Part shown: piece by piece, positions 1-64,000 of the stretch
How the letters are laid out: each line of letters begins with the position of its first letter
How positions within the stretch are numbered: position 1 is the first letter of the stretch
Source of the DNA: Candidatus Babeliales bacterium
Lineage (GTDB): Bacteria > Babelota > Babeliae > Babelales > RVW-14
DNA: 64,000 nucleotides
Reading direction: 5' to 3'
Assembly: GCA_041652535.1 (NCBI GenBank)
Contig: JBAZHB010000001.1
Coordinates: 2,870-66,869, forward strand
Made by a program: the position numbers and the translations under genes
The notes under the pieces: generated by a model
What the model saw: only the letters and a program-made list of their open reading frames with translations
Told to the model about the DNA's origin: nothing
Databases searched by the model: none

Positions 1-18106: not shown

Positions 18107-19288
18107 TTATTGCATTTTTGTCGATAGCTGCGCATAAAGTTCAAGATGCTGCTTGACCATTTTTGTTGTATGAAAATCATCAAGTTGGTCGTTGTAGCCG
18201 TTGAGGCGCGCATACAATTCTTTGTTATGCATGAGCGCGGTGAAATGAGTGGCTAATTCATGCCAGTTACCGGGTGGTACAAGAAGGCCATTGATCTCGT
18301 GAGCAATGACTTCTCTAATGCCTCCAACATCATAAGCAACGATTGGAAGCTTGCAGATTCGTGCTTCAATGATGGTGCAAGGCAATCCTTCCCAAAGCGA
18401 ACTGAGAGCGAAAATATTCCATGTTTCGAGCCATTGGATAACATCTTTTTGCCAGCCTAACAGCGTTATAGCATGTTCCAATTTATGTGCATGTATCCAT
18501 GATTCGATGTCTGATCGCATAATACCGTCACCAATGATTTGTAGCTCAGGTACGATGAGTGTGCTTTTGTTAGCGTAATAGGTTACTTCAAATGCGCGTA
18601 AAAGATCGAATAGATTTTTTTGTGGTTTAAAACACGATATCGTGCCAATAACAAATTTTTTTGTATCAGTATTTATATCAGTAATAGATGTGATAGGGCG
18701 TGCGGTAAGAAATTTTTCTTGTCCAATAGCAGCGCGGATAATTGAACTTTTGCGAGCAAAGCGAGGGAAAAGCTTGCATCCTGTTGCGCGATCATGTTGA
18801 GCAACACAAATAAAATGTGTAGTGATGAGTGAGGTAAAAAATTCGCAAAGGTAAATAAGAGACCAGATGAAACGATTCTGGTAATCATGAAAACCATATC
18901 CATGTATGGTGTGGATACGAAGAGGAATCCGTGCAAAAAAAGCTGCCCAGCGTCCTATAATTCCTGCTTTGGTGCTGTGGGTATGAACAATGAGATGTTC
19001 ATGTTGCTTTTTAAGCTTACGAAGTAATTTGATGAGGTGAACAAGGGTGCGTAGTTCGTTGAAGATAGACGAAATACGCACTTCGCGTTTGAAGCTTTCG
19101 ATAAGAACTACTGAATCAAATTTTTGTACTTCATCAACCAGGATGCCTTCTTTGCCAGAGATAAGTGTTGCAGGAACGTGGTGTTGCGCCATGCCATCCA
19201 TGAGCGCAAGGCATACTTTTTGAGCGCCACCAAGTTCAAGTTTTGTGAGTATATAAACGACATGATAAGGGGTTAGATCCATTTCCAT
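18107..19288 (-). CDS. Glycosyltransferase, GT-B fold (family 4 / group 1)
   Basis: N-terminal GGAQKVCLALMDGM. C-terminal EGLPCTIIEARICKLPIVAYDVGGIREVIAHEINGLLV (E-x7-E motif). Start moved to ATG 19288 with a GGAG RBS, which removes the overlap with atpE. Confidence 0.8.
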   Translation of the reverse strand: MEMDLTPYHVVYILTKLELGGAQKVCLALMDGMAQHHVPATLISGKEGILVDEVQKFDSVVLIESFKREVRISSIFNELRTLVHLIKLLRKLKKQHEHLIVHTHSTKAGIIGRWAAFFARIPLRIHTIHGYGFHDYQNRFIWSLIYLCEFFTSLITTHFICVAQHDRATGCKLFPRFARKSSIIRAAIGQEKFLTARPITSITDINTDTKKFVIGTISCFKPQKNLFDLLRAFEVTYYANKSTLIVPELQIIGDGIMRSDIESWIHAHKLEHAITLLGWQKDVIQWLETWNIFALSSLWEGLPCTIIEARICKLPIVAYDVGGIREVIAHEINGLLVPPGNWHELATHFTALMHNKELYARLNGYNDQLDDFHTTKMVKQHLELYAQLSTKMQ

Positions 19289-19320
19289 CTCTCGTTCTCC
19301 TTTATCTGGGGTAGCGTTAT

Positions 19321-20253
19321 TTACATAGTGACTAGCAAGAGACTTATGATAAATCCGTAAATTACGCATGCCTCAATGAGGGCTGCGGCAAGAATTGTTG
19401 GCTTAAAGACTTTTGCATATACCGATGGCTCAATGGCTATTTGGTTGATGCCGCGTGATGAAACATAACCCATTCCTATAGCACTTCCCATGGCGGCGGT
19501 GCCAAGTGTGCAAGCGGCGACAAGTGATCGCAGTGCGTCGGCTTGTCCGTAGATAATAAGAAGCGAGAGTAAAACGCAAAAAACCATAGGCGTTTCGATG
19601 ATGGCTTGATTAAGCAGAGCAAAGGGGAAAAGCCGGTTATAGGCGTTCTTATTGATACCAATTGATGTACATGCGGCGCGTGCAAGGAGCGATTGACCAA
19701 TGGAAGGCCCTATGCATCCAAGAGCAATAACCAAACCTGCCGCAAAAAGCCTAAGGCTGGTATCTGCATCAACTGCTGCAATGAGTTGTGTTTTGAGAAG
19801 GAGCGCAATAATGAGAGAAAAAATTACTGGAGCCTCAATGATTGATTGCGCGATAAGCATAAAAATAATAATTTTTTGAGCAAAAAAAGGTTGGCGTGCT
19901 ATTGATTGTGATGCTGAGCGAACAACAAAACTTGATGCAATGCTGATGGATGCTGCCGCAATTCCAACCGCAAGGCCGATGATAAATTCAACGCGTGCAA
20001 TAGTCCACGTGAGCTCAGGGTAGGAAGCAAATAGGAGTAAAAAGGAAATGACAAGTGAAACAATGGCGCCACTTTCAATAAGCGCAAGCCCAATGATCAT
20101 TGCTCGAAAGGCCTGAGCATTACCGGTTGGCTGACGTATCATGGCATCTTCAACGCCCGATGCTGCTATTCCAAGTCCAATTCCTGCGCCGACGGCGCCA
20201 AGCATAATGGCTAATCCTGCTGAAATGTAGTGGAGCAAAGCGGGAGAAATCAC
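19321..20253 (-). CDS. atpE: F-type ATP synthase subunit c, four tandem hairpins fused in one polypeptide
   Basis: 310 aa, equal to 4 x about 75 aa. Each unit is a Gly/Ala-rich helix, a polar loop (MIRQP, IARQP, IGINKN, IAIEPS) and a helix carrying Glu. The Glu residues are E60 LIESG, E140 IIEAP, E220 IIETP and E294 LIEAC, with codons checked at 20076, 19836, 19596 and 19374. Confidence 0.85.
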   Translation of the reverse strand: MISPALLHYISAGLAIMLGAVGAGIGLGIAASGVEDAMIRQPTGNAQAFRAMIIGLALIESGAIVSLVISFLLLFASYPELTWTIARVEFIIGLAVGIAAASISIASSFVVRSASQSIARQPFFAQKIIIFMLIAQSIIEAPVIFSLIIALLLKTQLIAAVDADTSLRLFAAGLVIALGCIGPSIGQSLLARAACTSIGINKNAYNRLFPFALLNQAIIETPMVFCVLLSLLIIYGQADALRSLVAACTLGTAAMGSAIGMGYVSSRGINQIAIEPSVYAKVFKPTILAAALIEACVIYGFIISLLLVTM

Positions 20254-21095
20254 GTTGCCTCCTTATGGTCATGTGAAGTTTCTTGGTAGATTCCCATGGA
20301 GAGGTAAGTCAGAGTGAGCATGGTAATAACAAATGATTGAATCAATCCTTCACCAATACCGAGTCCTATTTGAAGCCACGAAAATAAAAATAAAATGAAC
20401 ATGAAAACAGACGAAATTTTTTTCAAATAAGGGAAAGAGGCTGCTATTTTGGGGAGGTTTGTTATCCAAGAAAAAATAAGTGTTGCTGCCATGAAAATAA
20501 GAAATATAAGTTTATAACTTCCCAAAAGATCATCGCGCATCATATCGAGAATTACCGCGCCACCAATGATATTGCCAAAAAGACGAAATGACATTGATGC
20601 GATTTTTGAAATCTCTCCCACAATGTGGATTGGTATAAGCACAAAAAATGGTTCAGCGAATTCCTTAAGATAACCTCCTATACCGTGCGCGCTTATTTTT
20701 TGGTATTGCACATAAAGGAAACTGGTGAGTCCTATTGCAAGCGTGGTATTAAGATCCTTGGTTGCTTCAACAAAAAAGGGCAAAACCCCAACAATACAAC
20801 AAAAAAAGGTAAAGAAAAAAATTGAACTAACAAAAGCAAAGTAATGGTATTTGAAGGTGGGGAGCGACTCTTTGCAAAGGTCAGAGAACGTTGAAATCAC
20901 CCATTCGAATCCGGTTGATACAAGATTGGGACCGCGATTGAGGTAATGTCGTCCAATTATGATAAGAAATAACATCGCACCCATGGCCACCCACGTTGCC
21001 ATAAGAATATCAAGGTGCACATCCCAAAAAGATCCGGTAAGCCCGAATATTTTAAAGGGGTGGACGATGGTATAGTCAAAAATCTCAGCACTCAT
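20250..21095 (-). CDS. atpB: F-type ATP synthase subunit a
   Basis: Polytopic membrane protein with the conserved stator-arginine motif SFRLFGNIIGGAVI. Start set to ATG 21095 (MSAEIFDY...), directly after the stop of the upstream small ORF. It has a 4-nt overlap with atpE. Confidence 0.9.
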   Translation of the reverse strand: MSAEIFDYTIVHPFKIFGLTGSFWDVHLDILMATWVAMGAMLFLIIIGRHYLNRGPNLVSTGFEWVISTFSDLCKESLPTFKYHYFAFVSSIFFFTFFCCIVGVLPFFVEATKDLNTTLAIGLTSFLYVQYQKISAHGIGGYLKEFAEPFFVLIPIHIVGEISKIASMSFRLFGNIIGGAVILDMMRDDLLGSYKLIFLIFMAATLIFSWITNLPKIAASFPYLKKISSVFMFILFLFSWLQIGLGIGEGLIQSFVITMLTLTYLSMGIYQETSHDHKEAT

Positions 21096-21367
21096 ACCAA
21101 TTTTTTTGTGTACCTCCAAACTATGAGCCAAAAGCTTGTCATGAATGCAGATGAGCTCCACAAAATATTTAAACCTATGGTTTTTGTGCAAAAAACGAAA
21201 ACAGCGGCTATTAAGCCTAGACTGCCAAGAAAAGAGGTAAGAAGTAAAAAGATTTGGGCGTAAATGTTTCTATTGTTACGCGTTAGATACAAATTGAACC
21301 GTTTGACGAAAAAAAATGCATAAAGCGCTCCAAGCGCGCATCCGAGTATGAGTGAGAACAAAACCAT
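21092..21367 (-). CDS. Small three-TM membrane protein upstream of atpB (AtpI/AtpZ-like by position only)
   Basis: 91 aa with three hydrophobic helices. Its stop abuts the atpB start. No motif-level identification. Confidence 0.4.
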   Translation of the reverse strand: MVLFSLILGCALGALYAFFFVKRFNLYLTRNNRNIYAQIFLLLTSFLGSLGLIAAVFVFCTKTIGLNILWSSSAFMTSFWLIVWRYTKKLV

Positions 21368-21551
21368 GGATCGATCTTCTGTTTTTAAGGGGGCTGTTTA
21401 TTTTTCGCCTATAAACCCATATTAATACGTTGTGCTCAATGTCGCAAGGAGGTTGTCAATGCTTAACAAATATTTCTTTTTAGGGGCTAATCTGGCATAT
21501 ACTGAAATTGGTAGGTTTTTTTGGAGGGTAGTAGAGGAGAAGGGCTGAGTT

Positions 21552-21956
21552 ATGATGCGGAATTATACTCCAGTACTTTTTGTTGTAGCGCTTGGGATTT
21601 TTGGCCTCAGAATTATGAGTGCTATCAATTTGCGCCCTGGATCGTTATATACCATCCCATCACATAAAAGCTTTTTTGTCGTGGTTGATAGGGACGGAAT
21701 CCCTTTGTTTGATGAGGATATAAAGAAAAATATCCAATCGATACGAGGGAGCAAAACTTTGCAGGCTGTCGGATTGGCTAAGCAGGTCGTTGTAGGGGCA
21801 ACCGTACGAGTTTTCAATGATACTTCGGTAGCTTTCTATCGTAAGACGAGTAAAAATATTCCTTATTTTATTTTGCGTAATTGTCCGGTGAGTACACCAA
21901 AAGCGATAAAAGTAGGAAATATACGATGTTATATTGTTGATCCTATGGCTTCATAG
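21552..21956 (+). CDS. Hypothetical exported/membrane-anchored protein
   Basis: 134 aa with an N-terminal hydrophobic helix PVLFVVALGIFGLRIMSA. No recognisable domain. Confidence 0.45.
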   Translation: MMRNYTPVLFVVALGIFGLRIMSAINLRPGSLYTIPSHKSFFVVVDRDGIPLFDEDIKKNIQSIRGSKTLQAVGLAKQVVVGATVRVFNDTSVAFYRKTSKNIPYFILRNCPVSTPKAIKVGNIRCYIVDPMAS

Positions 21957-22157
21957 GGTAAAATATGAGGCTTCTTGTGCTCAAGAGGCCTTTTCTTAAA
22001 ATACTTTTTTCAAATAATTTTACAAATAGTTGATTTTTACATTGGAACGTGCCTACGATAAAGGTGAGCCGCAAGAAGCGATTGTGCGCCTTTGTATATA
22101 AAAAAATTAGGGAAACGGGGGCTGGGGTTACGTCTCTAAGGGAAAAAGGGGGGGACT

Positions 22158-22820
22158 ATGACACGTAAAAGTTTCTTATTGATGCTTGTTGCATCGGCAG
22201 TTGGGGCTTGGGGTTTATATGCAGCAACAACCAAGAAGCTACGTATTCCAAATGTTGGTGTGCATAAAGTTAGTGATCTTTATAAAATTATTCGCACCAA
22301 TGATTCACGCGCCGATTTTATTTTAGCGGCCAAAGATATTGCGACTAATACGCAGAAAAAAATGGGTATCCATATTTACGAACCAATGACGACTCATGAA
22401 TGTAAAAATAAGCCTGAATTGATAGCTGGATCAGTCTCGCCTAATAGATTTGTTGGAGAAAAGGATCCTCTCAAACCGGTGTATACGCATATTAAAAATC
22501 TTTTGACTGATAACAAGAGTGCAAATGTTCAACTTACGAGCAACCCAAACTTATTAAATGTTCTTAAGAGAACAAGATTTCTTACCGAAACCAAGGCAAA
22601 CACTAAACTTATTCAAAAAGTTGTCAGCCATAAGAGTGTAATGGGAAAATCAATGACGCGGGATCAGTTGATTGCCGCTTATGGCAGAGCGCTTTTGTCA
22701 TTTGATCTTGGTGGTTATAGCTTCTTTTTAGTTGATCCATTTCCACCGGCAGCACGAGCAACATCGAAAGTTGCTGTTTATCCGATAGTGACCGCTGTCC
22801 TGAGTAAATGGCAATTTTAA
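22158..22820 (+). CDS. Hypothetical secreted protein
   Basis: 220 aa. Signal peptide MTRKSFLLMLVASAVGAWGLYA. G-rich RBS (GGGGGGG) upstream, followed by a strong terminator. Confidence 0.5.
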   Translation: MTRKSFLLMLVASAVGAWGLYAATTKKLRIPNVGVHKVSDLYKIIRTNDSRADFILAAKDIATNTQKKMGIHIYEPMTTHECKNKPELIAGSVSPNRFVGEKDPLKPVYTHIKNLLTDNKSANVQLTSNPNLLNVLKRTRFLTETKANTKLIQKVVSHKSVMGKSMTRDQLIAAYGRALLSFDLGGYSFFLVDPFPPAARATSKVAVYPIVTAVLSKWQF

Positions 22821-22845
22821 TTACGCAGTAATGTTCTTTTAGGTG

Positions 22846-22877
22846 ATCGGCCGCTTGCTTCAGGCGGCCGATTTTCA
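22846..22877 (+). terminator. Rho-independent terminator
   Basis: Perfect 9-bp GC-rich stem ATCGGCCGC / GCGGCCGAT with a 9-nt loop, followed by TTTTCATT. It lies between two convergent genes. Confidence 0.7.
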
Positions 22878-22891
22878 TTCTACGTTGCCAA

Positions 22892-25282
22892 TTATTTTCC
22901 TAATAACAATATCTCTTTGAGCACCGCATCAGGATTGAGCGACATTGAATCAATACCGTGTTTGACCAAGAACTCTGCAATTTCTGGATAATCGGACGGG
23001 GCCTGTCCACAGATACCAATTTTTTTATTATTGCGATGAGCTCCTGCTATTGCGGTGGCAAGCATTGCCTTAACGGCCTCATCGCGTTCATTAAAGATAT
23101 CTGCGACCAATGCAGAATCACGATCAACGGCAAGCGTAAGTTGTGTCAGGTCATTTGACCCGATCGAAAAGCCATCAAATATTTTACTGAACTGATCGAT
23201 CAGAATAACGTTTGAAGGGACTTCGCACATCATATAAATACGCAAATCTTTTTGCCCTTGTACTAACCCGTATGATTGCATAAGTTGAATAACCGATTTT
23301 GCTTCAGCAGTAGTGCGTACAAAAGGAATCATAAGAATAACATTAGTGAGGCCCATTTCTTCACGTATTTTTTTCATCGATCTGCATTCAAGTTCAAAGG
23401 CAGCACGATAATGTTCATGCGCGTAGCGTGATGCTCCGCGAAAACCGATCATAGGGTTTTCTTCGGTTGGCTCAAAAAATGTTCCCGCAATTAACTTTCG
23501 ATATTCGTTGCTCTTGAAATCAGACATACGCACAATGACGGGGCGGGGGTAAAAAGCTGCGGCAATGGTTCCTGTTTCTTGCGCAAGCCTATCCACAAAA
23601 AACTGTTTCTTATCATCATACTCAATGGTAATATTTTCGATTTTCTCGCGATCTTCTGGATAAAGCACGCGTTCTGGATGTACCAACGCCATTGGGTGAA
23701 TTTGAATAGTATTATTGATAATAAACTCGAGTCGCGCCAACCCTACGCCACGTACGGGTAATCGTGCCAATGAAAATGCTTCATCAGGATTACCTAAGTT
23801 CATCATGATATCGACTGAAGGCTTTTTGATACTGGTAAGCGGAATTTTTTTGACTTCAAAGGGAACTGCCCCATCATACACAATGCCCGTTTCCCCGCTG
23901 CTGCAATCAATGGTAATTGTTTGCCCGGTTTTAATTTTTTCTGTTGCGCCTGTTGCGCCGACAATTGCAGGAATACCAAGCTCACGGCTTACAATGGCTG
24001 CGTGGCATGTTCGTCCACCACGATTGGTGATAATACCCGCAGCGGTTTTCATGATCGGTTCCCAATCAGGATCAGTCATATCCGTGACAAGAATTTCTCC
24101 GGGTTTAAGTTGACTGAGCATTTTTGCTGAACCAATGAGACGTGCTTTGCCGGTGGCAATTTTGCGGCCCACGCTTTTACCTGAACAAATGTGTGATGCT
24201 TTGGCATGCGGATCTTTGGAAGGAATATATTCTTCAAATACGGTGACGTGTTGTTTTTGAGAATGCACTGTTTCAGGCCGTGCTTGAACAATATACAATT
24301 TGCCATCATTGCCATCTTTTGCCCATTCGATATCCATAGGGCACCATGTTTTCTTTTGTTCTGAGTAGTGATCTTCAATGATGGTTGCTTGACGTGCTAG
24401 TTCAAGAATTTCAGCATCGTTTATGGCAAAATGACGGCGTTCTCGTTCTGGAACGGCAACATTTTTGGTTGTAGCTGTACCTTCTTGTACATAAATTAAT
24501 TTTAAGATTTTATTACCGAGTCTTTTTTTAAGAATAGGTTTAAAACCGGCTTTTAATGTTGGCTTGTGCACATAAAATTCATCGGGATTGACGGTACCTT
24601 GTACGATATTTTCTCCCAGCCCAAATGATGCGGTAATGAACACAACATCTTTATTGCCACTTTCGGTATCAAGGGTAAATATCACGCCTGAACTGGCTTT
24701 GTCAGACCGTACCATTTTTTGTACGCCAATTGAAAGCGCAACATTCATGTGATCAAAGTTGTGATCAATGCGATATGATATGGCACGGTTAGTAAAAAGA
24801 GAGGCAAAGCATCGTGCGCATGAGCTTAAAAGTTCTGCATCGCCACGTACATTGAGATAGGTTTCCTGTTGCCCTGCAAAAGATGCTTCGGGTAAATCTT
24901 CTGCGGTTGCTGATGATCTAACAGCAACGTCGCAGCCATGGCCATAGCGTTGTTCCATTTCATGATAAGCCTGAATGATCTCTGCCGATAAATCGCTGGG
25001 GATTGGGGCGTTGCGAATAAGTGTTCTGATGTCATGGGCGATGATGGCAAATTCATCGAGATTTTTTTTATTAAGGGTAAGTAGTAATTTTTTGATGGGC
25101 TCCATTAGATTATTATGCTCAAGGTGGTAACGGTAGGCTTGTGCTGTTATAGCAAAGCCTGAGGGGATCAAAACACCTTTTGGGCCAAGGCGTTGGATCA
25201 TTTCACCAAGTGATGCGTTTTTGCCACCGACAAGGGCAATATCTTTGATGCTGAGATTTTCAAATGGTTTGATAAATTTCAT
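22892..25282 (-). CDS. ppsA: Phosphoenolpyruvate synthase (pyruvate, water dikinase)
   Basis: N-terminal VGGKNASLGEMI, phosphohistidine motif GGRTCHAAIVSRELGIPAIVG and C-terminal FSIGSNDLTQLTLAVDRD. Start moved to ATG 25282 (MKFIKPFENL), which has an AAGGAG RBS. Confidence 0.93.
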   Translation of the reverse strand: MKFIKPFENLSIKDIALVGGKNASLGEMIQRLGPKGVLIPSGFAITAQAYRYHLEHNNLMEPIKKLLLTLNKKNLDEFAIIAHDIRTLIRNAPIPSDLSAEIIQAYHEMEQRYGHGCDVAVRSSATAEDLPEASFAGQQETYLNVRGDAELLSSCARCFASLFTNRAISYRIDHNFDHMNVALSIGVQKMVRSDKASSGVIFTLDTESGNKDVVFITASFGLGENIVQGTVNPDEFYVHKPTLKAGFKPILKKRLGNKILKLIYVQEGTATTKNVAVPERERRHFAINDAEILELARQATIIEDHYSEQKKTWCPMDIEWAKDGNDGKLYIVQARPETVHSQKQHVTVFEEYIPSKDPHAKASHICSGKSVGRKIATGKARLIGSAKMLSQLKPGEILVTDMTDPDWEPIMKTAAGIITNRGGRTCHAAIVSRELGIPAIVGATGATEKIKTGQTITIDCSSGETGIVYDGAVPFEVKKIPLTSIKKPSVDIMMNLGNPDEAFSLARLPVRGVGLARLEFIINNTIQIHPMALVHPERVLYPEDREKIENITIEYDDKKQFFVDRLAQETGTIAAAFYPRPVIVRMSDFKSNEYRKLIAGTFFEPTEENPMIGFRGASRYAHEHYRAAFELECRSMKKIREEMGLTNVILMIPFVRTTAEAKSVIQLMQSYGLVQGQKDLRIYMMCEVPSNVILIDQFSKIFDGFSIGSNDLTQLTLAVDRDSALVADIFNERDEAVKAMLATAIAGAHRNNKKIGICGQAPSDYPEIAEFLVKHGIDSMSLNPDAVLKEILLLGK

Positions 25283-25351
25283 AGTAAGCTCCTTTGAAAT
25301 ACGTACCAAGCCTAAAGTAAGAGATGTCTTTTTTAAATAAAAAGGTTTTTT

Positions 25352-26446
25352 ATGTTGAACCCGCATAGCCGCCATTTAATGTTTGTTGTCTATGATGGAA
25401 TTGAAAATTCAGTGTTTCAGAGTCAGGTGCTTACGCCTTTGCTTGCACAATTGGCTGAGGACATAACGCTTGAAATAACCTTGGTGTCATTTGAAGTTTC
25501 TTGCGTATTACCCGAAAAAGTCATGCGTCTTATTCCGGCGCACGACCGCCTACATTTGGTGCTGCTCCGTCGGTTGCGGTTTATAGGTAGAGTTAGCTTA
25601 TGGGTTGGGGTGGTGCAACTTTGTGGACTTATGAACAAGATTCCTTGCCATCACCTTATTACCCGTGGTCCACTTGCAGGCTGGATTGCCATGCATACAT
25701 TGCGACGTTTGAGAGTAAAGCGGCTTAAACAAGAAAATAATACTCCTATCCCAACACTCAAAATTCAAGCTCGCGGATTATGCGCTGAAGAGTTTCGTTA
25801 TGTTCATACCCAAAATAAGAGTGGTTTTTTTGAAGGTCTTGCATATTACTGGATATATCGACTTTTATGGTTTGTTGAACGTGAAGCTTATGGAGGAACA
25901 ATTATGTCAGATTATACCGTGGAAGCGGTGAGCCCTAGTTTAAGAGATTATATGATAAAAAATTTTGATACCGATCCGGCAAAAATTTTTATTGCGGCCC
26001 GTGATATTCCTTCATCAGTACCTGAGCCTATGGTTGTGCAATGGCGTAACCAAGTGCGTAGGCGTTTGAATATAAGCGCAGATGCTTATGTTTATTGTTA
26101 TAGCGGCTCATACAAACCATGGCAGTGTGCAGATGAAACAGTGCGTTTTTTCGCACAACAATATGCGGCAGATCAACGAGTTTTTTTGCTCATTCTTTCG
26201 CAAAATAAGGATGCATTTATTAATGCACTTGAACGACAAGGCGTTGCAGCGTCTCATTACCGTGTGATAAGTATATCGCCGCGTTATATTTTGGAGTATT
26301 TGGCGGCAGCTGATGCTGGTTTGTTATTTAGAGAGCCTGATGTTATTAACTGGATTTCACGTCCAACCAAAGCATTAGAATATCAGGCAGTTGGTTTAAA
26401 AATTATTCACAATAATACGGTGGCATGGTTGACGCAAAAAAGGTAA
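25352..26446 (+). CDS. Putative GT-B fold glycosyltransferase (weak assignment)
   Basis: 364 aa. The C-terminal segment ...LFREPDVINWISRPTKALEYQAVGLKIIH resembles the GT4 E-x7-E region. The start may instead be at 25379 (MFVVYDG). Confidence 0.4.
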   Translation: MLNPHSRHLMFVVYDGIENSVFQSQVLTPLLAQLAEDITLEITLVSFEVSCVLPEKVMRLIPAHDRLHLVLLRRLRFIGRVSLWVGVVQLCGLMNKIPCHHLITRGPLAGWIAMHTLRRLRVKRLKQENNTPIPTLKIQARGLCAEEFRYVHTQNKSGFFEGLAYYWIYRLLWFVEREAYGGTIMSDYTVEAVSPSLRDYMIKNFDTDPAKIFIAARDIPSSVPEPMVVQWRNQVRRRLNISADAYVYCYSGSYKPWQCADETVRFFAQQYAADQRVFLLILSQNKDAFINALERQGVAASHYRVISISPRYILEYLAAADAGLLFREPDVINWISRPTKALEYQAVGLKIIHNNTVAWLTQKR

Positions 26447-26518
26447 CAAATACAAGTTTCACTTTTTGCATAGAAATATCGTTTTAGAATTATCAGATCA
26501 TTTTGATGAGATGTGAGT

Positions 26519-26886
26519 TGGTGGAGGCGATGGGAGTCGAACCCATGTCCGCAATATCACGAGCGCCAAGTCCTACGTGCGTATCTCTTGATTATTCTCT
26601 TAAGCAAAAGCAAGAGCACCTGCGCCTAAGAGCCGGTTCAGTATACGGTGTTGGTTACACTCCTGGAAAAGTCTTGCCAACAAGTTCTATCTGGTTAATA
26701 CGAGTGGGTCAGCTGATAGACACGCCAACGTCACAAGAACTTAGCAAAAGCTTATTAAGCGATTGCGTAAGATTGGGCAGATGTGTCTGCACTTATTTGA
26801 TTTGACGGTTTCTTTTACGAGTTTGCCACCAAAACTCGGCACGCACTCAGTTCACGCATTATCACGTCGAGACCAAATACGCCCCC
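26519..26886 (-). ncRNA. ssrA: tmRNA (SsrA)
   Basis: The 5' end is GGGGGCGTATTTGGTCTCGACG. The 3' end is ATGGGTTCGACTCCCATCGCCTCCACCA, with an encoded CCA. The acceptor stem carries the G3:U wobble. An internal tag frame ...ADTSAQSYAIA ends in TAA TAA (26757-26752). Confidence 0.9.
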
Positions 26887-26942
26887 ATTACTTTCAAAGA
26901 TCTTTACAATTTCATTTACCCAGCATAGGCTGAATTGCCTGA

Positions 26943-35224: not shown

Positions 35225-35884
35225 TTAGGCTCGCCATACGCTGCTGAGTGGTAATTTTTGTATATCAGCCTTATTCAAGAAGCCTTTAATAGTTATCGTT
35301 TCTTGTGGTTTTATATGATGTCTTGTTGTGCCAACAAGTATGATTCCTGCTGAAAGAAGAATATTAAGGACACCGGGCGCAAATGCATCTTGCATAAAGT
35401 TTATAACTGGTGAACTATGTGAACTACAAATGTGTCTTCCGTCTTCAGTTGAACAACAATGAAAGCCGAATGCTGGAGCATCAATCTCCTTATAGGAAAG
35501 CGCGATATTCATAAGACTTTTTATACCTTCGGCAGGAATGGTGAGTAAGAATAACCCCAGGCATGAAATTCCGAGAATTTTGCAAAGTTTAGCTACTTTG
35601 TAGCGGAGCATATCAGCATTCCAGAGTGATACGTTACCGAGATAAGGAGCTCCGAGAATTACATCATGTTTTGTATTGTTGGCAATGGTTATTTCAACCG
35701 GCACTCTCTTGAATGTTTTCCAGGATGGTTGCCCTGTCTGTTTGACCGTGATGGTGAGTGGTGAAGACGGTTGTTGAGCAGGCGTCTCTGTCTTTGCAAC
35801 AGGTGCCGGAGTTGTAGCCGCCTGTAATCCAACGGTAGCAAGTACCAAAAGGCATGACATGAATACGTGTTTAATATGTGACAT
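35225..35884 (-). CDS. Small exported protein, family X (paralog of 35925-36569)
   Basis: 219 aa. Signal peptide MSHIKHVFMSCLLVLATVGLQAAT. Conserved block TVKQTGQPSWKTFKRVPVEITIANNT, plus an internal hydrophobic segment. Confidence 0.6.
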   Translation of the reverse strand: MSHIKHVFMSCLLVLATVGLQAATTPAPVAKTETPAQQPSSPLTITVKQTGQPSWKTFKRVPVEITIANNTKHDVILGAPYLGNVSLWNADMLRYKVAKLCKILGISCLGLFLLTIPAEGIKSLMNIALSYKEIDAPAFGFHCCSTEDGRHICSSHSSPVINFMQDAFAPGVLNILLSAGIILVGTTRHHIKPQETITIKGFLNKADIQKLPLSSVWRA

Positions 35885-35896
35885 AAAAATCCCCCA
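35815..35896 (-). repeat. 5' cassette B, copy 1 (RBS plus signal-peptide coding region)
   Basis: Aligns with 36501-36580 and 37121-37199, with shared strings such as ...CATGACATGAATA...GTGTTTAA..TGTGACATAA...CCCCCAAA. Confidence 0.8.
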
Positions 35897-35924
35897 AATA
35901 TTATTTGTATAAGATCCCTAAAAA

Positions 35925-36569
35925 TTAACTTTCAATAACAGCCGTTGGTGTTAGCCCATCACGAATTTTTTGCATGTTGCTGGTGCTGATAGAGCCTTGC
36001 ATGGTTATTCTTCCATGAGGTTGGAGAGATTTAGTAGGGAAGGTATGATTCTTGCTATGCATCACTAACAAAAATGCGATCAATGGTGTGTCAAGGGGAC
36101 CAAAAGGATCATATTCAAAAGGGATGAGACTTTTGCTACTACTAGTGTAGTTTAATCGCCCATCTGGTAGAGTTGCACAAGAAGTTTCAGCGATTAGTCC
36201 TGTCGCATCGAGCAATTTCTTTGTAAAGATTTCTAAAATTAGATATGTGTTGATGCTTATAAGTGCAGCACCAGTCAACCATGCAATTCGTGCAATGTAG
36301 CAACCAATTCTTTTGGCGTTCCATAGAGATATGTTTTTTAAATATGGCATAGCAAAATTAATTGTCTTGCCGGTATTATTGGTGACGGTTATTTCAACCG
36401 GCACTCTCTTGAATGTTTTCCAAGATGGAGTTCCAATTTGTTTAACGGTGACAGTGAAAGGCTTAGCCTCTTCTTGCGTGCTTGCAACAGATGCCGGTGT
36501 AGCCGCCTGTAATCCAACGGCAGCGATTGCCAAAAGACATGACATGAATAAGTGTTTAACGTGTGACAT
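35925..36569 (-). CDS. Small exported protein, family X
   Basis: Start at ATG 36569 (MSHVKHLFMSCLLAIAAVGLQAAT) after a GGGGG RBS. Block TVKQIGTPSWKTFKRVPVEITVTNNT. A 36-nt identical block (36387-36422) matches 35687-35722. Confidence 0.6.
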   Translation of the reverse strand: MSHVKHLFMSCLLAIAAVGLQAATPASVASTQEEAKPFTVTVKQIGTPSWKTFKRVPVEITVTNNTGKTINFAMPYLKNISLWNAKRIGCYIARIAWLTGAALISINTYLILEIFTKKLLDATGLIAETSCATLPDGRLNYTSSSKSLIPFEYDPFGPLDTPLIAFLLVMHSKNHTFPTKSLQPHGRITMQGSISTSNMQKIRDGLTPTAVIES

Positions 36570-36580
36570 AATAACCCCCA
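36501..36580 (-). repeat. 5' cassette B, copy 2
   Basis: GCCAAAAGACATGACATGAATAAGTGTTTAACGTGTGACATAATAACCCCCAAA is nearly identical to copy 3. Confidence 0.85.
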
Positions 36581-36627
36581 AAATATTTCTCTAAAATTAT
36601 GATATTACTAGTGACTCATTAAGAGCA

Positions 36628-37188
36628 CTAATTGGTCCAATGAGCTTGCGCTTTAGCAATTGCAGCCTCGACAAAGTTTTTAAGATCTAGAAGCCTATGC
36701 TCGTTGGCATAAGCAGAAATTTTGTCATAGCAGTGCCCGACATTTCTATACATAACATCTGTGCTTACGTAACGGGCAACCGGGTAAGCGCATTGCTGCG
36801 CTTCCTTAAAGAGCGCTTGTTCATAGGTATTCATGGAAGGAGGAACAGGTGAGTTACCCAAAAAGCTTTTTAATGCAGGAACGCAATAAGTACGCATCAC
36901 ATAGAAAGTTGCCATTGCTACGATAGCTGCTGTGGCGGCTATGAGCGGTGTTTTATGCACTTTGGCCCACTTTTTCATGTGCATTACTTTGCCCGAAACG
37001 AATTTTTTCATATGATGTGCTTGAGCCAATAAGCGAATTTTCCATGAAGATATAGCTGTTTGTGGTCCCCATAGCATTTCCCTTGTTTCTCCATGCGATA
37101 TTTCCCATGGTATAGACTCACCCGCATGTAACCCAATGGTAGCAAATGCCAAAAGACATGACATGAATAGATGTTTAACGTGTGACAT
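36628..37188 (-). CDS. Small exported single-TM protein, family Y (paralog of 37205-37951) carrying the family X leader
   Basis: Start at ATG 37188 (MSHVKHLFMSCLLAFATIGLHA). TM segment TPLIAATAAIVAMATFYVM. The C-terminal domain ...YPVARYVSTDV...HCYDKISAYANEHRLLDLKNFVEAAIAKAQAHW is shared with the next gene. Confidence 0.6.
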   Translation of the reverse strand: MSHVKHLFMSCLLAFATIGLHAGESIPWEISHGETREMLWGPQTAISSWKIRLLAQAHHMKKFVSGKVMHMKKWAKVHKTPLIAATAAIVAMATFYVMRTYCVPALKSFLGNSPVPPSMNTYEQALFKEAQQCAYPVARYVSTDVMYRNVGHCYDKISAYANEHRLLDLKNFVEAAIAKAQAHWTN

Positions 37189-37199
37189 AATAACCCCCA
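37121..37199 (-). repeat. 5' cassette B, copy 3 (attached to a non-homologous mature protein)
   Basis: GCCAAAAGACATGACATGAATAGATGTTTAACGTGTGACATAATAACCCCCAAA, with 2 mismatches to copy 2 over this stretch. Confidence 0.85.
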
Positions 37200-37204
37200 A
37201 ACTC

Positions 37205-37951
37205 TTAGATTTTATGATTTAAGAGTTTTGTATTTTTCAATCCCTTATAGAACTCTAAATCCCGCCAATATTTTTTTGCCGTTTCAACCGCAGCTTCTAT
37301 TCTATCTTGCAGGTGAGCAAGCCCATATTCTTGTGCGTATTTACTTATGGAGTTGTAACATGCTTGATAACCATCATGCAAACGTCGTAGGTGTTGATGC
37401 GAACATCCATTAAGTGAATAGTCGTATTCTTTCCCATTTAGCGAGTAAGGGAAGGAGTCGGTGCTGACTTTATATGCAGCATCAACAAAACAATGATCTG
37501 GGATGCGAGCGCATGTGTCGGCCACTGCAAGTAGTTCTTCTGGTGTAAGTAGCTTTTCTGGATTGGCGCATTGTGGATTTGTATAGTGATGCATGGTTGT
37601 GGTGGTTTCATTAGCAATTGTATTAAAGAATGTGGTAGCGGTTGATGGGGGTGCGGGGGTAACAGTGTTGAAAGCGTCAATCGGTTGTGCATGTAAAGGT
37701 GTTATCTGAGAAGTATGATAATAATAGAACGCTGCGGCTGCTACCACGGCTAACGCCATCCCCCCCATCAAAATTTCTTTCTTATGATGAGTAATCCAAC
37801 TTTTAATGCCAGTTACTTTATTAAGTAGACAAGTTTTGAAGGGGTTGGCAGCAACGGATTCTTGATGTATGGGTTGTTGATCCATACAAAAAGTCGTTTG
37901 ATGATGGAATATTAAAAGTGCACATGCACCTATAAGAATGTGTTTTTTCAT
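37205..37951 (-). CDS. Small exported single-TM protein, family Y
   Basis: 248 aa. Signal peptide MKKHILIGACALLIFHHQTTFC. TM segment GGMALAVVAAAAFYYY. C-terminal domain ...AAYKVSTDS...ACYNSISKYAQEYGLAHLQDRIEAAVETAKKYW. Confidence 0.6.
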   Translation of the reverse strand: MKKHILIGACALLIFHHQTTFCMDQQPIHQESVAANPFKTCLLNKVTGIKSWITHHKKEILMGGMALAVVAAAAFYYYHTSQITPLHAQPIDAFNTVTPAPPSTATTFFNTIANETTTTMHHYTNPQCANPEKLLTPEELLAVADTCARIPDHCFVDAAYKVSTDSFPYSLNGKEYDYSLNGCSHQHLRRLHDGYQACYNSISKYAQEYGLAHLQDRIEAAVETAKKYWRDLEFYKGLKNTKLLNHKI

Positions 37952-38156
37952 GAGCCCCCCTCGGAAAAAACTAATTACTTAAAGCATCCTCTAAGTCTAT
38001 AGAATCACGCCTGAAGCGCAAACGGGTGGTGTATATTCAAATAGGAAATAATTGCATAATGAGAGGCTTGATTATCATGATCACGGCTGCTTCGAATGCG
38101 GTGCCTTGCGTCGTGTATCGAGAAGGGCAGCGGCACGGCGGGACGAACGGGAGGCC

Positions 38157-40652
38157 TTATGCAGGGGTTGGTGATTGTTGTGGTGAAGACGGAGCTGGTT
38201 GCTCAAGCGGCTTTTTAGTCGATGGGACATTTTCAGTTGTAGCGACAGCTGCTTCAGATTCTTTTTGTTCCTGTTCTATCGCCTCTTCCTGTGCTTGTTT
38301 AAGCTCCGCATGCTTTGCTTGTTGTTCTTTAATAGCCTCGCCTACCTGATAATAAGGATCATCTTGAATGCTGACGCACTTTGGTTGGCGTTTGCCATAG
38401 GTGAAGTTATCAATAGGACGTAAAATACCGCGTGCAGCATCGTCGATGCGATTTTTGATATTTTGATTGGTTGGCTTAAAGAACCAGCGCTGAATTGGAT
38501 CGCGATCGTTAATGTACGCATCGCTTTTCATAATTTGAAGTTTGGCATAATCAAGTTTGAGCTGAGTATACTCATCAGGCTCGCCTTCAAAACGTGGCTT
38601 GATAACGCTTGGACGGATAAAGACATAGATATTTTGTTCGACTTTATCTTTTTCTTTGAATCTAAATAAATTTCCAATAAGGGGAATGTCGCCAAGAATT
38701 GGGGTTTTATATACCGTTTCAAGCTGATTGCTGGTAACAAAGCCCCCAAGGCCAATGACCTCGCCTGTTCCTATCGCTGCTTTTGTTTTGATTGTTCTAT
38801 TAAGGATGGTTTTGTCAGTTTGTGCTACCTGTGTGTCAACTTCTTTAAATTGATCGAGCTGAAGATCAATATCAAGCGTGATTGTTCCGATCAAATTAAT
38901 ATGAGGAGTAAGTTTAATATCAACGGTAGCAGGAAGATCGACGGTTTTGAGTACAGGAGTTGAGACGTTTTTACTAAAATCCATTCCTCCGGTGACACGT
39001 AATGTTTTTGAAACGAGCACTTCGCAGGTTTGATGGTTGTTAGCAATAACATAAGGTTGTGAGATAATTTGAGCGTTGGTTGCTTGCAATGAGGCAATTA
39101 AAACGCCCCAAATGTTATCGGGCGTTGTTTGTGTCCCTGCTGGTCCAAATGTTGCGGATGAAGGAAAGTATTGACCGGCTGCAAAATCTTTATTGATTTG
39201 CAGAAGCGAGGCATTTGGATTAGTTGTACCATCAATGTTGTTTCTAAATACCGGCATTCCCATGAGTTGTGCAAATCCAGCATTAATATTATGTCCAAGA
39301 GAATGCCCTTTGAGATTACGCATTTGAAAACCAAGCGCTTTTGATTGATTGAGATTAACTTCAACAATCATAACTTCAAGGGCGACCTGGGGTTGCGGTT
39401 TATCAAGCTTATCAATAAAAGATGATATACGTTTCCAATCTTCACGGTTGCAGGCAACGACAAGGCGGTTTCCGTTGCCGTGTTTTGCAGCATCACTTTC
39501 TCCGCTTGTATCTGTCTCTCCTTTAATAAAGACGTCCTCAAAAACCTTATAACCACCTTCCATGACAAGAGCCTTTTCAGCGGTAGTGCCACTTGGTGGT
39601 TGGATTATTTTTTGCAACACCGGTTCAAGGTCTTGGGCGCGTATGTAGCGAAGTTCTCTGACATGAAGACGTGATTCTGCGTTATCGATAGGAACATCGA
39701 TATATTTAGCAATGAAATTTTTGATTTTATCAACGTTTTTATATGCGCCAAGCAGGATAATGGAATTGGTAATTGGCTCCGATAGAACCTTGGTTCCTGT
39801 CGCAAAATAAGCAGCTTCTTTGGGCTGAAGCGCGGAGATTCTGATGACTCGCTGTTGATCAGTTGTTGACTCGGTTCCTAATACTTCATCAAAAAGCTTT
39901 TTGACGTTATCGGCACTTGCAAATTTGAGAGGAATGACCTCAATAGCCTCGCGTAAACCACCTTCATCAAGCTCTTTAACGATGCGCATGGCAGATTTAA
40001 TGTTGAAGCTTTGGTCTTTGATGATACAAAGATTGAGGTCTTTGTTTTCAGTGATGTTTTTATCTTCAATCATTTTTGCCAAAATGGAGTGCGCCGTTTC
40101 AGCTTTTATGTTTTTAAATACGTAGATGTACCGAATAACTTGATCGCTGTGAGGCAGATTTTCAGGTTGCGTCCCACTTTCTGATGAATACAACGGAAGC
40201 GGTTCTTGTCCATTATTTTGGCTTGGTACGACGTAATAAAGGTCGCGGTTGTCTTTGGGGTCGTGTTTTTTGAGCAGCGTAAAATTATTCATTTCAAGAA
40301 GCGTGAGCAGTACGTTCCATGCGCGATCGAGAGTTAAGGGATTATGGGTTGTCAGGCTTACCTTGATGCCCTCAAGATCTTTATTGGGGATAATATTAAT
40401 ATTTTTCTGTTGGCCTAAGCAATACAGAACAGATGAAAGAGATGCATTGTCAAAATTGATGTTTGCTTCATCCAGAGCTTCTTGGTTCTCTTGAGGAGAC
40501 GCAAATGAGCCTACCTGTAAATTCTGTTGTTGAGAATTTATGGATTGTGTTGTTGGGATTTTATTTTCGGTAGCCACATCGGCGCTGCAAAAATGTACCG
40601 AAGAAAAAGCTACGAAGAATAAAAAATAAAGGTGTCTTGAGACTTTTGCCAT
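38157..40652 (-). CDS. gspD: Secretin (GspD/PilQ family), copy 2
   Basis: 831 aa. Signal peptide. N0-like NINFDNASLSSVLYCLGQQKNINIIPNKDLEGIKVSL. Secretin core PQVALEVMIVEVNLN and TPILGDIPLIGNLFRFKEKD...IYVFIRPSVIKP, followed by a roughly 190-aa C-terminal extension. Confidence 0.9.
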   Translation of the reverse strand: MAKVSRHLYFLFFVAFSSVHFCSADVATENKIPTTQSINSQQQNLQVGSFASPQENQEALDEANINFDNASLSSVLYCLGQQKNINIIPNKDLEGIKVSLTTHNPLTLDRAWNVLLTLLEMNNFTLLKKHDPKDNRDLYYVVPSQNNGQEPLPLYSSESGTQPENLPHSDQVIRYIYVFKNIKAETAHSILAKMIEDKNITENKDLNLCIIKDQSFNIKSAMRIVKELDEGGLREAIEVIPLKFASADNVKKLFDEVLGTESTTDQQRVIRISALQPKEAAYFATGTKVLSEPITNSIILLGAYKNVDKIKNFIAKYIDVPIDNAESRLHVRELRYIRAQDLEPVLQKIIQPPSGTTAEKALVMEGGYKVFEDVFIKGETDTSGESDAAKHGNGNRLVVACNREDWKRISSFIDKLDKPQPQVALEVMIVEVNLNQSKALGFQMRNLKGHSLGHNINAGFAQLMGMPVFRNNIDGTTNPNASLLQINKDFAAGQYFPSSATFGPAGTQTTPDNIWGVLIASLQATNAQIISQPYVIANNHQTCEVLVSKTLRVTGGMDFSKNVSTPVLKTVDLPATVDIKLTPHINLIGTITLDIDLQLDQFKEVDTQVAQTDKTILNRTIKTKAAIGTGEVIGLGGFVTSNQLETVYKTPILGDIPLIGNLFRFKEKDKVEQNIYVFIRPSVIKPRFEGEPDEYTQLKLDYAKLQIMKSDAYINDRDPIQRWFFKPTNQNIKNRIDDAARGILRPIDNFTYGKRQPKCVSIQDDPYYQVGEAIKEQQAKHAELKQAQEEAIEQEQKESEAAVATTENVPSTKKPLEQPAPSSPQQSPTPA

Positions 40653-40655
40653 AAG

Positions 40656-41204
40656 CTAATCCACCGGTATTTTAAGTTTTTTTGATGCTAACGTGAGATC
40701 AAAAGTTATTTTTCTATCAGGTTGTGTTCGAATTCGTAATTCCTTAATAGTAACAATATCTTTTTGTGCAAGTGCTGAAAGAATAGCAATAAGATTTTTG
40801 GTTGTTTGATTTTTGAATGTTGCAGGAAGGATAACTTCGTCAAAACGATCATTAACCGGCTCTATATGCGGTTCCCAGCCTGCTTCGGGTGCAATATTTT
40901 GTTCCCGACAAAATTGTTCAAAAAAACTTGCCATCGAAAAGCCTTTATTCTTTTCGATAATGTCGCGAATATGTTGCTCTTCAAGCATCATCTTGCGATT
41001 TTGACCAATTATTGTTGCCGATTTTTCTGAAAGCTTGCCTAAATTAATAGTGTATTGAATAAGAGAAGCTTTCTTTTGGTGAATAATATAAATAAAAAGT
41101 CCCGTAGCAAGCGCAATGCCACCGATTGATAAAAGAAGATATTGTTGAAATTTTTTGCGTGGTAGATCTTGAAGATAGGTAGCAAATTTATTTATTGCAT
41201 CCAT
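40656..41204 (-). CDS. GspM/PilO-like bitopic inner-membrane assembly-platform protein
   Basis: 182 aa. Short cytoplasmic N-terminus, one TM (YLLLSIGGIALATGLFIYII), a coiled segment and a roughly 100-aa C-terminal domain. It sits between the GspL-like gene and a secretin with 3-nt gaps on both sides. Confidence 0.55.
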   Translation of the reverse strand: MDAINKFATYLQDLPRKKFQQYLLLSIGGIALATGLFIYIIHQKKASLIQYTINLGKLSEKSATIIGQNRKMMLEEQHIRDIIEKNKGFSMASFFEQFCREQNIAPEAGWEPHIEPVNDRFDEVILPATFKNQTTKNLIAILSALAQKDIVTIKELRIRTQPDRKITFDLTLASKKLKIPVD

Positions 41205-41207
41205 AAT

Positions 41208-42926
41208 TTAAACTTCTTTTAGTATCAATTTTGCCGTGAAATCAACACCACCATCGGGAGCAGGTGTTGGCTCAATTGCTTCAACAAGTCTGAGTAAATT
41301 TGATTCCTTAAAACGACTTTCAAAAGGGGCAAACGCTGTAAAATGATCCCCATTTTTGGATTTAAAGAGAGCATCGATTTCAATTTTTGGTGTTCCGATA
41401 TCCGATTTATCAGCATCGTTTTCAGTACGGCCCCATTGTTTTTCTAAAGTGGTAAAGGTTGCTTCTTTGATGGTTACATCAAACTGTTTTTTATCAATAA
41501 TGCGGGTGATTTCAAGAAGAAGCTCAAGCGGTTCCATTGGCTTTTGAATGAGGGGGGCCCATGTTTCATATTTTTGTTGTACCACGCGTTCTGCTTCCTT
41601 GATGACCCCAACAAAAGTGCTCTTTGAAGCGATTTGGGCTGCTGTTAAAATATTATCGCTGCGTAATCGTTCAATTTCTTTGGTTTCGAATGCATTTATA
41701 CGCGAGGAGAGGCGAGCAATATCTAGATAGCCATTGATACCAATTGCAGTAAATAATGCGATTGCTAATATGCCGGCAGTTACAATTTGTTGAGAGGCCA
41801 GATTTTTGTGGCGGAAAGCAAATTGCTTACGACGGAGATCAAAATTTTGTTGATCTGGCGATGGAAGCGCAACGCCGAGCGCTGTTGAAAATTGCGCCCA
41901 ATTACTTATCTGTTCACTAATTTTGTCTTTAAATGTTGATCCTGCAAAAAGCTTTCTGCAGTTAAAAAATTCACACGGTATCTGCATGGTGTCACTGCAA
42001 AAGGTCATGAGATCGGGAATCTGGTTCCCTTGGCCGGTAAAAAGAACTTTACTAACGCCATCATAAAATCCGAGTTTAAGACTAAACGAATTAAGCGTGA
42101 ATTGTATCTCATTTAAGAGAAGAACAAAGTGCTTTTGTACAATACGCGTAAGCGTTTCATCGCCAAGTGATCGTATGCCGCTGGACGTTAATTTTTTAAG
42201 AATTTCTTCTGGTGATACTAATGTTTCTTCGCCAATCAGTTTAAGAACCGTTGTAAGGCCTCGTGGAATGTATCGCGTAAGACGTAATTGCCCCTCTTGT
42301 ACTAATGCGATGCGTGTAGTGTGTGCATCAAATTCAACTAAGGCGCTTGCATTGGGAAGTGTGCGATATTCAGGAATTTGTTGATATAAACTGTACAGCG
42401 CAAAAAGATCAATGGTGATTGCTGAAGGATCGATACCGGCCTTTTCATAAATCGAAAGATGCGTTTGAAGATCTTGCGTTCTTACTGCGGCAACCAAAAT
42501 TTGTGTTGTTTTTTGATCGGATTGTTTCTTGGTGATAATGAAGTCAACAATTGCTTCGTTAATAGAAAAGGGGAGCATTGTTTCAATTTCATAATCAAGA
42601 ACCATGCGAATTTTTTCAGGATCGCTGAATTGTAGTTGAAGCTCTTTAAATACAACGATTGAAGCAGGAATGCAGGCGCGGATAAGGTCATAAGATTTTA
42701 TACCGGACATCATTTGTTTAAGGGCTTGCGCAGTACGATCGGCAAGATCTTGTTCGCTGCCAGGTACAAGAGGTTCTTGTTTCAGATGTTCAACAACATT
42801 TTTGCCATGTTTGGCGTGAACGAGCGCAAGCGTAACATGCGTATCATGACATGCGATACCAATAACACGTTGTGCAAGAATTCTGTGCGTCCCAAGCATT
42901 TCAGGTAAAAATATTTCCTTTATCAT
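41208..42926 (-). CDS. PilM-PilN fusion / GspL-like assembly-platform protein
   Basis: 572 aa. The roughly 380-aa cytoplasmic domain has actin-like/PilM-type character (VIGIACHDTHVTLALV..., AITIDLFALYSLY, ALVEFDAHTTRIALV). One TM (IVTAGILAIALFTAIGINGYL) and a roughly 170-aa periplasmic domain. It has an ATGA overlap with secretin 1. Confidence 0.65.
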   Translation of the reverse strand: MIKEIFLPEMLGTHRILAQRVIGIACHDTHVTLALVHAKHGKNVVEHLKQEPLVPGSEQDLADRTAQALKQMMSGIKSYDLIRACIPASIVVFKELQLQFSDPEKIRMVLDYEIETMLPFSINEAIVDFIITKKQSDQKTTQILVAAVRTQDLQTHLSIYEKAGIDPSAITIDLFALYSLYQQIPEYRTLPNASALVEFDAHTTRIALVQEGQLRLTRYIPRGLTTVLKLIGEETLVSPEEILKKLTSSGIRSLGDETLTRIVQKHFVLLLNEIQFTLNSFSLKLGFYDGVSKVLFTGQGNQIPDLMTFCSDTMQIPCEFFNCRKLFAGSTFKDKISEQISNWAQFSTALGVALPSPDQQNFDLRRKQFAFRHKNLASQQIVTAGILAIALFTAIGINGYLDIARLSSRINAFETKEIERLRSDNILTAAQIASKSTFVGVIKEAERVVQQKYETWAPLIQKPMEPLELLLEITRIIDKKQFDVTIKEATFTTLEKQWGRTENDADKSDIGTPKIEIDALFKSKNGDHFTAFAPFESRFKESNLLRLVEAIEPTPAPDGGVDFTAKLILKEV

Positions 42927-45601
42927 GCAGGCGCCTTCGTTGTTTCAGTTTTGCCCGATAAAAATTCTTTCAACACGTTGCGCTTTTCTGTTGTTATCTG
43001 TTCAGCTGTTGGTGATGTTGACGGTTTTGCATCTGGCGATGGTCTTGGTGTTGGTTGTGGTTGGTTTTTTTGAGGTGCAATTGATAAAGGATTGGTTGAA
43101 AGAAGATCTTTAAGCTTTTGACGTCGTTCTGAAAGGTCTTGTTCATTTACCGTAACAGCAGGTTGCAAAGGTACAGAAACTTCATTTTTTGTTATGGCCA
43201 AAGTTTGCGGTTGTTCTGGTTGTGGCGTTGCAGGAAGCGCAGCTTGTTGAAATTGTTCTACCGAAAGTGTAGGTGATTTTTGTATGTCTGCTACGTTTTC
43301 TTCTTCCTTGGTTGAAAGCGCTCGATAATAAGGATCATTCCTAAGATCAACCGTAGTTGGTTGATAGCGTGCATTTGCAAAGTCGATAACCTTATGTGAA
43401 TAATTTTCTGGTCGGTTATCTGGTGGAAGTTTAGGGTTAAAGAACCAGTTATGCATTGGATCAAGCGTGTGTTTAGTTTCTACAGCTTGTTCGATATCTT
43501 CAGTGGCCTGATGTAATTTCATCTTAGTATAAAGCTGCATACCTGGAGTTTGGCGAGGTTTGATGATAGTAGGTGACATGAAAACGAAAATATATTGTTT
43601 TGTGGTTCGGCGTTGTTGACGCTTAAAGAACCATCCAAGAACCGGAATGTCGCCAAGTATTGGAGTTTTTGCTTTAAATTCATCAACACGCGTTTGTACA
43701 AAGCCGCCAAGAACTAAAACTTGTCCATCTGCCACGCTGACATTGGTTTTTACCTTTCGCTCATTTCTGGCGTTATTGGCAGAAGATGGATCAAATTCAT
43801 TTATATCAACGGTAACATCAAGTCGAACAATACCATCGAGGTTAATCTGTGGAACCAGTGAAATATTGGTAATTGCGCCCAAAGAGGTAAAACCCTGAAT
43901 GGTGCCCGAGTTGGCAGAATCTTGTACAACTTGGCGCGTTTCACCTAATGCCAATGTGGCGGTTGTTTTATTGGCAGCGATAATAAAAGGTTGCGATAAA
44001 ATTGAAGTATTTGCTTCTTGGTTAATAGATTCAAGAAAAGCCCAGACGTTTTTTTGTGGGCCAAAGGTTAACACCGTTTGTCCAACTTGATTGGTAATTT
44101 GGTCAAGCATGTTACCAAGAATACTGATAGGGGTTCCGCCTGTATCGAATGCTGGTTGATATTCAAGGAAAGGTGTTGTGGTTGGCAACGAGCCATGTGC
44201 ATCAATGTTCTTGCCAAGGACTCCATGATGCTTGTTGCGTATCATGCCGCCAAGTTCTTTGAGATGATCGGCACCAATGCTAACAATGAAAATTTCAAGC
44301 GCTACTTGCGGCTGTGGTTTATCAAGATCATCAAGTGTCTTTTTTAATAATTTCCAATCCTGTTTATCAACACAGGAAATAAGTAATCGATTGCCATCGG
44401 TATCAACTTGAAACGTCATATTTCTAAAATATTTTACGCCACCGCGAATAGAACCATATTTGCCTGCTGCTTGCCCTGATGTGCTATCGGGAGTTTTGGT
44501 GACTTCAGTAAGAATTTCGGCAGCTTGTTTAGCGTCAATATGTTGAAGCTCATATACGTGAAGAGGCGATGCTGCTGATTCAAGGTCGGTATCGATGTGT
44601 TTAGTCATGAAATCGATGATCTTTTCGATCGATTTATTATTGCCCATAAGAATCAGCGAATTGGTTCTTTCTTCGGCAATGACTTTGGTTGTTGAAGAAA
44701 AATATTTTTTACCGCCTTCTGCTGCTTTACCAAGTAGTCGTGCCAATGGGTTGTTGTCAGTTGAGTCTTTGATTAAAGAATCAAGAAGCGTTTTTGCATC
44801 AGTTGCGTTGACGCGTTTAAGACGGAGAACGGTGACCGTTTCAGGTAAGCCCATTTGATCAAGCTCGGTCAAAAGTTTTGCTGCAGCTTTAATGTTGTAT
44901 GATTTGTCGGCCAGGATGAAAGCATTCATATCAGCTTGATCGTGAATGGCACTTTGAGCACTGAGCATGCTTTCAACAATTGGTCGTACTGAAGTTACTT
45001 GGATATTGGTTAAAAACATTACATAGCGGATGGTTTCATCGCTATCCGGTAGCTGTGAATAAGGGGTATTAATGAAGGCAGGTAACGGCTGATTGAGTTT
45101 TTTATCTTTAGGAAGGATGACATGGATGTCGCCCTTCTGGACGATTGCAAAGCCGGCCATATCAAGAACCGTTTGCGAAATATTCCATGCACCATCTACA
45201 GAAAGTGGTTCGCGAATAGTAAGTGAGATTTTTGAGCCTTCTATACTCTTATCGGGAATGATATTGATTTTTTTAAGTTCAGCGAGCCAATTAGCAAAAC
45301 TTAAAAGATCTCCATTTTCAAAATTCAAATAAATGTCTTTTTTCTCTGTGCTGTTATCAGTTTTCTCGGTTGTTGGTTGTCCTGGCACCATTGGTGCTGG
45401 AAGTTGAGGCGCAATACTGGTTGTTTGAAGAATTTGATCAATAGGTTGTTGAGCAGTTGCTATAGGTGCGACTACTGCTGCAGGTAGTGGCACTGCCATG
45501 ATGGGAGTTTGTTCTTCTGTTGAAAACCCTATCGTAGGAGTGCACATGCATAATACGAAAGGAAGCGCGATAATGTAACGTAAGTTGAAAAACTTTCTCA
45601 T
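42923..45601 (-). CDS. gspD: Secretin (GspD family), copy 1
   Basis: 892 aa. Signal peptide. N0 domain DIYLNFENGDLLSFANWLAELKKINIIPDKSIEGSKISL. Core PQVALEIFIVSIGAD and TPILGDIPVLGWFFKRQQRR...IFVFMSPTIIKP, followed by a roughly 220-aa P/Q-rich C-terminal extension. Confidence 0.92.
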   Translation of the reverse strand: MRKFFNLRYIIALPFVLCMCTPTIGFSTEEQTPIMAVPLPAAVVAPIATAQQPIDQILQTTSIAPQLPAPMVPGQPTTEKTDNSTEKKDIYLNFENGDLLSFANWLAELKKINIIPDKSIEGSKISLTIREPLSVDGAWNISQTVLDMAGFAIVQKGDIHVILPKDKKLNQPLPAFINTPYSQLPDSDETIRYVMFLTNIQVTSVRPIVESMLSAQSAIHDQADMNAFILADKSYNIKAAAKLLTELDQMGLPETVTVLRLKRVNATDAKTLLDSLIKDSTDNNPLARLLGKAAEGGKKYFSSTTKVIAEERTNSLILMGNNKSIEKIIDFMTKHIDTDLESAASPLHVYELQHIDAKQAAEILTEVTKTPDSTSGQAAGKYGSIRGGVKYFRNMTFQVDTDGNRLLISCVDKQDWKLLKKTLDDLDKPQPQVALEIFIVSIGADHLKELGGMIRNKHHGVLGKNIDAHGSLPTTTPFLEYQPAFDTGGTPISILGNMLDQITNQVGQTVLTFGPQKNVWAFLESINQEANTSILSQPFIIAANKTTATLALGETRQVVQDSANSGTIQGFTSLGAITNISLVPQINLDGIVRLDVTVDINEFDPSSANNARNERKVKTNVSVADGQVLVLGGFVQTRVDEFKAKTPILGDIPVLGWFFKRQQRRTTKQYIFVFMSPTIIKPRQTPGMQLYTKMKLHQATEDIEQAVETKHTLDPMHNWFFNPKLPPDNRPENYSHKVIDFANARYQPTTVDLRNDPYYRALSTKEEENVADIQKSPTLSVEQFQQAALPATPQPEQPQTLAITKNEVSVPLQPAVTVNEQDLSERRQKLKDLLSTNPLSIAPQKNQPQPTPRPSPDAKPSTSPTAEQITTEKRNVLKEFLSGKTETTKAPA

Positions 45602-45625
45602 AGCCTTTCTTCCCTGGTCAACCCT

Positions 45626-46753
45626 TTATTGGCGATTTTGGAAGCGTCGTTGTAAATTTTCAAGTATTCGTTGTCGTATAGCCATCATCGATTGTTGATG
45701 CTTTTCGTTGTCGGGATGGAGCCGATTAAAATCTCGTAACGTCTGTTCACGTTGTTGCACACGATTCATTGGCAACTGTTCTGTGGGCTTTGCAGGCGCT
45801 GCAAGCCCTGGAAATACGGTACGTCGAGGGGGCTCAAGTTTAGCAAGTCTGTACGATAAAGAAATATCTTTATCAGCACGTTTAAGATCAAGCTTTATGG
45901 AGCTGCCAAGAGGAAGCTGTGTTATATCTTCATAAATTTTTAATCTATTTTCTTGTTCGACGGTGGATATTCCATTAATTGCAGTAATGATATCATTTTC
46001 AGCCAAGCCGAGCGATGTTGCGATGAGTTCTTTTTCAGGTTTCCCTAAGCGTAGACCAATTGGTTTGCCTTCGCGATAGGTAGCGCCTATTAAACTAATT
46101 TCTTCAATCAGGTGGCCGAGCGTTTGAATTTCTTTTGCAAATCGGTGTGGATCAATTTCAAATGTTTGGTCGTCGATTTTTTTGACCGTGTATTTCCAGC
46201 GATCGGCAAAATGTTGTTCGTCGGGTACATCGTCTTTGCGTAAATAAAATGTTTCTTGTTGCCCGTTGGAACGTAGGAGGATCACACGGTTATTGGCGAT
46301 CTTAATAATCTGAGCGTCTTTAATTTTTTCACCGACGCGATAAATGCTTTCTGCATTGGTTTCATCTGCGATCATGGCAACATTTTTTGATTCATCACCA
46401 CCAGCAATAATGCCATGTATGGTAATGGAGAGTGGTGCTATAAATTCGACTTTTGGACTTTCAGGAATTGGTGGTGTTAATGGTATTGGGGGTTCAGGGA
46501 TTGGAGAAATAAGACTTTGCTTTGATGGCTTTGATTCATCTTGGAAAAAGGTGCCAAAAATATCGTCTTGATAGATTTCATTCCACAGGGCTTGTGCCTC
46601 AGCGGTCTCTTTTTTTTTTTCGGGTTCGGTTGGTTGAGGGATTTGATGTGTAGATAATAATGGAGCATCTTGGCGTACAAGTTGATAACCAAGTAACGAG
46701 GCTATAAAAATTGCCAGGAGTGCGCTGTTGGCTAACCACAGGTCCTGTTTCAT
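45626..46753 (-). CDS. gspC: Type II secretion system protein C-like (TM + HR/PilP-like domain + PDZ)
   Basis: 375 aa. N-terminal TM LANSALLAIFIASLLGY and a Pro-rich linker. HR-like LSITIHGIIAGGDESKNVAMIADETNAESIYRVGEKIKDAQIIKIANNRVILL. PDZ-like GLRLGKPEKELIATSLGLAENDIITAINGIS...GSSIKLDLKR. Confidence 0.75.
   Translation of the reverse strand: MKQDLWLANSALLAIFIASLLGYQLVRQDAPLLSTHQIPQPTEPEKKKETAEAQALWNEIYQDDIFGTFFQDESKPSKQSLISPIPEPPIPLTPPIPESPKVEFIAPLSITIHGIIAGGDESKNVAMIADETNAESIYRVGEKIKDAQIIKIANNRVILLRSNGQQETFYLRKDDVPDEQHFADRWKYTVKKIDDQTFEIDPHRFAKEIQTLGHLIEEISLIGATYREGKPIGLRLGKPEKELIATSLGLAENDIITAINGISTVEQENRLKIYEDITQLPLGSSIKLDLKRADKDISLSYRLAKLEPPRRTVFPGLAAPAKPTEQLPMNRVQQREQTLRDFNRLHPDNEKHQQSMMAIRQRILENLQRRFQNRQ
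46610..46620 (-). repeat. A11 homopolymer (T11 on the + strand) inside the gspC-like CDS
   Basis: Read directly. It encodes E-K-K-K-E (GAA AAA AAA AAA GAG) near codon 45. Confidence 0.95.
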
Positions 46754-46779
46754 GGCTTAAAATCCCTTCATAGACTACG

Positions 46780-46809
46780 AAGATACTTTCTCCGTAGCCG
46801 AACTGTCAA
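46780..46809 (-). promoter_or_regulatory. Candidate sigma70-type promoter upstream of gspC-like
   Basis: On the minus strand there is a perfect TTGACA (46809-46804), an 18-nt spacer and TATCTT (46785-46780). A GAAGGGA RBS precedes the ATG at 46753. No TGGCAC-N5-TTGC element was seen. Confidence 0.35.
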
Positions 46810-46841
46810 GACAGGAGATTATAAAACTTAAAAAGATTCTA

Positions 46842-47834
46842 TTATGGCGCTGGGATTGTGTGTAAAATTTTTTGAATAATAAGATCCGTTGAAACATTTT
46901 CAGCCTCCGCTTCATAGGTAAGAAGAATACGGTGACGAAGAATGTCATATGCAACAGCTTTAACATCATCCGGCATAACAAAATGTCGCTTTCTTAAAAA
47001 TGCGTGAGCTTTGGATGCTGCAGTAAGTGCAAGCGTTGCTCGCGGAGATGCTCCATATTCGATGAAAGGAGCAATATCACCCAGCTTATAATCTTTAGGG
47101 TTACGTGTAGCAAAAACAATATGCAAAATATAATCAGTGACTTTATTATCAATATAAACTTCTGACACAAGTTTTTGACTTGTTGTTATTACTTCTTTAT
47201 CAAGCACCGTATAAACATCTTTAGGTGAAAAAACTTTAGAAATGATCTCAAGTTCTTCTTGCATCTTGGGGTAGGTGACGATGAGCTTGAACATAAATCG
47301 GTCAACTTGTGCTTCGGGAAGGCGATAAGTTCCCTCTTGATCAATGGGGTTTTGGGTTGCGAGTACAAAAAATGGTTCATCAAGCTTATAGGTTGTATCG
47401 CCGATGGTAACCTGGTGCTCCTGCATTGCCTCAAGAAGTGCCGATTGTACTTTTGCCGGTGCTCGGTTGATTTCGTCTGCAAGAATCATATTGGCAAAAA
47501 TTGGCCCTTTTTTTACTTGAAAATCTTGATTCTTTGGATTGTATACCAATGTTCCAACCAAATCTGCAGGAAGAAGGTCGGGGGTGAATTGGATACGTTG
47601 AAAAGAAAGTCCAATTGCTTTGGCAATTGTTTTTACTAATGTAGTTTTTGCAAGGCCAGGAACCCCTTCAAGTAAAATGTGACCATTGCAAAGCAATCCA
47701 ATAAGAACCCGTTCAACCGCGTAATCTTGGCCAACAATGGCTTTTTTTATTTCATCTTTGAGCGCAAACCATTTAAGACTTTTATCTTTGATGTGTTCAT
47801 TAAGATAAGAGGATGTTGGAGTTTCCATTTCCAT
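46842..47834 (-). CDS. MoxR-family AAA+ ATPase
   Basis: 330 aa. Walker A LLEGVPGLAKTTLVK. Walker B/sensor region ILADEINRAPAKVQSALLEAMQEHQVTI. The typical MoxR C-terminus is present. Confidence 0.9.
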   Translation of the reverse strand: MEMETPTSSYLNEHIKDKSLKWFALKDEIKKAIVGQDYAVERVLIGLLCNGHILLEGVPGLAKTTLVKTIAKAIGLSFQRIQFTPDLLPADLVGTLVYNPKNQDFQVKKGPIFANMILADEINRAPAKVQSALLEAMQEHQVTIGDTTYKLDEPFFVLATQNPIDQEGTYRLPEAQVDRFMFKLIVTYPKMQEELEIISKVFSPKDVYTVLDKEVITTSQKLVSEVYIDNKVTDYILHIVFATRNPKDYKLGDIAPFIEYGASPRATLALTAASKAHAFLRKRHFVMPDDVKAVAYDILRHRILLTYEAEAENVSTDLIIQKILHTIPAP

Positions 47835-47863
47835 GGGGGAAGCCCTCTTTATTAAAATTATTT

Positions 47864-49135
47864 TTAATGGCTGATATTGAGTTCTGCCATTTTAGCATGA
47901 AGTGTTGCTAATGGCATCTGGAGAAAATCAGCAAGTTGTGCGGTATCGTAACGATGCAATTTAAGCATGTGATGCAAGTATCGTTGTTGAAAAGAATGCG
48001 TTGCATCATCAAGAGAACTAAACCGTGTATATGCCTGTTGTTCTAATTGATCGGTTGGTTGTGATGGCATAAGTGTACAGAAATCTGAAGCTTGAATAGT
48101 TTTATGTGTTGTTCCCAATGCTCCTACGACAACATCAATACATGTTTGTAGTTGGGCAACATCGCCTTTCCATTCGAAGTTGCGTAAGAATCGTAGCGCG
48201 CAGGAGGTGAGTGTTACGGATGTTCCATATTTTTGATTGGCTCTGCTCAAAAAATGTTCGACAAGAAGCGGAATATCATAGCGACGCTTGATGAGAGGGG
48301 GAATTTCTAATGAGGATGCATGGAGTAAGCAAAAGAGAGAGCGATTGAAGGTTCCATTTTTGACGCGTGCAAAAAGATTGAGCGAGCTTGAGGCTATAAA
48401 CTTTTGATAAGGTCGTTCCGTTGCAAGATATTCAACAACATCGTTTTGAAGTTTGCTATCAAGTTCATGAATATTTTTAAAAAAGATCGATCCATGATGA
48501 TCAGCAAGATGCGGTGGTAATTGGCGGAGTGTTGCGCATGAAAGTGTCATAAATGAACGAGCATCAAAATCGTTTTTATGATGAATGTAGCGTGCAAACA
48601 AAGTTTTACCGGATCCTGGATTGCCATAAATAAGCAAGGGAACTTTAAGTTGTGCAACAAGATTGGCATGATGCATAAGTTCGCAAAAAAGAGCGCTGGC
48701 GCCAATTATGTTGCTGGAAAATGAGGATTGATTTTGTTGTTGCTGAATTAGAGGGCGAGATTGAGCTTTTTTAAGAAAAGAAATTTTGTTTAAAATCTCA
48801 TCAAGGTTAAGTGGCTTTTCGATAAAATCAAAAGCGCCCTTCTGAATTGCTTCAATGGCAATTGGTATAGTTCCATAGCCTGAAATCATAATTACTTTTT
48901 GTGCTGGGTATTCACGTTTAATGCGTTCAAGAATGGCAATGCCATTATGAGGTGGCATAAAGATATCAATAAGGACAATGTCGGGAAGTAGTTCACCGAT
49001 TTTATCAAGCGCCTTACTGGCGTCTGCTAACGTTTCAACTCTATACGCTTCGTCTTCAAGTGCTTCTTTGAGCGTTTCAAGAATGGCAACTTCATCGTCA
49101 ATAATAAGAAGAAGCGGTTGTTCAGTTGTATTCAT
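47864..49135 (-). CDS. NtrC-family response regulator (REC + degenerate AAA+ + Fis-type HTH)
   Basis: Start at ATG 49135 (MNTTEQPLLLIIDDEV). REC domain with IVLIDIFMP. Walker A is GNPGSGKT, but there is no GAFTGA loop and Walker B reads GSIFFKNIHEL. C-terminal HTH YDTAQLADFLQMPLATLHAKMAELNI. Confidence 0.8.
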   Translation of the reverse strand: MNTTEQPLLLIIDDEVAILETLKEALEDEAYRVETLADASKALDKIGELLPDIVLIDIFMPPHNGIAILERIKREYPAQKVIMISGYGTIPIAIEAIQKGAFDFIEKPLNLDEILNKISFLKKAQSRPLIQQQQNQSSFSSNIIGASALFCELMHHANLVAQLKVPLLIYGNPGSGKTLFARYIHHKNDFDARSFMTLSCATLRQLPPHLADHHGSIFFKNIHELDSKLQNDVVEYLATERPYQKFIASSSLNLFARVKNGTFNRSLFCLLHASSLEIPPLIKRRYDIPLLVEHFLSRANQKYGTSVTLTSCALRFLRNFEWKGDVAQLQTCIDVVVGALGTTHKTIQASDFCTLMPSQPTDQLEQQAYTRFSSLDDATHSFQQRYLHHMLKLHRYDTAQLADFLQMPLATLHAKMAELNISH

Positions 49136-49157
49136 GGCACTCGCAATATATAAAATT

Positions 49158-49910
49158 TTAGACAAAACCGATTTGTTTGATTGGGCCTTCAGGAAGCCCT
49201 CTGATGAATTGGCGAATATAAGGGTTGTCGCAATCCCATATTGTGTTTGCCGGTCCCTTGTAAACAATTTTACCTTCATGCAACATGGCAACATGACTTG
49301 CGTATTTAAAAATTTCTACATCATGCGAAATAACGATAGAGGTAAGTTTTTGTTCGTCGTGAGTTTTTTTGATGAGTTCATGAATAAGGCGTACCGTGAT
49401 GGGGTCAAGACCTGTTGTTGGCTCATCGTAAATAAGAATCTTGGGACTGAGCATCAAAGTTCTTGCCAATCCAACCCTCTTTTTCATACCGCCTGAAAGT
49501 TCATCAGGAAATTTATCAAGAACATCTTCAGCCAGTCCAACGCTTTTAAGCTTTTCGATGACGAGCGGTCTTACTGTTGCAATTTCTGCGCTGTCCTCAA
49601 GGAGTGTAATACCAACGTTTTCAAGTACATTGAGCGAATCGAGCAATGCGGCAAATTGAAAAACGTAGCCACATTTGTGAAATATGGTTTGACGTTCTTT
49701 GCCTTTAAGTTGAGTAACGTCCTGATCATCGATAATTACTGAGCCCGAATCAGGTTGAATGAGCCCAATCATCTGCTTGAGGAGTACTGACTTGCCTTCG
49801 CCGGATCGTCCGATGATTGCCAAAAACTCACCATCCTCAACAGTCAGGTCGAGGCCCTTGGTAATTGCTTTGTCGCCAAACGACTTGTGAAGATCTATTA
49901 ATTTAATCAT
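49158..49910 (-). CDS. mlaF: ABC transporter ATP-binding protein, MlaF-like
   Basis: Walker A GRSGEGKSVLLK, signature LSGGMKKRVGLAR and Walker B LIYDEPTTGLDP. It overlaps the mlaE-like permease gene by 4 nt. Confidence 0.85.
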   Translation of the reverse strand: MIKLIDLHKSFGDKAITKGLDLTVEDGEFLAIIGRSGEGKSVLLKQMIGLIQPDSGSVIIDDQDVTQLKGKERQTIFHKCGYVFQFAALLDSLNVLENVGITLLEDSAEIATVRPLVIEKLKSVGLAEDVLDKFPDELSGGMKKRVGLARTLMLSPKILIYDEPTTGLDPITVRLIHELIKKTHDEQKLTSIVISHDVEIFKYASHVAMLHEGKIVYKGPANTIWDCDNPYIRQFIRGLPEGPIKQIGFV

Positions 49911-50686
49911 TTGGTAAACATTAATGAGGTTAAAATGTAGTCAGTAATAATAACCGTAACGTTTGCGTATACGACACTTTGCGTTGTTGAAAGGCCCAAG
50001 CCTTTTGCTCCGCCCCTGGTGACATAACCTTTGTATGTTGCAATGACTGAAAGTATAAAACCAAAAATAATTGCTTTATACAATCCATTAATAATATCCG
50101 ACATTTCAACGTAGGATCGAAGCGATTGCATGTACGTTTCAGCATTGATGTCGAGCAAATAAACGGAGGTAAAGTAGCCTGCCATAATGCCAAAATATGA
50201 ACAAAAAATTGATAAGAAAGGAAGAATAAGTGTGCTTGCAATAATGCGTGGTACTACTAGGTACTGCATTGGATCAATGCAGAGTGTCTCTAGTGCATCA
50301 ATTTGTTCGCTAATGCGCATACTGCCAAGTTCAGCAGTCATTGCCGATCCTGCTCGGCCGATAACCATAATTGCAGCGAATATGGGGCCAAATTCACGCG
50401 TCATAGCCAAAAAAACAATGGGGCCAATAAAGTCGCTTGCCCCAAAACGATGCAAACCTGTGTAGCTATGAACGGCAAGAACAGCGCCAACGGCGGTGCC
50501 AACCAAAAAAATGATAAGAAGTGAGCTAACACCGATGTATTGCATTTGATAAAAGACTTTTTTGACCTTGAGCTTAGTGGTAAAGAACGTAACTATTGCT
50601 TCATAAGTAAAAAGTCCAATGCGTCCAAGATAGAGACAGTTTTCAAGAACGATAGAGCCGATTGAATCCAGAAAATTTACAAACAC
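49907..50686 (-). CDS. mlaE: ABC transporter permease, MlaE-like
   Basis: 259 aa, MlaE/YrbE-type polytopic permease (…REFGPIFAAIMVIGRAGSAMTAELGSMRISEQIDALE…). Confidence 0.85.
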   Translation of the reverse strand: MFVNFLDSIGSIVLENCLYLGRIGLFTYEAIVTFFTTKLKVKKVFYQMQYIGVSSLLIIFLVGTAVGAVLAVHSYTGLHRFGASDFIGPIVFLAMTREFGPIFAAIMVIGRAGSAMTAELGSMRISEQIDALETLCIDPMQYLVVPRIIASTLILPFLSIFCSYFGIMAGYFTSVYLLDINAETYMQSLRSYVEMSDIINGLYKAIIFGFILSVIATYKGYVTRGGAKGLGLSTTQSVVYANVTVIITDYILTSLMFTK

Positions 50687-50704
50687 GGTTCTCCTTATAT
50701 GGGA

Positions 50705-51121
50705 TTAACGTGCGACCTCTTTTTTGTTTATAGGATTCTCAGGTGTAGCTTCTTGTGGAGTTGCAGACATAGGAGTTGAGTCTTCATCTTGTCCTGGTAT
50801 AGCTGTTTCGAGTGGCTGTATAGGTGCTTGTTTTACTGGTGCCTGTGCGGGAGCGCTGATTGGTGCTTTGGATCCATCAAGAATTGAGCTGTGTACTTCT
50901 TTTGACTTTAATATTGCAAGTCCAAGCGCACCGAGCATAAAAATTACGCCCATAATCCACGTTGCTTTTTCAAAGAAGTCTTGGCCTCCAGAACCGCCAA
51001 AAAGCATTTGGCTTCCGCTCATACTTCCAAGCCCAAGGTCTCCCTTGCCCTGTTGGATAAGAATGAAAAGTGACAAAAAGAAACATAAAATAATAAACAG
51101 TGTCATTAAAAAAGCGTACAT
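50705..51121 (-). CDS. secG: Preprotein translocase subunit SecG
   Basis: Two-TM SecG core MYAFLMTLFIILCFFLSLFILIQQGKG...GGSGGQDFFEKATWIMGVIFML, plus an A/P/Q-rich tail. Conserved tpiA-secG linkage. Confidence 0.85.
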   Translation of the reverse strand: MYAFLMTLFIILCFFLSLFILIQQGKGDLGLGSMSGSQMLFGGSGGQDFFEKATWIMGVIFMLGALGLAILKSKEVHSSILDGSKAPISAPAQAPVKQAPIQPLETAIPGQDEDSTPMSATPQEATPENPINKKEVAR

Positions 51122-51205
51122 GATGCCTCACGTAAATTTTGAATGGTTTCTTGAGCTCTTGCTTGTCATGATAGCCTTAAACGGTAGCCGCGACAATCAT
51201 GCTCA

Positions 51206-51985
51206 TCATTTTTCATATTTTACAATCTTTTCGAATTCTTGAAAGTCCCTACTTGCACCTCCTACCAGAAAGCCTTCCACGTAGGTGAGAGGGGTAAAGC
51301 TTTTGAGTGTCTTTGCTGAAACGCTTCCACCATACAGAAAATGCCACGAAATGAAGGGGGCTTTGTGTTGCGTTGTGCATGCTATCCAGGCATATACCGT
51401 TTCAAGATGTTGAAGGGTTGGTATACGATCGCTTCCTATGGCCCATACCGGTTCGTAAGCAAGAAGAATAGGTGTATTTTCAGTGCGTGCTTTTTGTCCA
51501 TTAAGTAGATCAAGAATAGGGTTTAGTTGTTCTTCAAGGACCGTAAGAGTAGTACCTTTTTTTTGCTGCTCCTCCGTTTCTCCAATACATAAAATTGGGA
51601 TAATTCCTGTTTGTGTAAGAGCATCACATTTTTGTGCGATAGTTTCATTTGATTCCTTAAGATAGTTACGGCATTCGCTGTGTCCAATAATGCAATAAGA
51701 ACACCCAACAGATTTTAAATGAGCAGCAGAAACTTGTCCGGTAAACGCTCCTTGAAGGTGGTTTGAGCAATTTTGTGCGCCAATTGAGACATTTGTTGTG
51801 TTAAATATTCTGCTGATCGGATATAAGGCTGGATAGGAAGGACAAAGAATAATTGTTGCTGAATCATTGTGTGCACAATCCACTAAAGCATCGTAATTTT
51901 GGGTGGCAAAATTCAATGTTTCATCAAGTGTCCACTGCATTTTCCAGTTAGCGATATAAAAATATTTTTTATTCATATGGAACAA
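51206..51985 (-). CDS. tpiA: Triosephosphate isomerase
   Basis: Motifs ANWKM, AQNCS..GAFTGQVS, IIGHSECR and YEPVWAIGS. Confidence 0.93.
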   Translation of the reverse strand: MFHMNKKYFYIANWKMQWTLDETLNFATQNYDALVDCAHNDSATIILCPSYPALYPISRIFNTTNVSIGAQNCSNHLQGAFTGQVSAAHLKSVGCSYCIIGHSECRNYLKESNETIAQKCDALTQTGIIPILCIGETEEQQKKGTTLTVLEEQLNPILDLLNGQKARTENTPILLAYEPVWAIGSDRIPTLQHLETVYAWIACTTQHKAPFISWHFLYGGSVSAKTLKSFTPLTYVEGFLVGGASRDFQEFEKIVKYEK

Positions 51986-52092
51986 CCCTTCTGGCCTGTA
52001 GTTTGCTTGACTAAACAGAAAATTAACGTATCATCAAGTCTGCCTTTCTGAGAGCATTTTCCGCATTATATTTTGTTAGGAAGAAGCATCGC

Positions 52093-53400
52093 ATGAAGAC
52101 TCGAGCAAATAGTTTTAATCGATTATTTTTTATAAGTATCCTTTGTTGTGCATCTTCGGCATATGCAACACACAATGTGAGTAGATATTTCCCTTTTTTG
52201 GAGCGTCCAGAAGAATATACTATCAAAAAACGTTCGCATATTACTCCATCTTTTATTTATCTCAATGCCTCGACCGCTGATCGTCGTGGTGGCGGTTCGG
52301 GTGGTATTCCTGAGTTATGGGGTAGGTACGATCTTAAAGATGTTATTGCAAGCTTAAAAGAAGTGCAGCCAGCGGCAGATCCAATTTATATTGTTACCGG
52401 AAATCATGAGCTTGATGGTAAATCAATGAAATTTGGCGTGCGTGGAAAAAATCGTGGTCAGGGCGTACTTCTTAATTATGAACAAGATCTTAAGTGGTAT
52501 GGATTTCAGCTTGGTGCTTCGGTTCCCGTAATGGCTTTGCAAACGACGAGTGTCTTTAATTTTGATCCTCAGAATTCAGATTATTATTTTCAACACCCAA
52601 TTTCCGAGGATGAGGCATTTCAGCAGATGCTTTTAGCCGACAGCATTCGTCGCACAACTCATATGATGATTGGTTTTAAGGGGAATGAGCTCAATCAAGG
52701 TGGCTTGGGAGATCTTGATGTGCACGTGCGTTGGAATCGAATTTTTGACCATATTTTGCTTATGAAGACGATCGATCTCAATATGCAATTTGGGAGTATT
52801 TTCCCAACAGGTTTTACCTCAAATCCAGATGTTCCGCCTTCATTATCAATGGGTAGCGATGGCCATTGGGGGTTATATGGAGATATCGTTACGGCATTTG
52901 AATTGCGTCAAGATTGGACATTCGGTTTGATGTTGGGATGCGTAGGACTTTTTTCGCACACACGTACGCTTCGTATTCCTTCAGTGGCAGGTGAACCAGC
53001 CATTTTTAGTGCTATTAGAGGTGATGTGCGTTGTGAGCCTGGAGTTACCTTTAAATTTTCACCTTATTTTATTTTAGCTAATCTTACTGATGGACTTGAT
53101 TTTCATGTTCGATATACTTACCTGCATCACAAAATTGATCATTGGAAAGATATGCGTAGTGAGGCTGAAAAAGTGTCAGCCCCGAGCTACTTGGGTGATA
53201 GCAGTTTGGTAGCGCTTAAAGAAAGTTTATCCAAGTGGTCCAATCACTATGTTACGTTGCAGGTTTCTTACGATGCTGAAGCGGCGATGAAAAAATACTT
53301 TTCACGACCAATTGTTTTTGTGACATATGATATTCCTGTTGGTGGTAATGGTGTGTCATTGACACATCAAGTTGCGGTTGGTGTAGAACTCCATTTTTAA
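52093..53400 (+). CDS. Putative outer-membrane beta-barrel protein
   Basis: 435 aa. Signal peptide ...CCASSAYA. Alternating amphipathic strands. C-terminal ...HQVAVGVELHF with a terminal Phe. Confidence 0.55.
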   Translation: MKTRANSFNRLFFISILCCASSAYATHNVSRYFPFLERPEEYTIKKRSHITPSFIYLNASTADRRGGGSGGIPELWGRYDLKDVIASLKEVQPAADPIYIVTGNHELDGKSMKFGVRGKNRGQGVLLNYEQDLKWYGFQLGASVPVMALQTTSVFNFDPQNSDYYFQHPISEDEAFQQMLLADSIRRTTHMMIGFKGNELNQGGLGDLDVHVRWNRIFDHILLMKTIDLNMQFGSIFPTGFTSNPDVPPSLSMGSDGHWGLYGDIVTAFELRQDWTFGLMLGCVGLFSHTRTLRIPSVAGEPAIFSAIRGDVRCEPGVTFKFSPYFILANLTDGLDFHVRYTYLHHKIDHWKDMRSEAEKVSAPSYLGDSSLVALKESLSKWSNHYVTLQVSYDAEAAMKKYFSRPIVFVTYDIPVGGNGVSLTHQVAVGVELHF

Positions 53401-53415
53401 CACCTGAAGGGTGTT

Positions 53416-54459
53416 GTGATGAAATTTTGGCCAGCGAAAAAATTGTTTAGCGTTTTCTCAAACGATATGGCTATCGATTTGGGAACAGCAAACACAGTAA
53501 TTTACGTCAAAAATCGAGGGGTTGTCCTTGATGAGCCTTCGGTTGTTGCCGTAAAAAGCTCAAGTAGTGAGGTGCTTGCTGCGGGCAATAAAGCCAAATG
53601 CATGTTGGGCAAGACGCCAGAAAGTATTATTGCGTGTCGTCCAATGCGCGATGGTGTTATTGCTAATTTTGAGTTAACTGAAAGTATGTTGCGTCACTTC
53701 ATTCGTGAGGTACACAATAATCGCCATACTTTTGTGCGTCCGCGCATGATTATTGGTGTTCCTTCGGGCATTACGCAAGTTGAAAAGCGTGCTGTTGAAG
53801 ATTCAGCCAAGCAAGCGGGTGCACGCGAAATTTATACTATTATGGAACCAATGGCTGCTGCTATTGGTGCCGGGCTTCCGGTTGAAGAGCCTACCGGCAA
53901 CATGATTGTTGATATCGGTGGTGGTACGACCGAAGTTGCTATTATTTCGCTTAAAGATGTTGTTTATTGCAAATCGGTACGCGTTGGTGGCGATGAAATG
54001 GATCGCGCCATTGTGCAGTATATTAAGCGAAAATATAATTTATTGATCGGTGAGAGGAGTGCTGAAGACGTAAAAATTAGTATTGGTACCGCAATGCTTA
54101 CCGATGAAAATCGTAACAGTATTGAAGTTAAAGGCCGTGACCTGGTAACGGGCGTACCAAAGACGGTGCGTCTGACGGATGCTGAAGTTTTTGAATCGCT
54201 TACTGAACCAATTTCTATTATTGTTGATGCAGTTCGTTCTGCTCTTGAGAATGCACCTCCTGAACTTTCTTCAGATTTGGTCGACCGAGGCATTATGATG
54301 GCTGGTGGTGGATCGCTTCTTAAGAATTTGGATATTCTTCTCTCAAAAGAGACTGGACTTCCGGTCAAGCTTGCCCCAGATCCATTGCTTTGTGTGGTTC
54401 TTGGTGCGGGCAAAGTTCTTGAAGAAATTGATTTTTTCAAAGAAGCTTTGATGAAATGA
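53416..54459 (+). CDS. mreB: Rod shape-determining protein MreB
   Basis: Motifs DLGTANTVIYV, DIGGGTTEVAI and MAGGGSLLKNLD. Confidence 0.95.
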   Translation: MMKFWPAKKLFSVFSNDMAIDLGTANTVIYVKNRGVVLDEPSVVAVKSSSSEVLAAGNKAKCMLGKTPESIIACRPMRDGVIANFELTESMLRHFIREVHNNRHTFVRPRMIIGVPSGITQVEKRAVEDSAKQAGAREIYTIMEPMAAAIGAGLPVEEPTGNMIVDIGGGTTEVAIISLKDVVYCKSVRVGGDEMDRAIVQYIKRKYNLLIGERSAEDVKISIGTAMLTDENRNSIEVKGRDLVTGVPKTVRLTDAEVFESLTEPISIIVDAVRSALENAPPELSSDLVDRGIMMAGGGSLLKNLDILLSKETGLPVKLAPDPLLCVVLGAGKVLEEIDFFKEALMK

Positions 54460-54485
54460 TTCGTCACTATGGTGACTGAAATTAC

Positions 54486-54520
54486 AAACGGCTAATGCAT
54501 TTTGCATTAGCCGTTTTTGT
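54486..54520 (+). terminator. Rho-independent terminator after mreB
   Basis: Stem AAACGGCTAATGCA / TGCATTAGCCGTTT (14 bp, perfect), followed by TTGTTTAT. Confidence 0.75.
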
Positions 54521-54561
54521 TTATAAAAGGGGTAATGAGATGAAAAGATATTTGGCAAAAA

Positions 54562-55077
54562 TTGTCTATGATGCCTTTTGGTATTGTCGGTGAGTATATG
54601 ATAAAGAGCCAACCAGATTCCTATCGTATTCCTATCCAGGTTGCGGTGTATTGTTATCGTCGTGGCAACAACGGGATAATACAATGGCTTATGCTTAAAC
54701 GGGCAACCAATACTAATCCGTGTTGGCAGGGTGTGACCGGAGCTCCGTTTGAAGGCGAAGCACTTATTGATGCTGCAGGACGTGAGTTATTTGAGGAAAC
54801 TGGCCTGCGGCCGCTGAGCCTTGTACAAAGTAGTTATTCATACACCTATACAATTCCTGCATATAATCGGCACAAATTTGCCTACGATGCTAAAACGATT
54901 ACTGAGTATGTTTTTGTTGCACAGATCAATGCAGCGCATGAAGATGTTGTGCTAACAGAAGAGCATGTTGAATATTGTTGGGTTGGCTTTGATGAAGCTC
55001 AGCGATTACTCTCGTGGCAGGAAAATAAAAAGTCGTTACAGATCGTTTATCGTATGATTACCAGGGAGATTTTATGA
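54562..55077 (+). CDS. NUDIX hydrolase
   Basis: Nudix box GAPFEGEALIDAAGRELFEETGL. Confidence 0.8.
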   Translation: MSMMPFGIVGEYMIKSQPDSYRIPIQVAVYCYRRGNNGIIQWLMLKRATNTNPCWQGVTGAPFEGEALIDAAGRELFEETGLRPLSLVQSSYSYTYTIPAYNRHKFAYDAKTITEYVFVAQINAAHEDVVLTEEHVEYCWVGFDEAQRLLSWQENKKSLQIVYRMITREIL

Positions 55078-55517
55078 AGTGTTTATTGCGTACTGTTGCT
55101 GCGGTGGCGTTTGGTATTTCTTTTATTACTTCAGTGCATGCAGCGATGCGTCCGTTTGTTATGGATTCGATTAAAGTTTTTTGTAGCCCCTTATGTGTGG
55201 CCGGTCCTGATGCTCTTATCGTTGAATTGACTGAACATCCTTATCATTGGCGTGCGCATGCGTTTTTTTCGCAATTGAATTCTGATGTTGTTGTATCGTT
55301 GCTCAAGGCTGCTGCACAAGAAAATCGTCCTGATATTGTTGAGCGTATTTTAAAAGAATGTAACTATGATTTTGATCTTGAAACGATTGATTATCTTTTG
55401 GTGTTGGCGGATGGGTATGAATGGCCAGGTCCGTTAGTTCGTGCGCTTGAAGCAAAAAAGGCTCTTCTTATTGGATCAAATCAGGTGCCCGTAGACACCC
55501 GATCTGATCCGGAGTGA
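55074..55517 (+). CDS. Hypothetical secreted protein
   Basis: 147 aa. Signal peptide MKCLLRTVAAVAFGISFITSVHA. It has a 4-nt overlap with the NUDIX gene. Confidence 0.5.
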   Translation: MKCLLRTVAAVAFGISFITSVHAAMRPFVMDSIKVFCSPLCVAGPDALIVELTEHPYHWRAHAFFSQLNSDVVVSLLKAAAQENRPDIVERILKECNYDFDLETIDYLLVLADGYEWPGPLVRALEAKKALLIGSNQVPVDTRSDPE

Positions 55518-55523
55518 TTTTTT

Positions 55524-56114
55524 TTAGGCTTTATTCGCTTCGACAAGTAATTCGTTTAAATCTTTTACGTGTTTTTCTTCGTCAACAAGAATAGATGCAA
55601 GCATGTTATACGTTGTAGGGTCGGTTTTTTCGGTTTTTGCCATGAGTTTTTTGTATTCACTTACTGCGCATATTTCACCCGTAAGATTTTCGCGCAAGAG
55701 TGATTTGGTGTCAGTACTTGATGGTTTGATATAACCGCATACTTTAAAATTGTACCATTCTTTTGGCTCGAGAAGTGGCATTCCGCCAAGTTGTATAATG
55801 CGTTCAGCAAGCATGACGGCATGCTTCAATTCTTCGCCAGCGTGTTCAAGTAATTCTGCTTTTACTTTATCAGCAATAACACCCTTAATGATTTGTGCGC
55901 CAATCCAGTATTGATAGTAAGCAAGCCATTCATCAGCGAGTGCTTTATTAAGACTTGTAATCAAATTGTCTTCGGTTGGGGCGGGGAGTTTTTCCGTTTT
56001 TTCAGTCATAGTCATGACGCGATCTTTCATTATAGTGATAATGTCTGGATAGCGCATGTAAACAAAAACGGCAACTGCTGTGAGAAGAAGAAGGAATATG
56101 AACATTTTGTTCAT
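55524..56114 (-). CDS. Ferritin-like (ferritin/Dps/bacterioferritin superfamily) protein with an N-terminal hydrophobic helix
   Basis: The four-helix-bundle metal-site pattern fits LADEWLAYYQYW...EHAGEELKHAVMLAERI...GEICAVSEY...VDEEKHVKDL. The N-terminus is MNKMFIFLLLLTAVAVFVYM. Confidence 0.65.
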   Translation of the reverse strand: MNKMFIFLLLLTAVAVFVYMRYPDIITIMKDRVMTMTEKTEKLPAPTEDNLITSLNKALADEWLAYYQYWIGAQIIKGVIADKVKAELLEHAGEELKHAVMLAERIIQLGGMPLLEPKEWYNFKVCGYIKPSSTDTKSLLRENLTGEICAVSEYKKLMAKTEKTDPTTYNMLASILVDEEKHVKDLNELLVEANKA

Positions 56115-56272
56115 AACAAACTCCCTGCGTTATGGTTAAATGAGAAAAAACACCTTGTGTCCATACATAATTCAATAACTAAGACATGTGCAAGTGTTTG
56201 AATCAAAATATCAAAAAGTGCATACGGAAGGGGATGTATGGAATATTACAGGAATACGTTTCCGATTTTAAA

Positions 56273-56710
56273 TTAAAGGCCATCTTGTTGTTCTGATTGC
56301 GTAAATGGTGCAAAGATATTTGATTCTTTTGGTTCATAGAAAACGGGTGAGGAGAGCTCGCCAAGATCTTCATTATCATCATCTATTGAAGGAGAAAAGG
56401 TTTGCAGAAAATCTAAACATGCTTGAATTTTATCTGTCATTGGTTCATCAGTATCTGGTACCCACGAAATAATGAGTGAATAGGCGTCTTCATACTTAAT
56501 GAAAAAGAGGATTGTTTCTGTTCTGTCACTATCTTTTTTGTCTAAGGCGTCTATCAATAGTGAGCGAAGAATTATGATGTTATCTGAGCTAATTGCTTCG
56601 GCTAATTGTTGCGTGAATTTGAGATCTTGAGAGAATTTTGGGGACTGCATAGCTTCAAGAGAGGCAACTGATCCAAAAAACGCAAAAATTAGAAACAGAA
56701 TAGTACGCAT
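56273..56710 (-). CDS. Hypothetical secreted acidic protein
   Basis: 145 aa. Signal peptide MRTILFLIFAFFGSVASLEA. No recognisable domain. Confidence 0.45.
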   Translation of the reverse strand: MRTILFLIFAFFGSVASLEAMQSPKFSQDLKFTQQLAEAISSDNIIILRSLLIDALDKKDSDRTETILFFIKYEDAYSLIISWVPDTDEPMTDKIQACLDFLQTFSPSIDDDNEDLGELSSPVFYEPKESNIFAPFTQSEQQDGL

Positions 56711-56758
56711 ATTTTTACCTTATATTTGCAAACGAAGTGAAAAAGTCTCTGTAGAATA

Positions 56759-57007
56759 TTAGTTTTGCAAGATTTTGTCTGCGTTTTCTATACCAAGTTC
56801 ACGTATTTTTCGATAAAGTGTGCTGCGCGCAATGCCAAGAACACGTGCGGTAGCAACATAATTATTATTGGTTTCTTGAAGCGTGATTTGAATGATGTAT
56901 TTCTCGATTTCTTGCATAATAAGCGGATGAATATTCCCTTTGCTCAACCGTCCGGTTCCCGCGATCATCCGTTTAATTTGCTGTCTCAGCAGTTCATATA
57001 GAGTCAT
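56759..57007 (-). CDS. Fis-family DNA-binding protein
   Basis: Start set at ATG 57007 (MTLYELL), 10 nt after the holA-like stop. C-terminal HTH NNYVATARVLGIARSTLYRKIRELGI. Confidence 0.7.
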   Translation of the reverse strand: MTLYELLRQQIKRMIAGTGRLSKGNIHPLIMQEIEKYIIQITLQETNNNYVATARVLGIARSTLYRKIRELGIENADKILQN

Positions 57008-57017
57008 TTTAGAGCCT

Positions 57018-57983
57018 TTATGCAAACGCACCGGTAAAATATTTAATGTAAAAGAGGTCGAGTCCACAAAATGTTGATCCTGTTTTAAGTGCATAATCAA
57101 GGAGATACAAAAACTCGTAGGCCTTTGCCAACTCTTTTGTTGATGATTTCTTCCAATCGCGATTCATAAAGGCATATGGTAATCGATATCCGATTTTTTT
57201 TGCTTGCACGAAGTTTTTTTCAGCCAGAGCATTTATGACATGATGTGCACGCCAGATTTGTTCTGCCCAAAAAAAGATCCAAAAAATATCAGGATATGCA
57301 TGATGTACTTTGCTCCAAAGGTGGAAAAATTGGGCTGCGTTTTTGGCAAAAAATTGTTCAGTAAGATGTGATAATGATGGCGTTGCGCCCGTAAGTGATT
57401 CCAAAAAATCAGCGGCAATTGCAAGTTCTGAGTTTGGAATAAATTCAATATGACTGAGCAGAAGCGAGCAGGTTTCGACATCAAGATGTACATTTTTTTG
57501 CATCAGATTTTTGAGAAAATTTTTCTTGGCTCGGTCCTCGGGCAAAAGATATTTTTGCCCGAAATGCATAATTTGTTCTGGAGTAAGTTCCTGAGGAATA
57601 GTGATGATCAGCGTGTGAACGGAGCTGTTTTTGGGTGGTTTGGTGATAAAAAAAGCAACGGTATGTGGACCGGTATAGGAAACAAGCATTGAGGCAAGAT
57701 CGGTACCTTGTTTTGTTTCGCGTTCGCTTGGAAGTGCGCCGCACCAGTAGAATGAATAGTTTCCTAAGATAGATTGCGTGAGTGTAGCATCAATTATTTT
57801 TCGTTCGGTTGTTTCAAGAAAAAGTCGTTGATAAGGAGATGGTAAAATATTGTTTTCTTTGAGCGAGTTAAAGAGCTTTGAGAACCAAAGGAGCGGATAT
57901 GAGGTGCCAACAAAACAATATGAACGGTACTGTTGCCAAAAATTTGGCGTAGACGCGTTGGTAAGAAATTCCTGAAAGTTCAT
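57018..57983 (-). CDS. holA: DNA polymerase III delta subunit-like
   Basis: 321 aa. The call rests mainly on size and on the conserved lptE-holA gene order. No sharp motif was recognised by eye. Confidence 0.5.
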   Translation of the reverse strand: MNFQEFLTNASTPNFWQQYRSYCFVGTSYPLLWFSKLFNSLKENNILPSPYQRLFLETTERKIIDATLTQSILGNYSFYWCGALPSERETKQGTDLASMLVSYTGPHTVAFFITKPPKNSSVHTLIITIPQELTPEQIMHFGQKYLLPEDRAKKNFLKNLMQKNVHLDVETCSLLLSHIEFIPNSELAIAADFLESLTGATPSLSHLTEQFFAKNAAQFFHLWSKVHHAYPDIFWIFFWAEQIWRAHHVINALAEKNFVQAKKIGYRLPYAFMNRDWKKSSTKELAKAYEFLYLLDYALKTGSTFCGLDLFYIKYFTGAFA

Positions 57984-58516
57984 GGGCGTTTATCATCTTT
58001 GGTAAATGCGTCAATTAAATATTGCCTAAAAAAGTGCTCAATCTGAGGGGCCGCTCGTTGGAATAGGCGACGGTATTCAAAATCAATAAAGTCGCTGTTG
58101 AGAATAGGATTTTTTGACTTGGAGATCAAGGTGAAGAATGAGAATGTTTTTTGTGCTACAACCTGTTGTGCATAATCAAGCAGTATACATTCAAATTCGC
58201 AGCGAATTTTGGTGTGCATAAGAACAACATCGGGAGAAACAAGTTTTGTTGTGGGTTCAAGCGCTTTGGCGCGTACACGTAGCGTATAGCCATCACGTGA
58301 GCTATTAACTAAACAATAACCAATTCTCAAGAAATGATGATGGAGCGCCTCTGAAAGAAGGGGCGATATATTATCAAATACCAATGGATTACGCGGCATT
58401 TCCAAAAATACAGGGATATGTGCATTTCTAATTGCTACATCAGAAATGGTAGATTGTTTGGAGCATGCGCCGAAAACGGATAACAGGAGACATAGCGAGA
58501 ATATTTTTTTTTCCAT
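57980..58516 (-). CDS. lptE: LptE-like outer-membrane lipoprotein
   Basis: 178 aa. Lipoprotein-type leader LLLSVFGAC. Position immediately upstream of the holA-like gene, with a 4-nt overlap, as in the leuS-lptE-holA arrangement. Confidence 0.45.
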   Translation of the reverse strand: MEKKIFSLCLLLSVFGACSKQSTISDVAIRNAHIPVFLEMPRNPLVFDNISPLLSEALHHHFLRIGYCLVNSSRDGYTLRVRAKALEPTTKLVSPDVVLMHTKIRCEFECILLDYAQQVVAQKTFSFFTLISKSKNPILNSDFIDFEYRRLFQRAAPQIEHFFRQYLIDAFTKDDKRP

Positions 58517-58556
58517 GCTTCAAATTATAGCGGTGAAAAAGCACTTTTGATAGCTC

Positions 58557-59228
58557 TTAGCGGTGTATATGAGCAAGCTCGGTTTGATGGCGCGCAGGAT
58601 CATATATGGTTTGTGCCCATTCTTTTCCCTGCCAAAGACCAATAAAAAAATCCATGGCGCCGCCGCCCCACAATGGTGGTATGTGAAAATATCGATAGGA
58701 AAGTTGTTTTAATGCTGCTTTTTTAGATGCATTTTCATGTGCCAAAAGCCAAATTGCTGCGGCTTCGCCAGCTCGGTCAACCCCGCTGGCACAATGCACT
58801 AAGAGAGGATGTGGCGCTGTCTGGAAAATGGTAAGAAGCGTTGTGATGAGTTCTTTGGAATGCAACGACTTGGAGTTCATTGAAACGTTATAAAGCGGTA
58901 CCCCATAATCATCGGCTATTTTTTTCTCATGTTGCCACCAGGATAATTCAGGATGATAGCCACGAAGATTGATAATACTTTTGATACCATAACGCTCAAT
59001 ACATGCGCGTAAACGTTGTGTGGAAAGTTGCCCTGAGCGATAGCATTTACCTTGTTGTACGGTACGAATACGATAGAACCAGAAATCAATCATATTGTCG
59101 TATAAAGACCTTTTTGTATGAAGCGCAAGAGGATGATGTGCGGGGAGCGTATGGTGCGTTTCTTTGCCGCAGCCGCATATAAGTATAAGCGTAATAAATA
59201 TCAGGGAATAGCGTATGAAAAACTTCAT
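58557..59228 (-). CDS. Exported Cys-based (CX5R) protein tyrosine / dual-specificity / phosphoinositide phosphatase family protein
   Basis: 223 aa. Hydrophobic leader ending LILICGCGKE. Active-site signature VHCASGVDRAGE (HC-x5-R). Confidence 0.75.
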   Translation of the reverse strand: MKFFIRYSLIFITLILICGCGKETHHTLPAHHPLALHTKRSLYDNMIDFWFYRIRTVQQGKCYRSGQLSTQRLRACIERYGIKSIINLRGYHPELSWWQHEKKIADDYGVPLYNVSMNSKSLHSKELITTLLTIFQTAPHPLLVHCASGVDRAGEAAAIWLLAHENASKKAALKQLSYRYFHIPPLWGGGAMDFFIGLWQGKEWAQTIYDPARHQTELAHIHR

Positions 59229-59287
59229 ACCCCCTCCTATGCATATACATATCTAGATGTACGCAAGGAGAGTTGCTATTGTCTAGT

Positions 59288-60103
59288 TTAAAGTGTTTTA
59301 GCGAGACGATTGCCTAGACTAAAGGGATTTGATTTTTCGGTGTTACGTTGAGGTCGAAAGGGAGAAGAAGAAACATCAGGAGAATTTCTTTGTGAAAGTT
59401 GCTTGAAAATTTCGCGTGTGCCGGCAAGAGCATACGCTTTAAGTTGATCAAAGCAATCACTACTTACTGGCGCCTTTTCACTTGTTCCTTGGATTTCAAT
59501 GATGCCTTCTTGTGAGGTGAAAACGAAATTAAAATCTGCCGCAGCATTACTATCTTCCTGATAAGCCAGATCGGCCAAAGGTGTTGTTTGTACAACTCCA
59601 ACTGAGATTGCTGCAATGCGTTCTTTAAAAATATTGACCGAAGTTACTCCGGCAGCATGCCAGCGTTGTGCGGCTTGCTCAAGCGCTAAGCTTGCAGCTG
59701 TTATGCATGCGGTTCGCGTTCCTCCGTCAGCTTGCAAAACATCACAATCGATGAAAATGCTTCGCTCGCCCAACGCTGCAAGGTCTATCGTAGTTCGCAA
59801 GCAACGGCCAATAAGGCGCGAAATTTCAACGCTGCGCGCGTTGCGCTGGCTCTGTGATGATTCACGTTGGGTTCGTTGTTGCGTTGCGGTTGGCAGCATA
59901 GCGTATTCGGCAGAAAGCCAACCGGTTTTTTGGCCCTTGAGAAAGGGCGGAACGGTTGTTTGAAGGGTTACGCCAACGAGTACTTTAGTATTGCCTTGGG
60001 TGTACAACACAGACGCGTCGGCGTATCCATATACATCATAATGAAAAGAAATAGGACGAATTTGATCGGGCGCGCGGTTGTCCGCACGACGAAATGGCGT
60101 CAT
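59288..60103 (-). CDS. rph: Ribonuclease PH
   Basis: Start at ATG 60103 (MTPFRRADNRAPDQIRPI), 1 nt after the pnp stop. Contains DCDVLQADGGTRTACITAASLAL. It has a roughly 30-aa C-terminal tail beyond the usual RNase PH length. Confidence 0.9.
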   Translation of the reverse strand: MTPFRRADNRAPDQIRPISFHYDVYGYADASVLYTQGNTKVLVGVTLQTTVPPFLKGQKTGWLSAEYAMLPTATQQRTQRESSQSQRNARSVEISRLIGRCLRTTIDLAALGERSIFIDCDVLQADGGTRTACITAASLALEQAAQRWHAAGVTSVNIFKERIAAISVGVVQTTPLADLAYQEDSNAAADFNFVFTSQEGIIEIQGTSEKAPVSSDCFDQLKAYALAGTREIFKQLSQRNSPDVSSSPFRPQRNTEKSNPFSLGNRLAKTL

Positions 60104-60104
60104 A

Positions 60105-64000: not shown

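Follow-up and report, generated by a model that had tools for sequence, protein, structure and literature searches.

How many c hairpins and carboxylates any rotary ATPase contains determines its ion/ATP ratio, and hairpin multiplication accompanied by loss of ion sites is the textbook route from a synthase to a V-type pump; gearing is the role usually given to multiplication of the c subunit. In the 64,000-nucleotide stretch of a Candidatus Babeliales bacterium, a parasite of the phylum Dependentiae, analyzed here (contig JBAZHB010000001.1; hereafter the window), the initial annotation had placed a 310-aa open reading frame directly downstream of atpB and read it as an F-type ATP synthase c subunit made of four fused hairpins, all retaining the ion-binding glutamate. 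This locus raises the question of whether such a protein, here called c4, is a genuine rotor subunit and, if so, what kind of ring it builds and to what end.

The position of the reading frame was correctly given: c4 occupies 19321..20253 on the minus strand, like all features described below, and comprises 310 aa plus the stop codon without interruption, as characterized here by Pfam matches, conservation, AlphaFold2 modelling and dN/dS. Direct reading of the sequence identifies a GTG start codon at 20253, a Shine-Dalgarno motif (AAGGAGG, 20258..20264) located 4 nt 5' of this GTG, and an overlap of the c4 start with the TGA stop of the subunit a gene (GTGA, 20250-20253), which implies translational coupling of atpB and c4. 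The upstream gene atpB (20250..21191, Pfam ATP-synt_A, 5.5e-33) encodes an F-type subunit a with the essential arginine inside SFRLFGN and an E-x3-Q in the final helix; its true start is probably near 21161, since an independent Logan assembly gives a 303-aa gene. Adjacency of the a and c4 genes was observed in approximately 39 loci (the window, the relative UASB124 and those GTDB loci reaching far enough upstream), and the subunit a motif RLFGN is kept in 39/39 loci.

Profile searches returned four domain matches for the c4 protein, with Pfam ATP-synt_C (PF00137) covering four separate stretches (E = 6e-38), and the best NCBIfam matches were F0F1 subunit C models (1e-30 to 1e-24, again four stretches each), whereas V-type K models reached 1.6e-16 or worse, far under their own cut-offs. 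Judged by its sequence, c4 is a genuine F-type c subunit of four fused hairpins, as initially annotated, and its repeats are c-subunit hairpins. Two other assignments were considered. A V/A-type proteolipid (subunit K/c) was set aside in view of the low V-type K scores and the F-type subunit a encoded next to it, and an N-ATPase c subunit in view of a TIGR03322 score of 81.8 bits against a cut-off of 130.85 and of a gene order differing from the N-type one (beta, epsilon, I, R, a, c, b, alpha, gamma).

All four hairpins are in register with the c subunits of E. coli, Bacillus PS3 and I. tartaricus in a MAFFT alignment, in which their carboxylates share one column with E. coli D61 and I. tartaricus E65. 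Hairpin 1 (aa 1-78, 20020..20253; loop MIRQP) carries E60 (codon 20074-20076) within GLALIESG and is the most canonical of the four, R40, Q41 and E60 being invariant in 121 sequences. Hairpin 2 (aa 81-157, 19783..20013; loop IARQP) carries E140 (codon 19834-19836) within QSIIEAP, with a proline two residues past the glutamate; R120 and P122 are invariant and E140 is present in 119/121 homologues. Hairpin 3 (aa 161-237, 19543..19773) has the loop IGINKN, without RQP, and E220 (codon 19594-19596) within AIIETP, and it displays a Q187...E220-T221 motif in which Q187 and T221 are invariant and E220 is found in 118 of the 121. Finally, hairpin 4 (aa 238-310, 19324..19542; loop IAIEPS) bears E294 (codon 19372-19374) within ALIEAC..Y, kept in 120/121 homologues, and an invariant Y299. 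Across the 121 homologues, canonical RQP loops are limited to hairpins 1 and 2, where they are invariant, and their place is taken by G.NK.. in hairpin 3 and ..P.. in hairpin 4.

These data bear out the loops and the four glutamates of the initial annotation, the latter being conserved in 118-121 of 121 homologues, as well as the codon positions it listed (nt 20076, 19836, 19596 and 19374), of which GAA at 20076-20074 was read and the others follow by arithmetic. The dipeptides starting at the glutamates (E-S, E-A, E-T and E-A in hairpins 1-4) were correctly reported for the window protein; family-wide, however, hairpin 4 mostly has E-S (103/121). It had further been proposed that E-S and E-T resemble Na+-binding c subunits and that the sites may be unequal. 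The second part stands: conserved signatures differ from hairpin to hairpin, so the four sites are unequal, and the hairpins are strongly diverged from one another (pairwise local scores of 72-94 versus self scores of about 350). As to the first part, E-S and E-T dipeptides are by themselves insufficient for a Na+ site; within the window protein the full Q...ET motif occurs in hairpin 3 only, and hairpins 1, 2 and 4 have L, S and M, respectively, at the helix-1 Gln position.

The AlphaFold2 model of c4 consists of four helical hairpins (mean pLDDT 95.4, pTM 0.90), with two of the eight transmembrane helices predicted to be kinked, at the prolines after E140 and at G182-P183. Its best PDB matches are the double-hairpin c1 of Acetobacterium woodii (4bem_J), Enterococcus hirae NtpK and V-ATPase c, each of which spans only about half of the model.

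Such an unusual reading frame could in principle reflect four separate c genes merged by sequencing or assembly error, or a decaying pseudogene. The identical protein is on record in an NCBI metagenome-assembled genome (MFA5305833.1; contig of 83 kb), in JGI data and in a Logan assembly of SRR18595300 made independently, which excludes an assembly or frameshift error as the origin of the fusion. Moreover, the same fusion was found in related genomes: more than 120 full-length homologues (310-328 aa, 44-96% identity) were retrieved. Clustering at 50% identity (E <= 1e-30) gave at least 122 groups with proteins of about 310-325 aa, assigned to Babeliales or Dependentiae wherever named. The inter-hairpin linkers are short and conserved in length, and comparison with a 95%-identical homologue yielded a dN/dS of 0.03 overall and 0.02-0.04 per hairpin, a pattern indicating that purifying selection is acting on all four hairpins. 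Together, these observations leave the probability of an artefact or a pseudogene close to nil.

A four-hairpin F-type c subunit was not found described in the literature searched, and the Dependentiae genome papers and their supplements make general statements ("encode an ATP synthase") with no mention of a long c subunit. Among the F-like c proteins of metagenomes, hairpin numbers of 3, 4, 5, 7 and at least 11 occur, and a recent large-scale c-ring survey dropped sequences longer than 250 aa (bioRxiv 10.1101/2024.02.27.582367). Among characterized F-type subunits none resembles c4.

The immediate surroundings of the a-c4 pair are conserved as well. Directly 3' of c4 lies a gene for a GT4-family glycosyltransferase (18107..19369, Glycos_transf_1, 1.3e-30; true start probably at 19288), and the order a-c4-GT4 holds in nearly all of those 37 GTDB loci that extend far enough; the glycosyltransferase is a conserved neighbour by position alone. 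On the other side, a small and apparently hydrophobic 91-aa ORF (21092..21367) precedes atpB and has counterparts of 81-113 aa in relatives, recurring at loci L001, L004, L005, L006 and L037. It had no Pfam or NCBIfam match in profile searches and may be a putative AtpI-like assembly factor. A promoter and terminator scan around the genes of this region gave nothing above chance.

Searches with Walker-A and DELSEED motifs and with tblastn detected no F1 or stalk genes in the window or within +/-10 kb of 37 c4 loci. Since a-c4 stands apart from all other atp genes, with the glycosyltransferase and not b always coming next, the pair might act outside a rotating ring, either as an F1-independent ion conductor formed by a and c4 or with c4 serving as an assembly scaffold absent from the mature ring. 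Against this, the subunit a is canonical and its gene is the only a gene seen in the Dependentiae loci examined, so that F1Fo would otherwise be left without a stator channel; hairpins 1 and 2 keep an invariant RQP loop for F1 binding and the four carboxylates are strongly constrained; and ion flow through an uncoupled a-c conductor would run the membrane potential down. We regard a role of c4 outside the ring as improbable.

Where the remaining genes may reside is illustrated by UASB124, whose genome is 99% complete (PMC4776705); nzgw203, the nearest GTDB relative of the window, is placed in the genus UASB124. A single UASB124 contig (LDIV01000001.1, 806,336 bp) contains a-c4 at ~482 kb and, at ~769 kb, the succession dNK, c1, a 118-aa ORF, a 170-aa ORF, OSCP and alpha, which we read as dNK-c1-b'-b-delta-alpha and which lies 287 kb from a-c4. 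The c1 gene encodes an 82-aa protein with a single hairpin and an intact glutamate (FVESTAIY). An orphan a-c4 pair lacking other atp genes was dismissed, as UASB124 carries c1-b'-b-delta-alpha on the same contig. Co-occurrence of c4 and c1 is established in this one relative, the window covering 64 kb of its own genome.

In essentially every sampled Dependentiae alpha locus with enough upstream sequence, c1 heads a b'-b-delta-alpha cluster; its loop reads GKYPES or GKKPES, not RQP, and most Dependentiae c1 carry Q...E[ST]...Y. The loci were obtained by scanning metagenomes for the alpha motif DDIT[AS]YIPTN, which gave about 50 c1 loci together with operons from Cloacimonadota and which misses the c4 clade, whose alpha has DDIS. 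Among the best 120 matches of an alpha search seeded with locus L052, no contig was shared with c4, and the flanking synteny of GroEL, aldolase and other genes offers weak hints on the relative placement of the loci. A subunit a gene was never seen in the c1-b'-b-delta-alpha loci sampled from Dependentiae. None of the Dependentiae loci read was found to contain beta, gamma or epsilon, and these three subunits are taken to be present there from the published statement that every TM6 genome encodes an ATP synthase. Seven GTDB genomes with a pattern-matched c1 yielded no c4 by pattern, a result that very divergent c4 clusters may explain; the c1 pattern itself has a sensitivity of 4/50 (about 4/46 for Dependentiae c1). 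Mutual exclusivity of c4 and c1, as these GTDB pattern matches might be taken to indicate, was rejected, given the low sensitivity of the c1 pattern, the diversity of c4, which far exceeds what the patterns allowed, and the presence of both genes in UASB124.

The second c gene bears directly on the ring. According to the initial annotation, a covalent tetramer would force the number of hairpins to a multiple of four and thereby fix the ion/ATP ratio; this inference is not supported, as the relative UASB124 possesses a single-hairpin c1 with its glutamate intact. Two c genes allow a mixed ring of 4n+m hairpins, which the analogy with A. woodii makes likely. Indirect support comes from the helix-1 ion-site position equivalent to Gln32. 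In c1 it is L, I or M in the three proteins of the UASB124 clade and Q in the other 54 Dependentiae proteins, and in hairpin 1 of c4 it is L in the UASB124 clade (44/121, the window and UASB124 included). This parallel change from Q to a hydrophobic residue suggests that c1 and c4 work in one enzyme.

In the alternative case of a homomeric ring, 2, 3 or 4 copies of c4 would provide 8, 12 or 16 hairpins and ion/ATP ratios of 2.7, 4 or 5.3, with c1 either forming an alternative ring under other conditions or being redundant. It is c4, after all, that is translationally coupled to subunit a, a ring of c4 only would be fully functional with all four carboxylates kept, and engineered fused c subunits of E. 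coli and Bacillus PS3 reportedly assemble into working rings. A redundant c1, however, is difficult to reconcile with its intact glutamate, with its conservation between lineages, which exceeds that of c4 (59-74% versus 26-60% identity), and with its place at the head of b'-b-delta-alpha in every adequate locus, that of the c4-bearing UASB124 included. The parallel substitution described above likewise argues against separate rings, and mixed ones are indicated by the characterized F-type enzymes that naturally possess two kinds of c gene and by the Cloacimonadota operon described below. A homomeric c4 ring therefore seems rather unlikely, if still worth serious consideration.

Taken together, our analysis modestly favours a model in which c4 is a genuine rotor c subunit, most likely part of a heteromeric ring of c4 and c1 that turns against subunit a. 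For ring composition, copy number, docking role, running direction and coupling ion, all of which we infer, the following scheme may be put forward. c4 would be made together with subunit a by way of the overlapping stop and start codons, and the remaining enzyme would be encoded elsewhere in the genome, the atp operon being fragmented in this phylum, with a second locus that opens with an ordinary single-hairpin c1 followed by b', b, delta and alpha. Every glutamate, whether one of the four in c4 or that of a c1, would carry a single ion in each turn, and the fusion would thus not lower the ion/ATP ratio. The cytoplasmic RQP loop binds the gamma/epsilon foot of F1, and because its canonical form occurs within c4 in hairpins 1 and 2 only, we infer that c4 may act as a covalent asymmetric arc which docks F1 and/or nucleates the ring. 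The enzyme would probably run in reverse, as an ATP-driven ion pump sustaining the membrane potential, since the organism is without a respiratory chain and imports ATP; Dependentiae have been described as lacking an electron transport chain and as possessing ATP/ADP translocases, and reverse running of their ATP synthase has been proposed (PMC4776705; PMC6561590).

A more specific version of the mixed c4 + c1 ring, which we put forward tentatively, holds that one or a few fixed c4 arcs provide the only RQP docking surface and four distinct ion sites, c1 filling the rest of the ring. Were this so, the fusion would be there for docking the stalk to the rotor and for assembling the ring, not for gearing, and five non-equivalent types of site, the c1 site carrying a Na+-type motif in most lineages, would pass subunit a in every turn. 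More generally, c4 is a natural and phylum-wide F-type subunit, multiplied four-fold with no site lost, that occurs beside a single-hairpin c; it allows the purpose of fusion (ring-size control, F1 docking, assembly or mixed ion specificity) to be tested in the absence of a gearing change. If cultured Dependentiae (Chromulinavorax, Babela, Vermiphilus) carry c4, the ring would be open to direct cryo-EM.

Among known rotors, the closest parallel is found in A. woodii and Clostridium aceticum, whose enzymes are F-type as well and encode a multi-hairpin c directly after atpB and the separate single-hairpin c2/c3 before b, in the order a-c1(double)-c2 (PMC7911925); the A. woodii ring contains nine single-hairpin subunits and one double (PMC9171764). 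The A. woodii double c1 is also the best structural match to the c4 model. It has two hairpins, one of them without carboxylate (Q...QT), and a lowered ion/ATP ratio, whereas c4 has four hairpins with 4/4 carboxylates kept. In addition, the A. woodii operon is intact and serves the Na+ synthase of a free-living acetogen, while the Dependentiae atp genes are split over two distant loci in an ATP-importing parasite.

Hybrid rotors would not be confined to a few acetogens, Dependentiae and Cloacimonadota appearing to have them too. Four Cloacimonadota operons (L087, L120, L154 and L163) read a, c3, c1, b, delta, alpha, gamma (4/4), with beta present in two and epsilon in one as far as the contigs reach, and the order a, multi-hairpin c, single c, b, delta, alpha is common to A. 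woodii and Cloacimonadota, the Dependentiae version being split in two loci. The Cloacimonadota c3, which databases list simply as 'ATP synthase F0 subunit C', comprises three hairpins matched by three Pfam ATP-synt_C stretches; Gln takes the place of Glu in its first two hairpins, while c4 keeps every Glu. A one-to-one orthology of the c4 hairpins with Cloacimonadota c3 plus c1 was not supported by hairpin comparison and, no such correspondence being clear, the c4 and c3 fusions probably arose independently, as far as sequence comparison can tell. The analogy of c4 to the hybrid rotors is incomplete in that their characterized multi-hairpin subunits lost a carboxylate and c4 did not.

Natural covalent multimers are also found in the archaeal A-type K subunits of Methanothermobacter (2 hairpins), Methanocaldococcus jannaschii (3) and Methanopyrus kandleri (13); unlike c4, these belong to A/V-type enzymes with other partner subunits. 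In M. kandleri and Methanothermobacter the ion site is kept in every hairpin (PMC2359735), and the archaeal forms are given as having 1, 2, 3 or 13 hairpins, with no four-hairpin form (PMC9171764). For the V-ATPase subunits c, c' and c'' and E. hirae NtpK, the four-helix double hairpin matches half of the c4 model (TM-score 0.76-0.83, normalized to target), and eukaryotic V-ATPase rings are heteromeric with unique single-copy members, similar to the mixed ring proposed here; these proteolipids, however, have one carboxylate per two hairpins and reside in V-type complexes, and c4 matches their profiles far less well than the F-type ones. Lastly, engineered fusions (c2 and c3 in E. coli; single chains of c2 to c10 in Bacillus PS3) are said to form working rings and share with c4 a link from the C-terminus to the next N-terminus on the periplasmic side as well as the presence of all carboxylates, but they are artificial and built from identical repeats, whereas the hairpins of c4 have diverged, each with its own signature.

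The open reading frame at window 19321-20253 (minus strand, 310 codons), which encodes a four-hairpin ATP synthase subunit c (c4), is preceded by AAGGAGG and begins with a GTG start that overlaps the TGA with which the upstream gene terminates (GTGA, 20250-20253). The upstream gene codes for subunit a of the F type (Pfam ATP-synt_A, 5.5e-33), and the downstream neighbour is a GT4 glycosyltransferase, not atpF. Re-reading of the ORF reproduced the residue numbering, the codon positions and the loops of the initial annotation in full. The profile search proposed therein found ATP-synt_C four times within the ORF (Pfam, E = 6e-38). Similarly, NCBIfam F0F1 subunit C models matched at 1e-30 to 1e-24 over four stretches each, and V-type K and N-ATPase models scored far lower, under their cut-offs. 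All four hairpins could be aligned without register shift to subunit c of E. coli, Bacillus PS3 and Ilyobacter tartaricus, every carboxylate falling in a single alignment column with theirs.

A database search with c4 gave more than 120 full-length homologues (310-328 aa, 44-96% identity), those bearing names being Babeliales, Dependentiae or TM6. An exhaustive search among representatives clustered at 50% identity gave 628 matches, 122 of them at E <= 1e-30, which were almost all 308-325 aa long and aligned end-to-end. The four glutamates of hairpins 1 to 4 are conserved in 121/121, 119/121, 118/121 and 120/121 aligned sequences, respectively, and a distinct conserved signature marks each hairpin, namely GLALIESG, QSIIEAP, A.IETP and AfIEs..IY. 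Judged from these sequences, the feature is conserved over a large part of the phylum. The initial reading of c4 as a four-hairpin F-type subunit c retaining all four carboxylates is sound. An assembly artefact as origin of the fusion can be excluded by the numerous full-length homologues, by a dN/dS of 0.03 against a 95%-identical homologue (with similar per-hairpin values), and by the presence of the exact protein in an NCBI MAG (MFA5305833.1, annotated merely as "ATP synthase F0 subunit C"), in JGI and in an independent Logan assembly. Between-hairpin local scores are 72-94, compared to self scores of ~350, and this strong mutual divergence indicates that the fusion is old and its units specialised. 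The AlphaFold2 model (56-sequence alignment; pLDDT 95.4, pTM 0.90) consists of four helical hairpins. Foldseek against the PDB retrieved the A. woodii double-hairpin subunit (4bem_J), E. hirae NtpK and V-ATPase proteolipids, every match spanning at most about half of the model (each ~150/310 residues).

The order a, c4, GT4 is found in the window, in the close relative UASB124, in the c4-bearing GW2011_GWF2_37_49 and in nearly all of 37 GTDB species-representative loci, a few of which end early at contig ends; a small ORF (81-113 aa) lies upstream in a subset of a-c4 loci. Within 10 kb of c4, all loci examined lacked genes for b, delta, alpha and beta, as did the 64-kb window. Subunit a is canonical, with RLFGN in 39/39 loci and an E-x3-Q-[AS]-F-V motif in its last helix. 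Among the 35 loci in which both the Arg and Gln motifs were found (window 20250-21191, minus strand; L001-L040), the spacing from the RLFGN Arg to the last-helix Gln is 81 residues in 30, 82 in three and 50 in two, compared to 42 in E. coli; the extra ~39 residues form a hydrophobic insertion in the H5-H6 hairpin facing the ring. In nearly all inspected loci, with c4 identity as low as 33%, the GT4 gene (window 18107-19369, minus strand) lies 3' of c4, and genes for acylphosphatase and BamA often come next; the adjacency of c4 and GT4 may reflect either conserved co-transcription or just a frozen gene order.

The GTDB scan also recovered an ordinary subunit c (c1, 81-98 aa) in Dependentiae loci, and a metagenome scan for a Dependentiae alpha motif yielded 120 loci. 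The c1 cluster comprises a deoxynucleoside kinase gene, c1, a 120-aa ORF (b'), a 165-aa b-like ORF, delta (OSCP) and alpha, where the operon ends; it was present in every one of ~50 alpha loci with enough upstream sequence, whereas neither a nor c4 occurred in any of them. Two mutually exclusive lineages (c4 or c1), or an orphan a-c4 pair, were rejected as explanations, because UASB124 carries both clusters on one contig. The decisive search used as query the alpha from L139, the locus with the GroEL most similar to a c4-bearing genome's, and returned an alpha (P0266) on LDIV01000001.1 (806,336 bp) of UASB124, the contig that also bears a-c4. There, the order is deoxynucleoside kinase, c1 (82 aa, FVESTAIY), a 118-aa ORF, a 170-aa ORF, OSCP and alpha, ~287 kb from a-c4. 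This genome is 99% complete in four contigs (PMC4776705), and the nearest GTDB relative of the window, nzgw203 (c4 95% identical), belongs to genus UASB124, family RVW-14. In one genome, c4 thus coexists with stalk genes, alpha and a single-hairpin c that is intact. Beta, gamma and epsilon were not found in any Dependentiae locus examined, and that they are present is taken from the literature, which states that every TM6 genome encodes an ATP synthase (PMC4776705; PMC6561590).

Across the Dependentiae alpha loci (L050-L057, L059-L183; L179:7453-11512) the atp operon is fragmented: the c1 cluster stops after alpha; gamma, beta and epsilon never adjoin it, and subunit a lies elsewhere. The upstream neighbour of c1 is almost always the deoxynucleoside kinase gene, and alpha carries GNR[NSG]TGKT in place of GDRQTGKT. 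An NTP-transferase/hexapeptide and metallophosphoesterase gene pair is located just 3' of alpha in UASB124-clade loci (L181:7404-9518, L182:6220-8962) and just 5' of a-c4 in GW2011_GWF2_37_49 (L002:1798-4505), which hints that both atp loci may derive from one ancestral region.

The initial annotation had further proposed that c4 genetically locks ring stoichiometry to multiples of four; this claim is not justified, because UASB124 has a second c gene. By analogy, we favour a ring in which c4 and c1 would be combined, mainly because the Dependentiae gene order matches that of Cloacimonadota and A. woodii, and secondly because of a parallel ion-site substitution in c1 and c4 hairpin 1. At the I. 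tartaricus Gln32 position, Q is found in 54 c1 proteins of Dependentiae that fall outside the UASB124 clade, and L, I or M in the three c1 proteins within it; in hairpin 1 of c4, L replaces Q in the UASB124 clade (44/121 sequences, window and UASB124 included). From this pattern, c1 and c4 appear to answer to one common ion-site constraint. As c1 has GKYPES or GKKPES in its loop, the canonical RQP loop, the contact for gamma and epsilon, occurs only in c4 hairpins 1 and 2, which suggests that c4 may be the arc docking F1 via these two loops.

Most Dependentiae c1 proteins carry Q...E[ST]...Y, the Na+ motif of the literature. In the window c4, Q...ET is restricted to hairpin 3, the Gln position being L, S and M in hairpins 1, 2 and 4. 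The four sites are not equivalent, as initially suspected; an E-S or E-T pair by itself does not justify deducing Na+ binding. Dependentiae have no respiratory chain and import ATP via ATP/ADP translocases (PMC4776705, PMC6561590), and the most probable role of their enzyme is to sustain an ion gradient at the expense of ATP. Many carboxylates per turn would give more ions per ATP and a lower maximal gradient, the reverse of the V-type strategy; that such a rotor suits a cell needing just a modest potential is speculation.

The window further contains a tmRNA gene (26519-26886, minus strand; tag peptide ADTSAQSYAIA), across which a spurious 100-aa ORF (26503-26805) reads, tRNA-Glu(CTC) (16889-16960, plus strand) and tRNA-Val(GAC) (62536-62611, minus strand). 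Many small secreted ankyrin-repeat-like proteins, typical of host-associated Dependentiae, are encoded at 580-1539, 6465-8864 (four in tandem), 11342-12780 and 17100-17675. Of two tandem paralogue arrays (32523-34885, plus strand; 35225-37200, minus strand), one comprises three apparently acetyltransferase-like proteins with signal peptide (273, 252 and 268 aa) and the other three proteins with the common N-terminus MSHIKH.FMSCLL. The translations of 38157-46753 (minus strand) point to a type II secretion or type IV pilus-like cluster in which two genes (831 and 892 aa) are secretin-like (GspD-like), in agreement with the two gspD copies noted in TM6 genomes (PMC4776705).

With regard to known systems, the A. 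woodii and C. aceticum operons run a, c1 (there a double hairpin with one site lost), c2 (and c3), b onwards, and the A. woodii ring combines nine single-hairpin subunits with one double subunit (PMC7911925; PMC9171764). The alpha-motif scan also retrieved four Candidatus Cloacimonadota operons ordered atpI-like, a, three-hairpin c (~250 aa), single c (83 aa, E...ESTxxY), b, delta, alpha, gamma, followed, where the contig extends, by beta in 2/4 and epsilon in 1/4. Their three-hairpin c (L087:5873-6625, L120:5093-5848, L154:2626-3372, L163:5634-6389), plain "ATP synthase F0 subunit C" in databases, has Gln for Glu in hairpins 1 and 2 and retains Glu in hairpin 3; together with the single c it probably forms an undescribed hybrid rotor. 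Dependentiae share this order, but are cut between the multi-hairpin and the single c. Further multi-hairpin proteins occur in metagenomes (representative search, 50% identity clusters): P0415 (five hairpins, five Glu, F-type RxP loops), P0520 (seven hairpins), P0436 (968 aa, at least 11 Pfam ATP-synt_C stretches, all ...VESAAIY, inner helices Trp-rich), P0489 and P0492 (five hairpins, one Glu only) and P0502 (four hairpins, three Glu).

In the searchable literature, multi-hairpin subunits of hybrid rotors and V-type enzymes have lost carboxylates, whereas c4 keeps 4/4. Carboxylate loss is the accepted rationale for hairpin fusion, giving fewer ions per ATP. Archaeal K subunits with every site intact are known from Methanothermobacter (2 hairpins) and M. 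kandleri (13) (PMC2359735); these belong to A-type enzymes, in contrast to the F-type c4, and the hairpin numbers listed for archaeal K are 1, 2, 3 or 13, four being absent (PMC9171764). Neither a four-hairpin c of the F type nor a long Dependentiae c turned up in the searchable literature, although an earlier mention is possible; sequences >250 aa were all filtered out in a recent AlphaFold survey of c-ring sizes. The subunit should be of interest to rotary-ATPase specialists and would be directly testable if cultured Dependentiae carry it. Overall, c4 is a variant of the known multi-hairpin c subunits and probably part of a hybrid rotor.

What the first reader, a model, noticed from the sequence alone, without database searches (positions are those of the whole stretch)
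38157..46753. Dual-secretin T2SS/T4P-like envelope module: gspC - secretin - pilMN/gspL-like - gspM/pilO-like - secretin
Five minus-strand genes are packed as one operon, with junctions of a 24-nt gap, an ATGA overlap, a 3-nt gap and a 3-nt gap. The first is a GspC-like protein (TM, HR/PilP-like domain, PDZ). The second is an 892-aa secretin. The third is a 572-aa actin-like, TM and periplasmic-domain protein resembling a PilM-PilN fusion or GspL. The fourth is a 182-aa bitopic GspM/PilO-like protein. The fifth is a second 831-aa secretin. Both secretins have their own signal peptide, an N0 domain and an intact secretin core (PQVALE..., TPILGDIP..G). Two full secretins bracketing the inner-membrane platform genes in one transcription unit is unusual, because canonical T2SS and T4P operons encode one. 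The window contains no GspE/PilB ATPase, GspF/PilC, prepilin peptidase, or any ORF with a prepilin G-FTLIE leader. This could mean a hetero-oligomeric or two-channel outer-membrane complex served by one platform. It could also be a split system whose motor and pseudopilus are encoded elsewhere.
Basis: partly seen in the sequence, partly recalled or inferred. Interest (0 to 1): 0.8.

Follow-up and report, generated by a model that had tools for sequence, protein, structure and literature searches.

The report
Dependentiae two-secretin secretion-machine operon
This is the outer-membrane and scaffold half of the only known secretion/pilus machine of Dependentiae (TM6) parasites, and across the sampled phylum it carries two old, equally constrained copies of the outer-membrane channel protein sharing one scaffold, a layout not known from studied bacteria and of unknown purpose.

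Summary
Five minus-strand genes (38157-46753) encode GspC, secretin A, a PilM-PilN fusion with GspL topology, a GspM/PilO-like protein and secretin B, with exactly the stated junctions. The window comes from a Candidatus Babeliales (Dependentiae/TM6) MAG.

The layout is not a local oddity. In 32 of 32 GTDB species loci where both slots lie on the contig, both secretins are present in the same order. Only one copy is frameshifted.

Both secretins are GspD-class. They form one Dependentiae clade with two ancient paralogue families, and both are under similar purifying selection. One deep-branching MAG has four secretins in the same operon frame.

An operon-specific promoter (TTGACA-N18-TATCTT) precedes gspC in about 30 species. 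No motor, platform, peptidase or pseudopilin gene lies within 10 kb of the module in any locus, so the system is split.

Yeoh et al. 2015 already reported two gspD copies and no pilQ in all seven TM6 genomes they compared and left the function open. The gene count is therefore known. The operon architecture, paralogue history, promoter and four-secretin variant appear not to have been described.

Whether the two secretins form two channels on one platform (my preferred reading) or one mixed ring remains untested.

The parts
46780..46809 (-). Operon promoter: TTGACA, an 18-nt non-conserved spacer, then TATCTT, about 27 nt upstream of the gspC ATG.
   Evidence: It is the best sigma70-like site in 37000-49500 (10/12 matches). 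The exact pattern occurs once in the window (0.04 expected) and exactly once in each of 27 loci, always upstream of gspC. With up to one mismatch, 30 of 31 hits in 781 kb are this site. The alignment shows invariant hexamers and a variable spacer.
45626..46753 (-). GspC-like protein: N-terminal TM helix, HR (PilP-like) secretin-docking domain at about 100-176, and a PDZ domain at about 215-310.
   Evidence: Pfam T2SSC scores 40.2 bits against a cut-off of 27, and PDZ_6 scores a weak 19.5 bits. NCBIfam GspC_delta scores 85.9 bits, below its cut-off of 150. The family profile hits the OutC HR domain in the solved T2SS complex 6hcg_e (5.6e-9), GspC 7oio, DegP/DegQ PDZ domains (1e-9), and more weakly the PulC/EpsC PDZ domains (1e-3 to 2e-2).
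42923..45601 (-). Secretin A (892 aa): GspD-class, with signal peptide, linker, N0, N1-N3, secretin core, S-like region, a conserved C-terminal extension ending in DPYY, and a low-complexity tail.
   Evidence: Pfam finds N0, Secretin_N and Secretin. TIGR02517 GspD scores 270.7 bits against PilQ at 130.5. It aligns full-length to the GspD structures 5zdh, 5wln and 5wq7. The A family is monophyletic in 200/200 bootstraps.
41208..42926 (-). PilM-PilN fusion with GspL topology (572 aa): full actin-like PilM domain (1-355), TM helix and coiled coil (374-460), and a periplasmic alpha-beta-beta-alpha-beta-beta domain (466-569).
   Evidence: Pfam PilM_2 scores 77.5 bits and T2SSL 29.3 bits. The AF2 model has pLDDT 85. 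Foldseek gives TM 0.69-0.78 to PilM and 0.58-0.62 to the EpsL/GspL cytoplasmic domain. Its start overlaps the secretin A stop by 4 nt in 21 of 24 loci.
40656..41204 (-). GspM/PilO-like bitopic protein (182 aa): TM helix, long coiled coil, and a duplicated alpha-beta-beta domain.
   Evidence: It has no Pfam hit on its own. The AF2 model has pLDDT 66. Foldseek matches PilO 3jc8_O (2e-4), PilO 2rjz (TM 0.61) and EpsM 1uv7 (TM 0.67-0.69). Nineteen of 73 family members hit Pfam T2SSM, best 8e-5. The family has 415 representatives at 50% identity.
38157..40652 (-). Secretin B (831 aa): GspD-class paralogue of secretin A (33% identity), with the same domain order and the same conserved C-terminal extension.
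   Evidence: Pfam finds N0, Secretin_N and Secretin. TIGR02517 scores 287.6 bits against PilQ at 142.4. It aligns full-length to GspD structures. The A-versus-B BLASTP alignment gives 33% identity over 763 aa, E=2e-124. The B family is monophyletic in 192/200 bootstraps.
46842..47834 (-). MoxR-type AAA+ ATPase. It is a conserved upstream neighbour that lies outside the gspC promoter, and whether it belongs to the system is uncertain.
   Evidence: Pfam AAA_3 matches at 4e-67. It lies directly upstream of gspC in most loci but is absent from that position in the L002/L035, L037 and L038 lineages.
47864..49294 (-). NtrX-like response regulator. It is a conserved upstream neighbour and only a speculative candidate regulator. 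Its true start is probably at Met54 of the ORF.
   Evidence: Pfam finds a receiver domain plus a degenerate sigma54-interaction AAA+ domain. The best NCBIfam hit is NtrX. It has Walker A GNPGSGK but no GAFTGA motif. It is syntenic in most loci.

Best explanation
This operon encodes the outer-membrane and alignment half of the single type II secretion / type IV pilus-like machine of Dependentiae. It is transcribed from its own conserved promoter. Its products are a GspC (HR + PDZ) that docks secretin N0 domains, a PilM-PilN fusion equivalent to GspL, a GspM/PilO partner, and two GspD-class secretins. The secretins arose by a duplication before the sampled Dependentiae radiated, and both have been kept ever since.

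The ATPase, the GspF/PilC platform protein, the prepilin peptidase and the (pseudo)pilins are encoded elsewhere in the genome.

Shown here: gene identities, phylum-wide synteny, paralogue history, purifying selection on both copies, the promoter, and the absence of motor genes nearby.

Inferred: both secretins are functional and non-redundant. Most likely each forms its own homo-oligomeric outer-membrane channel that docks, through its conserved N0 domain, on the same GspC/PilMN/GspM platform. That would give one inner-membrane machine two kinds of outlet, for example one for secreted host effectors and one for a pilus-like fibre or another substrate class.
For: Synteny: in 32 of 32 GTDB species loci with both slots on the contig, both secretins are present in the same order; 7 further loci are cut by contig ends.

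Phylogeny: all Dependentiae secretins form one clade (200/200). The A family (200/200) and B family (192/200) are each monophyletic, so the duplication is older than the sampled radiation.

Selection: dN/dS is 0.06-0.11 for all five genes. The two secretins score 0.158 and 0.156 in the unsaturated L015/L016 pair.

Shared partner: N0, the GspC-docking domain, is the part most similar between paralogues, at 47% against 26-40% elsewhere.

Operon structure: junctions are tight and conserved, and the promoter is operon-specific.

Split system: there is no GspE/F/G-K/O gene within 10 kb in any locus.

Literature: two gspD copies and no pilQ in all seven TM6 genomes compared (PMC4776705). The T2SS is the only secretion system in Babela, which also has Tfp genes (PMC4378268). 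Type IV pilus proteins may use a derived pulD channel in Chromulinavorax (PMC6561590).

From my own knowledge, not tested here: paralogous secretins in studied bacteria form separate homomultimers.
Against: No result here separates two homomeric channels from a mixed ring.

Universal co-retention and strict co-transcription of both copies fit mutual dependence at least as well. So does the tandem re-duplication of both copies in one lineage.

I could not count the ATPases and pilin sets in any Dependentiae genome. Whether there are two filament systems for two channels to serve is therefore unknown.

The outgroups in the tree are proteobacterial or phage sequences only, and the tree is neighbour-joining. 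The GspM/PilO model has only moderate confidence (pLDDT 66).
Confidence: 0.5

Rival explanations
1. The two secretins co-assemble into one obligate hetero-oligomeric channel, either as a mixed ring or as two stacked rings. They serve a single machine, and each paralogue has become dependent on the other.
For: Both copies are retained in 32 of 32 species of a fast-evolving, genome-reduced phylum. They are co-transcribed from one promoter with tight, translationally coupled junctions. Constraint on the two copies is the same. In L042 both paralogues duplicated again and all four stayed intact, the pattern expected from ratchet-like elaboration of ring subunits. Both share the same conserved C-terminal extension. 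Variant protomers of one secretin can form mixed multimers in vitro (PMC4604470).
Against: To my knowledge no natural hetero-oligomeric secretin has been described, and my searches found none. Solved GspD rings have 15 chains per entry, which does not suit strict alternation. The two paralogues are only 33% identical. No interface prediction could be run.
Confidence: 0.3
2. One paralogue no longer acts as a channel. Instead it serves as a structural or assembly factor for the other, for example as a periplasmic ring or as a pilotin-like or peptidoglycan-spanning scaffold.
For: The first part of the core (residues 433-526 of A) is the least conserved region, both between paralogues (26% identity) and within the B family. 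No pilotin, GspA/B or GspS-like gene is seen in the operon.
Against: Both copies keep complete Secretin domains with similar Pfam scores (109 and 101 bits). Both align end to end with GspD structures. Ninety-seven columns are conserved with the same residue in both families, against 12 fixed differences.
Confidence: 0.12
3. Secretin B belongs to a separate type IV pilus locus that merely lies next to a T2SS gspC-gspD pair, or one copy is a redundant or decaying duplicate.
For: Secretin B sits in the position PilQ holds in pilMNOPQ clusters. The middle protein is more PilM-like than GspL-like. One locus, L041, has a frameshifted secretin B.
Against: The genes downstream of secretin B differ between species and are never T4P genes. 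Secretin B is GspD-class, with no AMIN domain, and is sister to secretin A rather than to PilQ. There is one promoter, gaps are 3-30 nt, and the order is conserved in 32 of 32 loci. dN/dS is about 0.06-0.16 for both copies.
Confidence: 0.03

Closest known systems
Canonical proteobacterial T2SS (gspC-D-E-F-G-H-I-J-K-L-M-O, e.g. E. coli K-12 Gsp, Klebsiella Pul, Vibrio Eps)
   Same: It has a GspC with HR and PDZ domains encoded next to a GspD-class secretin with N0-N3, core and S-like region. It has a bitopic protein with GspL topology followed by a GspM-like partner. The order C-D-L-M is the canonical order with E to K removed.
   Different: There are two secretin genes, or four in L042, instead of one. 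The motor, platform, pseudopilins and peptidase are not in the cluster or within 10 kb of it. The GspL-like protein carries a full PilM-type actin domain. All proteins score below the NCBIfam equivalog cut-offs. Both secretins carry an extra conserved C-terminal extension of about 80 aa.
Type IVa pilus alignment complex with secretin (pilM-N-O-P-Q, e.g. P. aeruginosa, M. xanthus; loci L052/L053 here)
   Same: A PilM-type cytoplasmic actin-like domain, PilN/PilO-type bitopic proteins and then a secretin occur in that order. The PilP-like HR domain is supplied by GspC.
   Different: PilM and PilN are fused. There is no separate PilP. The secretin in the PilQ slot is GspD-class, has no AMIN domains, and is sister to the other GspD paralogue. 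No pilin, PilB, PilC or PilT gene is nearby.
The 'two gspD, no pilQ' observation for candidate phylum TM6 (Yeoh et al. 2015, PMC4776705), and the 'derived pulD channel' remark for Chromulinavorax (Deeg et al. 2019, PMC6561590)
   Same: It is the same genes in the same phylum. Those authors already proposed that one GspD copy may substitute for PilQ.
   Different: The passages I read give gene counts only. They do not give the single-operon layout, the shared platform, the age of the duplication, the equal constraint on both copies, the operon promoter or the four-secretin variant.
Akkermansia Amuc_1098-1102 pilus-like cluster (PilM-like Amuc_1101, PilO-like Amuc_1100, secretin Amuc_1098)
   Same: There are weak NCBIfam hits of the platform protein to the Amuc_1101 family and of both secretins to the Amuc_1098 family. 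The 182-aa model has a weak fold match to Amuc_1100.
   Different: All scores are far below the family cut-offs, so this is only a remote resemblance and not membership. As far as I know that cluster has a single secretin, which I did not check here.

Membership tests
T2SS secretin GspD | C-terminal Secretin domain (PF00263) preceded by N0 and repeated Secretin_N (N1-N3) domains | tested here: met
   Both proteins have it. Secretin scores 109.2 and 101.5 bits, Secretin_N 71.6 and 57.1 bits, and N0 38.3 and 27.9 bits, all above the cut-offs. Both align full-length to GspD structures 5zdh, 5wq7 and 5wq8.
T2SS secretin GspD | Score at or above the NCBIfam TIGR02517 equivalog cut-off (351 bits) | tested here: not met
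   The scores are 270.7 and 287.6 bits. GspD is the best-matching family, but both proteins are too divergent to be called equivalogs.
T2SS secretin GspD | Works with a GspE ATPase, GspF and a GspG-K pseudopilus | not testable with these tools
   None of these genes is in the window or within 10 kb of the module in 42 loci. The rest of the genomes could not be read. The literature reports T2SS and Tfp components in TM6 core genomes.
Type IV pilus secretin PilQ | PilQ-type architecture (AMIN domains, N0, one N1-like domain, core) and a score at or above the TIGR02515 cut-off (284 bits) | tested here: not met
   The scores are 130.5 and 142.4 bits. Pfam finds no AMIN domain. PilQ structures match only N3 and the core, at 45-65 bits. 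Both paralogues group with each other and not with PilQ or HofQ.
GspC | N-terminal TM helix, HR domain (PF11356) and C-terminal PDZ domain, encoded next to gspD | tested here: met
   T2SSC scores 40.2 bits against a cut-off of 27. PDZ is weak in the window protein (19.5 bits) but above cut-off in the L042 orthologue (31.8 bits). The profile hits the OutC HR domain (5.6e-9) and DegP/DegQ PDZ domains (1e-9), with weaker hits to the PulC/EpsC PDZ domains. NCBIfam GspC_delta scores 85.9 bits, below its cut-off of 150.
GspL / PilM-PilN | Cytoplasmic actin-like domain, one TM helix and a periplasmic ferredoxin-like domain in a single chain (GspL), or PilM and PilN as separate proteins | tested here: met
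   The GspL topology is present in the AF2 model (pLDDT 85). PilM_2 (77.5 bits) and T2SSL (29.3 bits) are both above cut-off. The fold is closer to PilM (TM 0.69-0.78) than to the EpsL cytoplasmic domain (TM 0.58-0.62). The NCBIfam pilM and gspL cut-offs are not reached.
GspM / PilO | Bitopic protein with a coiled coil and a duplicated alpha-beta-beta periplasmic domain, encoded after gspL or pilN | tested here: met
   The model shows this topology (pLDDT 66). The top fold hits are PilO and EpsM, with probability 1.00. Nineteen of 73 family members hit T2SSM, best 8e-5. Profile searches against PDB sequences were not significant.
Complete co-localised T2SS or T4aP gene cluster | Secretin, ATPase, platform protein and major (pseudo)pilin encoded together | tested here: not met
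   Only C, D, L-like, M-like and a second D are clustered. There are no E/F/G-K/O hits in the window or in any flank.

The most novel reading that the evidence does not exclude
Dependentiae build an outer-membrane secretin channel from two paralogous subunits, or four in one lineage. This would be a natural hetero-oligomeric or two-ring secretin on a single GspC/PilMN/GspM platform. The paralogues would have become mutually dependent before the sampled phylum radiated.
Probability: 0.3. Interest if true: 0.85.

Novelty: new variant of a known kind. Interest (0 to 1): 0.6.

Why it matters
Secretins are the outer-membrane gates of T2SS, T4P, T3SS and filamentous-phage export. In every studied system one gene makes one homo-oligomeric ring for one inner-membrane platform.

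Here a whole phylum of obligate intracellular parasites has kept two ancient secretin paralogues on one platform for its only reported secretion apparatus. Up to 44% of encoded proteins in one cultured member carry signal peptides (PMC6561590).

If the two form separate outlets, this shows how a reduced genome runs two export routes from one machine. If they co-assemble, it would be the first natural hetero-oligomeric secretin.

Cultured members exist (Babela, Vermiphilus, Chromulinavorax). The open question raised in 2015 can therefore be tested directly by cryo-ET and biochemistry. The conserved promoter gives a handle for finding the rest of the regulon.

Tried and rejected
- **Sigma-54 control.** The upstream regulator lacks GAFTGA, and there is no -24/-12 element before gspC. 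Rejected.
- **Reaching the rest of the window's 83-kb contig to look for motor genes.** Four look-ups failed or returned an unrelated short contig.
- **Independent assemblies of the four-secretin lineage.** The metagenome scan returned only two unrelated canonical pilMNOPQ loci.
- **Sequence-profile detection of the 182-aa family against PDB.** Not significant with 27 or with 73 sequences. Structure and Pfam member scans were needed instead.
- **Literature precedents for two secretins in one system or for heteromeric secretins.** Nothing relevant beyond in-vitro mixed PulD variants. Supplementary tables of Yeoh et al. are not held.
- **A regulon for the promoter.** No near-match lies upstream of any other gene in 781 kb.
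- **First tree attempt.** It timed out and was redone with a numpy neighbour-joining implementation.
- **MoxR as an operon member.** It lies upstream of the promoter and is missing from that position in some lineages, so I list it only as a neighbour.

Full report
**1. Observation**

The five minus-strand ORFs exist exactly as described: 45626-46753 (375 aa), 42923-45601 (892 aa), 41208-42926 (572 aa), 40656-41204 (182 aa) and 38157-40652 (831 aa). The junctions are a 24-nt gap, a 4-nt overlap, a 3-nt gap and a 3-nt gap.

Pfam and NCBIfam assign domains as follows:
- The first protein has T2SSC plus a weak PDZ.
- Both large proteins have N0 + Secretin_N + Secretin.
- The 572-aa protein has PilM_2 + T2SSL.
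- The 182-aa protein has no hit.

The window has no prepilin leader or GspE-type Walker box. tblastn with E. coli K-12 GspE, F, G-K and O finds nothing. The other large ORFs tested in the window are housekeeping: NusA, IF-2, LpxK, BamA, ATP synthase a/c, PPDK, PNPase, RpoC, TIM, SecG, MlaEF and MreB.

**2. Source organism and prior knowledge**

Secretin B is 100% identical to a protein from a Candidatus Babeliales MAG. Its top 120 homologues are 40-81% identical, and every source name among them points to Dependentiae/TM6.

Three papers bear on the finding:
- Yeoh et al. 2015 reported that pilQ is absent and two gspD copies are present in all seven TM6 genomes compared. They suggested one copy may replace PilQ and called this an open question (PMC4776705).
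- The Babela paper calls the T2SS the only secretion system in the genome and notes Tfp assembly genes (PMC4378268).
- The Chromulinavorax paper mentions type IV pilus proteins that might use a derived pulD channel (PMC6561590).

The gene count is therefore known. In the passages I read, the operon layout is not described.

**3. Conservation of the arrangement**

I scanned the GTDB species representatives with the platform protein and obtained 39 loci. All carry this Dependentiae-type module, although some MAG titles say 'uncultured Pseudomonadota'.

BLASTP of the window proteins against the locus ORFs shows GspC, secretin A, PilMN, the 182-aa protein and secretin B on one strand and in one order. 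This holds in every locus that reaches far enough. Thirty-two of 32 loci with both secretin slots on the contig have both, and 7 more are cut by contig ends.

- Only L041 has a damaged copy, a frameshift with a small deletion in secretin B.
- The stop of secretin A overlaps the start of PilMN by 4 nt in 21 of 24 loci. The other junctions have medians of 3-17 nt.
- Genes downstream of secretin B differ between species.
- GspE/F/G-K/O are absent from all flanks.

Secretin B is therefore the last gene of this unit, not part of a neighbouring pilus locus. The machine's motor and fibre genes are always encoded elsewhere.

**4. The two secretins**

They are 33% identical over 763 aa. Both score best against GspD (270.7 and 287.6 bits) and about half as well against PilQ. 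Both align from N0 to the end of the core with solved GspD rings, whereas PilQ structures match only N3 and the core.

I built a neighbour-joining tree from 714 columns with 200 bootstraps. It contained 33 A sequences, 29 B sequences, the four L042 sequences and eight outgroups (E. coli, Cupriavidus, Marinovum and Acinetobacter GspD; HofQ; two PilQ; IKe pIV). The results:
- All Dependentiae secretins form one clade (200/200).
- The A family (200/200) and the B family (192/200) are each monophyletic.

The duplication is thus older than the sampled radiation, and neither copy is an acquired PilQ. The caveats are that the outgroups are proteobacterial or phage sequences and the method is simple.

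Both copies are under similar purifying selection. dN/dS is 0.10 and 0.06 against L004, where dS is saturated. It is 0.158 and 0.156 in the closer L015/L016 pair.

Both are conserved from N0 through the core and share a conserved extension of about 80 aa ending in DPYY, followed by unconserved low-complexity tails. Between paralogues, N0 is the most similar domain (47% identity against 26-40% elsewhere). Ninety-seven columns are fixed to the same residue in both families, against 12 fixed differences.

**5. The platform proteins**

- **GspC.** The family profile hits the HR domain of OutC in the solved T2SS complex 6hcg (5.6e-9) and DegP/DegQ PDZ domains (1e-9), with weaker hits to the PulC and EpsC PDZ domains.
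- **The 572-aa protein.** It models confidently (pLDDT 85) as an actin-like domain, a TM helix with a coiled coil, and an alpha-beta-beta-alpha-beta-beta domain. The cytoplasmic part is closer to full PilM (TM 0.69-0.78) than to the shorter GspL/EpsL domain (TM 0.58-0.62). It is a PilM-PilN fusion with GspL topology, which explains why sources name it either PilM or GspL.
- **The 182-aa protein.** It models with moderate confidence (pLDDT 66) as a TM helix, a coiled coil and a duplicated alpha-beta-beta unit. Its best fold matches are PilO and EpsM. The family has 415 representatives at 50% identity, and 19 of 73 members hit Pfam T2SSM, far more than any other family.

The operon is thus C-D-L-M-D in T2SS terms. 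The GspC and both GspD proteins are T2SS-type, while the L-like protein is T4P-flavoured. It can also be read as a gspC-gspD pair joined to a pilM/N-pilO-(no pilP)-secretin cassette. Canonical unfused pilMNOPQ clusters with one secretin (L052, L053) provide the contrast.

**6. Transcription**

The best sigma70-like site in 12.5 kb lies in the MoxR-GspC gap. Its hexamers, TTGACA and TATCTT, are separated by 18 nt. They are essentially invariant across species whose proteins are only 35-50% identical, while the spacer varies freely.

The exact pattern occurs once in the window (0.04 expected) and exactly once in each of 27 loci, always before gspC. With one mismatch allowed, 30 of 31 hits in 781 kb are this site. 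gspC therefore starts a dedicated transcription unit with an operon-specific promoter.

The syntenic upstream regulator is NtrX-like. It has a Walker A motif but no GAFTGA loop, and there is no -24/-12 element, so sigma-54 control is rejected. MoxR and this regulator are conserved neighbours but lie outside the promoter.

**7. A four-secretin variant**

The most divergent locus, L042 (Babeliales MAG_BO39), reads GspC, secretin, secretin, PilMN, a 186-aa protein, secretin, secretin. All four secretins are full length with Secretin and Secretin_N domains.

The two upstream copies are sisters, and so are the two downstream copies (200/200 each). Both pairs are old duplicates, with dN 0.40-0.44 and dS 1.2-1.4. 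This rests on a single MAG, and a metagenome scan found no second assembly of that lineage.

**8. Mechanism**

*Shown:* this is the conserved envelope half of a split T2SS/T4P-type machine, with two ancient, intact, equally constrained GspD paralogues and one set of GspC, L-like and M-like proteins.

*Inferred:* both secretins are needed and are not redundant.

I favour two homomeric channels that dock through N0 on one shared platform (about 0.5). My reasons are that known paralogous secretins form separate rings (my own knowledge, not tested here), that N0 is the domain best conserved between the copies, and that the phylum is reported to have both T2SS-like and pilus-like components but no PilQ.

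The main rival is a mixed or two-ring channel (about 0.3). Universal co-retention, strict co-transcription and the second round of duplication in L042 fit it well. Nothing I could run separates the two readings.

A non-channel role for one copy is less likely (about 0.12). Adjacency of two independent systems, or a decaying duplicate, is essentially excluded.

**9. Novelty and score**

The presence of two gspD genes in TM6 has been published since 2015 as an unexplained gene count. As far as I could find, the following were not previously described:
- the single-operon architecture with one shared platform;
- the age and symmetry of the paralogues;
- the operon promoter;
- the split from the motor genes in about 40 species;
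- the four-secretin variant.

It is a new variant of a known kind of machine. It has a real, testable open question and cultured organisms to test it in. Interest is 0.6.

Noticed in passing
window 19321-20253 (-), next to the ATP synthase a subunit at 20250-21191: The ATP synthase c-subunit ORF is 310 aa long and contains four fused c hairpins. Pfam finds four ATP-synt_C stretches, the repeat period is about 80 aa, and each hairpin keeps the conserved Glu. Bacterial F-type c subunits normally have a single hairpin.
   Followed up: partly
window 35225-37951 (-), directly downstream of secretin B: Four small proteins (219, 218, 190 and 248 aa) have no Pfam hits. Three of them share a near-identical signal-peptide-like N-terminus (MSHVKHLFMSCLLA...). 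They fall into two paralogous pairs. They are not found downstream of the operon in other species, and they could be lineage-specific secreted or membrane proteins.
   Followed up: partly
L042 5696-16811 (Candidatus Babeliales MAG_BO39, JARLHJ010000034): This locus has four full-length secretins in the same operon frame: two tandem copies in the A slot and two in the B slot. Each pair is an old duplicate. It is seen in one MAG only, and no independent assembly was found.
   Followed up: yes
L041 12278-14714: Secretin B is split by a frameshift with a deletion of about 10 aa at the N3/core junction. It is the only disrupted secretin among 32 loci, and it could be an assembly error or a real pseudogene.
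   Followed up: partly
window 47864-49294 (-): The 'sigma-54 response regulator' upstream of the operon has a Walker A motif but no GAFTGA loop, which makes it NtrX-like. Its ORF start is probably over-called by about 53 codons, where it overlaps the MlaF-like ABC gene. It is syntenic with the operon in most species.
   Followed up: partly
window 38157-40652 (residues ~686-767 of B) and 42923-45601 (residues ~682-759 of A): Both secretin families share a conserved extension of about 80 aa after the Pfam Secretin domain (motifs DPxxxWFFxP and DPYY), followed by unconserved Pro/Gln-rich tails. Only its first part aligns to the GspD S-domain, and the function of the rest is unknown.
   Followed up: partly
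window 5483-6532 (+) and 13890-16781 (-): LpxK (lipid A 4'-kinase) and a long BamA (963 aa) are present. The Chromulinavorax paper reports no LPS biosynthesis genes in that Dependentiae genome, so envelope chemistry may differ within the phylum.
   Followed up: no
loci L005, L010, L013, L015, L020, L022, L024, L025, L028, L031, L033, L036, L039, L041: These GTDB representative MAGs carry the Dependentiae-type module, but their record titles say 'uncultured Pseudomonadota'. This is probably a taxonomic mislabel.
   Followed up: no
window 46842-47834 (-): A MoxR-type AAA+ ATPase (64-89% identical among most species, 60% in L042) lies directly upstream of the operon promoter in most species. No von Willebrand factor A (VWA) partner gene was identified beside it. 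A role in assembly of the machine is possible but unsupported.
   Followed up: partly
window 26519-26886 (-): A tmRNA gene with the tag peptide ADTSAQSYAIA was found by both ARAGORN and Rfam.
   Followed up: no
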